Origin: Alphaproteobacteria bacterium | GTDB lineage: Bacteria; Pseudomonadota; Alphaproteobacteria; SPJN01 | Assembly (NCBI GenBank): GCA_965227065.1 | Contig: CBDDFN010000010.1 | Location: forward strand, 9,098-73,097 | Reading direction: 5' to 3' | DNA: 64,000 nt | Shown here: one piece after another, positions 1-64,000 of the stretch | Numbering within the stretch: the stretch's first letter is position 1 | How the letters are laid out: each line of letters begins with the position of its first letter | Made by a program: the position numbers and the translations under genes | Notes under the pieces: model-generated | The model's input: only the letters and a program-made list of their open reading frames with translations | The model's database searches: none | Told to the model about the DNA's origin: nothing

Positions 1-811
1 CGGAATGGGCAATTTCGCCGAGCACGGCTTTAAGCCGCTCCTCAAACTCGCCGCGATATTTCGCACCCGCGATCAGCGCGCCCATGTCGAGCGCCATGAC
101 CCGGCGGTCGCGCAGACTGTCGGGGACATCGCCGTTCACAACCCGTTGGGCCAGCCCTTCAATGATGGCGGTTTTGCCGACGCCGGGCTCGCCGATCAGG
201 ACGGGATTGTTTTTGGTCCGGCGCGAAAGCACCTGCACCGTCCGCCTTATTTCCTCATCCCGGCCAATGACGGGGTCAAGCTTGCCTGCGCGCGCATCTT
301 CGGTCAGGTCGCGGGCATATTTTTTCAGCGCATCAAAACCGTCCTCGGCCGACGCGCTGTCGGCGGTGCGCCCCTTTCGCATGGCATTGATTGCCTGATT
401 GAGCGATTGCGGATCGACCCCGCCTTTTTTGAGGGCTTCGGCCGCGCCGGAATTCGACACGGCAATGGCGGTCAGAATGCGTTCGGTGGTGACAAAGCTG
501 TCGCCGGCCTGTTTGGCGATCTTCTCCGCCTCTTCAAACAGCCGGGCGGTTTCAGGCTTCATCTGAAGCCCGCCCGCGCCCGCGCCTTCGACGGACGGAA
601 TTTTGGACAGCGCGGTGTCGAGCGCAGCCTCGACCTGGGTCGCATCGCCGCCCGCGCGCGCAATCAGCGCCTTGGTCAGCCCGTCTTCATCGTCGAGCAG
701 ACCTTTGAGAACATGATCAGGGGTAAATTGCTGGTGGCCTTTGCGCAGCGCATAGGTCTGAGCGGCCTGAAGGGCGGATTTCGCCCGTTCGGTATAGGTT
801 TCGAGTTGCAT
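1..811 (-). CDS. clpB: ClpB disaggregase chaperone, N-terminal ~270 aa (3' end runs off the window start)
   Basis: Minus-strand translation from ATG at 811..809 gives [35 protein letters not shown]..., then Clp_N repeats and the first AAA+ Walker [25 protein letters not shown]. The listed + ORF 5..829 is its antisense shadow. Confidence 0.9.
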
Positions 812-935
812 ACTCGCCTCTTTGTCTAGCCCGCTTTCTCCCCCTGAAATCAGCCGGGATCAGCGTCCAATCATCAATTGTGAAGGCCCTTCCTCGAAGC
901 AACCTTCTTCCAATTATGTGGGGAGGCAAACCGCC

Positions 936-1682
936 CTAAACAAGAGGCTTTTCAGCACAAACCATATAGTTCACGCCAAGGTCCCGTCGGCTCAAGGTGA
1001 ACGCGTCAGTCAAGGGCGAATAGGTCACGCCGGACTTGTCGGTGACGGTGAGCCCCGCCCCAATCAAATAGCGCTCAAGCTCGGTCGGCGTAATGAATTT
1101 CGACCAATGATGCGTGCCGCGCGGCAGCCAGCGCAACACATATTCCGCACCCACAATGGCCAAAGCATAACTTTTGGGCGTGCGGTTGAGCGTGGCGACC
1201 AGCATCACCCCGCCGGGCTTCAGCATGGAAGCGCAATCCTTCAAAAAGGGCCGTGGGTGAGCGACATGCTCCACCACTTCCATATTGAGGATAATGTCGA
1301 ACCGCTCCCCTTCAGCGCCAAGGTCTTCAGCGGTTGTGGCCCGGTAATCGATGGACAAGCCCTGTTCGTGGGCGTGAACCGCGGCGGTCTTGATATTGGC
1401 TTCGGCCGCATCAGCGCCCACCACCGTGGCTCCCAGCCGCGCCATCGGCTCCGACAACAGCCCGCCGCCGCAGCCGATATCGAGCAGACGCAGCCCCTCA
1501 AATGGCGTCGCAGCCTTGGGGTCTCGGTCAAAATGCCGGGTAAGCCGGTCGCGAATGTAAGACAGGCGCACCGGATTGAATTTATGAAGCGGCGCAAATT
1601 TGCCCGCCGGGTCCCACCAATCGGCCGCCATGGCCGAGAAATGGGCGATTTCTGAGGGGTCGATCGAGGTTGCCTGGCTCAA
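936..1682 (-). CDS. ubiG: Bifunctional 3-demethylubiquinone 3-O-methyltransferase / 2-polyprenyl-6-hydroxyphenol methylase
   Basis: 248 aa; WWD..G.F.PLH..NP.R, the SAM motif [19 protein letters not shown], and MEVVEHV match UbiG family hallmarks. Confidence 0.9.
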
Positions 1683-1804
1683 GAGCTTATCCTTTGTCGT
1701 GGGTCGCTTCCTTGCTCAACCCGCTTGCCTTCGATATATAGCGCGCCGGAGGGCGGCGCCAACCGGTGCCGCCTGTTTGTATTCACGAAGGACACAAAAG
1801 GGCA

Positions 1805-3043
1805 ATGGCGCGTATCGTCATGAAATTCGGCGGAACCTCGGTCGGCTCGGTGGAGCGGATCAAGGCGGTCGCCCAGCAGGTCAAGCGCGAGGTCGAGGCC
1901 GGCCATGAGGTCGCCGTGGTGGTTTCAGCCATGTCGGGCGAAACCAACCGGCTGGTTGGCCTGTGCTCGGACATCTCGCCGCTTTATGACGCGCGCGAAT
2001 ATGATGTTGTCGTGGCGGCCGGTGAGCAGGTCTCCATCGGGCTGCTTGCCATGGCGTTGCAGGACATTGGCGTCGTCGCCCGCTCCTGGCTGGGCTGGCA
2101 GGTGCCGATCAAGACCAATGATGTCCACAGCTCCGCCCGGATGACCGACATCGACACCGAGGCGCTTGACCGCAAATTTGCCGAAGGCCATCAGGTCGCC
2201 GTGATTGCCGGTTTTCAGGGTATCGGCCCAGACGGGCGGATCACCACGCTGGGACGGGGCGGCTCTGACACCTCGGCGGTGGCGGTAGCTGCGGCGCTCA
2301 AGGCCGAGCGGTGCGACATCTATACCGATGTAGACGGCGTCTATACGACCGATCCGCGGATGGAGCCCAAAGCGCGGAAACTTGATAAGATCACTTATGA
2401 GGAAATGCTCGAAATGGCATCGCTGGGCGCAAAGGTCTTGCAGACCCGCTCCGTCGAACTGGCCATGGCGCACAATGTACGGCTTCAGGTGAAGTCGAGC
2501 TTTGAAGACAAGCCCGGCACGCTGGTGTGCGGCGAGGAGGAAATTGTGGAACAGCAAATCGTCTCCGGCATTGCCTATTCGCGTGATGAGGCCAAGCTCA
2601 CCCTGATCAATGTGGCTGACCGGCCCGGTGTCTCGGCCGGCATTTTCGGCCCGCTGGCTGAGGCGGCCATCAATGTCGATGTGATTGTGCAGAACGTGTC
2701 CGAAGATGGAAAACTGACCGATGTCACCTTCACCGTGCCGCGGGCGGACCTCGCACGCGCCACGCAATTGATTGAAGGCATTCGCGAGGCGGTGCCTTAT
2801 GATGCCCTCAAAACCGCTGATGACGTCGCCAAAGTGTCGGTGATCGGTGTGGGCATGCGCAGCCATACCGGCGTTGCCCAGACCATGTTCCGCACGCTGG
2901 CCGAGAACGGAATCAATATTCTTGCCATCACGACGTCGGAGATTAAGGTCTCGGTCCTGATCGAGGAAAAATATATCGAGCTTGCAGTCCGCGCCCTGCA
3001 TGGCGCTTATGGGCTCGACAAACCCAGCGCCCAAACGGGGTAA
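1805..3043 (+). CDS. lysC: Aspartate kinase with C-terminal ACT domains
   Basis: MARIVMKFGGTSV N-terminus (ATG 1805 in frame with ORF 1766..3043), amino-acid kinase core, tandem ACT region ending ...ALHGAYGLD. Confidence 0.9.
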   Translation: MARIVMKFGGTSVGSVERIKAVAQQVKREVEAGHEVAVVVSAMSGETNRLVGLCSDISPLYDAREYDVVVAAGEQVSIGLLAMALQDIGVVARSWLGWQVPIKTNDVHSSARMTDIDTEALDRKFAEGHQVAVIAGFQGIGPDGRITTLGRGGSDTSAVAVAAALKAERCDIYTDVDGVYTTDPRMEPKARKLDKITYEEMLEMASLGAKVLQTRSVELAMAHNVRLQVKSSFEDKPGTLVCGEEEIVEQQIVSGIAYSRDEAKLTLINVADRPGVSAGIFGPLAEAAINVDVIVQNVSEDGKLTDVTFTVPRADLARATQLIEGIREAVPYDALKTADDVAKVSVIGVGMRSHTGVAQTMFRTLAENGINILAITTSEIKVSVLIEEKYIELAVRALHGAYGLDKPSAQTG

Positions 3044-3044
3044 G

Positions 3045-5318
3045 ATGCCTGACACGTTAAGAGCCCACGCCAATCCGCGCACCCTGCTCCGGCAGCTGCG
3101 CGGCGTTATGGCGAAACCTGCCCCGGCAGATGAACGGCTCAATGAGACGGTCAAGCTGATCGCGCAGAACATGGTGGCCGAAGTGTGTTCGGTCTACGTC
3201 ATGCGAGCCGATGACCGTCTGGAACTGTACGCCACCGAGGGCTTGAAAATCGACGCAGTGCACAAGACCGTGCTGCGCGTGGGACAAGGCCTGGTCGGCG
3301 CGATTGCCGCGACCTCGCGGCACCTCAATCTGGCTGAAGCGCAAAACCATCCCAACTTTGCCTACCGGCCAGAGACGGGCGAGGAAGTGTTTCATTCCTT
3401 CCTCGGTGTACCGATCTTGCGGCTGGGCAAGGTGATCGGCGTGCTGGCGGTGCAGAACATCACCCCGCGCCATTATGAAGAAGATGAGGTCGAGGCGCTT
3501 CAGACCATTGCCATGGTACTGGCCGAAATGCTCGGCACGGGCGAGCTTGGCAACGAACGCTCCCTGCCCGACAGCAAGCTCCGACGCACCATTTCCCAGC
3601 GCTTTGACGTGATGGGGCTGGCTGATGGCGTGGCGGTCGGTCATGCGGTTTTGCATGAACCGCGCATCATCATCGAGAACCGCTTTTCCGATGATCCCGA
3701 AGAAGAGGCGTTGCGCCTGACCAAGGCAATCGGCGAGTTGCGGGAATCGATTGACCGCATGCTCGAAAGCTCAGACGTGTCGCTGGCGGGGGAGCATCGC
3801 GACGTGCTCGAAGCCTACCGCATGTTCGCCCATGATCAGGGCTGGATCCGCCGCATGCAGGAAGCGGTTGAGCGCGGCCTGACCGCCGAAGGCGCGGTTG
3901 AAAAAGTGCAAGGCGAGACCCGCGCCCGGCTGCAACATCAGACCGATCCTTATTTGCGCGAACGGCTGCACGATCTTGATGACCTCGCCAACCGGCTGAT
4001 GCGCCATCTGACGGGGCAGACCTCAACCGCGGCGGGTGAAGATTTGCCCGACGATGCGATCCTGATTGCCCGGTCCATGGGACCGGCCGAGCTGCTGGAT
4101 TATGACCGCAGCCGCCTGAAAGGCATCATCCTCGCCGAAGGCTCGCCCACCAGCCATGTGGCGATTGTCGCCCGGGCGCTGGATGTACCGCTGGTTGGCC
4201 GCGCTGAAGACATTCCCGATGCGGTGGAACCGGGCGACCGGATCATTGTCGACGCCGACACAGCCCAGGTCTTTTTGCGTCCCTCTGAAGATGTGGTTTC
4301 GCTTTATGCTGAAACCGTCAAGGCGCGCGCTGACCGCAAGGCCGAATATACCGCCATTCGTGACGAGCCTGCCATCACGCAGGACGGCACGCGCATTATG
4401 CTCAATATGAATGCGGGCCTGGTGGTTGATCTGCAAACGCTGGAGCAGAACGGCGCAGACGGCATCGGGCTGTTCCGCACCGAACTGCAATTCATGGTGT
4501 CATCGCAATTGCCGCGCATCGACAGCCAGATCGACCTTTACAGCCAGGTGATGGACGCCGCCGGTGACAAGCCGGTGATCTTCCGCACCATTGATGTCGG
4601 CGGCGACAAGGTGCTGCCTTATCTGGGCACCGCACGGGAAGAAAACCCCGCCCTTGGCTGGCGGGCGATCCGCATTGCGCTCGACCGGCCCGCTTTGCTG
4701 CGCGCGCAAATTCGCGCCTTGCTCGAAGCCGCCAAAGGCCGGCCGCTTTCACTGATGTTCCCGATGATCGCGGATGTGTCGGAGTTTCAGGCCGCCCGCG
4801 CGCTGGTCGACAAGGAGCTCGCCCGGCTCGATAAGGTCGGCCTTCCCCGGCCCGCCAAGCTTGATGTCGGCACCATGCTGGAAGTGCCATCACTCGCCTG
4901 GCAGTTGAATGCGCTTTTGCCGCTGGTGGATTTTGTGTCGGTCGGCTCGAACGATCTGATGCAGTTTTTCTTTGCGTCGGACCGCGGCAATCCCAAATTG
5001 GCCAACCGCTATGACTTGCTGTCACCGAGTGTTCTCGCCTTCTTGAATTTCCTTGTGCGCGCCTGCAATGCCCATCAGGTCCCGATATCGCTGTGCGGGG
5101 AAATGGGGGGCCGTCCGCTTGAAGCCATGGCGCTGATCGGCATCGGTTTCCGGTCAATTTCCATGCCGCCGGCCGCCATCGGTCCCGTCAAGCTGATGGT
5201 CCGCAGTCTTGATCTGCCGGTGCTCGAAGATTTCATCATGAGCCTGTTTGACATGCCCGATCATTCGGTGCGCGGCAATCTTGAGACCTTCGCTTACGAT
5301 CACGGCATCCTGATCTAG
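3045..5318 (+). CDS. ptsP: Phosphoenolpyruvate-protein phosphotransferase, nitrogen PTS enzyme I (GAF + EI domains)
   Basis: ATG 3045 lies 1 nt after the lysC stop. N-terminal GAF (VYVMRADDRLELYATEGL...), PEP-utilizing enzyme domains (GSPTSHVAIVARALDVP; FRTIDVGGDK; SVGSNDLMQF). Confidence 0.85.
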   Translation: MPDTLRAHANPRTLLRQLRGVMAKPAPADERLNETVKLIAQNMVAEVCSVYVMRADDRLELYATEGLKIDAVHKTVLRVGQGLVGAIAATSRHLNLAEAQNHPNFAYRPETGEEVFHSFLGVPILRLGKVIGVLAVQNITPRHYEEDEVEALQTIAMVLAEMLGTGELGNERSLPDSKLRRTISQRFDVMGLADGVAVGHAVLHEPRIIIENRFSDDPEEEALRLTKAIGELRESIDRMLESSDVSLAGEHRDVLEAYRMFAHDQGWIRRMQEAVERGLTAEGAVEKVQGETRARLQHQTDPYLRERLHDLDDLANRLMRHLTGQTSTAAGEDLPDDAILIARSMGPAELLDYDRSRLKGIILAEGSPTSHVAIVARALDVPLVGRAEDIPDAVEPGDRIIVDADTAQVFLRPSEDVVSLYAETVKARADRKAEYTAIRDEPAITQDGTRIMLNMNAGLVVDLQTLEQNGADGIGLFRTELQFMVSSQLPRIDSQIDLYSQVMDAAGDKPVIFRTIDVGGDKVLPYLGTAREENPALGWRAIRIALDRPALLRAQIRALLEAAKGRPLSLMFPMIADVSEFQAARALVDKELARLDKVGLPRPAKLDVGTMLEVPSLAWQLNALLPLVDFVSVGSNDLMQFFFASDRGNPKLANRYDLLSPSVLAFLNFLVRACNAHQVPISLCGEMGGRPLEAMALIGIGFRSISMPPAAIGPVKLMVRSLDLPVLEDFIMSLFDMPDHSVRGNLETFAYDHGILI

Positions 5319-5378
5319 CCCGCCTCTTACCCGGACCGGTTATGTGAAGCTTTTGCGACGCACCACAGGCTGAGCAGG

Positions 5379-5407
5379 TGCAGCATTGAATTTGCTGCAG
5401 TTTTTTG
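5379..5407 (+). terminator. Rho-independent terminator downstream of ptsP
   Basis: Stem TGCAGCA / TGCTGCA with a 7-nt loop, followed by GTTTTTTGATTTT. Confidence 0.5.
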
Positions 5408-5540
5408 ATTTTATGCGTCTGGGTGGAAGATTTTAGGGGGCTGTTGCTAACAGGCAACATGAGACTCTTACCGGTCACACCTGTATGGAAGATATTGGCA
5501 CCGCCTTTGTGCGGGGCACCTGCGCTCAAAAGGATTTTGC

Positions 5541-6551
5541 GTGACAGAGCAAGCGACACAGGAGGCCCAGCCGCCTCAATCGACGACGCCCCCGCCTGCT
5601 TCGGGCCCCAGTGCGGGTGAGAAGCTCAAGACAGCGCGTCTCGAAAAAGGTCTGGAGCTGAGCGCGATTGCCAACCGGCTGCGCCTCAAACAAGACCAGC
5701 TCGAAGCGCTTGAGAACGACAATTACGAGCCGTTCCCCGCCATCGCCTATGCGCTGGGCTTTATGCGTTCCTACGCATCGTTCCTGGGCGTCGATGTCAG
5801 CGCCGAAATCCAGACAATCAAAGCGGCCAACGAACCCAGGCTTCACCCCACATCGCTCGATTTTCCCGAAGCCCCGGTCAGCCGTGGCTCATTCAACATC
5901 CTGCCGTTCGTGATTGTGCTGGTGCTGGCAGGCGCCGGTTATGGCGCCTGGAGCTGGTTCAACCAGCCTGACACAGCGCAAGTCACTTCGGCCCCCGCGC
6001 CGGTGGAACAGCCCGCTGCAGAGCCGGAGGCGCCTGCCTTCGACCCGGTTTCCGAATCTGTCCCCCCGCTTTCACCGGCAGCGCCGGATGCGGACGCCCA
6101 AGCCCTCGATACGCCCGCAGGCCCGGTCATGGAAGAGCCCGTGCGCAGCGGCGGTGATGCGGCGCTGGCCGCGCCCCTTCCCGAGGACGACGACGCCTTG
6201 GAGGCCGTGGATGAGGCCGCTGCAGACGATACGCCCCAACCTGCGCCAACACCTGCCGTTCCCGTTGATGCGGCGCTTGCCAACGCCATCACCTTTGTAG
6301 CGATTGAGGACAGCTGGCTTCAGATCAAGTCGCCCGCAGGCCGCATCCTCAAAACCGGCGTTCTGTTCAAAGGTCAAAGCTACACCCTGCCCGACCGTCA
6401 AGGTTTAACCATGATTACAGGTAATGCTGGCGGTCTGAGCGTGCAGATCGGCACCACCATGCTGGGTGTGCTGGGCAAGTCCGGCGAGATCAAGCAGGAC
6501 GTCGCGCTCAATGCTGAAACGCTGCAAGGCCTGGTCAGCGCGACCCAATGA
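5541..6551 (+). CDS. rodZ: RodZ-like cytoskeleton protein (HTH_25 N-domain, one TM, Pro/Ala-rich linker, DUF4115 C-domain)
   Basis: GTG start. N-terminal KLKTARLEKGLELSAIANRLRLKQDQLEALEND, TM ILPFVIVLVLAGAGYGAW, C-terminal DUF4115-like ...LQIKSPAGRILKTGVLFKGQSYTLP.... Sits immediately upstream of ispG, as rodZ does in E. coli. Confidence 0.7.
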   Translation: MTEQATQEAQPPQSTTPPPASGPSAGEKLKTARLEKGLELSAIANRLRLKQDQLEALENDNYEPFPAIAYALGFMRSYASFLGVDVSAEIQTIKAANEPRLHPTSLDFPEAPVSRGSFNILPFVIVLVLAGAGYGAWSWFNQPDTAQVTSAPAPVEQPAAEPEAPAFDPVSESVPPLSPAAPDADAQALDTPAGPVMEEPVRSGGDAALAAPLPEDDDALEAVDEAAADDTPQPAPTPAVPVDAALANAITFVAIEDSWLQIKSPAGRILKTGVLFKGQSYTLPDRQGLTMITGNAGGLSVQIGTTMLGVLGKSGEIKQDVALNAETLQGLVSATQ

Positions 6552-6625
6552 CCAACAACGACATGGTGGCGGGCCGCCCGCTTCAATGGTAGATCAGGCC
6601 CAGCACTGAAAGCTTTGGACCTGAC

Positions 6626-7729
6626 ATGAGCGTTCGACCCTATCGCGATATTGACCGCCGCAAATCCCGCCAGATCATGGTGGGCAATGTGGCTGTCGGC
6701 GGGGACGCCCCGATCAGCGTGCAGTCCATGACCAACACGCTGACTTCCGATCCGCGCGCCACGCTCAACCAGATCCACGCCATGGAAGAGGCGGGCGCTG
6801 ATATTGTCCGGGTGTCCTGCCCCGATGAGGACTCAACCGCTGCCCTGCCGCGTATCGTGCAGGAAGCCAATGTGCCGATCGTCGCCGACATTCATTTCCA
6901 CTATAAGCGCGCCATCGAGGCCGCCAAGGCCGGCGCGGCCTGCCTGCGGATCAATCCAGGCAATATCGGATCAGCCGACCGGGTGCGCGAGGTGGTCCAG
7001 GCCGCCAAGGATCATGGCTGTTCGATGCGCATCGGCGTCAATGCGGGCAGCCTTGAAAAGCATCTGCTGGAAAAATATGGCGAGCCCTGCCCCGAAGCGA
7101 TGGTGGAAAGCGCGCTCGACCACGCCCGCATTCTCGAAGACCATGACTTTTTCGAATTCAAGATTTCGGTCAAAGCCTCTGACGTCTTTCTTGCCGTGGC
7201 CGCCTATCAGGGCCTTGCCGAGGCGTGTGACTACCCGCTGCATATCGGTGTGACCGAAGCGGGCGGCTTGCGCGGCGGTACGGTCAAAAGCTCGATCGGG
7301 CTTGGCATGCTGCTCTGGTCGGGCATTGGCGATACGCTGCGTGTGTCGCTGTCAGCTGATCCGGTTGAAGAGGTTCATGTCGGCTTCGACATTCTCAAAT
7401 CGCTCAATCTGCGCCATCGCGGCGTCAATATTATTTCCTGCCCCTCTTGCGCGCGCCAGGCATTCCCGGTGATCGACACGGTGGCACTGCTGGAAGAAAA
7501 GCTTGCGCACATCTCAACGCCGATGACGCTTTCGATCATTGGTTGTGTTGTGAACGGGCCGGGTGAGGCGCGCGAAACCGATATCGGGCTGACCGGCGGG
7601 GGCAATTCCAATCACATGGTCTATCTGTCAGGCGTCACCGATCACAAGATCAAGACCGACGGCATGGTCGACCATATTGTCGAGCTGGTTGAGAAAAAAG
7701 CCGCCGAACTCGACGCCGCCAACTCTTAG
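6626..7729 (+). CDS. ispG: 4-hydroxy-3-methylbut-2-en-1-yl diphosphate synthase (flavodoxin)
   Basis: 367 aa; [20 protein letters not shown], and the C-terminal Fe-S cysteines in CPSCARQ and [10 protein letters not shown]. Confidence 0.95.
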
Positions 7730-7789
7730 CGACCCATTTTTGCATTTTACCGGCACGCCGCCCCCTTATGGACGGGCGGCTTGGAGGCC

Positions 7790-8869
7790 ATGATGAATCA
7801 CGAACAGATCACCCGCATCATTGAGCGCTTTGAGGGCATGGAACAGGCCATGGCCGCGCCCGACATTGCGCCTGAAGATTTGGTGAAGCTCGCCAAGGAG
7901 CATTCCGATCTTCGCCCGATTGCAGAAGCCGCCCGCGACCTCAGCACAGCGCAAAGCGAAGCGGGGGAGCTTGAAGAGCTCGCCGCCGGGGATGATGAAG
8001 ACATGGCCGCCATGGCCGCCGATGAACTTGCAGCCCTGAAAGAAAAACTGCCCGAGCTCGAACATCAGCTCAAAATTCTGATGCTGCCCAAGGACGCTGC
8101 GGACGACAAAAACGCCATCCTTGAAATCCGTGCCGGAACCGGCGGCGACGAAGCGGCCTTGTTCGCAGGCAATCTGTTGCGCATGTATGAACGGCACGCC
8201 GCCAATAAGGGCTGGAAGGTTGAAATCATGGAAGGCGCGCCCTCTGAAGTGGGCGGCTATAAGGAAGTGGTCGCCACCATTGCAGGCAATGGCGTCTATT
8301 CGCGGCTGAAATATGAAAGCGGCGTACACCGTGTCCAGCGGGTGCCTGAAACCGAAAGCGGCGGACGCATCCACACTTCGGCCGCGACGGTGGCCGTGCT
8401 GCCCGAAGCCGAAGAAGTTGACATTGAAATCAATGAAAGCGATCTGCGGATTGACACGTTCCGGGCCTCAGGCGCCGGTGGCCAGCATGTGAACACGACG
8501 GACTCAGCGGTGCGCATTACCCACTTGCCGACCGGGGTTGTGGTCAGCCAGCAGGACGAAAAATCCCAACACAAGAACAAGGCCAAAGCGCTCAAAATCC
8601 TGCGCGCCAAACTTTATGACGAAGAGCGCCGCCGCATTGACAGCGAACGCGCAGCGGACCGCAAAAGTCAGGTCGGCTCAGGCGACCGGTCTGAACGCAT
8701 CCGAACCTATAACTATCCGCAAGGCCGTGTGTCCGACCATCGGATCAATCTGACGCTCTACAAGCTGGAACAGATTGTGGCGGGCGAGGCGCTGGATGAA
8801 TTGATTGACCCGTTGATTGAAGCCGATCAGGCCGCGGCGCTCGCCGCGATGGATGATGATGACAGCTGA
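7790..8869 (+). CDS. prfA: Peptide chain release factor 1
   Basis: GGQ motif ([25 protein letters not shown]) and the RF-1 PxT-region context. GGAGG RBS at 7783-7787 precedes ATG 7790/7793; the tracked ORF starts at TTG 7781. Confidence 0.93.
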
Positions 8870-9668
8870 TCTGATCGCACAGCTGGCCAAAGCGGGCCTT
8901 TCCAATCCCGCCGATGAATTGCGTGCCATTCTTAACCGGCTTGGTTTGCGCGCCGGCGCCGAGTGGAGCGCGGAGGACACCGAACGGCTCCACGCCGTCG
9001 TGGCACGCCGGGCGGGGCGTGAGCCGCTGGGCTATATTTTAAAGGAACAGGGGTTCTGGTCGCTCGACCTGGCGGTTTCCCCCCATGTGCTCAATCCCCG
9101 GCCTGACACGGAATGTCTGGTTGAGGCGATGCTCAAACGGATTGACGACAAGGCTGCATCGCTGCGCCTTTTGGACCTCGGCACGGGATCGGGCGCGATC
9201 ATGCTGGCTTTGTTGAGCGAGCTGCCCAACGCCACCGGTATCGCGACCGATCAAAGCCCCGAAGCCCTGGCCGTGGCCGAAATCAACGCCCATCAGGCGG
9301 GGCTGGCGGACAGGGTTGGGTTTGTGCACACCGACTGGGCTGCCGGCTTGCACGGCCCGTTTGATCTGATCGTGTCGAACCCGCCTTACATTGAAAGCGC
9401 CGTGATCGAAACGCTGGAGCCTGAGGTGCGCGATCACGAACCGCGCGCAGCCCTCGATGGCGGACCCGACGGGCTGGAAGCCTACCGAGCCATTCTCGGC
9501 ACAATTGCAGCGCTTTGCACACCCGGCACACAGCTTGGATTCGAGATCGGGTTTGATCAGGCCACGAGCGTTGGCGCCCTGATGGTAGCCGCCGGCTGGA
9601 ACCCGCCTGAGCTTGTGCACGACTATGGCGGAAACCCACGGGTTTTGGTCAGCACTCGGGCCAGCTGA
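8853..9668 (+). CDS. prmC: Release factor glutamine N5-methyltransferase (HemK/PrmC)
   Basis: NPPY motif ([10 protein letters not shown]) and SAM fold ([14 protein letters not shown]). ATG 8853 overlaps the prfA 3' end, the usual prfA-prmC coupling. Confidence 0.9.
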
Positions 9669-10039
9669 CGGGCTCGAAAATGTCGCAAAAAAGGGGCTTT
9701 CCAAGGCCCCTCCAAGCCGCTAGGGTGATTTTAATCGGGGCGGAAAACCGGGGTGACGCGCAATGTGCGAGCCCTTTTTCGCCTTACAATCAGTCTGTCA
9801 GATCTGTTGATCGATACGGCATAGGGTGCGGTCGCACCATGACGGTCAAGTGTGCGGAAACGCGAAGACCGCGGAGTGCGCCAAGTGGGTGGCCAAGACG
9901 CCGGAACACAGTTTGAACGATGCACACCATGCGCGTTACCCCGCGCCGGTTGTGCGTGGTTTTTAGGACATCAATGACGGTGTCCAGTCAGCCAGACGGC
10001 TGAATTTGTGATGTTTGAGGTTAATTTCAGGAAGAAGCG

Positions 10040-10651
10040 ATGAGACAAGGCCAAAATGGCAAGCGCTCCCGCGGGCGCGGTCGTCGTCAGCAAAACCCGT
10101 CCAACCGGTCTTACGAGTCGAACGGTCCCGACGTCAAAATTCGCGGCAATGCGAATACGATCGTCGAAAAGTATCAGACGCTGGCCCGCGACGCACAGTC
10201 GAGCGGGGATCGGGTGATGGCGGAGAACTATCTCCAGCACGCCGAACATTATCAGCGCATCATCAATTCGTTTGCACCGCCCGAACGGCCAGAACGGGAT
10301 AATGATGCACGGGATAATGATGCACGGGACAATGACGCAAGGGATACGGATGCGCGGGACGGTGACGCGAAAGCCGATGATCAAACCGGTCAGCGCGCCA
10401 AAGACAGTGGCACTGCCGACAAGGACGATGACGGCCCCGATGCCATCAAAGTGTCCGACACTGACGCGCCGCAGCCCGACATTCCCGATGATGCCCATGC
10501 GGCGACCTCTGCGGCCAACGGCAATGGCGAAGACAAGCCCAAGCGCCGTACGCGCCGGGCGCGCAAACCCGCAGCTGAGGTTGAAGCTGCCGATGATAGT
10601 GCCCCCGCAGAAAGCGGAAGTGAAGAAACCGCCGAAGCACAGGCGGGCTAA
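10040..10651 (+). CDS. DUF4167 domain protein with Arg-rich N-terminus and acidic repeat tail
   Basis: GRGRRQQNPSNRSYESNGPDVKIRGNANTIVEKYQTLARDAQSSGDRVMAENYLQHAEHYQRII matches the conserved alphaproteobacterial DUF4167 core. The tail carries (E/A)RDNDA pentapeptide repeats. Confidence 0.75.
   Translation: MRQGQNGKRSRGRGRRQQNPSNRSYESNGPDVKIRGNANTIVEKYQTLARDAQSSGDRVMAENYLQHAEHYQRIINSFAPPERPERDNDARDNDARDNDARDTDARDGDAKADDQTGQRAKDSGTADKDDDGPDAIKVSDTDAPQPDIPDDAHAATSAANGNGEDKPKRRTRRARKPAAEVEAADDSAPAESGSEETAEAQAG
10294..10372 (+). repeat. 15-bp tandem repeat (~5 units, cgggataatgatgca...) inside the DUF4167 gene
   Basis: cgggataatgatgcacgggataatgatgcacgggacaatgacgcaagggatacggatgcgcgggacggtgacgcg, translated RDNDARDNDARDNDARDTDARDGDA. 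Confidence 0.8.
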
Positions 10652-10656
10652 CCGCC

Positions 10657-11076
10657 TTAATTCTCTTTGCTGTCGACCCAGGGGATCGCCTGAACCTCGA
10701 TCCCCTCATCGTCAAGCTCGCGCGCTTCTTCAGGCGTCGCTTCACCGTAAATGTTGCGCGCTTCGGTCTCGCCATAATGAATTTTGCGCGCTTCCTCAGC
10801 AAAGTCTGCGCCGACATAGTCGCAGTTCTTTTCGACCTCGGCGCGCATCTGTTTGAGCCCCTGATAAAGGGCGGCCTTCATTTTGGTTTCACGCGCGGCC
10901 TGTTTGCGTTCCGCTGTCGCCACCGATGGTGCCATCAGACCTTTTTCGACCTTCTTCGACCCACACACCGGGCAAATGATTTTGCGCGCGGCCTTCTGCT
11001 CGTCAAAGGCGGCCGCGTTTTGAAACCAGCCCTCAAACTCATGCTCCTTGGCGCAGATGAGCGTGTAGCTGATCAT
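10657..11076 (-). CDS. DUF1178 family zinc-ribbon protein
   Basis: 139 aa; ICPVCGSKKVEK Cys pair and the conserved DUF1178 N-terminus MISYTLICAKEHEFEGWF. Overlaps (ATGA-type) the upstream C-N hydrolase. Confidence 0.7.
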   Translation of the reverse strand: MISYTLICAKEHEFEGWFQNAAAFDEQKAARKIICPVCGSKKVEKGLMAPSVATAERKQAARETKMKAALYQGLKQMRAEVEKNCDYVGADFAEEARKIHYGETEARNIYGEATPEEARELDDEGIEVQAIPWVDSKEN

Positions 11077-11903
11077 GCCCCCGCCCCCTCAAAGCGCCGG
11101 TCATGGGAGAGTGCGGGAATCCGCTCGCGCGCCTCGGCCACTTTGGCTGGATCAATATCGGCAAAGCACACCCCCGCTTCGCTACCGCCATCGGCCAGCA
11201 CCTCACCCCACGGCGCCACCACCAGCGCATGGCCGAATGTCTTGCGGCCATCGGCGTGATCACCGCACTGGGCGGCCGCAAACACATAGCTGCCGGTTTC
11301 AATGGCGCGCGCGCGCAGCAGCACATGCCAATGCGCCTCGCCCGTGATGCGGGTGAAGGCAGCCGGCACCGATAAGAAGGATGCCCCCGCCTGCGCCAAA
11401 TGCCGGTAAAGGCCGGCAAAGCGCAGATCATAGCAGATCGACAGGCCCATCTTGCCCCAGGGCAAATCGGCCAGCACAGCCTTGGTGCCGGGTTGATAGG
11501 CTTTGCTTTCGCGGATGGTCTCGCCATCGGGCAGATTGACGTCAAACATGTGGATCTTGTCATAGCGCGCGGCAATCTCGCCCGACGGCGCGATGACAAA
11601 GCTGCGATTGGCGAGCCGGTCGTCGGCAATCTTGATGGGCAGGGAGCCGATGGCAAGCCACTTGCCCAAACGTTCAGCTTTGGCGCGGAAGGCTTTCAAC
11701 GCCGGATCATCCTCTTCGGCCACACATTGCGCCAGGCTGGATTTCACCCGCCGCTCCATCAGCGAGGTCACTTCGGGCGTGCAAATCAAATCTGCGCCGC
11801 CATTTGCGGCTTGATCAATCAGTTCCTCAGCCATGGGGATATTGGCCGCAAGCTCATTGCCGGCGGTCATCTGTACCAAAGCGACGCGAAACGGCGCGGT
11901 CAT
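11073..11903 (-). CDS. Carbon-nitrogen hydrolase family protein (nitrilase superfamily amidohydrolase)
   Basis: 276 aa; the catalytic E-K-C triad context (ICTPE..., ...KIHMFD..., GLSICYDLRF) is typical of the CN_hydrolase fold. Confidence 0.85.
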   Translation of the reverse strand: MTAPFRVALVQMTAGNELAANIPMAEELIDQAANGGADLICTPEVTSLMERRVKSSLAQCVAEEDDPALKAFRAKAERLGKWLAIGSLPIKIADDRLANRSFVIAPSGEIAARYDKIHMFDVNLPDGETIRESKAYQPGTKAVLADLPWGKMGLSICYDLRFAGLYRHLAQAGASFLSVPAAFTRITGEAHWHVLLRARAIETGSYVFAAAQCGDHADGRKTFGHALVVAPWGEVLADGGSEAGVCFADIDPAKVAEARERIPALSHDRRFEGAGA

Positions 11904-11906
11904 GGT

Positions 11907-12170
11907 TCAGCCGGCCTTCAGCATCGGATCAAGCGCGCCTTTGGCGTCGAGCGCATAAAGGTCATCGCATCCGCCGACATGGGTCTCGCCGATAAATATC
12001 TGCGGCACGGTATATCCACCATTGGCGCGCTTTTCCATTTCGGCGCGCAATTTGGGGTCCATGCCGACATCAATTTCGTCATAGCTCACGCCTTTGTCGG
12101 CCAGCAACGCCTTTGCGCGGTGGCAATAGGGGCAGAGCATGGTTGTGTAAATGGTGACATCCGCCATCAT
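11907..12170 (-). CDS. grxC: Glutaredoxin 3
   Basis: 87 aa; CPYC active site (TMLCPYCHRAKALL), and TVPQIFIGETHVGGCDDL. Confidence 0.9.
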   Translation of the reverse strand: MMADVTIYTTMLCPYCHRAKALLADKGVSYDEIDVGMDPKLRAEMEKRANGGYTVPQIFIGETHVGGCDDLYALDAKGALDPMLKAG

Positions 12171-12211
12171 TTTTTCCTTTCTTTGACCCGCTATATAAGA
12201 ATGGAGGCGGC

Positions 12212-12976
12212 TTAGAGCAAATCGGGCAAAGCGCCGCTTTCATCGGGACCCCGTGCGCGGGCCAGCGCCAGAACGCTGACATGGGCCGCCCCCGCCGCTT
12301 TGAGCGCGGCCGCGCACGCATCCGCCGTCGCCCCGGTTGTGAGCACATCATCGACCAGAACCACTGCTTTTCCGGCAAAATGGTGCGGATTATTCACGCT
12401 AAAGGCATCCGCCACATTCCTGGCCCGGGCGGCACGCCCCCCGCTTTGCGACCGTGTGGCCCGGTGGCGGGTGAGCGCATAAGATACCGGCACACCGCAA
12501 TGCTGCGAAATCTGCCGCGCAAGTTCAGCCGATTGATTGAACCGCCGCTGACGCAGGCGGCCAGCATGAACCGGCACCGGAACAATCACATCAGCGTTCG
12601 ACACCATCGGACCGGCACAGCCCGCCATCATCCGGGCGAGCACCGGCACGGCATGAAGGCGATCCCCATATTTAAGGCCAAGCACCAGCCCCCGCGCCGC
12701 CTCGTCATACACCAAGGCAGCCACCGCGCGATCAAAATGCGGTGGGCGGGCCTTACACCGCGCGCATTCGGTTTGCGGGTCGGCATAGCGTTCAGGAAGC
12801 GGTTCAGCGCAGCGCTGACACACCGATTGCCCGGCCAGAAAATCAAGCGCTTGCCAGCACTCAGAACACACACCCGGCTCCCCGCCCAACAGCACTCCAC
12901 AGCGGATGCAGCTGGCCGGCAAGATCAGGTCGCGCAACGGGGCGAACACAGAAGTGAGGAAAGACGCTGGGCTCAT
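12212..12976 (-). CDS. comF: ComF family protein (zinc-finger plus phosphoribosyltransferase-type domain)
   Basis: N-terminal CxxC...CxxC pairs (CIRCGVLL...CSECW; CQRCAEP...CARC) and a C-terminal PRTase motif VVLVDDVLTTGAT. Confidence 0.8.
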   Translation of the reverse strand: MSPASFLTSVFAPLRDLILPASCIRCGVLLGGEPGVCSECWQALDFLAGQSVCQRCAEPLPERYADPQTECARCKARPPHFDRAVAALVYDEAARGLVLGLKYGDRLHAVPVLARMMAGCAGPMVSNADVIVPVPVHAGRLRQRRFNQSAELARQISQHCGVPVSYALTRHRATRSQSGGRAARARNVADAFSVNNPHHFAGKAVVLVDDVLTTGATADACAAALKAAGAAHVSVLALARARGPDESGALPDLL

Positions 12977-13002
12977 GGCAACGACAATGGCATAAGCACG
13001 GC

Positions 13003-13899
13003 ATGACAGATAGTTCCATCACCCTGTTTGACCGCCAAACGTTGCGGAAGCGCCGCGACCGGGCCGCCGCCTCGCGCGAGGCCGACTTCCTGTTTGATCA
13101 CACCGCCACCTTCCTTGCCGAGCGGCTTGAGGATGTGACGCGGGAGTTTCCGCACGTGCTCGATTTGTCGAGCCGTCACGGGCCACTCAAAATCACACTT
13201 GAAAGCCGGGCCGGCACCCAAAGCGTGATCCGCGCGGATTTGAGCCGCGCGATGCTCAACACCCAGGCGGGGCCCGCCTTTGTTTGCGACGAGGAATGGC
13301 TGCCGGTCAAAGAGGGCGCGCTTGATCTCATCACCTCAAATCTCGCCCTTCATTGGGTCAATGATCTGCCCGGCGCGCTGATCCAGATCCGCCGGGCGCT
13401 CAAACCCGATGGGCTGTTTCTCTCCACCCTGCTCGGCGGGGAAACCCTGTCGGATTTGCGCCAGGTTCTGCTTGAGGCCGAAGCCGCCATCACCGGCGGG
13501 GCCGCGCCGCGCGTCTCGCCCTTCATGGATGTGCGCGAGGCCGGCGGGTTGCTGCAACGGGCGGGCTTTGCCCTGCCGGTCGCCGACATTGACCGGGTGC
13601 GGGTGAGCTATCAAAGCGCGCTCAAGCTCATGGCGGATTTAAGCGCGATGGGCGAAAGCAATTGTCTGCGCGAGCGCAGCCGCAAACCCTTGCGCCGCGC
13701 CGTGCTGATGGAAGCCGCCAAACGCTATCACGACCGCTTCCATGGCGGGCCTTTAAGTGTGCGTTTTGATGTCATCACCTTGACGGGCTGGGCGCCCCAT
13801 CCCGATCAGCAAAAACCGCTCAAACCGGGCAGCGCGCAAGCAAGGCTCGCCGACGCGCTGGGAACAGTGGAACATCCGGCGGGGGAGAAATCCGGGTAA
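13003..13899 (+). CDS. Class I SAM-dependent methyltransferase (conserved partner divergent from comF)
   Basis: 298 aa; methyltransferase type-11-like core (VLDLSSRHG...LDLITSNLALHWVNDLPGAL...LKPDGLF). Confidence 0.75.
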   Translation: MTDSSITLFDRQTLRKRRDRAAASREADFLFDHTATFLAERLEDVTREFPHVLDLSSRHGPLKITLESRAGTQSVIRADLSRAMLNTQAGPAFVCDEEWLPVKEGALDLITSNLALHWVNDLPGALIQIRRALKPDGLFLSTLLGGETLSDLRQVLLEAEAAITGGAAPRVSPFMDVREAGGLLQRAGFALPVADIDRVRVSYQSALKLMADLSAMGESNCLRERSRKPLRRAVLMEAAKRYHDRFHGGPLSVRFDVITLTGWAPHPDQQKPLKPGSAQARLADALGTVEHPAGEKSG

Positions 13900-13909
13900 C
13901 GATCAGGCG

Positions 13910-14317
13910 TTAAAGAAGATCCCGCAACTGCGCGACCAGCGGACTATCAGCGGGCGGCATGGCATAGTCGCCCAGACGGACAGGCTTCACCCAGGCCAGG
14001 TCTTGATGCTCATGCGCGGTAAGGGTGCCGTTCCATTTGCGGCACACAAACAAGGGCATCAGCAGATGAAATTCATCATAGCCGTGACTGGCAAAGCCGA
14101 TGGGCGCCAGGCAGCTTTCCCAGGTTTCGATGCCCAACTCTTCATGGAGTTCGCGGATCAGGCATTCTTCAGGGGTTTCGCCGGGCTCAATCTTGCCGCC
14201 GGGAAACTCCCACAGGCCCGCCATTTTCTTGCCTTCAGGCCGCTGGGCAATCAGCACCCGGCCGTCAAGATCAACCAGCGCACACGCCGCCACCAACAAA
14301 ATCTGTTTATCAGACAC
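13910..14317 (-). CDS. mutT: NUDIX hydrolase, MutT-type (8-oxo-dGTP diphosphatase-like)
   Basis: 135 aa; Nudix box GLWEFPGGKIEPGETPEECLIRELHEELGI. Confidence 0.8.
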   Translation of the reverse strand: MSDKQILLVAACALVDLDGRVLIAQRPEGKKMAGLWEFPGGKIEPGETPEECLIRELHEELGIETWESCLAPIGFASHGYDEFHLLMPLFVCRKWNGTLTAHEHQDLAWVKPVRLGDYAMPPADSPLVAQLRDLL

Positions 14318-14322
14318 GAGAC

Positions 14323-15558
14323 CTAGCTGCGATAGTCGGCATTGATATCGATATAGGCGTGGGTCAAATCACACGTCCACACCGTGGCCGATGATTTGCC
14401 GGTACCAACATCGGCCTTCACCGACAATTCCGCGCCCTTCATATAAGCCGCCACAGGGGCTTCCTCATAGCCGTCAACCGCTTCGCCGTCCTTGGCGACA
14501 TGGTGTTCGCCAAACCAGATCGACAATTTATCCCGGTCCGCAGGCTCCCCCGATTTGCCGATCGCCATAACGACCCGGCCCCAATTGGCGTCTTCGCCCG
14601 CAAAGGCGGTTTTGACCAAAGGTGAATTGGCGATGGCAAGCGCGATGCGCTTGGCTGTCGCTTTCGACTTGGCCCCTTCAACGGTCACTTCGATCAGCTT
14701 TTTGGCGCCTTCGCCGTCGCGCACGATCTGCAAGGCCAGATCAAGGCACAGCGCCTCAAGCGCTTTGCGGAAATGCTTCAGCCGCTTGCCGCTCGCATCC
14801 TTCGACGATTTGTGTTTCGTCTGGCCGGTGGCGAACATCAACACCGTGTCCGACGTCGATGTGTCACTGTCGACGGTGATGGCATTGAAGCTTTGATTGA
14901 CGGCTTTGCCCAGCAGCTCATCGAGTATATCAGCGGGGATAGCCGCGTCCGTAAACAAGAAGGCGAGCATCGTTCCCATATTGGGCGCGATCATGCCCGA
15001 CCCCTTGGCGATCCCGGCAATACGCACGGTCTGACCATCAATGTCGGTTTCAGCATAAGCAAGCTTGGCAAATGTGTCGGTCGTGCGAATGGCGTCCGCC
15101 GCCGCCGCCCAGCCCCCGCCTGAGAGCTGATCGGTCAGCTCCGGCAAAATGGCGGTGATAGCACTGGCATCGAGCGGCTCGCCAATGACGCCGGTCGAGG
15201 CGAGCATCACCGCGCCTTTGGGACAGTCAAGCAAAGCCGATGCGGCCGCAGCCACCTCTTTGGTCGCAGCCAGCCCCGCCGCACCGGTGAAGGCATTGGC
15301 ATTGCCGGCATTGACGATCAGCGCTTGCGCCGTACCCCGGCCGATTTTGGATTTGCACCAGTCAACAGGGGCCGACGGCATGGAGGAACGGGTAAACCGG
15401 CCCGCAACCGTCGTGCCTTTATCAAGCCCGACCAGCAGCAGATTGGGCCGGCCTTGATAGCGGTCGCACCACCGTCCCGCCGCCAGACGCACGCCGGCGA
15501 TTTCAGGAATGTCCGGAACCTCGGTGGGAGCAAGCGGCGAGACCGGAAGTGCGTCCAT
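14323..15558 (-). CDS. argJ: Bifunctional glutamate N-acetyltransferase / amino-acid acetyltransferase
   Basis: 411 aa; ...FTGAAGLAATKE..., and the autoproteolytic ATML motif region (NMGTMLAFLFTDA). Confidence 0.95.
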   Translation of the reverse strand: MDALPVSPLAPTEVPDIPEIAGVRLAAGRWCDRYQGRPNLLLVGLDKGTTVAGRFTRSSMPSAPVDWCKSKIGRGTAQALIVNAGNANAFTGAAGLAATKEVAAAASALLDCPKGAVMLASTGVIGEPLDASAITAILPELTDQLSGGGWAAAADAIRTTDTFAKLAYAETDIDGQTVRIAGIAKGSGMIAPNMGTMLAFLFTDAAIPADILDELLGKAVNQSFNAITVDSDTSTSDTVLMFATGQTKHKSSKDASGKRLKHFRKALEALCLDLALQIVRDGEGAKKLIEVTVEGAKSKATAKRIALAIANSPLVKTAFAGEDANWGRVVMAIGKSGEPADRDKLSIWFGEHHVAKDGEAVDGYEEAPVAAYMKGAELSVKADVGTGKSSATVWTCDLTHAYIDINADYRS

Positions 15559-15563
15559 GCCCG

Positions 15564-16556
15564 TTACTCCGCCGGAACTGCGTCAGGCTGGATTTCTTCA
15601 GCCTGTGTGTCTTCAGCAGGAGCGTCTTCAGCCTGTGCGTCTTCAGCCTGTGCGTCTTCAGCAGGAGCGTCTTCCGCAGGCGGGTTGTCACGCGCTTCGA
15701 TCAACTCGCGGGTCGGCTCATGAAGAATGACGACATCCGCTTCGTCCCGAAGCTTGGTGATCTTGGCTTCAATCGCATCTTCCATCAGCGCATTGGCCAT
15801 TTCAGAGCGTACGGCATCTGCGTTCTCGCGCCGGTCTTCAACCTTGATGACATGCCAGCCAAACTGGGTTTTCACCGGCTGTGCCGAATGGCTGCCCGGT
15901 TCCATCGCAAAGGCGGCGACCGAAAACGGCTCAACCATCTGATCTTGGGTGAACCAGCCCAGGTCTCCACCGCCCGGACCGCTGGGCCCGGTCGAATGTT
16001 CCTTGGCGAGCTCGGCAAAATCAGCGCCTTCATCGAGTTCTTTGATCAGCTCTTTTGCCTCATCTTCCTCGGCAACAAGAATGTGACGGGCCTTGGTTTC
16101 AACCGGCACAGTGATACCGAACTTGCCCTCGGCGATCGCCGCTGCAATCGCATCATCGCCAGCCACTTGTTGCGACAGGTCAGCAACATAGGCGTTGTAA
16201 AGCGTGTCGCGGCGCGCCGCATCAAGGGCGCGGGCCACTTCGGGCCGTTCGCCATAACCGGCCCGGGCGGCTTCTTCCGACAAAAGCTGTGCGGCAATGG
16301 AATATTCAACCAGCGCAGCCACAATTTGCGGCGGTGCAGTGTTGAAATCCGCGCCAACGGCGCGCGCAAACATTTCAATGTCTTTTTTGGTGACGGCAGC
16401 GCCATTGACGGTGGCGTAAATCTCGCCTTGCTCATCGGCCGGGGCTTGCGCCGCTTCAACCGGGACCTTGTCAGTGGCCGACATTTGGCCTGCGCCGAAC
16501 CAGCCAGCCGCTGCTCCAACCAAGAGCGCGACAAGCGCAATGATCACACGATCCAT
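15564..16556 (-). CDS. PpiC-type (parvulin) peptidyl-prolyl cis-trans isomerase with N-terminal signal/anchor and acidic C-terminal repeats
   Basis: Signal/TM MDRVIIALVALLVGAAAG. Parvulin domain (ARHILVAEEDEAKELIKEL...GGDLGWF...FGWHVIKVEDRR). Tail (AEDAQ/AEDAP)n. Confidence 0.8.
   Translation of the reverse strand: MDRVIIALVALLVGAAAGWFGAGQMSATDKVPVEAAQAPADEQGEIYATVNGAAVTKKDIEMFARAVGADFNTAPPQIVAALVEYSIAAQLLSEEAARAGYGERPEVARALDAARRDTLYNAYVADLSQQVAGDDAIAAAIAEGKFGITVPVETKARHILVAEEDEAKELIKELDEGADFAELAKEHSTGPSGPGGGDLGWFTQDQMVEPFSVAAFAMEPGSHSAQPVKTQFGWHVIKVEDRRENADAVRSEMANALMEDAIEAKITKLRDEADVVILHEPTRELIEARDNPPAEDAPAEDAQAEDAQAEDAPAEDTQAEEIQPDAVPAE
15585..15665 (-). repeat. 15-bp tandem repeat (~5 units) encoding the (AEDAP/AEDAQ)n tail of the PPIase
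   Basis: + strand reads gcctgtgtgtcttca gcaggagcgtcttca gcctgtgcgtcttca gcctgtgcgtcttca gcaggagcgtcttcc. The minus-strand translation is PAEDAPAEDAQAEDAQAEDAPAEDTQAEE. Confidence 0.8.
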
Positions 16557-16788
16557 AGAAAACTCCAGACTAGACCCCCAGATAGGGGGGCATATTGAAG
16601 AGGGGGAAGGGGCGTTACAAGCCTAAAACTTGTGCAAATCACCGAAAATCCACGCAAATTTGTCTCAGTTCATCGCCTTTGCGGCGGTCGCGCACATTGA
16701 CACGACCATGCCCCCTTATTAAGTCACCCCTCAGGTTCTGATAAAAAGCCGCCCAAACGGGCCGCATCCATCCAGGAGAGTATCGTTC

Positions 16789-19518
16789 ATGTTGGGCCTC
16801 GGCACGCTTGGCCGGCGCATCTTTGGATCGTCGAACGACCGGAAAATCAAAAAGTTCAAACCCTTGGTCGATGCGATCAATGCGCTTGAGGATGAGCTTG
16901 CAGCACTCTCTGACGAGCAGCTCCAGGCGCGCACGGCAGACTTCCGCAAACAGCTGGACGACGGCGCCAAGCTCGATGATCTGCTTGTCCCCGCATTTGC
17001 AACGGTGCGCGAGGCGGCCAAACGCACGCTGGGCCTGCGGCCGTTTGATGTGCAGCTGATCGGCGGCATCGTCCTACATCAAAGCGGGATTTCGGAAATG
17101 AAGACCGGTGAGGGCAAAACCCTTGTCGCGACGCTTGCGGTCTATCTCAATGCCCTTCCAGGCACGGGCGTGCATGTCATCACGGTGAACGACTATCTTG
17201 CCCAGCGTGACGCGGACTGGATGGGCGCGATCTACACATTTCTCGGCCTCAGTGTCGGCACCATCGTGCACGGCAAAAATGATGCCGAGCGCAAGGCGGC
17301 CTATGATTGTGATGTCACCTACGGCACCAACAATGAATTCGGCTTCGATTATCTGCGCGATAATATGAAATATTCGCTGGAAAGCATGGTCCAGCGCGGC
17401 CACGCCTTTGCCATTGTCGATGAGGTCGACTCCATCCTGATTGACGAGGCGCGCACCCCGCTGATTATTTCAGGCCCCGTGGATGATCATTCCGACCTTT
17501 ATCTCACCGCCAATGCCATCATTCCCGATCTGGCACCCGAAGATTTCGAGCATGACGAAAAGGCCCGCTCGGTCACCATCACAGAACAGGGCAATGACCA
17601 TCTTGATGAGCTGCTGTCATCGCGCGGGTTGATTGAGCCCGACACGCTTTATGCGGCCGAAAATGTTTCGATCGTTCACCATATCAATCAGGCCTTGCGC
17701 GCCCATGTGCAATTCACGCGCGACCGCGATTATGTCGTGCGCAACAACAAGGTTGTGATCATTGATGAATTCACCGGCCGCATGATGGAAGGCCGGCGCT
17801 ATTCCGATGGGCTGCACCAGGCGCTTGAAGCCAAGGAAGGCGTAGAAATCCAGCCTGAAAACCAGACGCTCGCCTCGATCACCTTCCAGAACTATTTCCG
17901 CATGTATGACAAGCTGGCGGGCATGACCGGCACCGCCGCCACCGAAGCGGGCGAGTTCGATACGATTTACGGGCTTGAAGTCTTTGAGATCCCGACCAAT
18001 GTCGATATTGCCCGGATCGATGATGACGACGAAGTCTACCGCAGCGCGCGCGAGAAATATGAAGCGATCATCGAGCTGGTGGAAGAATGCCGCAAAACCG
18101 GCCAGCCGGTTCTGGTCGGTACGACAACGATTGAGAAATCCGAAACCCTGTCCGAGCTTCTGAAAAAGCGGAAGATCAAGCACAATGTGCTCAATGCCCG
18201 TTATCACGAACAAGAGGCTGAAATCATCGCCCAGGCCGGTGTATCCGGTGCGGTGACCATCGCCACCAATATGGCGGGCCGGGGCACCGATATTCAGCTT
18301 GGCGGCAATCTCGACATGCGGCTCAAGGCTGAGTTGCCTGAAGAGGCCGATGAGCAAAAGCGCGAAAAGCTGAAAGAAAAAATCTCCGCCGAAATCGCCG
18401 CCGACAAGCAAAAGGTGCTCGATGCGGGCGGCCTTTATGTGATCGGCACCGAACGGCATGAAAGCCGCCGGATCGATAATCAGCTGCGCGGCCGGTCGGG
18501 CCGTCAGGGCGATCCCGGCCATTCGAAATTCTTCCTGTCGCTGGAAGACGATCTGATGCGGATTTTCGGGTCCGAACGGATGGACGGCATGTTGCGCCGT
18601 CTGGGCCTGCAGGAAGGTGAAGCGATCATCCATCCCTGGATCAACAAGGCGATCGAGAAAGCGCAGGAAAAGGTTGAGGCGCGCAACTTCGACATTCGGA
18701 AAAATGTGCTGAAATATGATGATGTGATGAACGATCAGCGCAAGGTGATCTTTGAACAACGCATCGAGTTTATGCGCACCGATGATGTCTCAGACGACGT
18801 TGCCGCCATGCGCCACGAAATGATCGAAAAGCTGGTCAAAGCGCACATCCCGCCCCGCGCCTATCCCGAACAATGGGATATGGCGGGCCTCAAGCAAGAG
18901 ATCGGCGAGAAATTCGCCATGGTCCTGCCGGTCGATGAATGGGCCGCCGAAGAAGGCATTGCCGATGAAGAAGTGCTGGAGCGTCTGACCAAGACCGCCG
19001 ACAAGGTGATGGCCGAAAAAGCCGCGCGCTTTGGCCCTTCAACCTTGCGCCAGATTGAAAAAGGCGTGCTGCTGCAAACCCTTGATCATCACTGGCGCGA
19101 GCATCTTTTGATGCTGGAACATCTGCGTCAGGTGATCGGCCTGCGCGGCTATGGCCAGCGCGACCCGCTTAATGAATACAAGACCGAAAGTTTTGGCCTG
19201 TTCAGCGCCCTGCTCGACAAGGTGGGTGAAGAAGTCACCTCGAACCTGATGCGGGTTGAGCTGCAGATGGAACAACCCCAAGAGCTTGCCCCGCCCCAAG
19301 ATATCGAGGCCACTCACATCGATCCGCAAACCGGCGAAAATGAGATGGCGTCTGACTTTGCCACGCCGCGCGAGCCCAAATCGGTTCGTGTGCGCACCGG
19401 CCCGGACGAGCATGACCCCAACGACCCCACCACATGGGGCAAGGTTCCGCGCAATGCGCTGTGTCCCTGCGGGTCGGGCAAGAAATTCAAGCACTGCCAC
19501 GGCGCGGCGGTAGCCTGA
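16789..19518 (+). CDS. secA: Preprotein translocase ATPase SecA
   Basis: 909 aa; Walker [18 protein letters not shown]-like [20 protein letters not shown]-terminal zinc finger [14 protein letters not shown]. Confidence 0.97.
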
Positions 19519-19565
19519 TAACCCGACAGCGTCTAGTCTGCTCCCAACAAAACGCAGGGGGTAGC

Positions 19566-20696
19566 ATGGCCGTTTCAGACTTCACAATTTCCGTTCCTGA
19601 AGAGCGTCTGGCATGGATTGCCCGGCGCTTGGCCGAGTATGAATGGCATGAAGCGCCCGCGCGCGGCGGCTGGACCGACGGCACCAACAAGGAGGTGTTG
19701 CAGGATCTGTGCGCCTATTGGGCGGACGGCTATGACTGGCGCGCGATAGAACGCCATTTGAACCGGCTGACCCATTTCACCGCCCCCGTGCCGGTGGGGG
19801 ATGAGACACTGCCGATCCATTTCATCCATCTGAAAAGTCCGAAGCCTGATGCCATGCCTCTGATCCTCAGCCATGGCTGGCCCGGCTCCTTCTACGAATT
19901 TGACGCGATCGCCGAAGCCCTCGCCCAAGACTTTCATGTCGTGATCCCGTCGCTGCCCGGCTATGCCTTTTCCGGCAAACCCGCCAACCCGATTGGTCCG
20001 CGTGCCACCGCGCACGCCTTCAACGCCCTGATGACCGGGACGCTGGGCTACCCGCGCTATTTCGCCCAGGGCGGTGATTGGGGCTCGATGGTGACAAGCT
20101 GGCTGGGGGCTGAGCATGAGGCATGCGCCGCCATCCATCTCAACATGATGGGGTTCAACAAGGGCGCGCCGTCTGCGGATCAGTCAGATGAAGAAAAGCA
20201 ATGGCGGCAAAAAACGCGGGTAGGCATGGATCTCGAAGGCGCTTATTTCCGCCTGCAATCGACCAAGGCCCAAACCCTCTCCTACGCCATGATGGACAGC
20301 CCGGTTGGTCAGGCCGCCTGGATATTGGAGAAGTTCAAAACCTGGTCGCATCTGGACAGGGAGGATCTTTATTCGGCCTACACCAAAGACCAGCTACTGA
20401 CCAACATCATGCTCTATGTCGCGACGGGTTCGTTTAACACCGCAAGCTGGATGTATCGCGGCTTTATCGAGGAAATGATGGCCGGGGCTGCGAACACGCC
20501 CCGCGTCGAGGTGCCAACCGGGGTGGGAAACTTCCCCTATGACTCCATCTTTTCGTGGCCCCCGCGCGCGGTGGTGGAGCGCAATTATGCGGTTGCCCAC
20601 TGGACGGATGTGGGCGAAGGCGGCCATTTCGCAGCGATGGAACGGCCGTCCTTGTTCCTTGCTGATGTGCGAACGTTTTTTACGAGCCTTGCTTAG
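19566..20696 (+). CDS. Epoxide hydrolase (microsomal-EH-like alpha/beta hydrolase with EH N-terminal domain)
   Basis: ATG 19566 in frame. EHN domain FTISVPEERLAWIARRLAEYEW. Oxyanion HGWPGSF and nucleophile elbow GGDWGS. Confidence 0.8.
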   Translation: MAVSDFTISVPEERLAWIARRLAEYEWHEAPARGGWTDGTNKEVLQDLCAYWADGYDWRAIERHLNRLTHFTAPVPVGDETLPIHFIHLKSPKPDAMPLILSHGWPGSFYEFDAIAEALAQDFHVVIPSLPGYAFSGKPANPIGPRATAHAFNALMTGTLGYPRYFAQGGDWGSMVTSWLGAEHEACAAIHLNMMGFNKGAPSADQSDEEKQWRQKTRVGMDLEGAYFRLQSTKAQTLSYAMMDSPVGQAAWILEKFKTWSHLDREDLYSAYTKDQLLTNIMLYVATGSFNTASWMYRGFIEEMMAGAANTPRVEVPTGVGNFPYDSIFSWPPRAVVERNYAVAHWTDVGEGGHFAAMERPSLFLADVRTFFTSLA

Positions 20697-21030
20697 CGGC
20701 TTCGCGGTCGGCGCCGCGCTTGCGGTAAATCAGGATCAGATTGCGGACATAGACCACAAAGCCGAAAGCCTGGCCCATGATGATCACGGGATCACGCTTG
20801 TGGATGCCGTAGGACAGCAGGATCGCGCCGCCGATCAGCGACAGCCACCAGAACATCATCGGCACCACCGATTCCTGGCGGCGTTCGGACGTCACCCATT
20901 GCACCAGCATGCGGCTGAAAAAGGCCATCTGGCCAATCGCGCCGATCAACGCCCACATGGTGAGCTGGGCCTCAAAATCGACCAGAAAATCCTGCATGAA
21001 GGCCGGTGCGTTTGCGATCAGCCACTCCAT
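20680..21030 (-). CDS. Lipid-A-disaccharide synthase N-terminal domain (LAB_N) small membrane protein
   Basis: 116 aa with 3 predicted TM. The LAB_N-like pattern (WALIGAIGQMAFFSRMLVQW...SERRQESVVPMMFWWLSLIGGAILLSYGI) is typically paired with a GT2 enzyme, as here. Confidence 0.65.
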   Translation of the reverse strand: MEWLIANAPAFMQDFLVDFEAQLTMWALIGAIGQMAFFSRMLVQWVTSERRQESVVPMMFWWLSLIGGAILLSYGIHKRDPVIIMGQAFGFVVYVRNLILIYRKRGADREAAKQGS

Positions 21031-21055
21031 CGGACTGCCCCCCTGAATGTCTTCT

Positions 21056-21814
21056 CTATTGGTCGGCGTGTTCTACGCGCGCCGTGTGACCGCGCGATTG
21101 CAGCCAGGCAACCCCGAACAGATCGACAATACCGACCCACAGACGGTTCCACACGCCATATTTCGACGTGCCCCGTTCCCGCGGGCGGTGATTGACATGC
21201 ACTGACACGGTGCGGCCGCCGTCGCGCTGCATCAGCGCGGGCATGAAGCGGTGCATATGATCAAAGCGCGGAAAGGCCAAAAAGTCATCGCGCGCAAACA
21301 GTTTGAGCCCGCAGCCCGTATCCGGCGTGGCGTCCCGCAACAGGCGCGAGCGGATGCCATTGGCAATCTTTGAGCTCAACAGCCGCACGGCATTGTCCTG
21401 ACGCTTGGCGCGCTGGCCGCACACCATGAGCTTTTCGCCCGCGCGCAGTTCGGCACCATGGGCGGCCCACAATTTGGGGATGTCGGCGGGGTCGTTCTGG
21501 CCATCCCCATCCAGCGTCGCAATGAAGCGCGCCTTGGCGTGGGCAATGCCGGTACGGATCGCCATCGACTGGCCGGCACTTTGGGCGTGGCGCACAACAC
21601 GCAATTGCGGCACCGCCTGTTTGGCTTTCTCAAGTTCGGCCGGGGTCTGGTCGTCACTGCCATCATCGACATAGATGATCTCGAACGGCACAACACCATT
21701 CAGCGCCGCGTTGATCTCGGCCACCAGCGGGCCGATATTGTCTTCTTCGTTCTTGACCGGAACAACGACCGCGATTTCGGGGCCATTCTCAGAGGTGTCT
21801 GTCATTCTGGCCAT
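21056..21814 (-). CDS. Glycosyltransferase family 2, polyprenyl-phosphate sugar transferase-like (ArnC/DPM1-like)
   Basis: IAVVVPVKNEEDNI, YVDDGSDD, and the DxD motif (ATLDGDGQND). Start taken at MARMTDT; the tracked ORF extends to 21862. Confidence 0.85.
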   Translation of the reverse strand: MARMTDTSENGPEIAVVVPVKNEEDNIGPLVAEINAALNGVVPFEIIYVDDGSDDQTPAELEKAKQAVPQLRVVRHAQSAGQSMAIRTGIAHAKARFIATLDGDGQNDPADIPKLWAAHGAELRAGEKLMVCGQRAKRQDNAVRLLSSKIANGIRSRLLRDATPDTGCGLKLFARDDFLAFPRFDHMHRFMPALMQRDGGRTVSVHVNHRPRERGTSKYGVWNRLWVGIVDLFGVAWLQSRGHTARVEHADQ

Positions 21815-22009
21815 CCTTGTTGTGCGCCAAACGGCGGGCTGGAGCTTGTGCAAACGAATCACCGGCCCGTGCCGAGAGTTTGCGGGCGGGTATCATAGCC
21901 TTCAAGACCCGTCCATGCGGCGAAGCGCCTAATGACTGGTCTGGTTTGCGTCCGCGCGCTATTGTGGCGTCATCTTGCAATAAAAGAACAAGCAATTCAG
22001 GGGGTTATC

Positions 22010-23743
22010 ATGGCCGATCTTATCATTCGCAATGGCCTGATCTATGACGGCACGGGCGCAGCGCCTTTTAAAGGTGACATTGCGGTCGAAAATGGCCGGA
22101 TTTCCGCGGTCGGCAGCGTTTCTGACACCGCTGAAACCGAAATTGACGCCACCGGCAAGATCGTCACGCCGGGTTTTGTCGATGCCCACACCCATTATGA
22201 CGGCCAGATCACCTGGGACCCCTATGTGCAGCCCTCAACCTTTCACGGCGTCACCACCATCGTGACGGGCAATTGCGGCGTCGGCTTTGCGCCCTGCCGC
22301 CCCGATCAACGCGACTGGCTGATCGGCCTGATGGAAGGGGTTGAAGACATTCCCGGCACCGCGCTGCATGAGGGGATCAATTGGCGGTGGGAGAATTTCG
22401 AGGAATATCTCGATACGCTCGATCAAACCCCGCTGGCCATTGATGTCGGTACGCAAATCCCCCATGGCGCGCTGCGCGCCTATGTGATGGGCGAACGCGG
22501 CCCCGCCCATGAAGCGGCCACCCAGGACGAAATTGCCGAGATGGGCCGCCAGGCCGCCCAGGCGATCAAGGCGGGCGCTTTGGGCTTTTCCACCTCGCGC
22601 ACTGAAAAACACCGCGACAGTTCCGGCGAACTGACCCCCACCATCCGCGCGCTGGAAGATGAGCTGGTCGGCATCGCCAAGGCCGTTGGCGCAACCGGCC
22701 AAGGCGTGTTGCAAGGCATTTCAGACTTTTATGATTTCAAGGCCGAGTTCCAGCTGTTCCGCCGCATGGTGGAAGAAAGCGGCCGGCCGATTTCGATCAC
22801 CGTCGAGCAACAGGATATGCGCCCCGACTGGTGGAAGGAGCTGCTCGATGCGCTGACCGAAGCCCAACAAGACGGGCTTGCCATGCGGGGCCAGGTTCCC
22901 CCGCGCGCCACCGGGCTTCTGCTGGGGCTGACCTGTACGCTCAACCCCTTCACGCTGACGCCCGCCTATCACCCGATTGCGCACCTGCCGCTGGACGAGC
23001 GCGTCGCCGCGATGCGCACCCCTGAATTCCGCAAAGCGGTGCTTGAACAGGATCCCGTCGATATCGGCAATGATCTGGTCATGCATATCGTTTCAGGTTT
23101 CGACAAGATGTTTGATCTGGGCGAGCCCGCCAATTATGAACCCGACCCCGCCGACAGTGTCGGCGCAAAGGCAGCGCGGGCCGGCAAAGACCCGCGCGAA
23201 GTGGCGCTTGATCTGCTGCTCGAACGCGACGGACATGCGCTGATCTATTTCCCGTTGTTCAACTATCTGCCCGGCAATCTCGATTATGTGCATGAGATGC
23301 TGACCCATCCCTACACCACCTTTGGCCTGTCTGATGGCGGGGCCCATTGCGGTATTCTGTGCGACGCCAGTTTCCCCACCACCATGATCCAGCATTGGGG
23401 ACGCGACCGGACGCGGGGGCCCAAATTACCGCTTGAACAACTGATTGCCATGCAGACCAGTGAGACAGCCAAGCTGGTCGGCCTCAACGACCGGGGCATC
23501 TTAAAGCCCGGCTACAAGGCCGACATCAATGTCATCGATTTTGACCGGCTGACCCTACATGCGCCGCAAGTTGTCTATGACCTGCCCGCCGGGGGCCGCC
23601 GCCTGATCCAGAAGGCGACCGGCTATGAAAAGACAATCGTGTCGGGAATTGTCGCCTTTGAAGAGGGCGAGCCCACCGGCGCGCTCAACGGCAAGCTTAT
23701 TCGGGGGGCGCAACCCTCACCCCAAGCGCTTGCAGCCGAGTGA
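22010..23743 (+). CDS. N-acyl-D-amino-acid deacylase family amidohydrolase (D-aminoacylase-like)
   Basis: ATG 22010 (MADLIIRNGLIYDG). Metal-binding GFVDAHTHYD, and a composite amidohydrolase-3 fold of ~578 aa. Confidence 0.8.
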   Translation: MADLIIRNGLIYDGTGAAPFKGDIAVENGRISAVGSVSDTAETEIDATGKIVTPGFVDAHTHYDGQITWDPYVQPSTFHGVTTIVTGNCGVGFAPCRPDQRDWLIGLMEGVEDIPGTALHEGINWRWENFEEYLDTLDQTPLAIDVGTQIPHGALRAYVMGERGPAHEAATQDEIAEMGRQAAQAIKAGALGFSTSRTEKHRDSSGELTPTIRALEDELVGIAKAVGATGQGVLQGISDFYDFKAEFQLFRRMVEESGRPISITVEQQDMRPDWWKELLDALTEAQQDGLAMRGQVPPRATGLLLGLTCTLNPFTLTPAYHPIAHLPLDERVAAMRTPEFRKAVLEQDPVDIGNDLVMHIVSGFDKMFDLGEPANYEPDPADSVGAKAARAGKDPREVALDLLLERDGHALIYFPLFNYLPGNLDYVHEMLTHPYTTFGLSDGGAHCGILCDASFPTTMIQHWGRDRTRGPKLPLEQLIAMQTSETAKLVGLNDRGILKPGYKADINVIDFDRLTLHAPQVVYDLPAGGRRLIQKATGYEKTIVSGIVAFEEGEPTGALNGKLIRGAQPSPQALAAE

Positions 23744-24020
23744 CAAGATCACCCGCCGCAACAGAAAAACGTTTGTTGCGGCTGGTGTCTCCGTCGATCA
23801 GCGTAAAGGCTGATTTCGCCAGGCCAAGCTCTTTTGACAGAAGCTTGATGACGGCCTGATTGGCTTTGCCTTTTTCCGGCACCGTTGTGACCTGAACTTT
23901 CAGACGGGTGACCCCATCGGCGTCGCTTTCAAGACCCTGGATCTGATTGCGCGAGGCTTTGGGCGTCACTCGCACCCACAGATGGGTCACACCCTCTTTG
24001 AGCGTGACCGGCCCGGCCAT
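23697..24020 (-). CDS. yggU: DUF167 (YggU-like) protein
   Basis: LWVRVTPKASRNQI...VTRLKVQVTTVPEKGKANQAVIKLLSKELGLAKSAFTLIDGDTSRNKRFSV. The 3' end overlaps the convergent amidohydrolase stop by ~47 nt. Confidence 0.75.
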   Translation of the reverse strand: MAGPVTLKEGVTHLWVRVTPKASRNQIQGLESDADGVTRLKVQVTTVPEKGKANQAVIKLLSKELGLAKSAFTLIDGDTSRNKRFSVAAGDLVTRLQALGVRVAPPE

Positions 24021-24299
24021 CTAGTAGAGCGACCGGATCAGCAGCCGTTCCAGGAAGAAAATGCCGAGCAAGACAATCAGCGGCGACAGATCAATGCCCG
24101 AAATTGCAGGCAGGATACGGCGCACCTGCTGGAACACCGGTTCGGTCAGCGCATAGAGAAATTCAAGGATTTGCCGGACAATCGGATTATGCGCATTGAT
24201 CGCATTAAACTGGATCAGCCAGCTTGCAATCACCGCAGCAATGACAACCCAGCTGTAAAGCTGCAAGACGAGCAGCAAAAGATCGACAATCGCGGCCAT
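24021..24299 (-). CDS. yggT: YggT family membrane protein
   Basis: 92 aa, 2 TM, YggT-like. Immediately upstream of yggU, the canonical pair. Confidence 0.8.
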   Translation of the reverse strand: MAAIVDLLLLVLQLYSWVVIAAVIASWLIQFNAINAHNPIVRQILEFLYALTEPVFQQVRRILPAISGIDLSPLIVLLGIFFLERLLIRSLY

Positions 24300-24353
24300 G
24301 AAACCCTCTTCTTCGTTTGTATTCTGGCTATTTAGGTTTGCCAGACGCCGTGT

Positions 24354-25451
24354 TCAAGCGCCATAGCCAAAGGCCGCACCCGCCTTTGCCGTAATTGACC
24401 GGATCTGATCAATCTCGGCATCGGTGAAGCTTGGCTTGTAATAATTGGGCCGGTGGAACTTGCCCGACCATGTCTCGACAAAGCCGCCTGTGTCTTCAAG
24501 GGCGGCGTGGGCCACCAGCGCCTGGGCGGTTTCCGCAGACCGGTCACACAGATCCTCGTAACGGACAACCAGTATGGAGCCTGCAAGGTCTTCATCCTCG
24601 CGCATGCGCGCCACATGGGCATGGATGGAGGCCCAATACTGCGCCCAGCCCTCAACCTCGCGGCCCTCGGCCCACAGCTCAACCACTTTCTGGGTTTCGG
24701 CATCATTGCCCAGATGAATGGGCTTGCGGTCGGGACCGAATTCAAAATGGCCGACGCGGGCAAGATGGGCGAGCGCGCGGGGATTATTCTCACAGGCCTG
24801 GTTGAACAGCCGGTGCTGTTTGGCAAGCGAGGCAATATGGGTGACCGGGTCGCGCACCGGCACGATGAAGCGGGCATCGGGAAACAGCGCCTTCAGATAA
24901 GAAAAGCGCGCCAGATTGTAATTGCCTTTGGCGGCATAGCGGGTCTTGCCGCGCACCGCCAAAATCTTGCGGATATGATCGCGGTAAAACCCGTCAAAAT
25001 CGCCGCCGAGATCTGCCTTTGTGATGAGGTTTGAGCGGGCGGGATTGTGCGCCTTGTCAAAGAAGCTCATCCACAGCATCTCTTCCATCGCCTCGGGACT
25101 GTCGGGCGTGACCATGATGCCGTCTTTATGGGCGCGTTCGGTCGCCTCAACCTCGCCGCGCGGGGTCAGCTCCAGATAGCGGTTCCACCAGATCGGCGTG
25201 AACAGCGCGGGGAAGTCCGCATAATGATGGGTGCCCACGTTGGGATGATCGGCCAGGCATTCAAGCAGGATAGTCGTGCCTGACCGCGCCAGGCCCGACA
25301 CATAGATGGGGGCTGTAACCGACAGGCCCTCAAGCGCCTCTTCGGCCATGCCGGTTTCAAGCCCCGACAGTTTCTTTTGAAAGCCGCGGGTTGACCAGAT
25401 CAGGCCTGAAAACGCGTGCCGGCCCCATGAAACCTCAAAGCCGTCCGCCAT
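24354..25451 (-). CDS. Sulfotransferase family protein (PAPS-dependent type)
   Basis: 5'-PSB-like motif GLARSGTTILLE, 3'-PB-like region RDPVTHIASL. Start ATG 25451 shares the A of the upstream gene's TGA (TGATG coupling). Confidence 0.75.
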   Translation of the reverse strand: MADGFEVSWGRHAFSGLIWSTRGFQKKLSGLETGMAEEALEGLSVTAPIYVSGLARSGTTILLECLADHPNVGTHHYADFPALFTPIWWNRYLELTPRGEVEATERAHKDGIMVTPDSPEAMEEMLWMSFFDKAHNPARSNLITKADLGGDFDGFYRDHIRKILAVRGKTRYAAKGNYNLARFSYLKALFPDARFIVPVRDPVTHIASLAKQHRLFNQACENNPRALAHLARVGHFEFGPDRKPIHLGNDAETQKVVELWAEGREVEGWAQYWASIHAHVARMREDEDLAGSILVVRYEDLCDRSAETAQALVAHAALEDTGGFVETWSGKFHRPNYYKPSFTDAEIDQIRSITAKAGAAFGYGA

Positions 25452-25453
25452 CA

Positions 25454-26212
25454 GTTCACCTTGAAGATAAATTTGATCGCCAGTGAGCCTGCGATCAGCA
25501 GCACGAAATAAATCATTTCCCAACCGCCCAGCCAGCCCGGACTCAACCCCAGATAGTTGACCGATTTAAGCTCGAATTCGACCGCCTCGACCGGGCTGTC
25601 TTCGGGGATGTAGCCCAGCGGATTGGCAAACAAGGCGTTAAACCAGCCTTTTTTGTGCGCAATCGCAAAGGTCAAATCACCGGGCAGTGTGGCAATGGCA
25701 TTGGCATTGCCGTCAAACAGCTCGGTTTCGGTGCCCGACCAGACCAGCGTGTAGCGCCCCGCTTCGCCTTCAACCGGCGCGAGGCTCGGCGTGATCAGCT
25801 GCGCCTCCACAGGATGAACCTGCAGGGTCAGGCGCTCGCCCGCTTGCGGGGCGTGATAGGAGTAGCTGTTTGATAGCCAGCCCAGCACAAACAAGATCGG
25901 CAACCCGGCCAGGAAAGCCGGCCATAGCGTCAATCCCAGATGTTTGAGCGAAGCCATGACCGATTGTGCGGCGACAGGGCCAAGCCCGTCGGGCTCACCA
26001 TCATACTCGGCCAGTTCAGCGCGGGCGCGCTTGGCTTCAATCTTGGCTTTCTCGATCTTGTCCTGACTAGAAAACAGGACATAAAGCGCCATGGTCGCGA
26101 CCGATGACACAAGCGCAAAGATCGCGATTTGCAGTGCGCCGGGAAGACCGGACAAAAGGCTGAACCGCACAAAATCAAACACAGGTGCGGCAAGATCAAA
26201 CAAGCCCATCAC
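25454..26212 (-). CDS. Hypothetical integral membrane protein (N-terminal TM helix, coiled KIEKAKIEAKRARAEL segment, C-terminal TM)
   Basis: 253-aa ORF with no recognisable catalytic motif. Translationally coupled to the sulfotransferase. Confidence 0.5.
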
Positions 26213-26239
26213 AGTCCCCCCGAAAATGCAGTGCGTGGC

Positions 26240-26476
26240 TTATTCAGCCGCGGATTGATCAGTCGAAGCAGCGGCTTCGGCTTCATCCTTCTTCTTCTTC
26301 CGCGCACGGCGCAGCGGATAGGAAATCAGCGCCCACAGCGCCAGGCCAATGGCCGCCACAAGACCGATCGCGGCACCGATGGCTGTCACCCCTGCACCGG
26401 GGCCGACATAGGCCTGCGCCATGGTGGGCGCAAACGCGATCACAAGTGCGATCATGACAGAAAGGACACGAAGCAT
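26240..26476 (-). CDS. Small membrane protein (signal peptide-like plus one TM, KKKK anchor)
   Basis: 78 aa; MLRVLSVMIALVIAFAPTMAQA then GLVAAIGLALWALISYPL-RRARKKKK. Placed 2 nt downstream of the ASST gene. Confidence 0.4.
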   Translation of the reverse strand: MLRVLSVMIALVIAFAPTMAQAYVGPGAGVTAIGAAIGLVAAIGLALWALISYPLRRARKKKKDEAEAAASTDQSAAE

Positions 26477-26478
26477 GG

Positions 26479-27840
26479 TTAGTCTCCCACCAAAGAGCTT
26501 TGAGCGTCTTGCGCCGTGTCCGCCGCATTTCCAGCCGACAGACGCGCCCGCAAAGCATCGGGCAATTCATCAAGGTCCAGACGTTCGGCATAGGGAATAA
26601 TCGGCATTTCGTCCAGACCCGATTGCTCCCGAACCGGGTTAACATATTCCCACACCACCTGACCGGCTGGCGTGACTTCAAGCAGGCGGCCCGCCATGCT
26701 CTCCACAATCAGCGTATTGCCGCCTTTGAGGCGTTGCTGCCAGCTGGCCAGCAGGCTGTACATGCGTTCGTCCGACTCAGGCTTGGGGAATTGCCAGGCG
26801 ACCTGCATGGTTTCGGGGTCAATCTCGATCACCCGCGCACCAAGCCCGCGCGCGCCCGCACCGCGATTGTCATAAACCAGGATTTGGCCGTCATCGGTCA
26901 ATTCCGCATCATGCTGGCCGTAAAACGGCCCGCGCCGCGCCCACACAACCTTGCCGGTGGTTGCTGAAACGACCACAGCCGCTTCCAACTCACGCAAGGA
27001 CAGCATGAAATCACCGGCCTCCACGCCTTTTAAATTGGCAGCCTGCACCGCCGTCAGCGGCAAGACCGAGTTGGCATGGCTGATATCCCAGGTCATGTCG
27101 GGCGTATCGCCGTCATAAATCCATTCAAAGCCGGTCCCCAGCGCCGCATCCACCAGAGAAATCCGCCGCTCCACCTGGCCGTTCTGATCAAGAATGACGA
27201 TGAAATCCTCAAGCACCAGATCGCCGCCGCGTTTGACGAGCGGGGCGGGACTATCGTTCCATTCCTGGACCAGGGCCACGATGCGGCCATCCTCCATCAG
27301 ATTGAAATCATGATGGACATGGTCAAACAGGTGCCAGACGACATTGCCGTCAATGTCGAGCCGGGCAATGCCGCCGCCATAGGGCGTCACACCGACCAGC
27401 GCATAAAGGGCAACAATGCCGCCATCGGGCATGATCCGCGCTTTCCACACAAAGCTGCGCTTGCCGGCAAAGCCTTGGGGGACCGTGTCGCCCTCTTGCC
27501 AGATTTCGGCGTGCTCCCGGCTCCAGCGATAAAGCTCAGCGCCTTTTTCATCCAGCAACACCGCGCCGTGCAGATGCGCCGAAGTATGCAAGGTCAGCCC
27601 GCCCTCACTCAACGCAGGCTCGTGGCGCAGCAATCCGCCCTCGCGGCCGCGGTCGGGCTGCCAGGCGGGGTGGTCGAGATAGATGTCTTTGATCTGTATA
27701 TAAAGTGCGAACAAGCCATCAAGTGGCCGTTCAACGAAGGTGTAGGGGGGAACGCTCATCCGGGTTGACAAAACCCCGATCAAAAAGCCGAAAAAGGCGA
27801 GCGCCGCCGCAAAGGCCAGTGCTGAAATCACGCCGCGCAT
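26479..27840 (-). CDS. Arylsulfotransferase (ASST) family protein, membrane-anchored
   Basis: N-terminal TM. ASST-type beta-propeller signatures (HHDFNLMEDGRIVAL; DISHANSVLPL; ...VWEYVNP). Confidence 0.7.
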   Translation of the reverse strand: MRGVISALAFAAALAFFGFLIGVLSTRMSVPPYTFVERPLDGLFALYIQIKDIYLDHPAWQPDRGREGGLLRHEPALSEGGLTLHTSAHLHGAVLLDEKGAELYRWSREHAEIWQEGDTVPQGFAGKRSFVWKARIMPDGGIVALYALVGVTPYGGGIARLDIDGNVVWHLFDHVHHDFNLMEDGRIVALVQEWNDSPAPLVKRGGDLVLEDFIVILDQNGQVERRISLVDAALGTGFEWIYDGDTPDMTWDISHANSVLPLTAVQAANLKGVEAGDFMLSLRELEAAVVVSATTGKVVWARRGPFYGQHDAELTDDGQILVYDNRGAGARGLGARVIEIDPETMQVAWQFPKPESDERMYSLLASWQQRLKGGNTLIVESMAGRLLEVTPAGQVVWEYVNPVREQSGLDEMPIIPYAERLDLDELPDALRARLSAGNAADTAQDAQSSLVGD

Positions 27841-28009
27841 GGTTTTGAAATGCCCTTAAGCCCACAATTGTTGGTTGGAAAGCACTCTATAGGGGTGCGC
27901 GCGCGCAATCACCTCCCCCACAGCAAGTTTTTTATGACTGATGGTCGCAGACGCAAAGCAGACTTGACGGTTGAAAGGCTTCGCCCTATACCGCAATCCC
28001 TTCACTTTC

Positions 28010-28085
28010 GGGGCCGTAGCTCAGTTGGGAGAGCGCAGCAATCGCACTGCTGAGGTCAGGGGTTCGACTCCCCTCGGCTCCACCA
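28010..28085 (+). tRNA. tRNA-Ala (anticodon CGC), CCA encoded
   Basis: GGGGCCGTAGCTCAGTTGGGAGAGCGCAGCAATCGCACTGCTGAGGTCAGGGGTTCGACTCCCCTCGGCTCCACCA. G3:U70 Ala identity pair. Anticodon loop ATCGCAC. Confidence 0.9.
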
Positions 28086-28344
28086 ATTTTCTTCGAAAAT
28101 TGTTTTCGCCTTCGGTCTGTCCGTTGGCACAAAGTTCGACAGAGTTCGAACTTTGCGCGGGGGGGCCCCACCAATTTTCTTCGAAAATTGTTTTCGCCTT
28201 CGGTCTGTCCGATGGCGCAAAGTTCGATCGGGTTCGACCTTCGTGCGGGGGGCTCCACCACTATCCGCTATGCGGATATTGGGGCCACCCCGGTTTTCCG
28301 ATCGTCCAAATTCTCAATCGAATTTGTCCGCAGGGGCTCCACCA
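28086..28344 (+). repeat. Tandem array (2 intact + 1 degenerate unit) of a ~87-88-bp element, each ending in a tRNA 3'-end-like GG(G/C)(C/T)CCACCA
   Basis: Unit 1 (28086-28173) = ATTTTCTTCGAAAATTGTTTTCGCCTTCGGTCTGTCCGTTGGCACAAAGTTCGACAGAGTTCGAACTTTGCGCGGGGGGGCCCCACCA. Unit 2 (28174-28260) is near-identical. Unit 3 (28261-28344) has a diverged interior but ends GGGGCTCCACCA. Confidence 0.85.
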
Positions 28345-28379
28345 ATTTGCGCTTGGCACGCTCGACGTTGCAAGAATTA

Positions 28380-28952
28380 TCAGGCCGGACGCACCGCGCT
28401 TTGTAGCTCACCGGGATGACCCGGTGGCAATCCGGGGTCTTGCATCGGGCCAAGCCCGACCAGCCCATCAACCCAGACGCGAAAATCCTCGGAGTAATTG
28501 TTGCGGGTTAGTTGCCACCACGAGATCGCGCCGGGCCGGGCCATGATGGTCATCAGGCTCGCTGCGGACGATTGCCAGATTTCCTTGGTCTGGTGACCGG
28601 CCTTGTAATGAATGTACCCGGTCTGTGCGATTGACAACATGCCGCCCAAAAGGATGGAGACCCGAACCAGTTCCGATGCATTAAGCGTGCTCAAATCTCC
28701 GCCACCCTTCATCAGCAAATCCGCCAGGTCTTTGTTGCCGGCAACTTCAAGGGTGAAAGATTGATGCATCTGCGCACCGCTGATCTCAAGCGCGAGCGTG
28801 TTGGACAGGCGATTGAGGCGCAACTGCTGCGTGTTCTGGTTGAGCTGGATGCCAACAAACACCAGCGAACCAACCACAATTACCGCCGCGACAATCTCGG
28901 CAATATTGCTTATCGTCTCCAGCATCCCAGTCTCCCCTGCCGAATTTCGCAA
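28380..28952 (-). CDS. Hypothetical membrane protein
   Basis: N-terminal TM (IAEIVAAVIVVGSLVFVGIQL). No motif recognised. C-terminal ~30 aa are low complexity, so the 3' boundary is uncertain. Confidence 0.4.
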   Translation of the reverse strand: MRNSAGETGMLETISNIAEIVAAVIVVGSLVFVGIQLNQNTQQLRLNRLSNTLALEISGAQMHQSFTLEVAGNKDLADLLMKGGGDLSTLNASELVRVSILLGGMLSIAQTGYIHYKAGHQTKEIWQSSAASLMTIMARPGAISWWQLTRNNYSEDFRVWVDGLVGLGPMQDPGLPPGHPGELQSAVRPA

Positions 28953-29010
28953 GGATATTTCATTTAGTGTTGAGATGAAAGCAGGATTCGGAGCGACCGT
29001 CCCGGTTGCG

Positions 29011-29565
29011 CTACCACCGCATCATGGGCATGGGATTGAGCGGATGCCTGGGGACCCAGCCGCCGGCAATCCGCACCAGCGCCTTGTGGAAACCCTGATT
29101 GGGATAAAGCGCCCGGATGGCTTTAAGATCGGCGCCCCTGGCGCCAAAGCGTACCAAACCGATACTGACATCGGAATAATCGGCCCGGCGGAACCACTCC
29201 CCCCAGTTGGGCGCATCACCGCGCGCGGGGACCGCCGTCAACTTGTGATGCTCCATCACCATATCGGCGACAGCCTCGGACCATTTGGTTAGCCCGCGCG
29301 CCACCAATTCCTGCTGGGCATGGGCGTTGGACGGCTCAAGATAATCAAAGGTGCCATCAAGCCAGATGCCCGCATCATGATAGACACAGGCAATGGCAAG
29401 CGCGGTCAGTTCCCCATCGCCGGGTTGGTAGTCAGGCGCCAGGCTGCGCTGGTGCACCAGGGTGGTTTCATAGACCCGGCGGCAATGATTGCCATAGCCG
29501 CCCAAGTCCCGGCCGATCGCCTCTTTGTGGCGGTCCAGCAATTCGGTAATCAGATCCTGGCTCAT
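29011..29565 (-). CDS. HD-domain-like protein (putative metal-dependent phosphohydrolase)
   Basis: 184 aa with H...HD...HH...D spacing (NHCRRVYE; CVYHDAGIW; MEHHKL; RRADYSD) reminiscent of the HD superfamily. Confidence 0.45.
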   Translation of the reverse strand: MSQDLITELLDRHKEAIGRDLGGYGNHCRRVYETTLVHQRSLAPDYQPGDGELTALAIACVYHDAGIWLDGTFDYLEPSNAHAQQELVARGLTKWSEAVADMVMEHHKLTAVPARGDAPNWGEWFRRADYSDVSIGLVRFGARGADLKAIRALYPNQGFHKALVRIAGGWVPRHPLNPMPMMRW

Positions 29566-29651
29566 CGTGCTCCCTCTCCCGCAGACCCTGCATGATCAGG
29601 ACCAGGCAGGAGTTGCGCAACCCCACCGGCGGAGTGGGCGGCGAAAAGCGG

Positions 29652-30533
29652 TCAGGATCGTTCCCGGTCATCCAGCAGCGCCAGCCCGAAGAACCGGCCC
29701 TTGATGATCCATGACAAGCCAAAGGCCCACATGGCAATGGCTTCGACAATGAAGGTGACATTGTTGGGGTCCCACCAATGAACATCATGGCCATTGATCT
29801 GTTCGACAGCCGTTTTGGTCCCCATTGCCAGCAGCACGCACACAATGGTGATGGCCGCCGCGCGATAGAAGAAATTGCGGCGGCGCTTGGCAGGCTTGAG
29901 ATTGCCTTGCGCATCATAATGTTCGCCGGGGATGATGCGGGTAAACACAAAGCCCGAATAATAGGCCAGAAACAGAAAGAAGATCACCGCCGTCACATTA
30001 TGGATCATGTCGGAGGGCTGGATCAGCACGAACAAATCGGCCGTGTCGGGCGGCAACACCCCGATGGCTTCGCCGGGCGTGCCGGTGGACTGGAACGACA
30101 AAAATGCCCGGCCATCAAACACTTGCTTTTCGCACCCGCTATGAGATGCGGGGAAAAGCGCGTTGGAGAGCGCGCACAGGCCCGCCAGTGTGGCCAGCCG
30201 GTTTTCCCATTTGTTTTCGCCGCTATAGGCGATGAGAAACGAGCCGATAAAAATCAAGCTGGCGGAAAAAACACCGCCCCAGAACCGGGCATAATAATAA
30301 TGAGATATGGAATCATAATAACAAGCGCCGAGAACTGATCCCAATAACAGAACAAGGGGCAAGGTCAGAGAAATGATTCCGACCATAGCCGCCATCAATC
30401 TCTGACGAATACGATAATATTCGTTTTCAGGTGCCCTCGCGCTCGAATCGGGTTGAAATCTCTGTTCCGGCGCGTCGATGAGTAATGACATCATGTCCCC
30501 CGACATGTCCCTCAACGCAAAATATATCCCCAC
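29652..30533 (-). CDS. Hypothetical polytopic membrane protein (AT-rich, foreign-looking codon usage)
   Basis: 293 aa with ~7 hydrophobic segments. The DNA is strikingly AT-rich relative to flanks (e.g. ataataataatgagatatggaatcataataacaagc). Confidence 0.5.
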   Translation of the reverse strand: MGIYFALRDMSGDMMSLLIDAPEQRFQPDSSARAPENEYYRIRQRLMAAMVGIISLTLPLVLLLGSVLGACYYDSISHYYYARFWGGVFSASLIFIGSFLIAYSGENKWENRLATLAGLCALSNALFPASHSGCEKQVFDGRAFLSFQSTGTPGEAIGVLPPDTADLFVLIQPSDMIHNVTAVIFFLFLAYYSGFVFTRIIPGEHYDAQGNLKPAKRRRNFFYRAAAITIVCVLLAMGTKTAVEQINGHDVHWWDPNNVTFIVEAIAMWAFGLSWIIKGRFFGLALLDDRERS

Positions 30534-30801
30534 GCACTTTTCATTTTAATAGTACATTTTCACTATTTTTTGACGGAATAGGGTCTTGGCTGCGCCCGCC
30601 CGCCCACGTCCGCAGGGCGTGTCTGCCCCTGTATCTGCAGGTCGGCGCCGGTTCAATGCTCCCCCCTTTTTATTTCGTGTACAGTGTATTATAAGTCGCT
30701 CGCTTCCATTCACGCGTCGCGGTGAGCGGAACACGGGCAGGGCTTTGGGGGGCCTGGGCTTGACCGGCATTTGCCGCGCGCACAGCCAATACGGGGCCAT
30801 T

Positions 30802-31653
30802 ATGTCCAACACATCCACACCTGATGCTCAGGCCAAGGCTGACGAGGTTTCAGCCAACGTCAATGAAGAGCAGAACTATGGTGCCAATCCCGTCGAAATG
30901 CGCGAGACCGATCACTATCAGGACGAATATGTCTACGGCTTCGTCGACAAATGGGACCAGCTCATCGACTGGGAGGCGCGCGCCAGGTCCGAAGGCCAGT
31001 TTTTTATCGATATTCTCAAGGCGCGCGAGAAAAAGACGGTTCTGGACGTTGCAACCGGGACAGGCTTTCATTCTGTTCAGTTGATGAAAGCAGGGTTTCA
31101 TGTCGTTTCCGCCGACGGGTCAGCGGAAATGCTGACCAAGGCGTTCGACAATGCGCGCGACCGCGATCTGGTGCTGAAAACAACACAGGCCGACTGGCGC
31201 TGGCTCAATCAGGACATTCACGGCAAGTTTGATGCCGTCATCTGCCTGGGCAATTCCTTCACCCATATTTTTGACGAGCATGACCGGCGCCGCGCCTTTG
31301 CCGAGTTCTATGCCGCGCTCAAACATGACGGCATCCTGATCCTCGATCAGCGCAATTATGACGCCATTCTGGATGTCGGCTTCCAGTCCAAGCACAAATA
31401 TTATTATTGCGGCGATCAGGTGTCGGCCGAACCTGAATATGTCGATGACAGCCTCGCCCGGTTTAAATATGAGTTTGCCGACGGCTCAAAATATCACCTC
31501 AATATGTTTCCTCTACGAAAGAATTATGTCCGCAAGCTGATGACCGAAGCGGGATTTCAGCGCGTGAAAACCTATGGCGATTTTCAGGAAAGCTATGAGG
31601 AAAACGAACCCGACTTTTTCGTCCATGTCGCGGAGAAATCTTACGATGAATAA
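30802..31653 (+). CDS. Glycine/sarcosine N-methyltransferase (GSMT)
   Basis: ATG 30802. GNMT-fold motifs VLDVATGTGFHSVQLMKAGF, DAVICLGNSFTHIFD, ILILDQRNYDAIL, FFVHVAEK parallel the GNMT/GSMT family. Confidence 0.85.
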   Translation: MSNTSTPDAQAKADEVSANVNEEQNYGANPVEMRETDHYQDEYVYGFVDKWDQLIDWEARARSEGQFFIDILKAREKKTVLDVATGTGFHSVQLMKAGFHVVSADGSAEMLTKAFDNARDRDLVLKTTQADWRWLNQDIHGKFDAVICLGNSFTHIFDEHDRRRAFAEFYAALKHDGILILDQRNYDAILDVGFQSKHKYYYCGDQVSAEPEYVDDSLARFKYEFADGSKYHLNMFPLRKNYVRKLMTEAGFQRVKTYGDFQESYEENEPDFFVHVAEKSYDE

Positions 31654-32485
31654 GCAAAGCCCCGAAGCCATTGAAATCGCTGAAAATTATTATGACAGCA
31701 CGGATGCAGACAATTTCTACCATGCGATCTGGGGCGGCGAAGATATTCACATCGGCCTGTATGAGCCCGGCGATACGATTGCGGAAGCCAGCCACAAGAC
31801 CGTGCTGGCCATGGCTGAAAGGTTGTATGGCCTGGATCACACCTCCAAGGTGCTCGACATCGGGTCGGGCTATGGCGGGGCGGCGCGCGTTCTGGCGCGG
31901 AAATATTCCGCCCTTGTGACCTGCTTGAACCTGTCCAAGGTTGAAAATGACCGCAACGCGCAAATGAATGCCGACCAGAACCTGGCCCACAAGATCACGG
32001 TGGAGCATGGCTCATTCGACGCCATCCCGGCCGATCCCGGCAGCTTTGACATTGTGTGGTCACAGGATGCGATCCTGCACGCGCCCGACCGGCTGAAAGT
32101 GCTGGATGAAGTGGCACGTGTTCTGAAGCCCGGCGGTCAGTTCATTTTTACCGACCCCATGCAGGCTGACGGTTTGACTGACACCGACGCGCTGACGCCT
32201 ATTCTGGAACGGATTCATCTGCCCAACCTTGGTTCAATCGAGTTTTACCGCAAAGCACTGGCCGAACGCGGCTTTGACGAAGTGCGGGTCGATGTGCTGA
32301 CCCATCAGTTGCGCGCCCATTATGCCCGCGTCGGTGAAGAGCTTGCAGCCCAGCGCAGCGCTCTGTCGGACAAAATTTCCGATGAATATGCCGAACGCAT
32401 GCTCAAAGGGCTGCAACATTGGGTGGACGGTGCCGACAAGGGATTGCTCGCCTGGGGCATCCTGCATTTCAAAAAGGCGGGATAA
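31646..32485 (+). CDS. Sarcosine/dimethylglycine N-methyltransferase (SDMT)
   Basis: ATG 31646 overlaps the GSMT stop (ATGAATAA). SDMT hallmark YYDSTDADNFYHAIWGGEDIHIGLY and SAM motif VLDIGSGYGGAARVLA. Confidence 0.85.
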   Translation: MNKQSPEAIEIAENYYDSTDADNFYHAIWGGEDIHIGLYEPGDTIAEASHKTVLAMAERLYGLDHTSKVLDIGSGYGGAARVLARKYSALVTCLNLSKVENDRNAQMNADQNLAHKITVEHGSFDAIPADPGSFDIVWSQDAILHAPDRLKVLDEVARVLKPGGQFIFTDPMQADGLTDTDALTPILERIHLPNLGSIEFYRKALAERGFDEVRVDVLTHQLRAHYARVGEELAAQRSALSDKISDEYAERMLKGLQHWVDGADKGLLAWGILHFKKAG

Positions 32486-32578
32486 TGCCCGCCCCGCCGG
32501 CCCGCCACGGGCGCGCCACCCAAGGTTGGCTCAAAGGGACTGAACCCCGCCGTTGCACTGACGGCAAAAAGCCTTGTT

Positions 32579-34033
32579 TTGGTCTTTGTCCTGTTTGGCG
32601 TGTTGATGCAGGACAGCGCCTCGGCGCTGTTCACCACCCTGAAAGACGGCATTATCGCCTCGGTGAGCTGGTTTTATATCGGCGCGGTAACCGGCTGCCT
32701 GATCCTTGTTATCTGGTTGATGGCCAGCCGGTTTGGCGCGATCAAGCTGGGGCGGACCGATGAAGAACCGGAATTTTCGTATGTCAGCTGGTTTGCCATG
32801 CTGTTTGCCGCCGGCATGGGCATCGGCCTGATCTTCTGGAGCGTGGCGGAGCCGGTCACCCACTTTATCGGCAATCCGTTCGTGGCCGATGGCGAGACAC
32901 CGCGCGCCGCGCAGGTTGCCATGCGCCTGACTTTTCTGCATTGGGGTCTGCACCCCTGGGCGATCTACGCTTTGGTCGGTTTGATCTTTGCCTATTTCGG
33001 TTTCCGCAAGGGCCTGCCGCTGACGCCGCGCTCGGCCCTGCATCCCATAATCGGTGATCGCATCTATGGCCCGATCGGCCATACGGTGGATATCTTGTCG
33101 GTCTTTGCCACAACATTCGGCGTTGCCACCTCGCTGGGGCTGGGGGCCAAACAGATCAATACCGGGCTTGAGCATCTGTTTGGCCTGTCAGTGTCGACAG
33201 GACATCAATTGCTGATCATCGGGGTGATTACGCTGATCGCGGTGACGTCGGTCGTGTCGGGCCTGGAACGGGGCATAAGGCTGTTGTCGGAAGCCAATCT
33301 TTGGCTGTCGGTCGTATTGCTGGGCTTTGTGCTCAGCTTCGGGCCCACCGCCTATATGATTGACACGCTGCTGCAATCGACGGGCGACTATCTGCAAAAC
33401 ATTGTGGCGTTGAGTTTCTGGACCGACGCCAATCAGAACCGCGGATGGCAGGCAAGCTGGACCACATTTTACTGGGGCTGGTGGCTAAGCTGGGCGCCCT
33501 TTGTGGGATTGTTCGTCGCGCGGATATCGCGCGGACGGACCATACGTGAATTTGCGTTCGGCGTGCTGCTGGTGCCAACCTTGCTGACCTTTGTATGGCT
33601 GTCGGTGCTGGGAGGCGCCGCCCTTCATGCCGAACTGCATGGCGCAGGCGGGATGGTGGCGGCGGTGCAAGACGATGTGACCTTGTCGCTTTACGCGCTG
33701 ATCGAACTGCTCTCACCAGGGGTGATCGGCACCATCATGGCCGGTGTCGCAACCATTTTGATCATCACCTATTTTGTAACCTCGTCAGACTCCGGCACGC
33801 TTGTGGTCAACACCATCTTGTCGGTCGGTGACACCAATCCACCGGTGACCCACCGGGTGATCTGGGGGGTCAGCGAAGGGGCGGTGGCCGCCGTTCTGCT
33901 GCTGGCAGGGGGATTGAAGGCGCTTCAGGCTGCGGCGATTTCGGCTGCTTTGCCTCTGGCCATTATTCTGGTGCTGATGACTTACGGGTTTATCAAGGCG
34001 CTTTATCAGGACATGCCCAGCAAGCATCACTGA
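32579..34033 (+). CDS. BCCT family transporter (betaine/carnitine/choline type)
   Basis: 484 aa. BCCT signature region FAMLFAAGMGIGLIFWSVAEPVTHF and a Trp-rich TM8-like segment (GWQASWTTFYWGWWLSWAPFVGLFVARISRGRTIREF). No ATG/GTG precedes TM1 in frame, so the start is TTG 32579 or CTG 32558. Confidence 0.85.
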   Translation: MVFVLFGVLMQDSASALFTTLKDGIIASVSWFYIGAVTGCLILVIWLMASRFGAIKLGRTDEEPEFSYVSWFAMLFAAGMGIGLIFWSVAEPVTHFIGNPFVADGETPRAAQVAMRLTFLHWGLHPWAIYALVGLIFAYFGFRKGLPLTPRSALHPIIGDRIYGPIGHTVDILSVFATTFGVATSLGLGAKQINTGLEHLFGLSVSTGHQLLIIGVITLIAVTSVVSGLERGIRLLSEANLWLSVVLLGFVLSFGPTAYMIDTLLQSTGDYLQNIVALSFWTDANQNRGWQASWTTFYWGWWLSWAPFVGLFVARISRGRTIREFAFGVLLVPTLLTFVWLSVLGGAALHAELHGAGGMVAAVQDDVTLSLYALIELLSPGVIGTIMAGVATILIITYFVTSSDSGTLVVNTILSVGDTNPPVTHRVIWGVSEGAVAAVLLLAGGLKALQAAAISAALPLAIILVLMTYGFIKALYQDMPSKHH

Positions 34034-34506
34034 TCCGATTTCGGGATTTCGCCGACATCGAGAATGGGCGAAGCGTCGAGCGCTTCGGCGTCCATCATTT
34101 GCGCCACCCGTTCCAGCGCGGCGCGGAGCATATGCTGTTCCCAGACCTCTAATTTGGTGAATTCGCGGGTAAAGTTGGACTGCATGAGTTCGGGTGCATC
34201 GGCAAGCCGGGACTGGCCCGCCTCACTTAGGGTCACCTCGACAACCCGCCGGTCGGTTTGCGAGCGTGTCCGTGTCACCAACCCGGCACGTTCAAGCCGC
34301 TCCACCACAGCGGTCACGGTGGCATGGGCAAGACTGACATCCTGGGCGACCGCGCCGATGGAGGGCGAGCCTTTCCGGCTGATCGATTGCAGGACGAGCA
34401 ATTGGGGAACCGTGAGGCCGGAGCGTTTCACCAGCTGTTTGGAATGCAGGTCAATCGCGCGGGTGATCCGGCGAATGGCCACCAGAATATCATCAAACTC
34501 GTCCAT
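34027..34506 (-). CDS. MarR family transcriptional regulator
   Basis: Winged HTH (LTVPQLLVLQSISRKGSPSIGAVAQDVSLAHATVTAVVERLERAGLVTRTRSQTDRRVVEVTL). Confidence 0.8.
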   Translation of the reverse strand: MDEFDDILVAIRRITRAIDLHSKQLVKRSGLTVPQLLVLQSISRKGSPSIGAVAQDVSLAHATVTAVVERLERAGLVTRTRSQTDRRVVEVTLSEAGQSRLADAPELMQSNFTREFTKLEVWEQHMLRAALERVAQMMDAEALDASPILDVGEIPKSDQ

Positions 34507-34571
34507 GCATCGGGCATCCAAGACAAAGAAGCCGGTCTTTTATCCCGTTCCCGGCGCGGGGAAAAGCGGCT

Positions 34572-35862
34572 TTACGCTTCATCCAGGAAACTCTTCAGCG
34601 TTTCATAAAGCAGCTTGGCGCCCTGTTCGATGTCATTCCAATGGGTCCATTCGTCAGGCGCATGGCTGATGCCGCCCACCGAGGGGACGAAAATCATGCC
34701 CGCCCGGGTAAACTCCGCCATAAACTGGGTGTCATGGCCCGCCCCTGAGGGCATGGTCTGGTGGCTCAATCCCAATTGCTGGGCAAAGTGGCTGAAGCGG
34801 TCAATCACATCGGGGTGGCATGGCGCGGGATCCAGCCAGCTCAACTCATCAAAATCAAAATGCAGATTGTGTTTGCGCGCGATGGCCGACAGGGGTCTTG
34901 CGGCAGGCCAAACCGATGGCCTTCATCACCTCAAGATCAATATCGCGGCCAACCAGAGAGAATTCCGCCTCGCCGGGAACCGTGTGGGGATTGCCCGGTT
35001 TCAGCTCAACCTTGCCGACGGTCAGCCGGCTTTTGTCGGTGCCTTCCTCGGCAATGATGCGCGGGATTTCATGGGCAAAATCAGCCAGCCCCATAAAGGC
35101 GTCCGAGCGCATATTCATCGGCGCGGTGCCCGCATGGTTGGCCTTGCCGCCAAGGCGCACCATCCATTTGAACACGCCCGAAATGCCTTCAACAACACCG
35201 ATCTGCTTGCCGGTCTGTTCGAGCACCGGGCCTTGTTCAATATGCAGCTCACAAAAGGCGTGGACAGAGCCCGGTGCGCGGCGCGCATCAAGCGCACGGT
35301 CGGGATCAAAGCCCTGCGCGGTCATGCAATCGGTCAGCTTTTCGCCCGATGCCGTGCGCGCCTGATGGATCCATTCAAGCGTCGTCGTGCCGGTCAGCGC
35401 CTGCACACCGAACATGCCGCCAAACCGGCCCTCTTCATCGGCAAAGGCCACCACTTCAAAGGGCCGTTCCGGCGGTGTGGGCAATGCGGACAAAACCCGC
35501 GCGCATTCAAGGCCCGCCAGAACCCCCAGCGTGCCATCAAACATGCCGCCTGCCGGAACACTATCAATATGTGATCCGGTCATCACACAGGGCTTGTCGC
35601 TGTCGAACCAGCGGCCAATGACATTGCCCGCCTCATCCATGCGTGCGGTGCCGCCCGCTTCGGTGATCTTGGCCATCAGCCAGTGACGCGCCTCCATATC
35701 CTGGGCCGTGAAGCCAAGGCGGAACACGCCGGGTTCCTCGCCGCGCTTGCCGATCTGGGCCAGTTCAAGAAGGTCAGACCGCAACCGGTCAAGCACGATA
35801 CCGTCCGCCGGGGCGGTGTCTGTGCCGGGTTGAACGGACATGGATGATGATTTGTAACTCAT
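34572..35862 (-). pseudogene. M20-family Zn-amidohydrolase (N-carbamoyl-L-amino-acid hydrolase / allantoate amidohydrolase type), split by a single frameshift
   Basis: Two adjacent minus-strand ORFs (35862..34855 and 34844..34572) together cover one AmaB/AllC-like protein (GSHIDSVPAGGMFDGTLGV ... HAGTAPMNMR ... GAGHDTQFMAEF...IFVPSVGGISHAPDEW). The frame changes near 34880-34895 (...AIGLA | AARPLSAIARKHNLHFDFDELSW...). Confidence 0.7.
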
Positions 35863-36079
35863 TGTGCCTCGTCTTTAGGCATTTACACGCAAAATAATTA
35901 TAATGCCTTCGTCAAATTTGACGACCGCGATTCGTTTCTTTATGATCATAAACGTGACCGGCCCCGAAGAAAATTTCTTGCGGGGCTTTCGTTTTTTGCC
36001 CACCTACGCGGGCCCAACGCAAAGCGAGAGAGCTCCGCCCCTTCGCGTGACCTTTAGCGTTAGAACAAATATCTTCGCT

Positions 36080-36463
36080 ATGCTGATCGGCCTTGTCGCT
36101 GTTATCGCCACCCCCGCGCTCGGCCTCGAGCTGCGCAATGCCGACGCGCGGGCCGGATTTGCAAGCCTGGGCTGGACCGATGCGCCCGATGGTGAAGCCG
36201 TGCTTGAATGGAATGACGGCACGGGCTGGCAGGAACTTTATCGCGGCACCGACAAAGCAAGCACCGTCACCGGCCTTGACGAAGGCGCGTATCAATTCCG
36301 GCTTGTCGCCCCCGATGGTACAGTGTCCGAGCCGTTGACCTTTACGGTTGAGCATCACGCGCTGAGCCTTGCCCTGCAATTTTTCGGGGCCGGGGCGCTC
36401 TTGTTCGTCTTGCTGATTGCCCTGCTTGTCCGGCCCACCCCCGACACGGGATCGCCGTCATGA
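36080..36463 (+). CDS. Small exported/membrane-anchored protein (signal peptide, beta-rich domain, C-terminal TM), coupled to the SSS transporter
   Basis: MLIGLVAVIATPALG signal, then ...WTDAPDGEAVLEWNDGTGWQELYRGTDKASTVTGLDEGAYQFRLVAPDGTVSEPLTFTV (FN3-like pattern), then a TM. Stop overlaps the SSS start (ATGA). Confidence 0.5.
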   Translation: MLIGLVAVIATPALGLELRNADARAGFASLGWTDAPDGEAVLEWNDGTGWQELYRGTDKASTVTGLDEGAYQFRLVAPDGTVSEPLTFTVEHHALSLALQFFGAGALLFVLLIALLVRPTPDTGSPS

Positions 36464-37887
36464 TCGAGCACGCCGTGCTGGCCCCGCAAACAGCCGCCAT
36501 CATCATTGCCCTGTTCGGTGTTTTCTGGATCGGGCTTGGCTGGTGGATCGGCCGGTCCAACAAAACGCTGGATGATTTCATGCTGGCGGGCCGCAATGTC
36601 GGGCTGGGGCTTGCCGCAGCCACCGCCATGGCCACCTGGGTGACGTCCAACACCACGATGGTGGCCCCGCAATTGACCTATCAGCTTGGCATTTGGGGGA
36701 TGGTCGGCTATTCGCTCGGCGCAGTCGGGCTGCTGCTGTTTGCCCCGCTCGCCCGGCGGATTCGCGAGATCATGCCGCACGGCTTTACCAGCGGTGATTT
36801 CATCCGCCGCCGCTACGGTACGCTGGCCTGGGCCGTCTTTCTGATTATATCCTTCTTCTATGCGCTGGGCTGGCTGATCACGCTGGGCATGGCCGGTGGC
36901 GTGCTGGTCGAGGCCCTGTCTGGTATTCCCTATCTCTACGGCATGTCGGTGATTGTGCTGGTCTGTACGCTTTACACCGTCTTTGGCGGATTGCGCGCGG
37001 TGATCGGCACCGACTTTGTGCAGACCGTGATCATTTTGGTGGGCGTTGCTCTCATTGCTTATCTTGTGCTCGACAAGGTCAGCTTTGAAACCATCCACCA
37101 ATCCCTTGAAGCGGAACGTCCGGGGCTGCTCAATCTGTTGCTGCCCGCCTCGATCATGTTCTTGTTCAACAATCTGTTTTTCGGTGTGGGCGAGATTTTC
37201 CACTCCAATGTGTGGTGGAGCCGCGCGTTCGCCTTCGGCCGCCATGTTGGCTTTAAAGCCTATTTGCTGGGCGGACTGCTGTGGCTTCCCGTCCCGATTG
37301 TGGCCGGTTTTGTGGCGCTGGCAGCGCCGGCACTGGGCGTCAATGTGCCGTCCGCCGATATGGTCGCGCCGTTGGTGGCGGGACAAGTGCTGGGCGAAGT
37401 TGGGGCCATCCTGGTCTTTATCGTTGTTTTCGCAGCGCTCGCCTCAAGCCTTGATTCGGTGCTCGCGGCAACCGCGGACCTGATCAGCAATGACATTGTC
37501 AAAGGCCTGTTCTGGAAAACCGCCAGCGATGATCAACTGCGCAAGGTCGCGCGCAACACGATCCTGATATTGGGCCTCGCTGTGTGGCTTGTCTGCTTGA
37601 TCCGGGTGTCGACCCTGGGCGAGTTGTTGCAGTTCACCGGCGCGTTTGTGGCCAGCACCATCTGGCCCATTGCCATCGGGCTTAAAACCAATCGCCTGGG
37701 TAATCTGGGTGCCGCGCTCGCCATGGCTGTGGGGACCGCCACCGGCCTGTGGGCGTTTTTTGCCATCGGCTTTTACACCGCCGCTTTGGTCGCAACCGGC
37801 GTATCACTCATCATCAGCGTGATCTTTGTGCTGAGCGACGGCACACGGTTTGATTTCGAAAAATTGCGCGAGGAGGCCTCCTCATGA
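36460..37887 (+). CDS. Sodium:solute symporter (SSS) family transporter
   Basis: 475 aa, ~13 TM. SSS family features (FMLAGRNVGLGLAAATAMATWVTS; GGLRAVIGTDFVQ). Confidence 0.85.
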   Translation: MIEHAVLAPQTAAIIIALFGVFWIGLGWWIGRSNKTLDDFMLAGRNVGLGLAAATAMATWVTSNTTMVAPQLTYQLGIWGMVGYSLGAVGLLLFAPLARRIREIMPHGFTSGDFIRRRYGTLAWAVFLIISFFYALGWLITLGMAGGVLVEALSGIPYLYGMSVIVLVCTLYTVFGGLRAVIGTDFVQTVIILVGVALIAYLVLDKVSFETIHQSLEAERPGLLNLLLPASIMFLFNNLFFGVGEIFHSNVWWSRAFAFGRHVGFKAYLLGGLLWLPVPIVAGFVALAAPALGVNVPSADMVAPLVAGQVLGEVGAILVFIVVFAALASSLDSVLAATADLISNDIVKGLFWKTASDDQLRKVARNTILILGLAVWLVCLIRVSTLGELLQFTGAFVASTIWPIAIGLKTNRLGNLGAALAMAVGTATGLWAFFAIGFYTAALVATGVSLIISVIFVLSDGTRFDFEKLREEASS

Positions 37888-38003
37888 TTTCAGCTGCCTT
37901 TCTGGAAATGCTGGTCTGGCCCGCGCTGATCCTTGTTTCCCTTTCCCCGGTCGTCCTGATCGGTTTGTTGCTTAAAGACGTGAAGGACAAAACCCTATGG
38001 TGA
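37884..38003 (+). CDS. Micro-ORF: 39-aa single-TM peptide, ATGA-coupled to the SSS transporter stop
   Basis: MISAAFLEMLVWPALILVSLSPVVLIGLLLKDVKDKTLW; AGGAGG lies 7 nt upstream. A second 36-aa ORF (37997..38107, MVTEDLKDQVEFDRSRPDIYGDVHPKELIPEYSGRL) overlaps its end. Confidence 0.3.
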   Translation: MISAAFLEMLVWPALILVSLSPVVLIGLLLKDVKDKTLW

Positions 38004-38138
38004 CAGAAGACTTAAAGGACCAGGTCGAATTTGACCGGTCCCGCCCCGACATTTACGGCGATGTTCACCCCAAGGAACTGATCCCAGAATATTCAGGAAG
38101 ATTATGAGCCTTTAACGGGGCTCGATAGCCAGCACATC

Positions 38139-39069
38139 GTGTCGGCCAAGCAGTTCAACCGGGATATGCTGCTGCAACTGTTCCGGCTGGCCGCCAAGTT
38201 TGAGGCCAATCCGCGGCGCTATTCCAATCCGCTGAAGGGCAAGGTTCTGATCTCGGCCTTTTATGAACCCAGCACGCGGACGCGCCTGTCCTTTGAAAGC
38301 GCGTGGCACCGCATGGGCGGTGACATCATGTCGATCACAGACCGCGCCACCACCGGCATCGCCAAGGGTGAGTCGCTCAGTGACATTGGCGAGATGTTCA
38401 ACAATTACGGCGACTGTGTCGTGCTGCGCGACGTCAATGCGGGATCGGTGTTCGAGATGGCGCAAAGCCTGCGTGTGCCGATCATCAATGCGGGCAATGG
38501 CGTGGATGAGCATCCCACCCAGGCACTGGCTGACCTTTATACGATCCTGAAATGGCGGCCCGCCCTGCTTGACCCCAAATGCGAAAAAATCCGCATCGGC
38601 ATTGTCGGTCTGCCCAACCGGATGCGCACGGTGCGCAGCCTGCTGATCATGCTGTCGCATTTTTCCTACGCGTTCGAAGAAGTCGTCGTCATTCATGACG
38701 GCAAGCGCCAGGAACTGTTCGGCGCGGGCCAGCGTGAGGAGCTTGAGAAGGCGGGGCTGACTATCCGCGAAACCACCGTGTTGCGCGATGAACTGCCGGG
38801 CCCTCGACGTGGTCTATATCAATGCCATTGTGTGGGAGAAGGACGATTTTCAGGTCATGAATGACGCCTTCCGGCTGGACCGGACCTCCCCGCTCAAACA
38901 AGGCGCGATTGTCATGCACCCGCTGGCGCGCGGTGACGAGCTCGACACCAGCCTCGATGACACGCCGCACAATTGGTATTTTGCGCAAGCGCGCGGCGCG
39001 GTCTTTGTCCGCCAGGCTCTGCTGACCTGCCTGGTCCAGCGGATCGACCGTGTCATGGATGTGATCTAA
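38139..39069 (+). pseudogene. Aspartate-carbamoyltransferase-like (ATCase/PyrB-fold) transcarbamoylase, split by a single frameshift
   Basis: GTG 38139. Carbamoyl-phosphate motif STRTRLSFE, and HPTQ (ATCase-type, not OTCase HPxQ). The C-terminal half continues in another frame from ~38795 (ALDVVYINAIVWEKDD ... VMHPLARGDEL ... NWYFAQARGAVFVRQALL). Confidence 0.7.
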
Positions 39070-39088
39070 CAAAAGGAAGTCTCTGAGT

Positions 39089-41113
39089 ATGTGCGGCATT
39101 GCCGGTATTTTTCACCGCGACCCTCAACAGCCCCTCGACCGCCAATTGCTCGCCAATATGGCGGCGATCCAGTATCATCGCGGCCCCGACGAATTCGGCG
39201 TGCGCTGCATGGATGATCGCGGCATTGGCTTTTCCCATGCCCGCCTGTCGATCATTGATCTGGACGAAACCCGGGCGCGTCAGCCTTTTGAAAGCAAGGA
39301 TGGCCGGCTGCTGCTTGCCCATAATGGCGAATTCTATGACTTCAAGCGCATCCGCGCTGATCTGACCAGCCGGGGCGACCGCTTCCAGTCAAAGTCGGAT
39401 TCTGAAATCATTCTGGGGCTTTATCCCCGGCTGGGGCTTGAAAAAACCCTGATCAATCTGCGCGGCGAGTTTGCCGTGGCGCTGTATGACAAGGACGAGG
39501 ACGCGCTGTTTCTGGTGCGCGACCGCTTCGGCGTCAAGCCGCTTTACTGGACGATGACCGAAGACGGGCTGGTGTTCGGTTCTGAAATCAAGGTGCTGTT
39601 TGCGCATCCCAAAGTGGAGCGGCGTCTTCATGAAGAAGGCGTGCTGCACCAGCTCATTCAGGTGATGGTGCCCGGCACCACCGCCTTTGAAGGGGTGCAT
39701 CAGATCAAGCCGGGCCATGTGCTGCGCGTCAAACGCTCGGGCACCAGCTTCCAGATCGATGATCTGCAATATTGGGATTATGAGTTCCCCCATGCTGATG
39801 CCCATCACGATCCGCGCAGTGAAGCGGACAATATCGAGCTTGTCCGCGAAAAGCTGCTGGAGGCGGTGACGCTGCGCCTTGAGGCAGACGTGCCGGTCGG
39901 CTGTTATCTGTCGGGCGGGATCGATAGCTGTTCAATCCTGGGACTGTCTGCCGCCGTCCGGCAAGACCCGGTGAAGGCGTTCACCATCGGCTTTGATGAC
40001 GCCGATTATGACGAAACCCCGGTCGCAACCGAGATGGCTGAGGCCACCGGCGCGGATCAGGAGGTGCTGCGGCTTAACGCCAATCATCTCTACGGGCATT
40101 TTGAAAAGACGCTGTGGCATACAGAGCGGACCATCTACAACACGCTCGCGGTCGCCAAATATCTCATGAGCCAGCGGGTCAATGAGCTTGGCTACAAGGT
40201 TGTGCTGACCGGTGAGGGCTCTGATGAGCTGTTTGCAGGCTATCCCGCCTTCCGGCGCGATCTGTTCCTGCACGGCCTGCCTGATTTGGACGCTGATGAG
40301 CGCAAGACCTGGGAATCCATGCTGGGCGAGTCAAATGCCTTGTTCAAAGGCGCCATGCTGGCCGAGGATGAGCTTGATGACCCCCATCTGTCGGCCAAGA
40401 TTGGTTTCACGCCCAGCTGTTTGCAGCCCTGGCTGGCCTGCACGCACACGGCACGCGGGCTCATGCAGGCCGATTTGCGGGAGCGGTTGACCCGTTACCA
40501 TCCCGGCGAGGCGATTGCAGATACGTTCGACACGACAGCCCTGTCGGGGCGGCATCCGCTCGACCGGGCTCAATATGTCTGGTCGAAAACCATGCTTGAG
40601 GGTCAGATCCTGACCTGGGGCGGGGACCGGGTTGATATGGCCAATTCGATGGAGGCGCGGCCCGCCTTCCTTGATCATCATCTGGCTGCAGCCGCTGTCA
40701 CCATCCCGCCCATTCACCGCATCAAGGAGCGTAAGGAAAAATATGTCCTGCGCGAAGCGATGAAAGGGCTTTTGCCCAAAGTGCTCTATGAGCGTGAGAA
40801 ATTCGCCTTCATGGCCCCGCCCGCGCACACCGATCAGCAAAAATGGGCATCCATGATGGTGCTCGCTGATGAGCATCTGTCAGACGAGGCGGTCACAGCG
40901 GCGGGCGTGCTTGATCACAAGGCGGTTCACGACATGCTCGAAGAAGCGGTGGCCGATGAAACCAGCCGGGCACGTAAAGTCCAGCTTGATGCGGTGATCA
41001 ACCATGCGCTTGGCGTGCAGATCCTGCACAAGCATTTTATCGCCCAGGATGTTCCCGCCCTGGCCGCCCAGCGCGCCAAGGAACTGGGCTGGAGCGCCGA
41101 GCGCGCCGCTTAG
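39089..41113 (+). CDS. Asparagine synthetase B-family glutamine-hydrolysing amidotransferase (long, 674-aa form)
   Basis: N-terminal nucleophile MCGIAGIF. PP-loop SGGIDSC. An extended ~120-aa C-terminal region beyond canonical AsnB. Confidence 0.85.
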   Translation: MCGIAGIFHRDPQQPLDRQLLANMAAIQYHRGPDEFGVRCMDDRGIGFSHARLSIIDLDETRARQPFESKDGRLLLAHNGEFYDFKRIRADLTSRGDRFQSKSDSEIILGLYPRLGLEKTLINLRGEFAVALYDKDEDALFLVRDRFGVKPLYWTMTEDGLVFGSEIKVLFAHPKVERRLHEEGVLHQLIQVMVPGTTAFEGVHQIKPGHVLRVKRSGTSFQIDDLQYWDYEFPHADAHHDPRSEADNIELVREKLLEAVTLRLEADVPVGCYLSGGIDSCSILGLSAAVRQDPVKAFTIGFDDADYDETPVATEMAEATGADQEVLRLNANHLYGHFEKTLWHTERTIYNTLAVAKYLMSQRVNELGYKVVLTGEGSDELFAGYPAFRRDLFLHGLPDLDADERKTWESMLGESNALFKGAMLAEDELDDPHLSAKIGFTPSCLQPWLACTHTARGLMQADLRERLTRYHPGEAIADTFDTTALSGRHPLDRAQYVWSKTMLEGQILTWGGDRVDMANSMEARPAFLDHHLAAAAVTIPPIHRIKERKEKYVLREAMKGLLPKVLYEREKFAFMAPPAHTDQQKWASMMVLADEHLSDEAVTAAGVLDHKAVHDMLEEAVADETSRARKVQLDAVINHALGVQILHKHFIAQDVPALAAQRAKELGWSAERAA

Positions 41114-41170
41114 CAACGTATTTGGGGTGGCGTGCCGCCCGAAGCGCGCAAGTGGCTCTTGGGTGACGGG

Positions 41171-41387
41171 TGCCAACGGACAGACTGAAGGCGAAAACAA
41201 TTTTCGAAGAAAATTGGTGGAGCCCCCGCACGAAGGTCGAACCCGGTCGAACCTTGTGCCAACGGACAAACCGAAGGTGAAAACAATTTTCGAAGAAAAT
41301 TGGTGGAGCCCCCCGCGCAAAGTTCGAACTCTGTCGAACTTTGTGCCAACGGACAAACCGAAGGCGAAAACAATTTTCGAAGAAAAT
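41171..41387 (-). repeat. Mirror-image tandem array (2 intact + 1 partial unit) of the same ~87-bp element as 28086-28344, abutting the second tRNA-Ala
   Basis: The + strand reads TGGTGGAGCCCCCCGCGCAAAGTTCGAACTCTGTCGAACTTTGTGCCAACGGACAAACCGAAGGCGAAAACAATTTTCGAAGAAAAT, which is the reverse complement of unit 1 at 28086 with only a few mismatches. Confidence 0.85.
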
Positions 41388-41463
<76 letters not shown>

Positions 41464-41618
41464 GAACCATGGGAAGGCGGAGCCAGCAGCCCCGCGAGGA
41501 GGCGCACACTAGGTCTGCGCCCCGCTCCAATCAAGAAAAAACTGTCACGAAATTCTTACAATTTCGATGACGGATCGCCGCACTACACTATGGCGCTCCG
41601 CAAACCTCAGACAGCCGT

Positions 41619-41972
41619 TTAACGGTCGTCGTCGTCATCCTTGACGACTTCAACCTCGACGGTGACATCATCATCGTCATCATCGTCAGTCAGGCCGACG
41701 GTGACATCGTCCTCGTCATCATCGTCGATCAGCGCATCATCGCCCTCATCGTCTTCGACCTCATCCTCGTCTTCATCCTTTTCGGGTGCCGGTTTGGGCT
41801 CCTCTTCAGGACGTTGACGCCGCGGCTTCAGCACACGCTCAGGCTCGAACGCGGTCTCGCATTTCGGGCAAATGAGCGGAAACTCCGCCTGCATATCGTA
41901 GAAACGCGCACCACAAGAGGGGCATGTGCGCTTTTTGCCCCATTCATCTTTGGCCACCGCCGCTTGCTCCAT
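41619..41972 (-). CDS. TIGR02300 (FYDLN_acid) family zinc-ribbon protein with poly-Asp/Glu tail
   Basis: [11 protein letters not shown]...CPKCETAF, followed by an extreme acidic tail ([34 protein letters not shown]). Start taken at MEQAAV. Confidence 0.7.
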
Positions 41973-42177
41973 CCATGACCGATTGGTGACAGAGGGTCTG
42001 ACTGCCACGCGGCGGGCTGAGTGTCAAAGGGGTTTTGGCCCAAAGACTTACCGCGCCATTTGCCGCATCCTTTGCGCCACACCATCCCTCATGCCCCTGC
42101 ACGACCGGCCATCGCCTTTCGCGGCCAATCATGATAGAGCCCAACGCAGATTCCGTCCTTCTTCGAACGGGTGTTTC

Positions 42178-43518
42178 ATGACGCTCAGCGCAACACTTTC
42201 CTCTCGCCTGTCTTCTGGCCTATCAGGCACCGCCACCATTCCAGGTGACAAATCAATCTCGCACCGCGCCTTGATGTTCGGCGCTCTCGCAGTCGGCGAA
42301 ACCACCATCACCGGCCTGCTTGAAGGCGAAGACGTGCTGTCCACCGCCGAGGCGCTGCGCAAGATGGGGGCTGAGATCCATCAGGACGGGCCGGGCCAGT
42401 GGCGCACCTATGGCGTCGGCATTGGCGGGCTGATGGAGCCTGAGACCGAACTCAATATGGGCAATTCAGGCACCAGCACACGGCTGTTGCTCGGCCTCAT
42501 CGCCACAGCGCCGATCACCGCCACCTTGATTGGCGATGCCAGCCTATCAAAACGCCCTATGGGCCGGGTGATCACGCCGCTTGAAGCCATGGGGGCCCGC
42601 TTCGTCACCCGCGAAGGGGGCCGCCTGCCGCTGACCGTGACCGGGGCCACCCTGCCGCGCCCCTTGAGCTACACGCTGCCGGTGGCCTCAGCGCAGGTGA
42701 AATCAGCCATCCTGCTGGCCGGGCTCAACACGCCGGGCCTGACGACGGTGATCGAGCCCGTCGCCACCCGCGATCACACCGAACGCATGCTGCAAGCCTT
42801 CGGCATTGCGCTCACCGTTGAAGACAGCGATCAGGGCAAGGTGATCACGCTGATGGGCGAGCAAGAGATGACGCCTGCCCCCATTGTGGTGCCGCGCGAC
42901 CCTTCATCGGCCGCCTTCCCGGTGATTGCCGCGCTGATCACCGAGGGCTCCCAAATCTCCATCCCCGGCGTCTTGCTCAATCCCGGCCGCATCGGACTTT
43001 ACGAGACGCTGAAAGACATGGGCGCCAAGATCACCATTAGCAATGAACGCACCGAAGGCGGTGAGCCGGTTGGCGATCTTATGGTTGAACATTCCCCGCT
43101 CAAGGCCGTCACCGTCCCGGCTGAGCGGGCCGCCAGCATGATTGATGAATATCCCGTTTTGTTTGCCGCCGCGGCCCTGGCTGAGGGCCGTACCCTGGCC
43201 CGGGGCCTTGAAGAGCTGCGGGTAAAGGAAAGCAATCGTCTCGCCGTCATGGCCGACGGGCTCAAAGCTTGCGGGGTCAGGGTGGAAGAATTTGAAGACG
43301 GCATCGCCATTCACGGCACGGGCGGCACGCCGGTGCCCGGCGGCGCGACGGTCAAGACCCATCTGGATCACCGCATTGCCATGGCCTTCCTCACCCTGGG
43401 GCTCGCCGCACAGAACCCGGTCACGGTGGATGATGCCAGCCCGATTGAAACCAGCTTTCCCGGCTTTGCCGAGCTTATGCGCGGGCTTGGGGCGCGGGTT
43501 GAACAGGCCCCTGCATGA
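42178..43518 (+). CDS. aroA: 3-phosphoshikimate 1-carboxyvinyltransferase (EPSP synthase)
   Basis: ATG 42178 in frame. [49 protein letters not shown]. Confidence 0.95.
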
Positions 43519-44144
43519 GCGTGGTCATTGCTATTGACGGCACTGCGGCCAGCGGAAAAGGCACACTGGCAAAAAAAATTGCCGCCCATTTCGGCTTTGC
43601 CTATCTCGATACCGGCTCTCTTTATCGCGCAGTCGGCCTCAAGCTAGAGGAGCAAGGTGGCGATCCTGCCGTGATCGCAGCCGACCTGAGCGGCGCCGAT
43701 CTCAACCATCCCGACTTGCGCAGCCGGGAGGCTGGCGAATGGGCCTCAAAAGTTGCCGCGATGGCTGAGGTGCGCACCGCCTTGCTCGATTTTCAGCGGA
43801 ATTTCGCCAAAAATCCGCCCGATGGCGCCCCCGGCGCGGTCCTTGATGGCCGCGATATCGGCACGGTGATCTGCCCTGACGCCGACGCCAAACTCTATGT
43901 GACGGCCGACCTTGCGGTGCGCGCCGCCCGCCGCGCCAAAGAGCTTGGCGGGGACGCATCGCTTGCCGAAATCCGGGCCGACCTCGAAAAACGCGACGCA
44001 CGCGACCAAAATCGCGGCGCCGCGCCTTTGTCGCAGGCCAAAGACGCTGACTTGCTCGATACCAGCAATTTCGATATAGAAGCGGCGTTTGCGGCGGCTT
44101 TGGCCCTTGTGAATGCGGCTTTGATGCGCAAAAGCGCTCCTTAA
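43515..44144 (+). CDS. cmk: Cytidylate kinase
   Basis: P-loop [17 protein letters not shown] overlap with aroA. Confidence 0.9.
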
Positions 44145-44264
44145 AGCCGGTTCACGACCCGCGTTCGGCGCAAACACGCAACTCAACTGACGAAATGGCC
44201 CTTTGGGCAAGACCGCCGGAGAAAACCGGTTGGCCTGGATAGCGTCAAATTTTTGGAGACTTGA

Positions 44265-45977
44265 ATGTCGCAAGCCGAACTTTCGAGCATGAACCCGTCC
44301 ATGGACGAGTTCGAAGCTCTGTTGAATGAAAGCTTCGACGCCGATACCGGTGTTGAAGGCACGGTGGTCAAAGGCCGTGTAACCGCGATTGACAATGATT
44401 TTGCCATCATTGATGTCGGCCTCAAAACAGAAGGCCGTGTCGCCCTCAAAGAATTTGCAGCCCCCGGTGAAGAGCCCGATCTGAGCGTCGGCGATGAAGT
44501 CGATGTGTTTCTCGACCGCGTTGAAAATGCGCTCGGCGAAGCCGTGCTCTCCCGTGACAAAGCCCGACGCGAAGAAGCCTGGGAGCTTCTTGAAAAACAG
44601 CATGATAAAGGCGAGCGCGTTCAGGGTAAAATTTTCGGCCGTGTCAAAGGCGGCTTCACCGTCGATCTTTCCGGCGCCGTGGCCTTCCTGCCGGGCAGCC
44701 AGGTCGATATCCGCCCCGTCCGCGACATCACCCCGCTGATGGGCCAGCCCCAACCCTTCCAGATCCTGAAAATGGATCGCCGCCGCGGCAACATTGTTGT
44801 GTCCCGCCGTGCGGTTCTGGAAGAAACACGGGCAGAACAGCGCAGCGAACTGCTGCAAAACCTGGCCGAAGGCCAAACGCTCGAAGGTGTGGTCAAGAAT
44901 ATTACCGATTATGGTGCGTTTGTTGATCTGGGCGGCATTGACGGGCTGCTGCACGTCACCGACATGGCCTGGCGCCGCGTTAACCACCCCTCAGAAGTCG
45001 TCACCATCGGTGAAAGCGTCAAGGTTCAGGTCATCAAGATCAATCCTGACACCCAGCGCATTTCGCTTGGCATCAAGCAGCTGCAGTCTGATCCCTGGGA
45101 TGGCGTGGCGGCGAAATATCCGCTCGATGCCCGTTTCACCGGCCGCGTGACCAATATCACCGACTATGGTGCCTTTGTTGAGCTTGAGCCCGGCGTTGAA
45201 GGTCTGGTCCACGTTTCGGAAATGAGCTGGACCAAAAAGAACGTCCACCCCGGCAAGATCGTTTCGACCAGCCAGGAAGTCGATGTTCAGATCCTCGAAG
45301 TGGATTCGGACAAGCGCCGTATCTCGCTCGGCATCAAGCAGACCACCGAAAATCCGTGGGACGAATTTGCCCGCACCCATCCGGTGGGCTCAGCCGTTTC
45401 GGGCGAAGTCAAGAACATCACCGAATTCGGTCTGTTTGTCGGCCTTGAAAGCGGTGTCGACGGCATGGTTCACCTGTCGGATCTCGACTGGAACCGTCCC
45501 GGCGAAGAAGTGCTTGCCGAATACAAAAAAGGCGACATGGTTGATGCCCAGGTGCTCGAAGTCGACACCGACAAAGAGCGGATCTCGCTCGGCATCAAGC
45601 AGCTGGCCAATGATCCGTTTGAAAGCGTTGCCGGTATCAGCCGTGGCGAAACCGTCACCTGCACCGTCACCGCCGTTCAGGACAATGGCATTGAGGTCAA
45701 GATCGGCGATACCGATGTGACCGCCTTCATCCGCAAGTCGGACCTGTCCCGTGACCGCAGCGACCAGCGCCCTGAGCGCTTCGCCGTTGGCGATCATCTG
45801 GATGCGCGCGTGACCAGCGTCGATACCAAGAATCGCCGCGTTTCGCTGTCGATCAAGGCGCTGGAAATCGCTGAAGAGAAAGAAGCGGTGGAACAGTATG
45901 GCTCGACCGAGTCGGGCGCTGTTCTGGGCGACATTCTCGGTGCTGCGCTCAACAAGAGCGACGAAGACGACAAGTAA
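44265..45977 (+). CDS. rpsA: 30S ribosomal protein S1
   Basis: 570 aa with six S1 motifs (GxV..I.DYGAFV repeated). Confidence 0.97.
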   Translation: MSQAELSSMNPSMDEFEALLNESFDADTGVEGTVVKGRVTAIDNDFAIIDVGLKTEGRVALKEFAAPGEEPDLSVGDEVDVFLDRVENALGEAVLSRDKARREEAWELLEKQHDKGERVQGKIFGRVKGGFTVDLSGAVAFLPGSQVDIRPVRDITPLMGQPQPFQILKMDRRRGNIVVSRRAVLEETRAEQRSELLQNLAEGQTLEGVVKNITDYGAFVDLGGIDGLLHVTDMAWRRVNHPSEVVTIGESVKVQVIKINPDTQRISLGIKQLQSDPWDGVAAKYPLDARFTGRVTNITDYGAFVELEPGVEGLVHVSEMSWTKKNVHPGKIVSTSQEVDVQILEVDSDKRRISLGIKQTTENPWDEFARTHPVGSAVSGEVKNITEFGLFVGLESGVDGMVHLSDLDWNRPGEEVLAEYKKGDMVDAQVLEVDTDKERISLGIKQLANDPFESVAGISRGETVTCTVTAVQDNGIEVKIGDTDVTAFIRKSDLSRDRSDQRPERFAVGDHLDARVTSVDTKNRRVSLSIKALEIAEEKEAVEQYGSTESGAVLGDILGAALNKSDEDDK

Positions 45978-45999
45978 GCGTCAGTTAACTGAAAATTTG

Positions 46000-46032
46000 G
46001 CCCGGGGCAGGAGACTGCCTCGGGCTTTTTTG
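46000..46032 (+). terminator. Rho-independent terminator after rpsA
   Basis: GCCCGGGGCAGGAGACTGCCTCGGGC hairpin followed by TTTTTTG. Confidence 0.5.
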
Positions 46033-46069
46033 TGCTAGAAGAGCGCGAAGATCAAATAAGGAGTCCGAC

Positions 46070-47038
46070 ATGGCTTATGATCCCACGGTGGGCGAAACTG
46101 TGAAATCAAGCGTGCAGGAGGCTGTCAAAGACGTGTTTGAGACACAAAAGACCCGGCGCAAACTCCATCGCTGGCGCATTCTGGCCATCGTGCTCGCGGT
46201 CATTGTCGTGATCGGCGCTGTTTCGTCGCTGAGCGGCCCGTCGGGCCCGCGCATCGCCCGTCTGACGGTCGAAGGCATGATCATGGAAGATGCCGAGCGC
46301 GACCAGATCCTTTACGACATTGCCGACGATGTCGAGGTTGAAGCGCTGATCGTAGCGATTTCCAGCCCTGGCGGCACCGCCGCAGGCTCTGAAGACCTTT
46401 ATAACGCCCTGCGCGCGGTTGCGGCGAAGAAGCCCGTAGTCGCCACCATGGGGACGGTGGCCGCGTCGGGCGGCTATATCACCGCCATTGGCGCAGATTA
46501 TATTTTTGCCCGCAAAAACTCGCTGACCGCCTCGATCGGGGTGATTTTTCAAGTCACACGGTTCGGCGATCTGATGCGCGATGTTGGCGTTGAAGTCGAC
46601 AGCTACACATCAGGCCCGCTCAAGGGCGAACCCTCCCCCTTTGCCCCCGCATCGGACGAAGGCCGCGCCCTGATGGACAGTCTCGTCAAGGAAAGTTACT
46701 TGTGGTTCAAGACCTTAGTGGGCGAACGCCGCGGCCTTGAAGGCGCAGCGCTCGATATCGTCGCCGATGGACGGGTGATGATGGGCACCCAGGCGCTGGA
46801 GGCCGGATTGGTTGACGCCATCGGCAATGAGGCCGATGCGCAAGCCTGGTTGAGCGAAACCCAGGGGCTTGATGCCGAACTTCCGGTGATCGATGTCACG
46901 CCCACAGTGGAACCAAGCGGACTGTTTGCCACCGCAAGCGCGGCCCTTAGCGCCTGGACGGGCATCAAACCCCTTGAAACAAAAAGGCTTTTTGTTGACG
47001 GTTTGGCGGTGCTCTGGCATCCTTCGCTCAGCAATTAG
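46070..47038 (+). CDS. sppA: Signal peptide peptidase SppA (S49, 36K type)
   Basis: N-terminal TM, S49 core (SPGGTAAGSE...GTVAASGGYI). Confidence 0.85.
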   Translation: MAYDPTVGETVKSSVQEAVKDVFETQKTRRKLHRWRILAIVLAVIVVIGAVSSLSGPSGPRIARLTVEGMIMEDAERDQILYDIADDVEVEALIVAISSPGGTAAGSEDLYNALRAVAAKKPVVATMGTVAASGGYITAIGADYIFARKNSLTASIGVIFQVTRFGDLMRDVGVEVDSYTSGPLKGEPSPFAPASDEGRALMDSLVKESYLWFKTLVGERRGLEGAALDIVADGRVMMGTQALEAGLVDAIGNEADAQAWLSETQGLDAELPVIDVTPTVEPSGLFATASAALSAWTGIKPLETKRLFVDGLAVLWHPSLSN

Positions 47039-47122
47039 GTTGGCGAATGTTGGGGGTCCAGCCATCCGCACGGGCCGGGATGATCCGGTGCGGGCGGTTT
47101 GTGCCGGGATTGAGGTGCGCAC

Positions 47123-47440
47123 ATGATCAAATCAGAACTGATTGCCAAGCTTGCGGCTGACAATCCGCATCTGTTTCAGCGCGATGTCGAACGGATCGTG
47201 AATACGATTTTTGAAGAGATTACCCAGGCGCTCGAGCAGGGCGAACGGGTGGAATTGCGCGGCTTCGGCGCCTTTTCGGTCAAGCACCGGCCCGCGCGGC
47301 TGGGGCGCAATCCGCGCACGGGTGAGCCTGTGCATGTGCCGGAAAAGCATGTGCCGTTCTTCAAAACCGGCAAGGAATTGCGCGAGCGGCTGAATGACGG
47401 TTATGGCTCTGGCGACGGAGCCTTTGACGGAGACGAGTAA
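47123..47440 (+). CDS. ihfB: Integration host factor subunit beta
   Basis: [11 protein letters not shown]...[49 protein letters not shown]. Confidence 0.9.
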
Positions 47441-47782
47441 ATGCGTGTGGTTCGGATTGCGGTGGCGGGCCTGATTGGCCTTGTGATGATCGCGCTTGCA
47501 GTTGCCAACCGGGAAACGGTGCTGTTCAGCCTTGATCCTTTCGGCGGCTCTGAGCCGTTCATCGCCCTGTCTGTTCCGCTGTTTGTGGTCCTGTTTGCCG
47601 GACTTCTGGTTGGCTTTGCCGCCGGCGCAATGCTCACCTGGATGGCTGAACGCCCCCACCGCCGCGCCGCGCGCCAATCGCGCAAGGTGATTGAGAAGAT
47701 GGAGCGCGAGCAGCCCGGAACCGGAGCGCTTTCCGCCGCCCCGCAAAACACCCAGATTCTCGCGGTGGGACACAACGACTGA
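47441..47782 (+). CDS. LapA-domain (DUF1049) inner-membrane protein
   Basis: 113 aa, two TM. Starts at the ihfB stop and precedes pyrF, as lapA does in E. coli. Confidence 0.65.
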   Translation: MRVVRIAVAGLIGLVMIALAVANRETVLFSLDPFGGSEPFIALSVPLFVVLFAGLLVGFAAGAMLTWMAERPHRRAARQSRKVIEKMEREQPGTGALSAAPQNTQILAVGHND

Positions 47783-47816
47783 TCCCTCCCGCGCGCAAGC
47801 GTGCTAAGCAAGGCCC

Positions 47817-48518
47817 ATGACCCACTTCACCAACCCTGTCTTTGTCGGGCTCGACACGCCCGACCTTGAAACCGCCCGCGCCCTCGCCACAACCATCAAA
47901 GACCATGTGGGCGGGCTGAAACTCGGGCTTGAATTTTTCAACGCCCAGGGCCCCGCCGGGCTGGACGCGATGGCCGATATCGGCCTGCCGATCTTTGCCG
48001 ACCTCAAATTCCACGACATCCCGAACACGGTTGCAGGCGCCATCCGCTCGATCAGCCGGACCAAACCCGCCATCATCAATATTCACACCACAGGCGGACC
48101 GGCGATGATGGAGGCCGCCCGCAAGGCGACCGATGAGGCCGGTCCAGACAAGCCGCTCTTGATCGGGGTCACAGTCCTCACCAGCCTTGATGAAGCCGAT
48201 ATGGGCCGGGTGGGGATGCGCGGTGCCCCCGCCGATCAGGTCTTGCGGCTTGCCACGCTCGCCTATGAATGCGGGCTCGACGGGGTGGTGTGCTCGCCCC
48301 TTGAAGTTGAGATGCTGCGGGCTGAACTGCCGCGCGACTTCACATTGATTGTGCCGGGCATTCGTCCTACATGGTCTGAAACAGGCGACCAAAAACGCAT
48401 CATGACGCCGAAACAGGCGCTTTCCGCCGGGGCGGACATTCTTGTCATTGCCCGGCCCATCATCAAAGCCGATGACCCGGCACAAGCGGCACGCAAAATT
48501 GCCGAGGAGCTGAACTGA
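47817..48518 (+). CDS. pyrF: Orotidine 5'-phosphate decarboxylase
   Basis: FVGLDTP; ...LKLG.EFF; DLKFHDIPNT. Confidence 0.9.
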   Translation: MTHFTNPVFVGLDTPDLETARALATTIKDHVGGLKLGLEFFNAQGPAGLDAMADIGLPIFADLKFHDIPNTVAGAIRSISRTKPAIINIHTTGGPAMMEAARKATDEAGPDKPLLIGVTVLTSLDEADMGRVGMRGAPADQVLRLATLAYECGLDGVVCSPLEVEMLRAELPRDFTLIVPGIRPTWSETGDQKRIMTPKQALSAGADILVIARPIIKADDPAQAARKIAEELN

Positions 48519-48521
48519 CCC

Positions 48522-49190
48522 ATGACGGTTGAAGTTAAAATTTGCGGCCTGAAAACCCATGCCGCCGTCGAAGCGGCCCTGAAGCACGAAGTTGATTATC
48601 TCGGGTTTGTGTTCTATCCGCCTTCGCCCCGCTTTGTGACGCCCAAGCAGGCCGCCGAACTTGTGACCGAGGTTCCCGAGCTGGTGGTCAAAACCGGCCT
48701 GGTGGTCGACGCCACCGACGAAATGCTCGACGTGATCATGAAGGCCTTCCCGATGGACATGATCCAACTGCACGGCAATGAACCGCCTGAGCGCTGCGAT
48801 GAGCTGCGCGAGCGTTTCGGTGTGCCGATTTGCAAGGCCTTGTCCGTTGCGACCAAAGATGATGTCCGCCGCGCCTTTGACTATGAAAACCATGTCGATC
48901 TTTTGCTGTTTGACGCCAAACCGCCGCAAAAGACCAAGGATGGCAAGGATGCGCTGCCCGGTGGCAATGGCGAGGCGTTTGACTGGTCCTTGATGCAGCA
49001 TTCGGATTTCGAAGCCGCCTGGATGTTGTCAGGCGGGCTGACCCCGCAGAACGTCATCCGCGCGATTGAAATGACCGGCGCGGAAGCCGTCGATGTCTCC
49101 TCAGGCGTTGAAACCGCGCGCGGTGACAAGGACCCCGACCTGATCAGTGCCTTTCTGGACATCGTCCATGGTTATGGAGCCGAAGACTGA
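48522..49190 (+). CDS. trpF: N-(5'-phosphoribosyl)anthranilate isomerase
   Basis: VKICGLK...[14 protein letters not shown]. Confidence 0.9.
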
Positions 49191-50431
49191 TGGCCGAACC
49201 CAACAGCTATTACACCGCGCCCGATGAAAATGGACGCTTTGGCCTGCATGGCGGACGCTTTGTGGCCGAAACGCTCATGCCGCTGATCCTTGATCTTGAA
49301 CAGGCTTATGAAGACGCCAAGAAGGACCCTGCCTTTCACGACGAAATGCAGGTGTTTCTGCGCGATTATGTCGGCCGGCCAAGTCCGATGTATTATGCCG
49401 AGCGGCTGACCGAGCATTATCGGGACCAAGCCGGGGACCCCGCACTTGGTGCCAAAATCTATTTCAAGCGCGACGAGCTCAACCATACCGGCGCGCACAA
49501 GATCAACAATTGCCTGGGCCAGATCCTGCTCGCCAAGCGCATGGGCAAAACCCGCATCATCGCTGAAACCGGCGCGGGACAGCATGGCGTCGCGACCGCC
49601 ACGGTTGCCGCGCGCTTTGGCCTACCCTGCGTTGTCTATATGGGCGAAACCGATATTGAGCGACAAAAGCCCAATGTCTTCCGCATGAAGCTTCTGGGGG
49701 CCGAAGTCCGCGCGGTCAAATCAGGCTCCCGCACGCTCAAAGACGCGATGAACGAGGCGCTGCGCGACTGGGTGACCAATGTCCATGACACGTTCTACAT
49801 CATCGGCACGGTGGCGGGACCGCATCCCTATCCGGCCATGGTGCGCGACTTTCAGCGCGTCATCGGCGATGAAGCCAAAGAGCAGATGATGGCGCGTGAA
49901 GGCCGTCTTCCCGATCATCTGGTCGCCTGTATTGGCGGGGGCTCCAACGCCATGGGGCTGTTTTATCCCTTCCTTGATGACAAAGACGTCCACATTGTCG
50001 GCGTTGAAGCCGCAGGCCACGGTATTGAAACCGGCCAGCATGCCGCCTCGCTGACTGGCGGACGGCCCGGCGTGTTGCACGGCAACCGCACTTATCTGCT
50101 GCAGGATGAAGACGGCCAGATCACCGAAGCCCATTCGATCTCGGCGGGCCTCGATTATCCCGGCATCGGGCCAGAACATAGCTGGCTTTATGATCTGGGC
50201 CGGGTTGATTATGTGTCGGCCACCGACCAGGAAGCGCTTGATGCCTTCCAGCTGCTGTGCCGGACCGAAGGCATCATTCCCGCGCTGGAACCCAGCCATG
50301 CGCTTGCGCAAGTGGCCAAGATGGCCCCCAAGCTGCCGCGCGATGAGATCATTGTGATGAATTTGTGTGGCCGGGGCGACAAGGACATTTTCACCGTCGC
50401 CGATGCGCTGGGAACGGAGATCGACGAATGA
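49190..50431 (+). CDS. trpB: Tryptophan synthase beta chain
   Basis: PLP-lysine region HTGAHKINN; GGGSNAMG. Confidence 0.97.
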
Positions 50432-51270
50432 GCGTGTCTTTCGAAACCCGCATCGACCGCAAATTTGCCGCGCTCAAGCAGGAAGACCGCGCCGCGCTGG
50501 TCACCTTTGTGACCGCGGGCGATCCTGACCTTGAAACCGGACAAGCCATTTTGAACGGATTGCCCGGTGCGGGGGCCGATCTGATCGAGCTGGGGATGAG
50601 CTTCACCGACCCCATGGCTGAAGGCCCGCCCATTCAGGCCAGTTCCGAACGCGCGCTCAAGGCCGGAATTACGGTCAAAAAAGTGCTCGCGATGGTGGCC
50701 GAGTTCCGCAAGGCCGACGACACAACCCCGATCATTCTGATGGGCTATTACAATCCGATCTATGCGTACGGCAATGACGCCTTTCTTGCCGACGCCGCCA
50801 AAGCCGGGGTTGACGGGTTGATCATTGTTGATCTGCCGCCCGAAGAAGATGAAGAGCTGTGCCTGCCCGCCATGAAACACGGCATCAATTTCATCCGGCT
50901 GGCGACGCCGACCACCGATGACAAGCGCCTGCCGCAGGTTGCCGCAAACGTCTCGGGCTTTCTTTACTATGTCTCGATCGCCGGGATCACCGGCACCGCG
51001 ACCCCTGATATGAGCGTGGTCGGCGCCCAGGTGGACCGGCTGCGCAAGGGCTGCCCGCTGCCGATCTGTGTCGGCTTCGGCATCAAGACCCCCGAACACG
51101 CCGCCGCCGTGGCCCGCATCGCCGATGGCGCCGTCGTCGGCTCGGCCCTGGTCAATGCCGTGCGCGACAGTCTGGACGGGTCAGGCACCGCGACCGAACA
51201 GACGGTTTCCGCCGTGCTCAATTTGGTGCAGGATTTGGCCAAGGGAGTGAGAGAGGCGCGTCATGGCTGA
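50428..51270 (+). CDS. trpA: Tryptophan synthase alpha chain
   Basis: ATG 50428 overlaps the trpB stop. ...[20 protein letters not shown]. Confidence 0.95.
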
Positions 51271-52240
51271 TAATGAAGGCAAGAAAGAGAACTGGCTGAC
51301 CGCATTGCGGCCGAAATTCTCACGGGTTTTCCAGACCGAAACCCGCGAAACGCCGGACAATTTGTGGCACAAATGCCCCAAATGCGGCCAGATGCTGTTT
51401 CATCGCGATCTTGAAGCCGCGCTCAATGTCTGCAGCCATTGCGGCCATCATATGCGGCTTGGCGCGCAAAAACGGCTTGAAAGCGTGTTTGACGGCGGAA
51501 CCTTTAAACCGCTCACTCTGCCCGATGTCGCCGCCGATCCGCTGAAATTCCGCGACCAGAAAAAATATTCCGACCGGCTGCGCGATGCCCGCACCAAGAC
51601 CGGCCTGCAAGACGCCATCGTGGCCGGTGCCGGGACCATCGACAAGGTGCCCTTGACGGCGCTGGCGCAGGATTTCTCCTTCATGGGCGGGTCCATGGGT
51701 ATGGCCACCGGCGAGGCGATCATTACAGCCGCCCGCCACGCGGTCGACCACAAGACCGCCTTTGTGATTTTTGCCGCCTCGGGCGGGGCGCGCATGCAGG
51801 AAGGCATCCTGTCGCTCATGCAATTGCCGCGCTCGACCGTAGCGGTGCAGGAAGTGAAAGAAGCGGGCCTGCCCTATATTGTCGTGCAGACCGACCCGAC
51901 CACCGGCGGTGTGTCTGCCTCTTACGCCATGTTGGGCGACATCCATATTTCCGAGCCCAATGCGCAGATCGGCTTTGCCGGGGCGCGCGTGATCGAACAG
52001 ACCATCCGCGAGAAACTGCCTGAAGGCTTCCAGCGGGCGGAATATCTGCTGGAACATGGCATGGTCGATATGGTCGTGCCGCGCAGCGAGATGCGCCCGA
52101 CCCTGTCGCGCATCATCCGGCATTTGATGAACAAGGGCGAAGCCCCTGACGGCACACAGATTGAACCTGATCTGTTTACCGCGCCGGGTCCGGCCAAGCC
52201 CATGCCGGAGCCGCCGCCCGCGTCCGCTTCCACACCATGA
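51263..52240 (+). CDS. accD: Acetyl-CoA carboxylase carboxyltransferase subunit beta
   Basis: Zinc ribbon CPKCGQ...CSHCGHH, CT domain [14 protein letters not shown]. Confidence 0.95.
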
Positions 52241-53511
52241 CCCAAAAGTCAGACATCATCCTTGAGCGGATGATGGCCCTGCATCCCAAGCTGATCGACC
52301 TTCACCTTGATCGGGTCGAACGTCTGTTGGCCGCGCTTGATCATCCCGAACAGGCGGTCGGGCCTTGCGTTCATGTCGCCGGAACAAATGGCAAGGGCTC
52401 AACTGTTGCCACGCTTGAGGCGATGGCTCTGGCGCAGGGATTGAGCGTCAATCGCTATACCTCGCCCCATCTGGTGCGCTTTCACGAGCGCATCGCCCAT
52501 GACGGCACGCCGATTGATGAGGCACAATTGAGCGCGGTTCTGGCGGCTTGCGAAGACGCCAATCAGGGCGCGGCGATCACCTATTTTGAAATCACCACCG
52601 TGGCGGCGTTTGAAGCCTTCCGGCAGCGGCCCGCTGATCTCACCCTGCTGGAAGTCGGGCTGGGCGGCCGGTTTGATGCCACCAATGTGCTGACCCCTTC
52701 CGTTTCAGTGATCACCCCGGTGGCGATGGATCATCAGCAATTTCTCGGCGACACGATTGAAGCGATTGCGGGCGAGAAAGCCGGTATCATCAAACCCGGC
52801 GTGCCGGTGGTGGTTGGCCCGCAATGCCATGCCGCGCTGTCGGTGATTGAGGAGCGCGCCGAGACGCTTCGCGCCCCTTTATGGGTCCATGGCCAGGACT
52901 GGACCGTGTGGGAGGAGCGCGGGCGGCTGATCTATCAGGATGAGCATGGCCTGCTTGATCTGCCGCTTCCTAATCTGAACGGTGCCCATCAGATCCACAA
53001 TGCCGGGGCCGCGATTGCCGCCAGCCGCGCCGCAGACCTGCCGATTGATGAACAAGCGATGGAGCGCGGCCTCCGCCAGATCCGCTGGCCCGCCCGCCTG
53101 ATGCCACTGCCCGCCCATCCGTTTTTGAAGGCGCTGCCCGATGGGGCCGAGCTGTGGCTTGATGGCGGTCATAATCCGGCCGCCGGTCAGGCGCTCGCGC
53201 AGTTCATGGCCGAGCGTGCAAACCGTGACCCCAGACCGCTGGTTCTGATTGCGGGCATGCTCAACACCAAGGATCAGCAGGGCTTTTTCATGCCCTTCGC
53301 GCCGCTTGAACCGCAAGTTCTGTGCGTGCCGATCGAAGGCGAGCCAAGCGCCACACCCCCTGAAACTCTCGCTCAAAAAGCACAAGCCGCCGGGTTGGAA
53401 GCGGCGGCTTTCGCGTCTTTGTCTGAAGCGCTGGGGACCATCGCACAGACGGCCCCGCGCGTGCTGATCTGCGGCTCGCTTTATCTTGCAGGCCAGGTGT
53501 TGCGCGCCTAG
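52237..53511 (+). CDS. folC: Bifunctional folylpolyglutamate synthase / dihydrofolate synthase
   Basis: P-loop [11 protein letters not shown], Mur-ligase fold. Confidence 0.9.
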
Positions 53512-54020
53512 CGCTTTTTGCCAGTCAGCAGCGGTCCTGCAAACTGGTCAACCGAAAACAGACCCGGCCCTTTGGCGATCAGGATCAGCAAGGCACCGGC
53601 CCAGAAAATGTGATCAGACCACAGGTTCGGATAGACGAAAAACTGAATGACAAAGGTCATCCCGAAGAGCGCCAGCGCGCTCAGCCGCGTGGCAAGGCCC
53701 GCCCATAGCAGAACCGGTATGGACAGCTCCATATAGGTCGCCAGCGTTGCGGCCAGTTCAGGCGGCAGCACCGGCACCTGATATTCTTCCTGAAACAGGA
53801 AAACTGTGGTTTGTGTCACACCATAGTCGGCGTCAATCTTGGTGTGGGCGGATTTCCAGAACACCATGCCCACGCCAATGCGCGTCATCAAAAGCGCGAG
53901 CGACGCAATCAGCGTGTGACCAAGCGCGGTATAGAGCGCCGCAATCTTGCCGCCCAGCCCGCCGAGCAGCCCGGGGCTTTCAAATCCGTTTTGTTCAATC
54001 GTCGCCATCATTCCCTCCAT
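53508..54020 (-). CDS. DoxX family membrane protein (bufferin-operon accessory)
   Basis: 4 TM, DoxX-like (LMTRIGVGMVFWKSAHTKI...). Last gene of the DUF2282-DUF692-DUF2063-DoxX operon. Confidence 0.8.
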   Translation of the reverse strand: MEGMMATIEQNGFESPGLLGGLGGKIAALYTALGHTLIASLALLMTRIGVGMVFWKSAHTKIDADYGVTQTTVFLFQEEYQVPVLPPELAATLATYMELSIPVLLWAGLATRLSALALFGMTFVIQFFVYPNLWSDHIFWAGALLILIAKGPGLFSVDQFAGPLLTGKKR

Positions 54021-54807
54021 GTCCCATGATCGATGGTGTTCCCAGCAGTTCAGCAGTGATCAGCGCGGCAAGGGCAGGGGAGCCATTCATCCCCATCGCT
54101 TCCATCACCACACCCAGTTGCTCGCCCGCAGCGAGGCGTTCAAACAGATGGGCTGCAATCTCGCCCACCCGCATCACCTCGACCTCAAGATGGGGGCGCG
54201 CGATAATGATGAAGACCGGCTCTGTATCAAGCTTGATTTCCGCAAGCGAGAAAGACGCGCCGGGCTGATGGGCTTCCCAGATCTGATCGACCGGCCAGGG
54301 CGAGCGCATCAGACGCGCGCTGGCAATCGGCTTCCATTGCGATTGCGACAGCGCCTCGGGATCCGCCTGCGTCAAGGTTTGCGCATCGGCAGGCTTCTCG
54401 TCAGCGGCGTGGAAACTTTCCGCCCACGCCCATTCGAGCCGTGCCACATCGCCCAGATAGGGAACCGTTTTGGCCGGCTCGAACCGGTCGATAAACCCCG
54501 GCAGCTCACCGCCATACTCAAACAGCGCAGCGCTGTGCGGCGGGTGCTGCTCAACAAAGCGGATCGCCATGGCTTCAAAAAATTGCTCGCCCACCAAAGC
54601 CGCGCAGACCGGAAAGCTCGACGCGAGACTTTCAGCCAAAAGGATGCGGACCGTGTTGGCGTGAATTTGCAGACGCTGGCGCGGGTCAAGCCCGTTGGGC
54701 GTGATGGTCGCCGACAGGGTTTGCGGCAGCGCGGTGTCAGCCCGCACCCCCTTCAAGACGGTCTCGGCAAACGCCCCTTGCAGCGCCTCAAGCTTGGGAT
54801 CAGCCAT
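53995..54807 (-). CDS. DUF2063 domain protein (BufC/MbnC-like partner of the MNIO enzyme)
   Basis: 270 aa; the DUF2063 N-terminal pattern (QLEALQGAFAETVLKG...LQIHANTVRILLAESLASSFP) lies immediately downstream of DUF692. Confidence 0.8.
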   Translation of the reverse strand: MADPKLEALQGAFAETVLKGVRADTALPQTLSATITPNGLDPRQRLQIHANTVRILLAESLASSFPVCAALVGEQFFEAMAIRFVEQHPPHSAALFEYGGELPGFIDRFEPAKTVPYLGDVARLEWAWAESFHAADEKPADAQTLTQADPEALSQSQWKPIASARLMRSPWPVDQIWEAHQPGASFSLAEIKLDTEPVFIIIARPHLEVEVMRVGEIAAHLFERLAAGEQLGVVMEAMGMNGSPALAALITAELLGTPSIMGHGGNDGDD

Positions 54808-55642
54808 GGGCCGTTCCCATCACACGCTCTTCCGACAGGATGCGTTCGGCCAGTTGGGCCTGATTGACCAGTGTCGCAAGGTCAGGCACGGCACTGTCCC
54901 ATTCAATCAGGGTGGGCACCGGACCAAGCCGGGCGATCATATCGGCATAAAGCCCCCAGACCGGGACGGGCACTTCGCTGCCATGATCATCAATGCGGAT
55001 TTCAACGCCATCGACGTCGCGCACCGTGTGACCGGCCAGATGAATTTCACCCACAATGTCATTGGGAATTTTGCGCAGCCAGGCATGGGGGTCAAAACCG
55101 TGATTGCACGCCGAGACAAAGACATTGTTGAGATCGAGCAAAAGCCCCGCACCGGTGCGCAAGCACGCTTCGGCGATAAACTCGGCCTCTTCCATGGTGG
55201 AATGTTCAAAGCACAAATAGGTTGAGGGGTTCTCAATCAGGATGCGGCGGCCCAGATAATTTTGCGTCTCGTCAATATGCGCGCACAGATGATTGAGCGT
55301 TTCTTCGGTGTAAGGCAGGGGCAAAAGGTCATTGAGAAACAGGCCCGGCATGCCGCACCAGGCAACATGTTCCGACACAAGCTCGGGCTGGTAGCGGTCA
55401 ACAAGCGCTTTAAGGCGCTTGAGATGCATCGGGTTCAATCGCCCGGCAGAGCCCAGCGAGAGCCCGACGCCATGACAGCTGAGCGCATAATCTTCGCGGA
55501 TTTTTGACAGCATGGCGTGCGGAACACCGCCTGCGCCAAAATAATTCTCCGCGTGAATTTCAAAAAAGGCGAGCTTGGGCCTGGCCTCCAGCACATCGTG
55601 ATAATGTTCAGCCTTGAGTGAAATGCCCGCGCCTGCCGGCAT
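54800..55642 (-). CDS. DUF692 multinuclear non-heme iron oxidase (MNIO; BufB/MbnB-like)
   Basis: TIM-barrel DUF692 motifs (FFEIHAENYF; VSEHVAWCG; ILIENPSTY; LLLDLNNVFVSACNHG; EIHLAGH). Start taken at MPAGAGISLKAEHY. Confidence 0.85.
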   Translation of the reverse strand: MPAGAGISLKAEHYHDVLEARPKLAFFEIHAENYFGAGGVPHAMLSKIREDYALSCHGVGLSLGSAGRLNPMHLKRLKALVDRYQPELVSEHVAWCGMPGLFLNDLLPLPYTEETLNHLCAHIDETQNYLGRRILIENPSTYLCFEHSTMEEAEFIAEACLRTGAGLLLDLNNVFVSACNHGFDPHAWLRKIPNDIVGEIHLAGHTVRDVDGVEIRIDDHGSEVPVPVWGLYADMIARLGPVPTLIEWDSAVPDLATLVNQAQLAERILSEERVMGTAHG

Positions 55643-55762
55643 GGTGGTTTTCCGGCTCCAGGCTGATGTCTTTTTTGAAGGCATGGGTTTCACTCGCTTG
55701 CGCAGTACGGATAAGGAGCATGTGGGGGCACGATCATGCCCCCACAAGCGGGGTAGGAAGCC

Positions 55763-56029
55763 TTACGCTTTGGGCTCAAGCGAACCGCCGGTCAGCTTTT
55801 CGCACGTGCCGGCAGGGACAAAAATCCACGCATCGCCTTGATTGTCGGCTTTGGAGGTACCCGCGCATGAGCTGGTCGAGGTCTGGCAGTCATTCTTGCC
55901 CGCCTTGGCCACGCCGTAGCATTTTTCATTGTCGCCCGCATTGGCGGTGGTTGAGGCCACACCCATCGAGATGGCCGAAGCAATGGCACCAGCTGCAGCC
56001 AGGCCGACGATTTTGGTCGCTTTGTTCAT
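55763..56029 (-). CDS. DUF2282 bufferin-type RiPP precursor (BufA1-like), Sec signal peptide plus 4-Cys core
   Basis: MNKATKIVGLAAAGAIASAISMGVASTTANA | GDNEKCYGVAKAGKNDCQTSTSSCAGTSKADNQGDAWIFVPAGTCEKLTGGSLEPKA. GGAG RBS. Confidence 0.8.
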   Translation of the reverse strand: MNKATKIVGLAAAGAIASAISMGVASTTANAGDNEKCYGVAKAGKNDCQTSTSSCAGTSKADNQGDAWIFVPAGTCEKLTGGSLEPKA

Positions 56030-56214
56030 GATGAACTCCATAGGTCTTGGTTTTCCAAAATTGCGCCGGCCCCGGATTTGCCGCTCCCGACGTCGAGGCT
56101 CAGCATCTTCAGAACACCGATCACACGCAATCGACGTCTCAACACATTGGCGTGAGAGCTTGTGAACTGCTAAAAGAGCGCCAACCAAAACCGACAAATT
56201 GTCAGGAGAGCGCC

Positions 56215-58059
56215 ATGCCGAGCTACAAAGTCCCCGTTCAGGACATGAAATTCATTCTGCAAGATCACCTTAAAGTGCATGAAAATGCGGCCATTCCGGG
56301 TCATGAAATGCTTGATGATGAGACCATCGATGCGGTTCTGAATGGCGCGGCCCGCATTTGTGAAGAAGAGCTGGTGCCCGCCAATCTGCCCGGCGATGCT
56401 GAAGGCTGCAGCCTTGAGAACGGCATTGTGCGCACCCCTGACGTGTACAAAAAAGCCTACAAAGCCTGGGCCGAAAGCGGCTTTAACGCCGTGTCTTCGC
56501 CCGAAGAATGGGGCGGCATGGGCCTGCCGCAAGTGCTCGCTATGTGCATGTCGGAAATGGCGGCAAGCTCCAACCACGCCCTGTCGATGTATTTCGGCCT
56601 GACCGCTGCGGCGACCGGCGCGCTGGCGGGCGGTGCCGATTGGGACTTCGCCAAGCACTATGTGCCGAAAATGACCACCGGCGAATGGTGCGGCACCATG
56701 AACCTGACCGAACCCCACTCAGGCACTGACTTGAAACTGATGCGCACCAAGGCTGTACCGCAAGATGACGGCACCTACCGCATCACAGGCACCAAGATCT
56801 TCATCTCCGGCGGCGATCACGATCTGGCCGATAACATCATCCATATGGTGATTGCGAAGGTGCCGGGCGAGGATGGAAAACTTGCCGATGACCTCTCCAC
56901 CGTAAACTTCTTCATGGTTCCTAAATTCCTCGTGAACGAAGACGGCTCGATGGGTGCACGCAATGGCGTCACCGTCGGCTCGATTGAAAAGAAAATGGGC
57001 ATCAAGGGCTCAGCCACCTGCGTGCTCAACTTCGAAGATGCGGTCGCCTACAAGATGGGTGCGCGCAGCCAGACCAAAATTTCCGACAAGAAGGACGGCG
57101 AGAAATCCTCCGCCCAAGGCATGGCGGGCATGTTCAACATGATGAATGTGGCGCGGCTGGGCGTTGGCATGCAGGGCATGGCGCTGGCCTCGACCGCCTA
57201 TCAAAACGCGGTTGAATACACCAAAGAGCGTTTGCAGGGCCGTTCAATCTCGGGCACCAAAAACCCCGATGGTCCCGCCGACCCGATCATTGTCCACCCC
57301 GATGTGCGCCGCATGCTGATGACCTGCCGGGCGTTTGTTGAAGGCGCCCGCGCGCTGACCTATTGGGTGTCGGCCGAATTTGCAAAGGCGCGCAACGCCA
57401 ATTCCGATGAGGCACGCCAGGCGGTTGATGTTGCCATGCTGCTCACTCCCGTGATCAAGGCCTATTTCACCGATATGGGCGTTGAGTGCACCAATATGGC
57501 GATGCAGTGCTTTGGCGGCCATGGCTATGTGCATGAACATGGGATGGAACAGTTTGTGCGCGATGCGCGCATCCTGCCGATCTATGAAGGGGCCAATGGC
57601 GTCCAGGCGCTCGACCTTGTGGGCCGCAAGCTGCCGATGAAAGGTGGATCGGTCTATGGCGCCTTCGTCACCATGGTGACCGATTTCATCAAGGCCAATG
57701 ACGGCGTTGACGGCATGGAGGTCTATACCGGCCCGCTGAAAGCCGCGCTGGATGATCTCAATGCCGCCACCGGATGGCTGATGGAAGCCGCCGGCAAGGA
57801 CCGGGATAATGCGGGCGCAAGCTCGGCCGCCTATCTTAAGATCTTCGGTCTTGTGATGATCGGCTGGACCTGGGCGGGGCTTGCCAAAACAGCGAAAGAC
57901 AAGCTGGCCGAAGGCACCGGCGATGCGGCGTTCTATGAAGCCAAACTCGTCACCGCGCGCTTCTGGATGGAACAGATGATGCCCGACACCAAGGCGCTGG
58001 TTCAGAAGGTCTCGGCGGGTGCTGAAACCATGATGGCGCTGAGCGCGGAACAGTTCTAG
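56215..58059 (+). CDS. Long-chain acyl-CoA dehydrogenase (~614 aa, AidB/FadE-like)
   Basis: ATG 56215 with a CAGGAGAG RBS. ACAD N/M/C domains (LTEPHSGTDL; ...ISGGDHDL; QCFGGHGYVHE; ARILPIYEGANG). Confidence 0.9.
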   Translation: MPSYKVPVQDMKFILQDHLKVHENAAIPGHEMLDDETIDAVLNGAARICEEELVPANLPGDAEGCSLENGIVRTPDVYKKAYKAWAESGFNAVSSPEEWGGMGLPQVLAMCMSEMAASSNHALSMYFGLTAAATGALAGGADWDFAKHYVPKMTTGEWCGTMNLTEPHSGTDLKLMRTKAVPQDDGTYRITGTKIFISGGDHDLADNIIHMVIAKVPGEDGKLADDLSTVNFFMVPKFLVNEDGSMGARNGVTVGSIEKKMGIKGSATCVLNFEDAVAYKMGARSQTKISDKKDGEKSSAQGMAGMFNMMNVARLGVGMQGMALASTAYQNAVEYTKERLQGRSISGTKNPDGPADPIIVHPDVRRMLMTCRAFVEGARALTYWVSAEFAKARNANSDEARQAVDVAMLLTPVIKAYFTDMGVECTNMAMQCFGGHGYVHEHGMEQFVRDARILPIYEGANGVQALDLVGRKLPMKGGSVYGAFVTMVTDFIKANDGVDGMEVYTGPLKAALDDLNAATGWLMEAAGKDRDNAGASSAAYLKIFGLVMIGWTWAGLAKTAKDKLAEGTGDAAFYEAKLVTARFWMEQMMPDTKALVQKVSAGAETMMALSAEQF

Positions 58060-58067
58060 GCGCCCCA

Positions 58068-59039
58068 ATGCGTCTTGTTTTTGTCCTCATTGGTGTGGCC
58101 GCAGCGATCATCGCCGGTGCGGCCACAGTCATCTTCAACGACCGCACCGATCTGGACGCCTATGCCACCCTGTTTGTGGATGAGGCACCGCAACCCGGTA
58201 AAGTGCATGTCCGCTATGGCGGGATCGCCACGCTGGCCATCAGCGATGGGGAGACCACCATCCTGACCGATGGTTTTTTCAGCAGGCCCGGACTGATTGG
58301 CTTGCTGGGCACGATCGAACCTGACAAAGACAAGATCGATGCCGGGCTTGCCGCGCTTGGCGTCCGCGACGCCGCTGCGGTGATCCCGCTCCACTCCCAT
58401 TATGATCACGCGATGGACTCCCCGCTTGTCGCGCAAAAGACCGGCGCGGTGCTGTTGGGCTCCCCCTCCAGCGCCAATATCGGGCGCGGTGCGGGCCTGA
58501 CTGAGGACCAGATCATTGAAGCGGCGTTTAACCAGCCTTACCGCTTTGGCGCCTTTACCGTGACATTCTTCGCCTCCACCCATGTGCCGCTGCCCTATGA
58601 CACGCTTAACGGCACCATTGATGCTCCCCTTGAGACGCCCGCCTCCTACACCGCCTATAAACAAGGCGCGGCGTATAGTGTGGTGATCACCCACGACAAT
58701 GGCCAGAGCCTGCTGGTGCAAGGCAGTGCGGGGTTTATCGATGGCGCGCTTGAGGGGGTCAGCGTTGACACGGTCTTTCTGGGTGTCGGTGGGCTGGCAT
58801 CACAAGGTGATGCGTATTTCGATGCCTATTGGCGCGAAATTGTCACCGCGACGGACCCAAAGACAGTGGTACCGATCCATTGGGATGATCTGTTCGGTGA
58901 CCTTGATGAGACGCTTGAGAGCTCTCCGCGTCTCATCGATGATTTCGGCGCGACCATGACCGGCATTCAAGCCCAGGCCCGGTCAGAGGGCCGCTCCGTC
59001 AAATTGCAGCAAGGCCTGGCAGGACTGCTGATCGATTAG
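58068..59039 (+). CDS. MBL-fold metallo-hydrolase with N-terminal TM anchor
   Basis: HSHYDHAMD metal motif. N-terminal TM MRLVFVLIGVAAAIIAGAA. Confidence 0.7.
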   Translation: MRLVFVLIGVAAAIIAGAATVIFNDRTDLDAYATLFVDEAPQPGKVHVRYGGIATLAISDGETTILTDGFFSRPGLIGLLGTIEPDKDKIDAGLAALGVRDAAAVIPLHSHYDHAMDSPLVAQKTGAVLLGSPSSANIGRGAGLTEDQIIEAAFNQPYRFGAFTVTFFASTHVPLPYDTLNGTIDAPLETPASYTAYKQGAAYSVVITHDNGQSLLVQGSAGFIDGALEGVSVDTVFLGVGGLASQGDAYFDAYWREIVTATDPKTVVPIHWDDLFGDLDETLESSPRLIDDFGATMTGIQAQARSEGRSVKLQQGLAGLLID

Positions 59040-59941
59040 GCAGCTTTCTGGGCGGCTTCAACCTCTTCAATAAAGCCCGCGATCAGATCGGTGAACCGGT
59101 CAACCAGTTGCAGCGGCAGGTCATGGCCATAGCCCTCAATGATCTCAAGCCGGGCGCCTTTGATATTGGCGGCGACATCTTCCCCGCCATCGACCGGCAC
59201 AAGCGGATCATCCTTGCCGTGAATGACAAGCGTCGGCGCGGTGATCGACTGGATCGCCTCGCGGCGGCTGCCACTGGTGAGGATTGCGGCCAGCTGCCGT
59301 GCCACCCCATCCCGGTCATAGCAGCGGTCATAGGCGCGGCCGGTATACTCCTTGATCCGTTCGGGATCAGACGGGAAGCCCGGTGAGCCGATGGCATTGC
59401 GCATGGGAACCGAATGCTCCAGCACGGTTTCCCGGTCAGGCGAAGGCGGCGGCGTTAAAAGCGCGCCCATGGCTTCAGGTGTGGCGGGTGCGAGCCCCGG
59501 CGCACCGGTCGTCGACATATGCACGATCAGCGAGCGCGCCTTTTCAGGGTGATGCACGCCAAAGCGCTGGGTGATCATCCCGCCCATGGACACGCCGTGA
59601 ATATGGGCGCTCGAAATCCCCAGATGATCAAGCAGGCCGGCAATATCGTCAGCCATATCCTTGTCGGAATAGGGGCCCTCAACCGCTTTGCCCGCAGCCA
59701 GGTCACCCATGATCTGGCCGATATCCGGCACACCCTTGTCGGCGAATTTATGGCTGAGCCCAATGTCGCGATTGTCCGGCGTGATGATGTATAGATCACG
59801 CGCCACCAGCGCCTCGATCAGCTCATCAGGCCAGTGAACGAGCTGGCTGCCCAGCCCCATAATCATGACAAGCGGCGTATTTGATGGATCGCCATGGGTT
59901 TCATAGGCGATGTCGTGTCCGTTGATTTTTGCGATTGGCAT
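59036..59941 (-). CDS. Alpha/beta hydrolase
   Basis: Nucleophile elbow GVSMGG, and the typical HG...GHD arrangement (IEGYGHDLPL). Confidence 0.85.
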   Translation of the reverse strand: MPIAKINGHDIAYETHGDPSNTPLVMIMGLGSQLVHWPDELIEALVARDLYIITPDNRDIGLSHKFADKGVPDIGQIMGDLAAGKAVEGPYSDKDMADDIAGLLDHLGISSAHIHGVSMGGMITQRFGVHHPEKARSLIVHMSTTGAPGLAPATPEAMGALLTPPPSPDRETVLEHSVPMRNAIGSPGFPSDPERIKEYTGRAYDRCYDRDGVARQLAAILTSGSRREAIQSITAPTLVIHGKDDPLVPVDGGEDVAANIKGARLEIIEGYGHDLPLQLVDRFTDLIAGFIEEVEAAQKAA

Positions 59942-60059
59942 TCTTTGTCCCCCTGATGTGACTTTCTGTCAGCGACATTAAGGGGCCAAGCAGCATCTGG
60001 GCAAGCCCTGCCTGAAAAGCTACTCTTGCCGTCCTTTGTTTGGGGGGGACTGCGCACCG

Positions 60060-61013
60060 ATGGGGGACATTGCTGTTATCGTCAATCCGAACTCGTCGGG
60101 AGGCCGGACGGGCAAGGGCTGGGCTGAGACCGAGGCGGCCATTCGCGCCGCGCTGGGTCCCGTGCAGGTTTTCACCACCCAAGCGCAAGGCGATGCGATC
60201 ACCCTGACACGCCAGGCGCTGAGCGAAGGGGCGGGCCATATCATTGCAGTCGGCGGGGACGGCACCATGAATGAGGTGGTGAACGGCTTTTTCGCCGATG
60301 ATCTCGGCACGCCGATCAATCCCGACGCCCTGTTCTCCTTCATCATGAAAGGCACGGGTGGGGATTTCCGCAAAAGCTTCGGGCTGGGGCTTGAAACGGC
60401 GGAGTATCTCGACCGCATCGCCACCGCGCCGGTCCGCAGGCTCGATATCGGCAAGCTGACCTACACCACGCCTGAGGGCGCAACCGCTGTGCGCTATTTC
60501 GACAATATTGCAAGCTTTGGCCTGTCGGGCCGGGCAAGCCATGCGGTCAACACCGCGACCTGGGAAAAATGGTTCGGCGGCAAATTCGCCTTCACCTGGG
60601 CGGTCTATACAAGCTTTCTGATGTGGCGCAACAAGCCCGTCTCGATCCGCATTGAAGATGGTGCCAACCTCGTCCATGAGGGCGTTCATGCGCTCAACAC
60701 CGCGGCCGTGTGCAATGGCCGCTATTTCGGTGCAGGGCTTTTGCCGGGGCCTCAGGCCGATCCTTTCGATGGCCTGTTTGATGTCACCATCATTCACGAC
60801 ACCAATACACTCGACGCGCTGACCAGTTCAGGCGCGCTCAAAGACGGTAAAATCCTTGAACACAAGCGCGTTCTGGCCGCGCGCGGACGCAAAGTCACGG
60901 CGACGCCGCAAAATCCCGCCGATAGGATTTGGCTCGACGTTGATGGCGAAACGCCGGGGCAGCTGCCCGCATCTTTTGAAATTCTGCCCGGCGCACTCGC
61001 GCTCAAAATCTAA
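60060..61013 (+). CDS. Diacylglycerol-kinase-catalytic-domain lipid kinase (YegS/BmrU/sphingosine-kinase-like)
   Basis: ATG 60060. DAGK_cat motifs IAVIVNPNSSGG ... IIAVGGDGTMNEVVNG. Confidence 0.8.
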   Translation: MGDIAVIVNPNSSGGRTGKGWAETEAAIRAALGPVQVFTTQAQGDAITLTRQALSEGAGHIIAVGGDGTMNEVVNGFFADDLGTPINPDALFSFIMKGTGGDFRKSFGLGLETAEYLDRIATAPVRRLDIGKLTYTTPEGATAVRYFDNIASFGLSGRASHAVNTATWEKWFGGKFAFTWAVYTSFLMWRNKPVSIRIEDGANLVHEGVHALNTAAVCNGRYFGAGLLPGPQADPFDGLFDVTIIHDTNTLDALTSSGALKDGKILEHKRVLAARGRKVTATPQNPADRIWLDVDGETPGQLPASFEILPGALALKI

Positions 61014-61024
61014 GGGGACACAGT

Positions 61025-62698
61025 ATGAGCACGGATCGTTCGACACTGCGCTGGAATGGCTGGGGCCTGAAATCTGAAGACTACGGCCTTGATGAGCGCG
61101 CCGATCAGTTCTGGGCGTGGGCGGCCCAGGCTGTGGGCCTCAATAGCCTGCCTGACACCCCCGCGGCCAAACTTGATGACACCGCCCTGCCTGAGATTGC
61201 GCTCAAGCCCGAAATCCTGTCCTCGCTCAAGCGGCTGACGGCCCAAGACCGGGTCAAGATCGATCCCTTTGAACGGGCCTTTCATGCGGTCGGAAAAAGC
61301 TATCCCGATCTGATCGTGATCCGCTCGGGCAAGCTCGACTTCGCCCCTGATGCGGTGGTCTATCCCGAAACTGAGGATGAGGTTGCCGCGGTGCTCAAAC
61401 TCGCACGGGACGAAAATATTGCGGTGGTGCCTTATGGCGGCGGCTCATCCGTGGTGGGCGGCGTCGGCGCGATCAAGGCAGAGGGTCAGGCCGGGGTCAT
61501 CACGCTTGATATGACGCGGATGAACCGGCTTGTCGCGCTTGATGAAGAGGCGATGACGGCGACGCTGGAAGCGGGCATTTACGGCCCTGCCCTTGAAGAA
61601 ACCCTGCAGGAACAAGGTTATACGCTGGGCCACTATCCCCAGAGTTTTGAGTTCTCAACCCTTGGCGGGTGGATTGCCGCGCGCGGTGCGGGCCAGCAAT
61701 CCAACAAATATGGCAAGGCCGAAAAATGGCTGGCCTCGGCCCGGCTCGCCACGCCCAATGGTGTGTGGCAGACCGAAAACTTCCCCGCCTCGGCCGCCGG
61801 CCCCAATCTCAACCAGATTGTGGCAGGCCATGAAGGCACGCTGGGGGTCATCACCGAGGCCACGGTGCGCATTCATCAGGTGCCGCAGGTCAAAGATTAT
61901 CGCGGCTTCTTTTTCCGCGACTTTTTCGATGGCGTCGCCGCAATCCGCGAAATGGTCCAGTCGGGCCTGCCGATTGCCATGGCACGACTGTCGGACCCCA
62001 ATGAAACACATTTCTTCCAGGCCGCCAGCACGGTTGGCACCTCGCGCGAAAAACAATTGCGCTGGATGCTGCGTCTGCTGCGCTGGCGCATCGGTCCCAA
62101 GCCATGCCTGATGCTGGTTGGCGTTGAAGGACCCGGCCCCAAGGTGGAAGGCACTCGCGATGCGGTGCGGGCCATCGTCAAACGCAATGGCGGATTGCAT
62201 ATGGGCGAGTTTTTCGGCTCAACCTGGTACAAGCAGCGGTTCCACTCGCCTTATCTGCGCGACCCGATGATGGATCATGGCCTCAGCGTCGATACGCTGG
62301 AAACCGCCACCCGCTGGTCAAACATGCGCACCCTGTATGATGCGGTGATGACTGCGATCCGCGAGGCGATTAATCAGGTCTGCCCGGACGGGATCACACC
62401 GCTTGTCATGTGCCATGTCAGCCATTCCTATCATGACGGGGCGAGCCTTTATTTCACCTTTGTCTGGCCGCGCGATCTCACCGACCCGCTGGGCCAGTGG
62501 CAGCGCATCAAGGCGGCCGCGTCTGATGCCATCGCCGCCCATGGTGGCACGATCAGCCACCATCACGGGGTCGGCACCGATCACGCCCCATGGTTTGAAG
62601 ATGAAAAAGGCGAGATTGGATTGAAGGCGCTCAAAGCTGTCAAACAGTCGGTCGATCCCGACGGCGTTCTCAATCCGGGGAAAAGTTTCTCGCGATAA
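61025..62698 (+). CDS. FAD-linked oxidase, alkyldihydroxyacetone-phosphate synthase (AGPS)-like
   Basis: FAD_binding_4 (AVVPYGGGSSVVGG), AGPS-like C-terminal region (HVSHSYHDGASLYFTF ... SHHHGVGTDHAPW). 12 nt downstream of the lipid kinase. Confidence 0.8.
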   Translation: MSTDRSTLRWNGWGLKSEDYGLDERADQFWAWAAQAVGLNSLPDTPAAKLDDTALPEIALKPEILSSLKRLTAQDRVKIDPFERAFHAVGKSYPDLIVIRSGKLDFAPDAVVYPETEDEVAAVLKLARDENIAVVPYGGGSSVVGGVGAIKAEGQAGVITLDMTRMNRLVALDEEAMTATLEAGIYGPALEETLQEQGYTLGHYPQSFEFSTLGGWIAARGAGQQSNKYGKAEKWLASARLATPNGVWQTENFPASAAGPNLNQIVAGHEGTLGVITEATVRIHQVPQVKDYRGFFFRDFFDGVAAIREMVQSGLPIAMARLSDPNETHFFQAASTVGTSREKQLRWMLRLLRWRIGPKPCLMLVGVEGPGPKVEGTRDAVRAIVKRNGGLHMGEFFGSTWYKQRFHSPYLRDPMMDHGLSVDTLETATRWSNMRTLYDAVMTAIREAINQVCPDGITPLVMCHVSHSYHDGASLYFTFVWPRDLTDPLGQWQRIKAAASDAIAAHGGTISHHHGVGTDHAPWFEDEKGEIGLKALKAVKQSVDPDGVLNPGKSFSR

Positions 62699-62761
62699 TA
62701 TTTCACCGTCATCCCGGCCAAACGCGCAGGCACGAGCCGGGATGACGGCGAGGGATGAAAG

Positions 62762-63334
62762 TTAAAACCCCCCGCCCTGATCAAGCCAGGCAAGCTCGGC
62801 CATGGTGCTGTCGCGCCCCAATGCCTTGTTGCGATGGGGGAAGCGGCCGAATTTCTCGATCACCTCAAGATGTTTTTCGGCAAACAGAATGGCGCTGGGC
62901 TCGCCCACACGCTCGCGCATATAGGCCAGTGCGGTGATCTGGTCTTGCAGGTCTTCGGAATGCTCAAACGGCATATAGATGAACTGGCGGCGCTCACGCT
63001 CAATCTCCATATCCAGACCGCTGGCGATTGTGTTGCGCGCGATCGAGCGGGCCTTGTCATCCTGGGCAAAGGCGCGTGCCGAGCGGCGATTGAGATTGCG
63101 CGAGAATTGATCGAGCAGAATGATCAGCGCCAACGCGCCATCGGGCCGGTCGGCCCAATTGTCGAGATGGCCCGCACACGCTTGTTCCCACAGCTCCGCA
63201 AACTGGCTGCGGATCAGATCATCAAACGTGTCTGAGGCCTCCCACCAATGGGCGCGGCTGCCATCAGCAAACCAGAAATCGAGCACGTCGACCGGCGAGA
63301 CCTGGTCGAGCGGCGGGAAATTATCGTTCATCAA
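62762..63334 (-). CDS. DUF924 family protein
   Basis: VLDFWF...WW...LIILLDQFSRNLNR ... RFPHRNKALGRDST. Confidence 0.8.
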   Translation of the reverse strand: MMNDNFPPLDQVSPVDVLDFWFADGSRAHWWEASDTFDDLIRSQFAELWEQACAGHLDNWADRPDGALALIILLDQFSRNLNRRSARAFAQDDKARSIARNTIASGLDMEIERERRQFIYMPFEHSEDLQDQITALAYMRERVGEPSAILFAEKHLEVIEKFGRFPHRNKALGRDSTMAELAWLDQGGGF

Positions 63335-63390
63335 CCACCCCGGACCCTCTTAGGAACCGGGGCCGAGCCTAAAGAGCTTGGCCCGCCTAA

Positions 63391-64000
63391 TCAATCGATG
63401 ACAAGCACTTGACTGTCAGGCGCGTCTGCGTAAAGCCGCTCCACCCAGTCGGCACGGTTTTGCAAGGCTGCGCGCTGGTTGATATAGCCCTTGTCGGTCA
63501 GCTCATGGCCATCAACGCTGGGTGGAGTATCAAGCACCAGCAGGCGTTTCACCTGATTGGATGAACCGGGGTTCTGCGCATTATAGGCCGCGATCTGGTC
63601 CTTGAGCGCCGCGCACAAATCAGCCTCGCCGAGCCCCTGCACCTTGTCATCATTGAGCCAGACAAGCGCACCGACAAAATCCCGGTCATGGCCGGTGATC
63701 ACCGCATCGCGCAGATAAGGCGAACAGGCCGCCAGAAGCGCGACACGCAAGCGGCCAACCTGCACCCAGGTCCCCGTTAGAAGCTTGAACTCCTCGGCCA
63801 CGCGGCCTTCAAATTTGAGGCCCAGTTCGGGCTTGTCGGGATCCACGAAAGAGCCCGCGTCGCCGATGCGGTAAAAGCCCTGTTCGTCAAAGGCTTCTTT
63901 TGTCAGATCAGGACGGCCAAAATAGCCCGGCGTCACGCACGGTCCGCGAAAGCGCAGCTCATAGACATCGCCATGGGGCACCATTTTGACTTCCGCGCCG
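63391..64000 (-). CDS. AMP-dependent synthetase/ligase (acyl-CoA synthetase), C-terminal part; the 5' part lies beyond the window end
   Basis: C-terminal ANL motifs (YRIGDAGSF...; LKFEGRVAEEFKLLTG.WV; ...DKGYINQRA). Confidence 0.75.
   Translation of the reverse strand, partial: GAEVKMVPHGDVYELRFRGPCVTPGYFGRPDLTKEAFDEQGFYRIGDAGSFVDPDKPELGLKFEGRVAEEFKLLTGTWVQVGRLRVALLAACSPYLRDAVITGHDRDFVGALVWLNDDKVQGLGEADLCAALKDQIAAYNAQNPGSSNQVKRLLVLDTPPSVDGHELTDKGYINQRAALQNRADWVERLYADAPDSQVLVID

Follow-up and report, generated by a model that had tools for sequence, protein, structure and literature searches.

Why should a bacterial tRNA gene be followed, without a gap, by short repeats that each end in the last bases of the tRNA itself? 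The question is posed by a 64,000-nt stretch of alphaproteobacterial DNA (hereafter the window, meaning the whole of the DNA analysed). A preliminary description had reported such repeats behind one tRNA-Ala gene and proposed two origins for them, serial integration scars or amplification in tandem.

Two convergent tRNA-Ala genes carry related arrays

Behind the gene for tRNA-Ala(CGC) stand three units in head-to-tail order (88, 87 and 84 nt), which start at the first base past its CCA and confirm the three ~87-bp units first described. Array 1 comprises the following features, all on the plus strand.

28010-28085, plus strand: tRNA-Ala(CGC) (ARAGORN; Rfam tRNA, 64.3 bits)
28086-28173, plus strand: unit W1a, type A, 88 nt, 3′ end GGCCCCACCA (sequence, TRF)
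28174-28260, plus strand: unit W1b, type A, 87 nt, 3′ end GGCTCCACCA (sequence, TRF)
28261-28344, plus strand: unit W1c, type B, 84 nt, 3′ end GGCTCCACCA (alignments; nhmmer, 45 bits)
28345-28379, plus strand: short distal trailer remnant, ATTTGCGCTTGGCACGCTCGACGTTGCAAG... (sequence)

The last 10 nt of tRNA-Ala(CGC), GGCTCCACCA (28076-28085), are the decamer found at the unit ends. Every unit of array 1 finishes in GGC(T/C)CCACCA, with 75-78 nt of recurring trailer from one decamer to the next. The proposed tie between the units and the tRNA 3′ end therefore stands, each unit copying the terminal decamer. Exact copies lie at 28251, 28335, 41301 and 41215, with one variant, GGCCCCACCA, at 28164. 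At up to one mismatch the decamer occurs 19 times in the window against 5.6 expected, a count that no shuffle reached, and the 30-nt unit start gives 5 matches at the same tolerance versus 0 in 100 shuffles. The occurrence of GGCTCCACCA at 37213, considered as a candidate attR, sits within the coding sequence of an SSF transporter and was discarded as a chance match.

TRF resolves array 1 into 2.1 copies of an 88-nt period (88% matches, score 298). W1a and W1b are 89% identical to one another, versus 61-62% for W1c against either of them. The third unit had been taken to keep nothing but the terminus; it is instead a distinct type B module that is conserved in relatives, with homologous units on contigs L011, L013 and L048 (92.6% identity to L048 1295-1388). 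The array is non-coding and is not a CRISPR, as originally stated, the whole 86-88 nt period being repeated with no unique spacers. The remnant at 28345-28379 runs up to 28380, where a minus-strand ORF has its stop codon, and appears to resemble the T-type trailer segment beyond the second array, although the MAFFT alignment of the two is unconvincing.

This second array, absent from the preliminary description, is a mirror image of the first on the minus strand (41387-41170). It follows tRNA-Ala(GGC), which is convergent with tRNA-Ala(CGC) and 92% identical to it overall, the difference being confined to the anticodon arm. Its units likewise begin at the first base past the CCA (41387, minus strand), and they number 2.5; TRF assigns the array a period of 87 with 2.6 copies (92% matches, score 386).

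41463-41388, minus strand: tRNA-Ala(GGC) (ARAGORN, Rfam)
41387-41301, minus strand: unit W2a, type A, 87 nt (TRF, unit-start and decamer matches)
41300-41215, minus strand: unit W2b, type A, 86 nt (TRF, unit-start and decamer matches)
41214-41170, minus strand: unit W2c, partial type A, first 45 nt, last bases TTGGCAC (nhmmer, 27.8 bits)
41114-41169, minus strand: degenerate 3′-end copy (CCGTCACCC) and T-type trailer segment (GCGCTTCGGGCGGCACGCCACCCC...) (alignment; blastn)

The segment at 41114-41169 has homologues in the L011 trailer and, in the sibling strains described below, in the trailer next to AsnB. Units in the same position of the two arrays are the closest to each other (W1a-W2a 97%, W1b-W2b 92%, versus 89% for W1a-W1b), whereas identity drops to 50% in the 100 nt that precede the tRNAs. 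This combination of position-matched units and unrelated upstream DNA indicates block gene conversion between the two tRNA-Ala loci, and on these identities the tRNA and array blocks copy each other, evolving in concert rather than amplifying independently. Taken together, tRNA and array at one locus are an inverted copy of those at the other over 171 nt (92% identity), with arms 13.1 kb apart and a longest common exact stretch of 65 nt.

Likeness of the units to tRNA

Each unit had been read as a new tRNA 3′-half terminus, with a T-loop-like motif ahead of CCACCA. The CCACCA ends are present in all three units of array 1, but the T-loop resemblance is weak and reaches significance only for GGGTTCGAC. 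The wider reading overreaches, since secure identity between unit and tRNA is limited to the terminal 10 nt and ARAGORN and Rfam are blind to the units, their only calls in the window being the two real tRNAs. Aligned to the tRNA locally and globally and scored against shuffles, most unit bodies show no significant similarity past the last 10 nt, and an origin of the units as degraded whole tRNAs or tRNA 3′ halves was rejected on that basis. The exception is GGGTTCGAC in W1b and W2b (8-16 of 500 and 12 of 2000 shuffles; p about 0.006-0.03), which in W1b is identical to the T-loop region of the tRNA. Modules of every type (A, B and T) have weaker GGTTCRA-like motifs 20-25 nt ahead of the decamer, which suggest, without proof, an old fragment reaching from T-loop to CCA.

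A terminator scan was blank in both arrays, which disposes of the units as intrinsic terminators. Since no such signal lies between tRNA and units, the units are probably transcribed as the 3′ trailer of the tRNA. Might the transcribed units then be functional RNAs, cut from the tRNA-Ala precursor by tRNA-processing enzymes and acting as RtT-like, CCA-ending sRNAs or as decoys for RNase P, the CCA-adding enzyme or AlaRS? The unterminated path from the tRNA into the units is consistent with this proposal, as is an architecture like that of E. coli tyrT/RtT. Some units also fold well (z-scores -2.2 to -3.3), and in W1c a stem identical to the tRNA-Ala acceptor (GGGGCC/GGCUCC, with G3:U70) is predicted, with CCA behind it. 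The same GGGGCC of W1c, together with the T-arm of the real tRNA, anchors a sub-threshold match to tmRNA_permuted. A permuted tmRNA was nevertheless rejected, the match being partial at 26.6 bits versus a gathering score of 47 and ARAGORN calling no tmRNA.

Several observations argue against such a functional RNA. Both hairpins quoted in the preliminary description (CGAAAA-TTG-TTTTCG and AAAGTTCGA-CAGAGT-TCGAACTTT) occur in the array, but the type A hairpins are out of register with those of type B, and several units fold no better than shuffles. The RNAalifold consensus of nine units is weak (-3.38 kcal/mol) and its covariation term unfavourable (+0.52), in a comparison whose power is low given nine units and few independent lineages. 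The W1c helix is broken in a sibling that is 95% identical, where GGGGCC has become GGTTCC, and W1c was therefore rejected as a tRNA-Ala minihelix mimic. No RtT, tRNA or tmRNA match to the units attains its gathering score, and RtT (RF00391) finds nothing here even at E up to 10. The folding check that had been suggested for a tRNA-like 3′ half thus yielded no supported structure, the one acceptor-like helix being lost in the sibling. A conserved RNA structure for the units is not supported, at low statistical power. Relatives also carry decaying CCA ends (L011, L013), and no units stand behind the tRNA-CGC of L013 or behind the outgroup tRNA. Decaying copies, the loss of the W1c helix and rapid turnover all disfavour a selected RNA function, which we consider improbable.

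The units are restricted to one lineage

Searches of large collections returned no relative of the units. A 19-mer core gave only 10 single chance matches, in unrelated phyla, among 185,579 species genomes (GTDB). A gapped pattern of types A and B gave 7 chance matches in coding sequences of JGI metagenome contigs, with no tRNA near, and none in IMG/VR; blastn against plasmid and phage collections found no match. L011, itself a JGI contig, was unmatched in the JGI metagenome search, which implies that the collection lacks this lineage. Within about 160 kb of lineage DNA, a nine-unit profile (nhmmer) recovered copies in tRNA-Ala trailers only. Across the collections searched and these 160 kb, the units are restricted to one poorly sampled alphaproteobacterial lineage (about four lineages sampled) and, within it, to two tRNA-Ala trailers.

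This distribution bears on a further explanation, that the units are small MITE- or REP-like repeats, mobile but non-autonomous, aimed at tRNA 3′ ends. The units are short and hairpin-rich, they occupy two loci, and the L011 trailer contains a long palindromic T segment between TTCGCTCTTC repeats. Such a repeat is very unlikely, however: no copy lies away from tRNA-Ala trailers in the 160 kb, the public collections searched hold none, no terminal inverted repeats or target-site duplications are visible by eye around the A and B units, and the block order common to both loci fits conversion better than independent insertion.

Relatives carry the same locus with different arrays. Homologues of aroA identify two relatives at >80% identity (next best ≤68%), and on their contigs the pair of convergent tRNA-Ala genes recurs between the same flanks, with 1.6 kb separating the genes in L013 and 4.3 kb in L011 versus 13 kb in the window. 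L013 and L014 have one 79-nt type B unit behind tRNA-GGC with a decayed end, GGCTCCATCA; no unit follows the tRNA-CGC of L013. L011 and L012 carry a 200-bp unit behind both tRNAs, in which a T segment is joined to a type B module. The two 200-bp units of L011 are 95.5% identical and have a lineage-specific T segment in common, and the trailer of L011 also holds a decayed type A unit ending in GGCTCCGCCGA. Decayed CCA ends in these relatives read CCATCA and CCGCCGA. In an outgroup (L023, 66% aroA identity) a plain intrinsic terminator, with no repeat, stands behind the same tRNA. According to the preliminary description, a unit occurring nowhere else and absent from all relatives would be a strain-specific duplication artefact; the units were found nowhere outside the lineage in the collections searched, but they are present in relatives.

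Strain variation places breakpoints within the arrays

The arylsulfotransferase-like gene that adjoins tRNA-CGC has variants at >90% identity on contigs of four further samples. Three contigs, L048, L049 and L050, which derive from as many samples and were built by two assemblers, are 95% identical to the window over the left flank and tRNA. A comparison of arrays between strains, as had been suggested, reveals different compositions: the module order is A-A-B in the window versus B-T-T′, without type A, in these siblings. Module number and type thus vary between species and even between strains that are 95-98% identical.

The siblings also differ in what follows the array. Their B-T-T′ trailer is directly continuous with the AsnB gene, which it joins at the 3′ end; the window has AsnB immediately beside the array of the other tRNA. 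By blastn, L048 1-1202 corresponds to window 39962-41163 in plus orientation (91.8%) and L048 1377-4029 to window 28087-25435 in minus orientation, with 175 bp between the two matches on L048. Compared with L011 and L013, the window has the block that encodes proteins of 293 and 184 aa inverted. With respect to its flanks, the inter-tRNA DNA lies in a different orientation in the window from that on the contig of every relative. The junctions that differ between strains fall within the arrays, and breakpoints within arrays combined with opposite orientation are the pattern expected from recombination between inverted repeats. One of the two inversion junctions was recovered, the reciprocal one next to tRNA-GGC not being found in the siblings. 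No sibling-strain variant of the 184-aa protein was found, and the Logan contig L052 stops short of the array.

How far could assembly account for these patterns? The window orientation is known from one contig and is unique among the contigs seen; an orientation error across the 65-nt exact repeat is conceivable. Several contigs (L012, L014, L047 and L051) stop at the tRNA or in the trailer, which indicates that these repeats are difficult to assemble. That repeat collapse or a false join produced the arrays themselves is scarcely credible, however. The units are about 10% different from one another, the two arrays differ at scattered positions, and equivalent arrays were obtained by different pipelines from different samples. 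The occurrence of related arrays in independent assemblies of other samples (L011-L014, L048-L050) makes an artefact very unlikely as their source.

The island between the tRNA genes

28345-41169, no strand assigned: strain-variable island between the inverted tRNA and array repeats (gene scans, comparison of relatives)

The island genes specify two methyltransferases, a glycine/sarcosine N-methyltransferase (484 bits to NF051855, whose cut-off is 350) and an SDMT-like one; two transporters, of the BCCT and SSF families; an amidase of the carbamoylase family; AsnB; and an ATCase-like fragment. The island carries genes for glycine-betaine synthesis.

Island DNA beside a tRNA gene recalls the first of the two origins proposed at the outset, in which tyrosine-integrase elements repeatedly entered the tRNA-Ala 3′ end and duplicated an att core running from T-loop to CCA. 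Later deletions would have left remnants of about 80 nt, with the inter-tRNA island as leftover cargo. In its favour, the inter-tRNA DNA is strain-specific, and several module types all end in the decamer, with weak T-loop-like motifs 20-25 nt ahead of it, a distance that equals the extent of attP fragments. Moreover, the exact 25-nt tRNA-Ala 3′ end occurs in 20 IMG/VR contigs, 17 of which lack a full tRNA-Ala gene and carry tRNA-identical fragments of 27-48 nt, typical of attP. Such fragments imply that tRNA-Ala is a genuine integration target in general, so that an att scar is possible as the origin of the first copy, and they lend the proposal indirect support.

The locus itself fits the proposal poorly. 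Pfam and NCBIfam searches of the ORFs at 28.3-41.2 kb found no integrase, recombinase or other mobile-element gene between the window tRNAs, neither excisionase nor phage or ICE gene being among them, and the gene lists of the L011 and L013 loci contain no integrase, excisionase or phage or ICE gene either. Exact identity to the tRNA extends over 10 nt versus the 27-48 nt of the attP-like fragments; an att core usually matches over 15 nt or more, from the T-loop or anticodon loop to the 3′ end, and two units have in addition the T-loop-like GGGTTCGAC. No foreign DNA lies between the decamers, where the same trailer sequence repeats behind each CCA, and no displaced tRNA 3′ fragment was found elsewhere in the island. 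We therefore regard serial integration as unlikely, if less so than the other alternatives weighed here.

Origin of the arrays

Tandem amplification, the second origin first proposed, fits best: each unit has the same post-CCA trailer, copy number and composition vary between strains, and decayed copies persist. Our favoured explanation, which we hold to be probable, is that recombination has built the arrays, as 3′ trailers of the two convergent tRNA-Ala genes, from decamer-ended modules (A, B and T) of about 80-90 nt. The starting point, an initial displaced copy of the tRNA 3′ end, may have been a duplication of the tRNA 3′ part with its trailer, or else an att-type scar left at the T-loop. 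Segments of decamer plus trailer would then undergo unequal homologous exchange, which would expand and contract the arrays and reshuffle their modules, gene conversion between the inverted loci would homogenise them, and reciprocal exchange between the same inverted repeats would flip the 13-kb island.

Two features set bounds to this account. Three module bodies sharing one decamer go beyond a single tandem duplication and leave room for repeated site-specific events. A perfect terminal 10 nt beside a diverged T-arm-like part requires either continual re-homogenisation or selection.

Comparison with known systems

Tandem repeats distal to E. coli tyrT, each copying the tRNA 3′ end, have been known since 1978. 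In E. coli K-12 MG1655 the tyrT-tyrV locus (L025) contains 3.1 units of 178 bp (95% matches), annotated rttR and tpr, and each unit has the 3′ end AATCCTTCCCCCACCACCA, the last 19 nt of tRNA-Tyr. As a positive control, the RtT model (Rfam RF00391) gives 4 matches of 133-137 bits in E. coli. One RtT unit is described in PMC3318445 (citing Bosl and Kersten 1991) as giving rise to the RttR sRNA (RttR literature: PMC3318445; bioRxiv 10.1101/2024.07.17.603846).

The tRNA-Ala arrays have the architecture of tyrT/RtT and belong to a different sequence family. In both systems tandem units stand directly behind the tRNA CCA, end in an exact copy of the tRNA 3′ terminus (with one variant, GGCCCCACCA, here), contain GGTTCGA-like motifs and lie in the transcription path of the tRNA. 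However, the tRNA-Ala units have no sequence or structure homology to RtT, are half as long (84-88 nt), copy 10 nt of tRNA rather than 19 and are of several module types. Furthermore, the two tRNA-Ala arrays are convergent, co-evolving and bracket an island.

Direct repeats of a tRNA 3′ end, attL and attR, reportedly flank genomic islands and prophages (Reiter 1989; Williams 2002). The present locus resembles such att sites in that the tRNA 3′ end is duplicated downstream, a strain-variable island adjoins the tRNAs and viral contigs carry the exact tRNA-Ala 3′ end as 27-48 nt fragments. It differs in having no integrase and only 10 nt of identity, in that trailer sequence (75-78 nt, itself repeated) rather than element DNA lies between its repeats, and in that the island is bounded by inverted instead of direct tRNA ends.

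Inverted copies of rRNA, tRNA or IS sequences mediate inversions via RecA-dependent recombination. Here, too, homologous inverted segments bracket DNA of strain-variable orientation, with breakpoints inside the repeats. Unlike those cases, the repeats are very short (about 170-260 bp, 90-97% identity) and consist of the tRNA 3′ part and trailer modules, with no dedicated invertase, and one of two junctions was observed.

Implications

The most distinctive property of this locus is the paired, co-evolving and island-bracketing arrangement of its two arrays. A more far-reaching interpretation, which we think doubtful, is that the arrays are kept as an integrase-free recombination hinge for the capture, exchange and flipping of islands, or serve as a source of CCA-ending, RtT-like sRNAs interacting with the tRNA-Ala machinery, or both.

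For metagenome assembly, the locus is of practical relevance in that contigs break repeatedly at the tRNA and trailer repeats. Inverted repeats of tRNA and trailer of about 170-260 bp can homogenise each other, and the arrays mark the breakpoints of an apparently invertible island, which is relevant to the turnover of islands at tRNA genes without a resident integrase. As an independent, alphaproteobacterial case, the arrays suggest that a tyrT-like architecture is a recurrent outcome of recombination at tRNA 3′ ends.

Apparent island inversion between the two tRNA-Ala arrays

An array of 2.5 units at the second tRNA-Ala gene (GGC; window 41170-41463, minus strand) mirrors the reported array at tRNA-Ala(CGC), and together the two form an inverted repeat of 171 nt with 92% identity and a spacing of 13.1 kb, bracketing the strain-variable island. 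The sibling strains (L048, 1-1457) carry the island attached to the opposite flank compared with window 28345-41169, and the 3′ end of AsnB adjoins tRNA-CGC in these strains, whereas it adjoins tRNA-GGC in the window. Relative to two contigs of relatives, L011 (5429-6895) and L013, the 293/184-aa block of the window is reversed. These arrangements amount to an apparent inversion of the island with breakpoints within the arrays, for which one junction was seen and the reciprocal junction is not among the sibling sequences. Independent metagenome contigs stop within the tRNA-Ala genes or their trailers, or at the margins of these, a sign that the trailer repeats break assemblies.

Contig ends at tRNA-Ala or its trailer
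L012, 1-140
L014, 1
L047, 1-2
L051, 1-4

Gene content of the island

Three predicted genes of the island lie within window 30586-34033.

Island genes, window 30586-34033
Glycine/sarcosine N-methyltransferase (NCBIfam NF051855, above cut-off)
SDMT-like methyltransferase (match below cut-off)
BCCT transporter

Judged by these matches, the three look like a cluster for de novo glycine-betaine synthesis, and this candidate cluster is missing in L011 and L013. The island also encodes a 241-aa ORF (window 38139-38864) that matches aspartate carbamoyltransferase models of ~300 positions over the first ~180 only, and may represent a truncated gene or pseudogene.

Trailer modules and structural resemblances

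A third trailer module, T, includes a long imperfect palindrome (AGCTTCGGGTGGCACGCC ... GGCGTGTCCTCCGAAGCT).

Occurrences of module T
L011, 4965-5090, minus strand
L011, 9123-9248, minus strand
L048, 1150-1294, minus strand

The module is accompanied on both sides by TTCGCTCTTC direct repeats in L011, and forms a separate unit in the sibling strains with the decamer (the last 10 nt of tRNA-Ala) at its end. Remnants of module T lie beyond the second array in the window (41114-41150), with a weaker resemblance beyond the first (28345-28379).

The Rfam model tmRNA_permuted matched window 28058-28296 at a sub-threshold 26.6 bits (gathering score 47), pairing the T-arm and CCA of the real tRNA with GGGGCC in W1c, a unit of the first array. 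This region lacks a tag reading frame, and ARAGORN called no tmRNA there. In the outgroup L023 (aroA 66% identical; 5290-5370, minus strand), a canonical intrinsic terminator (GGCGACCC-TGGC-GGGTCGCC, then TTTGTTTT) lies after the same tRNA-Ala(GGC), and no repeat is present there.

Other tandem repeats in the window

A repeat of 39-nt period (window 41657-41761) encodes an Asp-rich stretch in a small acidic gene upstream of tRNA-GGC. Two more distant relatives, L022 and L023, have counterparts of this gene that carry the annotation FYDLN_acid (PF09538). TRF additionally detected two arrays of 15-nt period (window 10294-10368 and 15595-15674; 4.4 and 5.3 copies, 82-84% matches), both probably in-frame coding repeats.

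tRNA-Ala 3′ ends in viral contigs

The exact 25-nt 3′ end of tRNA-Ala is present in 20 IMG/VR viral contigs (L026-L045), 17 of which lack the full tRNA-Ala gene. The tRNA-identical fragments span 27-48 nt, often close to contig ends, and are likely to be attP or att sites belonging to phages with tRNA-Ala as their integration target.

Follow-up and report, generated by a model that had tools for sequence, protein, structure and literature searches.

Within the window, the 64,000-nucleotide stretch of DNA analyzed here, two overlapping open reading frames encode a predicted glycine/sarcosine N-methyltransferase (GSMT) and a predicted sarcosine/dimethylglycine N-methyltransferase (SDMT), and are followed by genes for a BCCT-family transporter and a convergent MarR-family regulator. 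The four genes form a module of ~3.9 kb, spanning positions 30665–34548 (Table 1). As the first-pass annotation had described, the second methyltransferase gene starts within the last codons of the first (ATG at 31646), and the 8-nt overlap reads ATGAATAA (31646–31653); the peptide motifs it quoted, DAVICLGNSFTHIFD, ILILDQRNYDAIL and YYDSTDADNFYHAIWGGEDIHIGLY, were all found in the translations. The true start of the BCCT gene is an ATG that overlaps the SDMT stop codon (TAATG), and GSMT, SDMT and BCCT are likely to be three translationally coupled genes on one predicted transcript. The neighbors named in the same annotation were also recovered, as PF02028 (E 2e-190) and PF01047 genes adjacent to the pair, and its alphaproteobacterial host is in line with the best named SecA matches, which belong to Hyphomicrobiales and Parvibaculales at 68–71%.

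Table 1. Features of the four-gene module and its borders (window coordinates)
Feature	Position	Strand	Basis and remarks
Upstream block, candidate promoter and operator	30665..30696	+	conserved across relatives
GSMT, glycine/sarcosine N-methyltransferase, 283 aa	30802..31653	+	NCBIfam NF051855, PDB 5gwx, functional residues
SDMT, sarcosine/dimethylglycine N-methyltransferase, 279 aa	31646..32485	+	NCBIfam NF041675, PDB 2o57, substrate residues
BCCT-family transporter, probably betaine	32485..34033	+	Pfam PF02028, TIGR00842; frameshifted
MarR-family regulator, EctR-like	34027..34521	-	Pfam PF01047; convergent with BCCT, 7-nt overlap with BCCT end
Conserved stretch upstream of MarR start; right-hand module end	34522..34548	-	homology with L081 ends at 34548

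The methyltransferase pair and its probable role in betaine synthesis

GSMT aligned with model positions 1–258 of 259 of NF051855, the curated NCBI model for this enzyme, at 485.6 bits against a cutoff of 350, and shared 70.5% identity over 258 aa (E 3.4e-130) with the crystallized enzyme of Methanohalophilus portucalensis (MpGSMT, PDB 5gwx). Among the functional residues of MpGSMT, 15 of 16 are identical in GSMT, including those that bind the substrate (R167, Y206, N134, H138 and M218), the catalytic Y26 and Y185, and D35, W40 and N100 of the betaine pocket; Y26, R43, N134, H138, R167, Y185, Y206 and M218 of the archaeal enzyme correspond to GSMT positions 43, 60, 151, 155, 184, 202, 223 and 235. 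The conserved substrate, catalytic and betaine-pocket residues are invariant or nearly so (83–84 of the 84 GSMTs compared). Five of the six residues of the betaine feedback pocket (D35, I38, D39, W40, N100 and H104) are identical, while H104 is replaced by an arginine that also occupies this position in 64 of the 84 relatives. Because this pocket of the archaeal enzyme has been retained in GSMT, betaine is likely to act as a feedback inhibitor.

The assignment of SDMT called for more caution, and a reading in which the pair does not make betaine, with the second enzyme methylating another small amine or the route stopping at dimethylglycine or sarcosine, was weighed. The enzyme scored 338 bits with NF041675, the curated SDMT model, under its cutoff of 550; its relatives carry only the NCBI name 'methyltransferase domain-containing protein'; and it diverges faster than GSMT (65% versus 84% identity to the relative L083, dN/dS 0.27). 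However, the match to the model is end to end (positions 3–277 of 278, E 6e-101), and the next-best family reached only E 1.7e-16. SDMT is 47% identical to the Galdieria enzyme (GsSDMT, PDB 2o57; E 2e-71), and characterized SDMTs share just 48–58% identity with one another (PMC3176816). In the alignment to GsSDMT, all four published substrate residues, D158 and H162 of GsSDMT and P171 and M172 of the Aphanothece halophytica DMT (PMC3176816), are kept, as D141 and H145 (in WSQDAILH) and P171 and M172 (in FTDPM), respectively. JGI names relatives at 60–68% identity 'sarcosine/dimethylglycine N-methyltransferase'. The adjacency to GSMT is moreover fixed, with an SDMT homologue adjoining GSMT in 79 of 80 related genomes (the lone exception being a 1.6-kb contig), and a betaine-type BCCT gene follows the pair. 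We thus regard a pair that makes something other than betaine as very improbable.

It is highly likely, from the homology and residue evidence, that the gene pair makes betaine from glycine, as the first-pass annotation had proposed. With S-adenosylmethionine (SAM) as the methyl donor, GSMT would methylate glycine to sarcosine and sarcosine to dimethylglycine, and SDMT, which is predicted to methylate dimethylglycine, with or without sarcosine, would carry out the final conversion to glycine betaine. Each betaine made by this route consumes three SAM, yet genes for SAM recycling (metK, ahcY, metF/metH) were not encountered among the scanned window ORFs.

The third gene encodes a carrier that would serve betaine import or recapture. 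It scored 524 bits with TIGR00842, above the cutoff of 407, and 587 bits with NF047988, the curated betaine-specific model (betaine_BCCT), under its cutoff of 650. A BCCT gene lies in the fetched flank of GSMT in 17 of the 80 genomes, and in 14 it lies immediately downstream in the same orientation. In the window, the alignment locates a single additional G at 32536, which produces a +1 frameshift that splits the first 17 codons from the remainder and leaves the N-terminus MPAPPARHGRATQGWLKG in a different frame; owing to this frameshift, the transporter may be inactive here. The gene is in frame in the relatives L081 and L083 and in the 98.8% identical contig L084, which spans only its 5′ part (approximately the first 115 codons).

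Distribution, position and descent of the module

The first-pass annotation had further held that this pathway is rare and confined to a few extreme halophiles, a view that our searches do not support. A threshold of E ≤ 1e-20 gave 3703 protein clusters for GSMT, the gene is present in at least 576 species genomes, and the GMT–DMT pair had already been listed in the alphaproteobacterial Sphingomonadales, Hyphomonadaceae, Rhodobacterales, Rhodospirillales and Rhodothalassiales (Imhoff et al. 2020, PMC7824335). Among the best 80 of these at least 576 GSMT-bearing genomes, 71 are labeled alphaproteobacterial, and in a neighbor-joining tree GSMT groups with two relatives inside a clade of mostly alphaproteobacterial sequences.

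The four-gene module has the same layout in L081/L082 and in L083; three related lineages share it, and in each it is found at another place on the chromosome. Here, it occupies a variable stretch beside a tRNA-Ala gene. Its proteins are 82–90% identical to those of the nearest relative, L082, and the identity of 24 syntenic core proteins to L087 is 66–99% (mean ~85%), where L082 (module) and L087 (core genes) are linked by a common JGI sample and by parallel identity rather than by one contig. SecA identity is 89%. The dN/dS values against L082 are 0.06–0.10 for all four module genes (GSMT, 0.08; SDMT, 0.06; BCCT, 0.06), which are under purifying selection.

The proposal that the module lies on a mobile-looking island acquired horizontally was not supported. 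A recently acquired salt-adaptation island, brought in horizontally and integrated at a tRNA-Ala hot spot, would be consistent with the three different sites in three related lineages, and with L087 and L088, which are syntenic with the window up to tRNA-Ala(CGC) and show no module in the ~1.3–1.5 kb over which their sequences extend past the tRNA. It is also favored by the opposite orientation, in L087, of the neighboring genes, by tandem copies of the tRNA's own 3′ end that follow it, by the GC content of GSMT (0.52 versus 0.60 for the window), and by a cluster of three frameshifted genes in the segment, as expected of accessory DNA. Against it, no integrase, transposase, phage or plasmid gene was found in any ORF scanned, where all ORFs of at least 60 aa in 28.1–38 kb and of at least 200 aa up to 41.4 kb were accounted for, and the 33 window ORFs scanned against Pfam included no integrase, recombinase or other mobility gene. 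Moreover, the two tRNA-Ala copies are inverted and not direct, and the low GC of GSMT reflects amino-acid composition, since it stems from the second codon positions (GC2, 0.33), whereas GC3 (0.63 for GSMT and 0.67 for SDMT; 0.63–0.74 for the module genes) lies within the range of the window genes (0.59–0.75). In both identity and dS, comparison with the nearest relative gives values like those of core genes, and GSMT nests among alphaproteobacterial GSMTs. What survives of the island idea is the occurrence of the module at different sites in three lineages and, here, in a variable stretch by tRNA-Ala; recent acquisition is unlikely. The same three frameshifts could alternatively mark a cassette undergoing decay in this genome, with the frameshifts real and selection relaxed between the two tRNA-Ala genes. 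The BCCT, M20 amidohydrolase and OTCase-like genes are all frameshifted within 32.5–38.9 kb, in contrast to the 24 syntenic genes at 6.6–30.5 kb, every one of which is intact. However, GSMT and SDMT are both intact, the low BCCT dN/dS against L082 and the in-frame 5′ part of the gene in L084 speak against decay, and both the BCCT indel and a second indel relative to L084 sit in G runs typical of consensus errors. The other two frameshifts apparently lie near short G/C runs, equally typical of such errors, and we therefore hold decay to be rather doubtful.

The surroundings of the tRNA-Ala genes were also inspected. Downstream of both tRNA-Ala genes are tandem units of 87–88 nt beginning GGCTCCACCA, which adopt a hairpin fold with modest z-scores (-0.4 to -2.6) and correspond to no Rfam family. 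Inspection of the sequence around the module borders (30665 and 34548) revealed no repeats, and the small neighboring proteins (190, 184, 293 and 186 aa) returned nothing from PADLOC or Pfam. A simple inversion of the whole segment between the inverted tRNA-Ala genes was rejected because the gene order of L087 does not fit it.

Vertical descent of the module with relocation is, in our judgment, the probable history, and because the module sits at a different position in each relative, transfer between close relatives may also have occurred. The module would then be a chromosomal osmoadaptation unit of an uncultured alphaproteobacterium, a lineage trait that diverges in step with the core genes and that appears to have changed its chromosomal position between related genomes rather than to have been imported recently. 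Taken jointly, the betaine-synthesis function and this reading of an ordinary, not recently imported module have a probability of roughly 0.75.

The MarR gene and a candidate operator

MarR is kept at the same position in L081/L082 (82% identity) and L083 (66%), and its PDB matches were generic only. In metagenome loci from at least four lineages, homologues at 48–54% identity are divergent from adjoining ectA-ectB-ectC(-ectD/ask) genes. One of them, the L098 regulator, is 51.7% identical over 149 aa and adjoins EctA (TIGR02406), EctB (TIGR02407) and EctC (NF009806). A metagenome scan with MarR, which revealed this ectABC linkage, returned no further GSMT-linked copies. MarR falls into one clade with these ectoine-linked regulators. 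The EctR likeness refers to ectABC-linked metagenome regulators and not to the EctR1 or CosR sequences themselves. Published work identifies EctR and CosR as repressors of BCCT genes and of compatible-solute synthesis (PMC7876524; PMC5924519), and the likeness of MarR to the ectoine-linked regulators suggests osmotic repression.

Upstream of GSMT, nucleotide homology to L081 begins at 30665, and comparison of the three upstream sequences revealed no stretch in common with L083 other than the block that starts there. It contains TTTCGTGTACA (30673–30683) and the -10-like boxes TATTAT/TATAAG (30687–30695); the motif TTT[AC]GT[AG][CT]AC[AT] occurs once in the 64-kb window and recurs at the corresponding position in L081, L083 and L084. 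At the opposite end of the module, the stretch upstream of the MarR start has the common sequence ACGGGATAAAA..CCG..TTCTTT. A simple scan, uninformative for this organism, detected neither a sigma-70-like site on the + strand ahead of GSMT nor a terminator between the genes; because of the former, we only infer that the block holds the promoter. A description of the spacer 30534–30801 as AT-rich was not borne out: its GC content is 0.571 versus 0.596 for the window, six of seven other spacers range from 0.51 to 0.57 (the seventh being 0.60), and only short patches at about 30534–30580 and 30667–30696 are AT-rich. A riboswitch or leader RNA was considered and rejected, as a permissive Rfam search over 27500–42000 gave only two tRNAs and noise.

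The string TTAGWNNWCTAA is unique to ectA-ectR spacers in three lineages, and upstream of GSMT only TTTCGT-GT-ACA is present; the strict palindrome of these spacers, TTAGW-N2-WCTAA, is absent there, the block matching just half of it. The EctR1 operator, which we take to be TATTTAGT-GT-ACTATATA, has a near-identical counterpart upstream of ectA in L093. We tentatively propose that, at low osmolarity, MarR might repress the GSMT-SDMT-BCCT operon by acting on the conserved block ~110–135 nt upstream of GSMT. The half-matched palindrome and the convergent rather than divergent orientation of MarR speak against this, and an alternative is that MarR shares a transcript with the upstream amidohydrolase gene. 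A broader proposal, that an EctR-type MarR was recruited to glycine methylation and that the result is a self-contained 3.9-kb osmoregulated module which relocates within the lineage without a recombinase of its own, is equally speculative. In the literature searched, we found no transcriptional regulator described as dedicated to the GSMT/SDMT pathway, and the linked EctR-like gene offers a concrete candidate.

Relation to known betaine and ectoine systems

The pathway, both enzyme families and their alphaproteobacterial occurrence are already documented, and the pair is common in marine and saline Alphaproteobacteria. A review describes de novo betaine synthesis as rare in aerobic heterotrophs (PMC7876524), and the glycine route is far wider than the picture of a few extreme halophiles that reviews still repeat. 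Since the alphaproteobacterial SDMT branch falls under the NCBI cutoff and bears generic names, name-based genome surveys would undercount the pathway. What is mildly new is the four-gene layout, the link to an ectoine-type MarR, and the BCCT frameshift in the window; the findings carry little weight for basic knowledge, and their uses are mainly practical.

Mammalian glycine N-methyltransferase (GNMT; e.g. PDB 1bhj) has its fold family in common with GSMT, and the first 165–180 residues align (E 5e-21), but it is only a distant match and methylates glycine once; GSMT differs in its wider pocket (H138 and M218) and its betaine pocket, both of which are conserved here. The closer parallels are the pathways of Halorhodospira halochloris, A. 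halophytica and M. portucalensis and the alphaproteobacterial GMT–DMT clusters of Imhoff et al. 2020, where adjacent class I SAM methyltransferase genes, GSMT then SDMT, are arranged as in the window, and the MpGSMT catalytic, substrate and betaine-pocket residues recur here together with the SDMT substrate residues. A betT/BCCT gene is joined to the pair in Chloroherpeton and Rhodopirellula (PMC7824335), as it is here. In contrast, Halorhodospira and some Rhodobacteraceae have SAM-cycle genes in the cluster, which the present cluster lacks, and the genes are fused in Rhodobacteraceae, Rhodospirillaceae and Actinopolyspora but separate here. Unlike the known GSMT/SDMT systems, the SDMT here belongs to an alphaproteobacterial branch below the curated NCBI cutoff, and the module includes a MarR gene. 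This regulator is of the MarR winged-helix type, as are EctR1 and CosR of Methylomicrobium alcaliphilum and Vibrio, and is ~52% identical to the metagenome regulators that occupy the ectR position beside ectABC. In Vibrio, CosR controls osmolyte synthesis and BCCT genes, and MarR is linked to like genes; however, EctR1 and CosR are joined to ect or betIBA genes and the EctR position is divergent, whereas MarR is joined to glycine-methylation genes and is convergent with the operon.

Identity of the methyltransferases and layout of the module

Two overlapping methyltransferase reading frames had been proposed in the first-pass annotation to encode glycine/sarcosine N-methyltransferase (GSMT) and sarcosine/dimethylglycine N-methyltransferase (SDMT), and both frames, with all of the quoted peptide motifs, were found in the translations. 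Judged by its sequence, the first protein is a GSMT, which scored 485.6 bits against NF051855, the NCBI curated equivalog for the bacterial enzyme (cutoff 350), and aligned without gaps to the crystallized GSMT of Methanohalophilus portucalensis (PDB 5gwx; E 3.4e-130; 70.5% identity over 258 residues). In the latter enzyme, the substrate residues (R167, Y206, N134, H138, and M218), the catalytic tyrosines (Y26 and Y185), the cofactor contacts (R43, L132, and T70), and the betaine feedback pocket (D35, I38, D39, W40, N100, and H104) have been defined (PMC5146677). Fifteen of these 16 key residues are identical in the window GSMT; the exception, H104, is replaced by Arg, which is also the most frequent residue at this position among relatives (64/84).

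The second protein aligned end to end with NF041675, the curated SDMT model (positions 3–277 of 278, E 6e-101; second-best family, E 1.7e-16), at 338 bits, short of the strict 550-bit cutoff. With the Galdieria SDMT (structure 2o57) it shares 47% identity; among themselves, characterized SDMTs share 48–58% (PMC3176816). Methyl-acceptor binding involves D158 and H162 in GsSDMT and P171 and M172 in A. halophytica DMT (PMC3176816), and all four residues implicated in this function are kept in the window SDMT (D141, H145, P171, and M172). Its sub-cutoff score notwithstanding, we predict an enzyme of the SDMT/DMT type that works like the known ones.

The GSMT end and the SDMT start have the 8 nt ATGAATAA in common, the SDMT ATG lying inside the last GSMT codons, and the SDMT stop overlaps the ATG at 32485 (TAATG), which is the true start of the BCCT transporter gene rather than the TTG at 32579 of the ORF list. 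On account of these overlaps, the three genes are predicted to be translationally coupled. The carrier was assigned by PF02028 (E 2e-190) and TIGR00842 (above cutoff); its nearest model was NF047988 for betaine uptake, with 587 bits versus a cutoff of 650. An identical content and arrangement of four genes, including a MarR-family gene, was observed in the two closest metagenome relatives, whose GSMTs are 88% and 84% identical. Nucleotide homology with the 88% relative spans 30665 to 34548, thus delimiting a module of ~3.9 kb that extends ~137 nt upstream of GSMT and 27 nt upstream of MarR. Purifying selection acts on each of its four genes (dN/dS 0.06–0.10 versus this relative). The spacer 30534–30801, previously described as AT-rich, has a GC content of 0.571 compared with 0.596 for the window and is AT-rich only in short patches; GC is 0.51–0.57 in six of the seven other spacers and 0.60 in the seventh.

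Coordinates of the module, its flanks, and the palindrome sites
Feature	Position	Strand	Remark
tRNA-Ala(CGC) + repeats	28010–28261	+	other copy inverted
GSMT ORF	30802 (ATG)–31653 (TAA)	+	283 aa
SDMT ORF	31646 (ATG)–32485 (TAA)	+	279 aa
MarR-family gene	34027–34521	-	convergent with BCCT, 7-nt overlap
Allantoate-amidohydrolase-like M20 gene	34572–35862	-	frameshift near 34850; pieces of 335 aa and 90 aa
OTCase-like gene	38139–39080	+	frame change near 38850
tRNA-Ala(GGC) + repeats	41137–41463	-	other copy inverted
TTAGW-N2-WCTAA, locus L093	649		between ectR-like gene and ectA
TTAGW-N2-WCTAA, locus L098	5876		between ectR-like gene and ectA
TTAGW-N2-WCTAA, locus L103	2113		between ectR-like gene and ectA

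Genomic setting and origin of the module

The module is bracketed by two tRNA-Ala genes in inverted orientation, 13.1 kb apart, each followed by two or three tandem units of 87–88 nt that start with the tRNA 3' end GGCTCCACCA and enclose a 10-bp hairpin; no Rfam family matched these units. The two arms form a 171-nt inverted repeat (92% complementary). The 293 aa and 184 aa proteins encoded at 28380–30533 have homologs at 21716–22730 of L087, a relative's locus with syntenic core genes, in reversed order and orientation, while a second such locus, L088, carries only the 184 aa homolog behind tRNA-Ala(CGC) (21505–22059), also oriented opposite to the window. The site downstream of tRNA-Ala(CGC) is a rearrangement hot spot in this lineage. 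Repeated GGCTCCACCA copies also follow the tRNA-Ala of L087, with different spacers. Just upstream of tRNA-Ala(CGC), a block encoding a sulfotransferase, two small unknown proteins, and an arylsulfotransferase-like protein (24354–27840, minus strand) is kept in both relatives. Elsewhere in the window, a gene of the RiPP precursor-modifying MbnB/TglH/ChrH family (54800–55747, minus strand; PF05114, E 1.8e-102) may form a small RiPP cluster with the overlapping ORF just downstream on the same strand (53995–54807).

Placement on a mobile-looking, horizontally acquired island, as the first-pass annotation had it, would accord with the neighbors of the module, which differ among all three lineages (Tad and PHA synthase genes in one, type II secretion and FMO genes in another, small membrane proteins in the window), with relatives that are syntenic from gcpE to tRNA-Ala(CGC) and have no module within the 1.3–1.5 kb available beyond the tRNA, and with the tandem repetition of the tRNA 3' end behind that gene. 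However, the window is ordinary core chromosome (aspartate kinase, ptsP, gcpE, prfA, argJ, secA, aroA, cmk, rpsA, pyrF, trpFBA, accD, and folC), all sizeable ORFs between the two tRNA genes are accounted for, and no integrase, transposase, phage, or plasmid genes were detected among the 33 window ORFs scanned against Pfam. The low GC of GSMT (0.52) is due to second codon positions (GC2 0.33) and thus mirrors amino-acid composition, whereas GC3 is normal (0.63 for GSMT and 0.67 for SDMT; 0.59–0.75 for other genes). The JGI sample that contains the 88% GSMT relative also yielded a SecA of 89% identity, and identity across 24 syntenic core proteins from this relative is 66–99% (mean ~85%), compared with 82–90% for the module proteins, with synonymous divergence of the same order. 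Furthermore, a neighbor-joining tree (without bootstrap) placed the window GSMT and two relatives within a large, mostly alphaproteobacterial clade. Nothing indicates that the module was recently imported from a distant source, and a mobile island is improbable; we favor, with a probability of roughly 0.6, a lineage trait that was relocated and lies here in a rearrangement-prone stretch.

The GSMT and SDMT reading frames are intact, as are 24 of 24 syntenic genes at 6.6–30.5 kb, and breaks concentrate between 32.5 and 38.9 kb. An extra G at 32536, within a G run, puts BCCT out of frame (32485–32579), leaving its first 17 codons in another frame. The extra G is missing from L084, a contig of another data set that is 98.8% identical over 4.3 kb and in which the BCCT frame is restored; BCCT is also in frame in L081 and L083, loci of the nearest and a second relative. 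The sole other indel versus L084, at 30747, lies in a G run as well, and the M20 and OTCase-like frameshifts appear near short G/C runs. The frameshifts may be consensus errors in a variable region or, less probably, real decay.

The MarR-family gene and candidate operators

Searching metagenomes with the MarR protein yielded 19 loci at 48–54% identity, none of which carried GSMT. The homolog stands divergently beside ectoine genes, in the position of ectR, in at least four distinct lineages; there, the neighboring products pass curated models for EctA, EctB, EctC, ectoine hydroxylase, and ect-linked aspartate kinase. EctR1 is a repressor of ectABC-ask, and at low salinity its relative CosR keeps ectoine genes, betIBA-proXWV, and a BCCT gene repressed (PMC7876524; PMC5924519). 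In three distinct lineages, the palindrome TTAGW-N2-WCTAA was identified exactly once per locus, in the ectA-ectR spacer only, and represents a candidate EctR operator. The L093 locus also contains TATTTAGTGTACTATATT. Upstream of GSMT, a conserved block (TTTCGT-GT/AC-ACA beside a -10-like TATTAT/TATAAG) is common to the window and all three relatives, occurs once in the 64 kb window, and resembles only one half of the palindrome. The ectR-position homologs, the roles of EctR1 and CosR, and this block make it plausible, as a tentative hypothesis, that the module MarR acts as an osmoregulatory repressor of the GSMT operon. No riboswitch was found with Rfam across 27500–42000.

Distribution and comparison with known clusters

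GSMT homologs formed 3703 clusters (90% identity) at E<=1e-20 and SDMT homologs at least 5452 at E<=1e-30; with one genome scanned for each species, GSMT was present in at least 576 species. Among the best 80 of these, 71 bear alphaproteobacterial taxon labels, with the cultured genera Hyphococcus, Glycocaulis, Maricaulis, Marinicauda, Caenispirillum, Stappia, Chelativorans, and Parasphingopyxis represented. Of these 80 genomes, 79 carry an SDMT homolog behind GSMT and 17 have a BCCT gene nearby; a single one, from Myxococcota, has a MarR homolog in the vicinity, oriented divergently from GSMT. GMT-DMT clusters have been described in Sphingomonadales, Hyphomonadaceae, Rhodobacterales, Rhodospirillales, and Rhodothalassiales, with betT-linked clusters reported from other phyla (Imhoff et al. 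2020, PMC7824335). The view that only a few extreme halophiles possess this route is outdated, though reviews still carry it (PMC7876524).

SDMT relatives at 60–68% identity bear the JGI name 'sarcosine/dimethylglycine N-methyltransferase' and, at NCBI, only 'methyltransferase domain-containing protein'. This fits a whole alphaproteobacterial SDMT branch under the curated NF041675 threshold; such sub-cutoff scores would explain the generic names, owing to which name-based surveys will undercount the pathway.

The operon, correctly identified, is of an ordinary, already described kind, to which the combination of four genes that includes an EctR-like regulator, the probable relocation of this module between related genomes, and the annotation gap for alphaproteobacterial SDMTs are modestly new additions.

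Follow-up and report, generated by a model that had tools for sequence, protein, structure and literature searches.

Genes and control region of the locus

The window (the whole stretch of 64,000 nt analysed here, from an Alphaproteobacteria bacterium, contig CBDDFN010000010.1 of GCA_965227065.1) has been searched with Pfam and NCBIfam profiles, which place on the + strand a small protein, an SSF symporter, a 39-aa ORF, a PyrB-like transcarbamoylase and an AsnB-like amidotransferase, in this order. An M20 carbamoylase-family gene and a MarR gene lie on the − strand, divergent from the symporter-to-AsnB operon. Families, order and coordinates of this co-directional module agree with the original prediction, as does the betaine-synthesis cassette close by, whose GSMT, SDMT-like and BCCT genes are found directly upstream.

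28010-28085: tRNA-Ala(CGC), on the other side of the osmolyte gene block
30586..34033, +: glycine-betaine cassette (context), immediately upstream of the module
30586-31653, +: GSMT (glycine/sarcosine N-methyltransferase); NF051855 484 bits, cut-off 350
31574-32485, +: SDMT-like (sarcosine/dimethylglycine N-methyltransferase-like); NF041675 338 bits, below the cut-off of 550, yet the best match
32579-34033, +: BCCT transporter; TIGR00842 524 bits, cut-off 408
34027..34521, −: MarR-family regulator, transcribed in the M20 gene's direction and downstream of it; PF01047 3.5e-14
34572..35862, −: M20 hydantoinase/carbamoylase-family amidohydrolase (N-carbamoyl-L-amino-acid type); TIGR01879, NF006771
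35863..36079, no strand: divergent control region with promoter-like hexamers on both strands, palindrome and leader hairpin
36080..36463, +: small exported protein, 127 aa; signal-like segment, beta-rich domain, C-terminal transmembrane helix
36460..37887, +: sodium:solute symporter, SSS family, 475 aa, intact; PF00474 5.2e-22
37884..38003, +: single-pass membrane micro-protein, 39 aa (MISAAFLEMLVWPALILVSLSPVVLIGLLLKDVKDKTLW); homologous ORF in 76/78 loci
37997..39069, +: PyrB-like transcarbamoylase of a distinct clade; PF02729 3.5e-40, PF00185 6.7e-9 (ATCase/OTCase family)
39089..41113, +: AsnB-like glutamine amidotransferase, 674 aa, intact; PF00733 3.6e-86, GATase_6/7 (PF13522, PF13537)
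41388..41463, −: tRNA-Ala(GGC), 3' boundary of the osmolyte gene block

The symporter, whose best named NCBIfam matches (PutP and PanF) fall far under their cut-offs, is 86.5% identical to its orthologue in the close relative L001 and has been found in 71 loci of 10 taxon groups. The small protein (62% identical to that of L001) has homologues in 51 loci of 8 taxon groups, every one of them symporter-bearing, and is probably an accessory subunit of the symporter; its signal-like and transmembrane segments are apparent ones, read by eye from the translation. The gene stands as predicted, and the Fn3 label given to it reflects one sub-threshold Pfam match (E 0.0067). Two micro-ORFs had been proposed downstream, and the first is a real conserved gene, with homologues that end in ...LW or ...VW between symporter and transcarbamoylase; it starts on the symporter stop (ATGA), and its own stop runs into the transcarbamoylase start. 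The second (37997-38107) is no separate gene, being the displaced 5' end of the transcarbamoylase, which encodes an N-terminal extension of ~40 aa conserved in the clade. Neither the 39-aa nor the ~130-aa partner matched a described family in Pfam or NCBIfam. The control region contains a palindrome rich in A and T at 35889-35906 and, at 35961-35998, a leader hairpin with a T-run behind it; no Rfam family matched the region, and its promoter hexamers and hairpin are conserved only in L001 and a second relative, L090. Kordiimonas loci have MarR homologues in the position that MarR takes in the window, and MarR heads the operon in Ectothiorhodospira and Thioalkalivibrio.

Indel mapping against L001 has revealed two +1 frameshifts in the transcarbamoylase where a single one had been noted, one near 38083 (CCC where L001 has CC) and one near 38798-38803 in a GGGCCC run, the tblastn frames going 2 -> 3 -> 1. 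A further correction concerns the M20 gene, which carries one +1 frameshift near 34892 (GGGG versus GGG in L001): in a tblastn alignment of the intact protein of L001 with the window the frame changes at aa 323, and the ORF pieces 34855-35862 and 34572-34844 both match TIGR01879 and NF006771. Compared with L001, each of the three shifts is a +1 insertion in a short run of G/C. Deletion of two bases yields a transcarbamoylase ORF of 356 aa (84% identical to L001), and deletion of one base an M20 ORF of 429 aa; the M20 gene is independently frameshifted in L090. Since about 40 other window genes are intact, with full-length domain matches, the window copy of the module is probably decaying and non-functional. 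The three frameshifts in transcarbamoylase and carbamoylase thus suggest that the pathway has most likely been lost recently by this uncultured alphaproteobacterium, which would in that case depend on the neighbouring glycine-betaine genes. They could also be assembly errors, because they are homopolymer insertions in a contig that is probably metagenome-assembled.

Enzyme clades related to PyrB, AsnB and carbamoylases

The transcarbamoylase shares with PyrB, the ATCase catalytic chain, the fold family, the carbamoyl-phosphate site, K84 and R167, and its nearest solved structures are ATCases (2rgw, 1.6e-47). Residues S52, T53, R54, T55, R105, H134, Q137, K84, R167 and L267 are invariant in 121/121 clade members, so that the carbamoyl-phosphate site (STRTR, R105, HPTQ, L267) is unchanged throughout and the alpha-carboxylate binder Arg167 is retained. 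The clade differs from PyrB, besides its N-terminal extension, in the replacement of Arg229 by S/A (121/121), of Gln231 by A (118/121) and of P268 by A (all 121); Arg229 and Gln231 are the binders of the aspartate side-chain carboxylate. An intact orthologue remains below the PyrB equivalog thresholds, with 204 bits against TIGR00670 (cut-off 237) and 197 bits against NF002032 (cut-off 263). Neither pyrC nor pyrI has been found as a neighbour of the clade in about 90 loci of ~22 kb each, and in the window pyrF (47817-48518) lies 7 kb off within a trp/acc context. By scores, residues and the neighbours in these loci, canonical PyrB is rejected as an assignment; the earlier placement of the gene outside a pyrimidine context agrees with this.

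The AsnB-like protein, described earlier as a 674-aa enzyme with catalytic Cys and PP-loop, is indeed intact: it begins with MCGIAG, which supplies the Cys nucleophile, and contains SGGIDSC. Across its clade the MCG start is kept in 119/120 members and SGG[IV]DS in 120/120. It exceeds the cut-off of the generic model TIGR01536 (425 bits) and stays under those of TIGR03104, TIGR03108 and NF006949. An EPS-type AsnB is rejected, the TIGR03108 score being 381 bits against a cut-off of 817 and EPS genes never having been seen beside the module in the examined loci. It counts against a role in osmolyte synthesis that the clade is no nearer to the AsnO of the NAGGN system than to other AsnB paralogues.

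Source annotations call the pair aspartate carbamoyltransferase and asparagine synthase, and the generic AsnB model is passed; one could thus regard the two as ordinary housekeeping paralogues, a second PyrB and AsnB that are neighbours by chance. We consider this extremely improbable, as Arg229 and Gln231 are replaced almost throughout, scores fall under the PyrB and AsnB equivalog cut-offs, pyrimidine genes are absent nearby, and the two genes keep an invariant pairing from phylum to phylum, alongside a dedicated transporter. Mutation of these two residues cripples E. coli ATCase.

The M20 protein passes TIGR01879 and the subfamily model NF006771 like L-carbamoylase/hydantoinase-carbamoylase amidases, which hydrolyse N-carbamoyl-L-amino acids and related ureido acids. 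It scores under the ErtE and AllC equivalog cut-offs and, in contrast to ErtE and allantoate amidohydrolase, stands outside hydantoin, ergothioneine and purine-catabolic contexts.

Conserved linkage and osmolyte context

In 78/78 informative genome loci (80 in total, two being cut by contig ends) the AsnB-like gene has the transcarbamoylase immediately upstream; these loci span Alphaproteobacteria, Gammaproteobacteria, Cyanobacteria and one myxobacterial MAG. Retrieval from the transcarbamoylase side gave the pairing in 5/6 contexts. A point against the pathway proposed below is Thiorhodospira sibirica, which has the micro-protein and the transcarbamoylase without an adjacent AsnB-like gene. 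Only transcarbamoylase, AsnB-like protein, M20 protein, symporter and small protein recur in at least 5 of 15 taxon groups, MarR recurring in four and an isochorismatase-family hydrolase in three. The expected co-occurrence of both enzyme clades with an SSS transporter is therefore conserved across phyla, and a chance origin of the gene order is excluded because the order itself is conserved across them. Most named carrier genera are, we presume, marine, saline or soda-lake taxa.

One may ask whether the module is catabolic, its symporter importing a ureido compound that the M20 enzyme and a reversed transcarbamoylase (phosphorolysis) degrade. Importer and M20 carbamoylase are frequent components, transcarbamoylases of catabolic type (catabolic OTC, putrescine transcarbamoylase) are known in the superfamily, and the isochorismatase-family hydrolase of some lineages is closest to biuret amidohydrolase and RutB. 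Such a role is nevertheless improbable: it leaves the tightest-linked partner, an ATP-consuming AsnB-type enzyme (78/78), without a function, no carbamate kinase recurs in the neighbourhoods, and Idiomarinaceae keep symporter, transcarbamoylase and AsnB-like gene with neither M20 nor another recurrent hydrolase family within 10 kb, one of their loci (L038) having also been scanned with Pfam.

The original prediction had read transcarbamoylase, AsnB-like enzyme and carbamoylase as a pathway to an N-carbamoyl amino-acid amide, for instance the 1-amide of N-alpha-carbamoyl-L-glutamine (CGA), and linkage, residues and the genome of a CGA producer now support it, the chemistry itself being what we infer. 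Ectothiorhodospira marismortui is the organism that accumulates CGA (PMC1224877), and FOUO01000006.1, listed as E. marismortui DSM 4180T (PMC8877833), carries a MarR, M20, isochorismatase, transcarbamoylase and AsnB-like module inside a sucrose-osmolyte locus, its transcarbamoylase showing the clade substitutions (YINAIAW, HPLAR). Ectothiorhodospira, Ectothiorhodosinus and Thioalkalivibrio have sucrose synthase beside the module, and in the last two the module is directly followed by an MscS channel gene; GSMT/SDMT betaine genes adjoin the module in the window and in one Synechococcus MAG. Ectothiorhodosinus, reported to be without betaine and ectoine synthesis genes (PMC7824335), carries the full module; the same paper discusses CGA and names no genes for it. 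As had been claimed, no annotated pathway joins these families: the literature searched holds no earlier description of the module, and no curated model covers it. The module is, as far as its genes tell, the best candidate for the CGA pathway. It counts against this assignment that reports of CGA concern a single organism whereas the module is widespread, no CGA report having been found in the literature searched for the Idiomarina, Kangiella, Kordiimonas and Synechococcus carriers.

The same enzymology might instead serve another N-carbamoyl amino-acid amide, an undescribed ureido-amide solute derived for example from alanine, asparagine, glutamate or some amino acid not used in proteins, Ectothiorhodospira making its CGA with other genes. 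The loss of Arg229 and Gln231 says that the acceptor side chain is bound otherwise than that of aspartate, not that the acceptor is glutamine; CGA is unreported from most carrier taxa, and the best named equivalog of the M20 protein is, below its cut-off, the N-carbamyl-L-glutamate amidohydrolase ErtE. We nonetheless rate this as unlikely, since among known natural solutes CGA alone requires exactly carbamoylation and amidation, and the module residing in its producer's genome. Somewhat less likely still is a product that is no osmolyte, be it a nitrogen-rich compound for storage or transport, a signal, or a cyclised metabolite of hydantoin type, the last if the AsnB-like enzyme treats the N-carbamoyl amino acid as a beta-lactam synthetase would. 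The putative product has four nitrogens to six carbons, the module core includes a dedicated importer, and in marine Synechococcus the module neighbours ureC, a urease gene, and contains hydrolases of the M20 and DUF1028 families; but sucrose, betaine and MscS genes are recurrent neighbours of the module, its layout resembles that of the NAGGN system, and the near-universal glutaminase Cys nucleophile points to intermolecular amidation. The cyclising relatives known to us, beta-lactam and carbapenam synthetases, have lost that nucleophile.

Proposed route and comparison with known systems

We favour, as reasonably probable, that the module makes a doubly capped, neutral amino-acid osmolyte, takes it up or recaptures it by Na+ coupling, and turns it over. 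The PyrB-like enzyme would use carbamoyl phosphate to carbamoylate L-glutamine, the proposed acceptor, at its alpha-amino group, and in a proposed second step the AsnB-like enzyme would adenylate the free alpha-carboxylate and amidate it, its own glutaminase domain supplying the ammonia. AsnO offers a precedent, performing the same amidation on N-acetylglutaminylglutamine in NAGGN synthesis. The symporter with its two small membrane partners would import or recapture the uncharged solute, the M20 carbamoylase would strip the carbamoyl cap once the solute is unneeded, an isochorismatase-family or DUF1028 hydrolase may remove the amide cap in some lineages, and MarR may repress the system until osmotic or ligand signals relieve repression. 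An import-centred function is likewise conceivable, because the symporter is a core component in most lineages. Two points count against the route. The Ectothiorhodospira hydrolases look co-transcribed with the synthetic enzymes, which would lead to futile cycling if the hydrolases had no post-translational control, a puzzle that PA3461 poses for the NAGGN operon too; and Idiomarinaceae have no M20 gene within 10 kb.

OpuE is an osmolyte-specific SSS transporter (for proline), and other SSS systems have small accessory membrane proteins. The module resembles these systems in placing a Na+/solute symporter beside osmolyte genes together with tiny membrane proteins, whereas the window symporter itself is distant from PutP/OpuE (77 bits against a 515-bit cut-off).

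The closest parallel is NAGGN synthesis in P. aeruginosa, where the MarR gene PA3458 is divergent from asnO (PA3459), ngg (PA3460) and a metallopeptidase gene (PA3461), which make NAGGN (PMC8070244). Common to both, if the proposed route holds, are a glutamine-derived solute with both charges masked, an AsnB-like enzyme that makes the C-terminal amide, a separate enzyme that caps the N-terminus, a metallohydrolase alongside, and an often divergent MarR repressor (PMC8070244). The N-cap, in contrast, would be added in the module by a transcarbamoylase with carbamoyl phosphate and not by a GNAT/ATP-grasp enzyme with acetyl-CoA, so that no dipeptide would be formed; the hydrolase is of family M20 instead of M42; the AsnB-like protein is not an AsnO orthologue, since it reaches 295 bits against TIGR03104 (cut-off 570); and the module adds a dedicated SSS transporter with two small subunits.

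Gene content and state of the window copy

The genes of the window have been mapped with Pfam and NCBIfam scans and by comparison with an intact close relative, the ENA metagenome contig L001, whose AsnB-like protein is 92% identical to that of the window. The window comes from an uncultured alphaproteobacterium, its S1 protein reaching no more than 79% identity to those of named Parvibaculaceae and Pyruvatibacter-type relatives. The features in and around the candidate module are as follows.

Features of the window in and around the module
28010-28085, plus strand: tRNA-Ala(CGC)
30586-34033, directly upstream: glycine-betaine cassette (GSMT, SDMT-like, BCCT transporter)
34027-34521, minus strand: MarR regulator, downstream of the M20 gene
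34572-35862, minus strand: M20 hydantoinase/carbamoylase-family amidase (TIGR01879), divergent from the operon
36080-36463, plus strand: small exported protein, 127 aa; by eye, the start is signal-like and a segment at the C-terminus hydrophobic
36460-37887, plus strand: sodium:solute symporter (PF00474)
37884-38003, plus strand: membrane micro-protein, 39 aa
37997-39069, plus strand: PyrB-like transcarbamoylase (PF02729, PF00185)
39089-41113, plus strand: AsnB-like amidotransferase, 674 aa (PF00733)
41388-41463, minus strand: tRNA-Ala(GGC)
47817-48518: pyrF, beside trpFBA

Start and stop codons overlap (ATGA, ATGGTGA) from the small protein gene through the symporter and micro-protein genes to the start of the transcarbamoylase. 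The betaine-synthesis cassette, which the original prediction placed on the same island as the module, is found directly upstream of it, and both lie between the two tRNA-Ala genes together with three minus-strand ORFs (28380-30545) without a Pfam or NCBIfam match. The GC content is 0.536 at 30-32 kb against ~0.60 elsewhere in the window (GC3 ~0.70), aroA, cmk and rpsA come after the osmolyte block, and the block between the tRNA-Ala genes (28010-41463) may be an acquired osmoadaptation island. Two sulfotransferase-type genes upstream of the first tRNA-Ala gene (Sulfotransfer_3, 24354-25523, and arylsulfotransferase, 26479-27840, both on the minus strand) have no relation to the module. In the aroA ORF (41926-43518; 530 aa from a GTG start) the similarity to AroA sets in at residue 94, and the listed start is probably over-extended rather than indicating a fusion.

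In the 5' leader of the operon, downstream of a promoter-like site (35918-35946) and ahead of the small protein gene, a strong hairpin (GCCCCGAAGAAAATTTCTTGCGGGGC, 35961-35998, ~-17 kcal/mol) followed by a T-run looks like a terminator or attenuator. It is kept in L001 and in L090, a JGI metagenome relative with 83% nucleotide identity to the window, and is absent from more distant loci; being confined to the two closest relatives, it is therefore no general trait of the module. A known RNA element in the leader has been rejected, as Rfam gives only chance-level matches there and at gathering thresholds returns nothing but the two tRNAs in the whole window.

The transcarbamoylase had been described as carrying a single frameshift. 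The frameshifting has been confirmed, and the number has been corrected to two by tblastn with L001 proteins and by DNA comparison (frame 2 to 3 near 38083, frame 3 to 1 near 38800); the M20 gene switches frame once, near 34892. Compared with the L001 DNA, all three shifts are +1 insertions within short runs of G/C, and removal of two bases yields a 356-aa transcarbamoylase ORF, 84% identical to that of L001, as removal of one base yields a 429-aa M20 ORF. Because the frame changes have been mapped and the two-base deletion restores the ORF, the stretch 37997-38107, formerly taken for a second micro-ORF, is the transcarbamoylase's own 5' end and no separate gene. About 40 other window genes (including secA, lysC, ptsP, ispG, argJ, prfA, prmC, pyrF, trpFBA, accD, folC and rpsA) show full-length domain matches by Pfam coverage, and the three frameshifts, confined to two neighbouring genes, are consequently no general assembly problem. 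Since the two disrupted genes retain 81-84% identity to intact orthologues, the loss of their frames either happened recently or stems from a local assembly artefact, and the window copy of the module is probably a recently inactivated remnant. Intact versions exist in E. marismortui DSM 4180, Kordiimonas, Idiomarina and Synechococcus WH 8017, for example. In L090 the transcarbamoylase is intact and the M20 gene (5489-6777) is split into ORFs of 181 and 248 aa, with a break at about aa 221-230 that differs from the site in the window, which suggests that the carbamoylase has been lost repeatedly in this lineage. No M20 gene has been found within 10 kb of the module in Idiomarinaceae.

Conservation of the module across genomes

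Relatives of the AsnB-like protein at 64-76% identity run into the thousands, and a scan of one genome per species has returned at least 227 loci in ~186,000 species genomes. Linkage has been counted in the best 80 of these 227 loci, in 78 of which the transcarbamoylase clade stands directly upstream of the AsnB-like gene, the other two ending at a contig edge. These 80 loci come from Alphaproteobacteria (Kordiimonas, Emcibacter, Pseudokordiimonas, Rhodomicrobium and other Hyphomicrobiales), Cyanobacteria (marine Synechococcus, Cyanobium) and Gammaproteobacteria (Pseudidiomarina, Idiomarina, Kangiella, Aliikangiella, Pleionea, Ketobacter), and also include a myxobacterial MAG. By ORF clustering, the families that recur in at least 5 of 15 taxon groups are the transcarbamoylase (15), the AsnB-like enzyme (14), the M20 amidase and the symporter (10 each) and the small protein (8); below this mark come MarR (four groups) and an isochorismatase-family hydrolase (three). 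The co-occurrence of transcarbamoylase, AsnB-like enzyme and symporter, proposed from the window as a check, is borne out. Approached from the transcarbamoylase side, the module also turns up in Thioalkalivibrio, Ectothiorhodospira magna, E. marismortui, Nitrosococcus oceani and Ectothiorhodosinus mongolicus. The exception is Thiorhodospira sibirica (7885-9080 of its locus L091), which keeps a 40-aa micro-protein gene and the transcarbamoylase, with patatin and lipid A acyltransferase genes on their flanks and neither a symporter nor an AsnB-like gene in the vicinity, and which represents either a remnant or a split arrangement. In Synechococcus sp. WH 8017 (L035, 3471-16502) the order is symporter, transcarbamoylase, AsnB-like enzyme, M20 and DUF1028, with a urease alpha-subunit gene on one side and three genes together on the other (circularly permuted ATP-grasp, Alpha-E, transglutaminase); the same trio adjoins the module in two gammaproteobacterial groups.

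The symporter matches PF00474 with 78.7 bits (cut-off 22.8) over residues 40-425 and falls below the cut-offs of every named-substrate model. Between it and the transcarbamoylase, a micro-protein of ~40 aa with one transmembrane helix is encoded in 76 of the 78 loci (L001-L089), both alphaproteobacterial and cyanobacterial ones among them, as counted with a looser filter that gave 76 true matches where a first, stricter one gave 30; the first of the two micro-ORFs originally proposed is real. It has no match among described families, its conserved C-terminus (...[KR]D..K..LW, or ...EWR.GRVW in cyanobacteria) ends in LW or VW, and it appears to be translationally coupled to both neighbouring genes. 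The small exported protein, ~130-190 aa in relatives, occurs only in symporter-carrying loci (51 loci, 8 taxon groups), Ectothiorhodospira being without both, and is probably an accessory subunit of the symporter.

The M20 protein belongs to the carbamoylase/allantoate-amidohydrolase family: the first fragment of the frameshifted window gene, intact in L001, reaches 257 bits against the TIGR01879 cut-off of 204, and among named equivalogs N-carbamyl-L-glutamate amidohydrolase comes nearest, with a score below its cut-off. Its isochorismatase-family partner most resembles biuret amidohydrolase, RutB and nicotinamidase, enzymes that hydrolyse amide or ureido groups, and in marine Synechococcus a DUF1028 protein takes this place directly after the M20 gene.

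Predicted activities of the two synthases

From established ATCase structural work we take R229 and Q231 (E. coli PyrB numbering) to hold the aspartate beta-carboxylate and R167 to hold the alpha-carboxylate. In an alignment of 121 clade members with E. coli PyrB, the residues of the carbamoyl-phosphate site (S52, T53, R54, T55, R105, H134, Q137, L267) as well as K84 and R167 are invariant, and the carbamoyl-phosphate motifs are found in the window sequence too. R229, however, is replaced in all 121 (by S in 70, by A in 51), Q231 by A in 118 and P268 by A in all; in the window YINAIVWEK stands in place of YMTRVQKER of E. coli PyrB. With the former residues kept and R229 and Q231 replaced, the clade is, judged from its sequences, expected to have kept the binding of carbamoyl phosphate and of an alpha-amino acid and to have lost that of aspartate as such. 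Membership in the ATCase/OTCase superfamily is given by PF02729 (3.5e-40) and PF00185 (6.7e-9), matched by the two fragments of the window gene, and by both OTCace_N and OTCace domains on record for intact relatives. The closest solved structures are ATCases (~1e-47); an N-terminal extension of ~40 aa runs throughout the clade. Although the carbamoyl-phosphate motifs are common to both, the clade differs from PyrB (EC 2.1.3.2) in the loss of R229 and Q231, in the scores of the intact L001 orthologue below the PyrB equivalog cut-offs (TIGR00670, 204.3 bits against 236.95; NF002032, 196.6 against 263) and in its surroundings. The position outside a pyrimidine context, recognized at the outset, extends to the ~90 loci, among whose recurrent neighbours no pyrC, pyrI or pyrR has been found, and pyrF of the window lies 7 kb from the transcarbamoylase.

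The AsnB-like protein of the window starts with MCGIAG and carries the SGGIDSC PP-loop (PF00733, 3.6e-86), in line with the intact Cys1 nucleophile and PP-loop first read from the sequence, and both are kept in 119-120 of 120 relatives. The generic AsnB-family model TIGR01536 is the only one that it passes (425 bits, cut-off 267), the scores for NF006949 (262, cut-off 499), TIGR03104 (295, cut-off 570) and TIGR03108 (381, cut-off 817) all lying below the equivalog cut-offs, and its closest solved structure is a hydroxyamidotransferase (7e-42). An exopolysaccharide-linked AsnB has been rejected on the TIGR03108 score and on the recurrent neighbours of the module, among which no exopolysaccharide genes occur. 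A housekeeping pair of pyrB and asnB is effectively excluded.

Candidate product and comparison with known osmolyte pathways

The compatible solute CGA, the 1-amide of N-alpha-carbamoyl-L-glutamine, was described in 1991, its producer being a Dead Sea phototroph. This organism is Ectothiorhodospira marismortui (PMC1224877), and FOUO00000000 is given as the genome of its strain DSM 4180T by Imhoff and colleagues (Table 1 in PMC8877833). The NCBI contig FOUO01000006.1 (L007) carries the module, which is hence present in the genome of a known CGA producer; proteins of this assembly are labelled Ectothiorhodospira mobilis at NCBI, in disagreement with PMC8877833, and the species label bears on how these genes are tied to the CGA chemistry in the literature. 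In L007 a sucrose synthase gene comes first (minus strand), then MarR, M20, isochorismatase, transcarbamoylase and AsnB-like enzyme (plus strand), then a PfkB kinase (minus strand). The transcarbamoylase of the CGA producer (10001-11068 of L007) shows the same substitutions as the rest of the clade (YINAIAW, HPLAR), and the AsnB-like protein (11116-13128) is 66% identical to that of the window.

With glutamine as acceptor, the transcarbamoylase would convert carbamoyl phosphate and L-glutamine to N-alpha-carbamoyl-L-glutamine, and the AsnB-like enzyme would amidate the alpha-carboxylate in an ATP/glutamine-dependent step to give CGA. The symporter with its two small partners would serve Na+-coupled uptake or recapture of the solute, MarR would act in repression, and after osmotic down-shift a cysteine or Ntn hydrolase would remove the amide and M20 the carbamoyl group, giving glutamine back. 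We favour, with some reserve, the reading of the module as a carbamoyl-amino-acid-amide osmolyte system with CGA as product, and the N-carbamoyl amino-acid amide pathway originally predicted is supported by comparative genomics. One main alternative is an acceptor amino acid other than glutamine.

A product with a non-osmotic role is a further main alternative, on which the neighbouring genes bear. Sucrose synthase adjoins the module in Ectothiorhodospira, Ectothiorhodosinus and Thioalkalivibrio, an MscS channel gene lies directly downstream in the latter two, and glycine-betaine methyltransferase genes adjoin it in a Synechococcus MAG as in the window. The named carrier genera are, as far as known, mostly marine, saline or soda-lake taxa. 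Ectothiorhodosinus mongolicus, with the full module followed by the MscS gene, is reported to be without betaine and ectoine synthesis genes (PMC7824335). A third main alternative, an import-centred catabolic role, is left some room by the symporter being a core component, and the osmolyte reading is weakened by hydrolases that seem to be co-transcribed with the synthases, by the broken linkage in Thiorhodospira and by the lack of CGA reports for most carrier taxa in the literature searched. A purely catabolic module has been rejected, as an ATP-consuming AsnB-type amidotransferase would have no place in it and carbamate kinase is not among the recurrent neighbours.

A survey of phototroph genomes for osmoadaptation, from 2020, brings up CGA only as a possibility and gives no genes for it (PMC7824335). 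In agreement with the original prediction that CGA genetics are undescribed and that no annotated pathway combines these families, nothing on either CGA genetics or the transcarbamoylase-AsnB-like pairing has been found in the literature searched (including Thioalkalivibrio, Synechococcus and compatible-solute papers), and NCBIfam release 20 holds no specific model for either enzyme; the two-enzyme candidate makes the question testable. More tentatively, and with slightly more doubt than confidence, CGA or a close ureido-amide relative may be a widespread, overlooked, nitrogen-rich osmolyte that many bacteria of the sea and of soda lakes synthesize, take back up and recycle, among them the picocyanobacteria Synechococcus and Cyanobium, Idiomarinaceae, Kangiella, Kordiimonadales, Nitrosococcus and Thioalkalivibrio, via a new transcarbamoylase substrate class and a three-component Na+ symporter. 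If so, alpha-N-carbamoylation of a neutral amino acid would form a new ATCase/OTCase specificity class, and the module would serve as a genetic marker by which a nitrogen-rich solute can be traced in at least 227 of ~186,000 species genomes, including marine Synechococcus, which bears on the dissolved organic nitrogen pool of the sea and on predicting salt tolerance from genomes.

The closest architectural counterpart is the pathway to N-acetylglutaminylglutamine amide (NAGGN) of Pseudomonas aeruginosa, in which the MarR repressor PA3458 is divergent from genes for three proteins (AsnB-like amidotransferase, N-acylating enzyme, metallopeptidase), and in which loss of the operon leads to poorer growth at high osmolarity (PMC8070244). 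The module mirrors this combination of MarR, AsnB-like enzyme, N-capping enzyme and metallohydrolase. It differs in that a transcarbamoylase, not Ngg, stands beside the amidotransferase, no Ngg-type (GNAT-fused) ATP-grasp gene occurring among the called or recurrent neighbours, where the circularly permuted ATP-grasp family that recurs in three taxon groups is of another type; nor is the amidotransferase an AsnO of the NAGGN kind (TIGR03104, 295 bits against 570). If the osmolyte reading is true, the module would provide a second AsnB-dependent charge-masking osmolyte pathway alongside NAGGN, one that would be new as far as found, built from known enzyme families and with a known architectural precedent.
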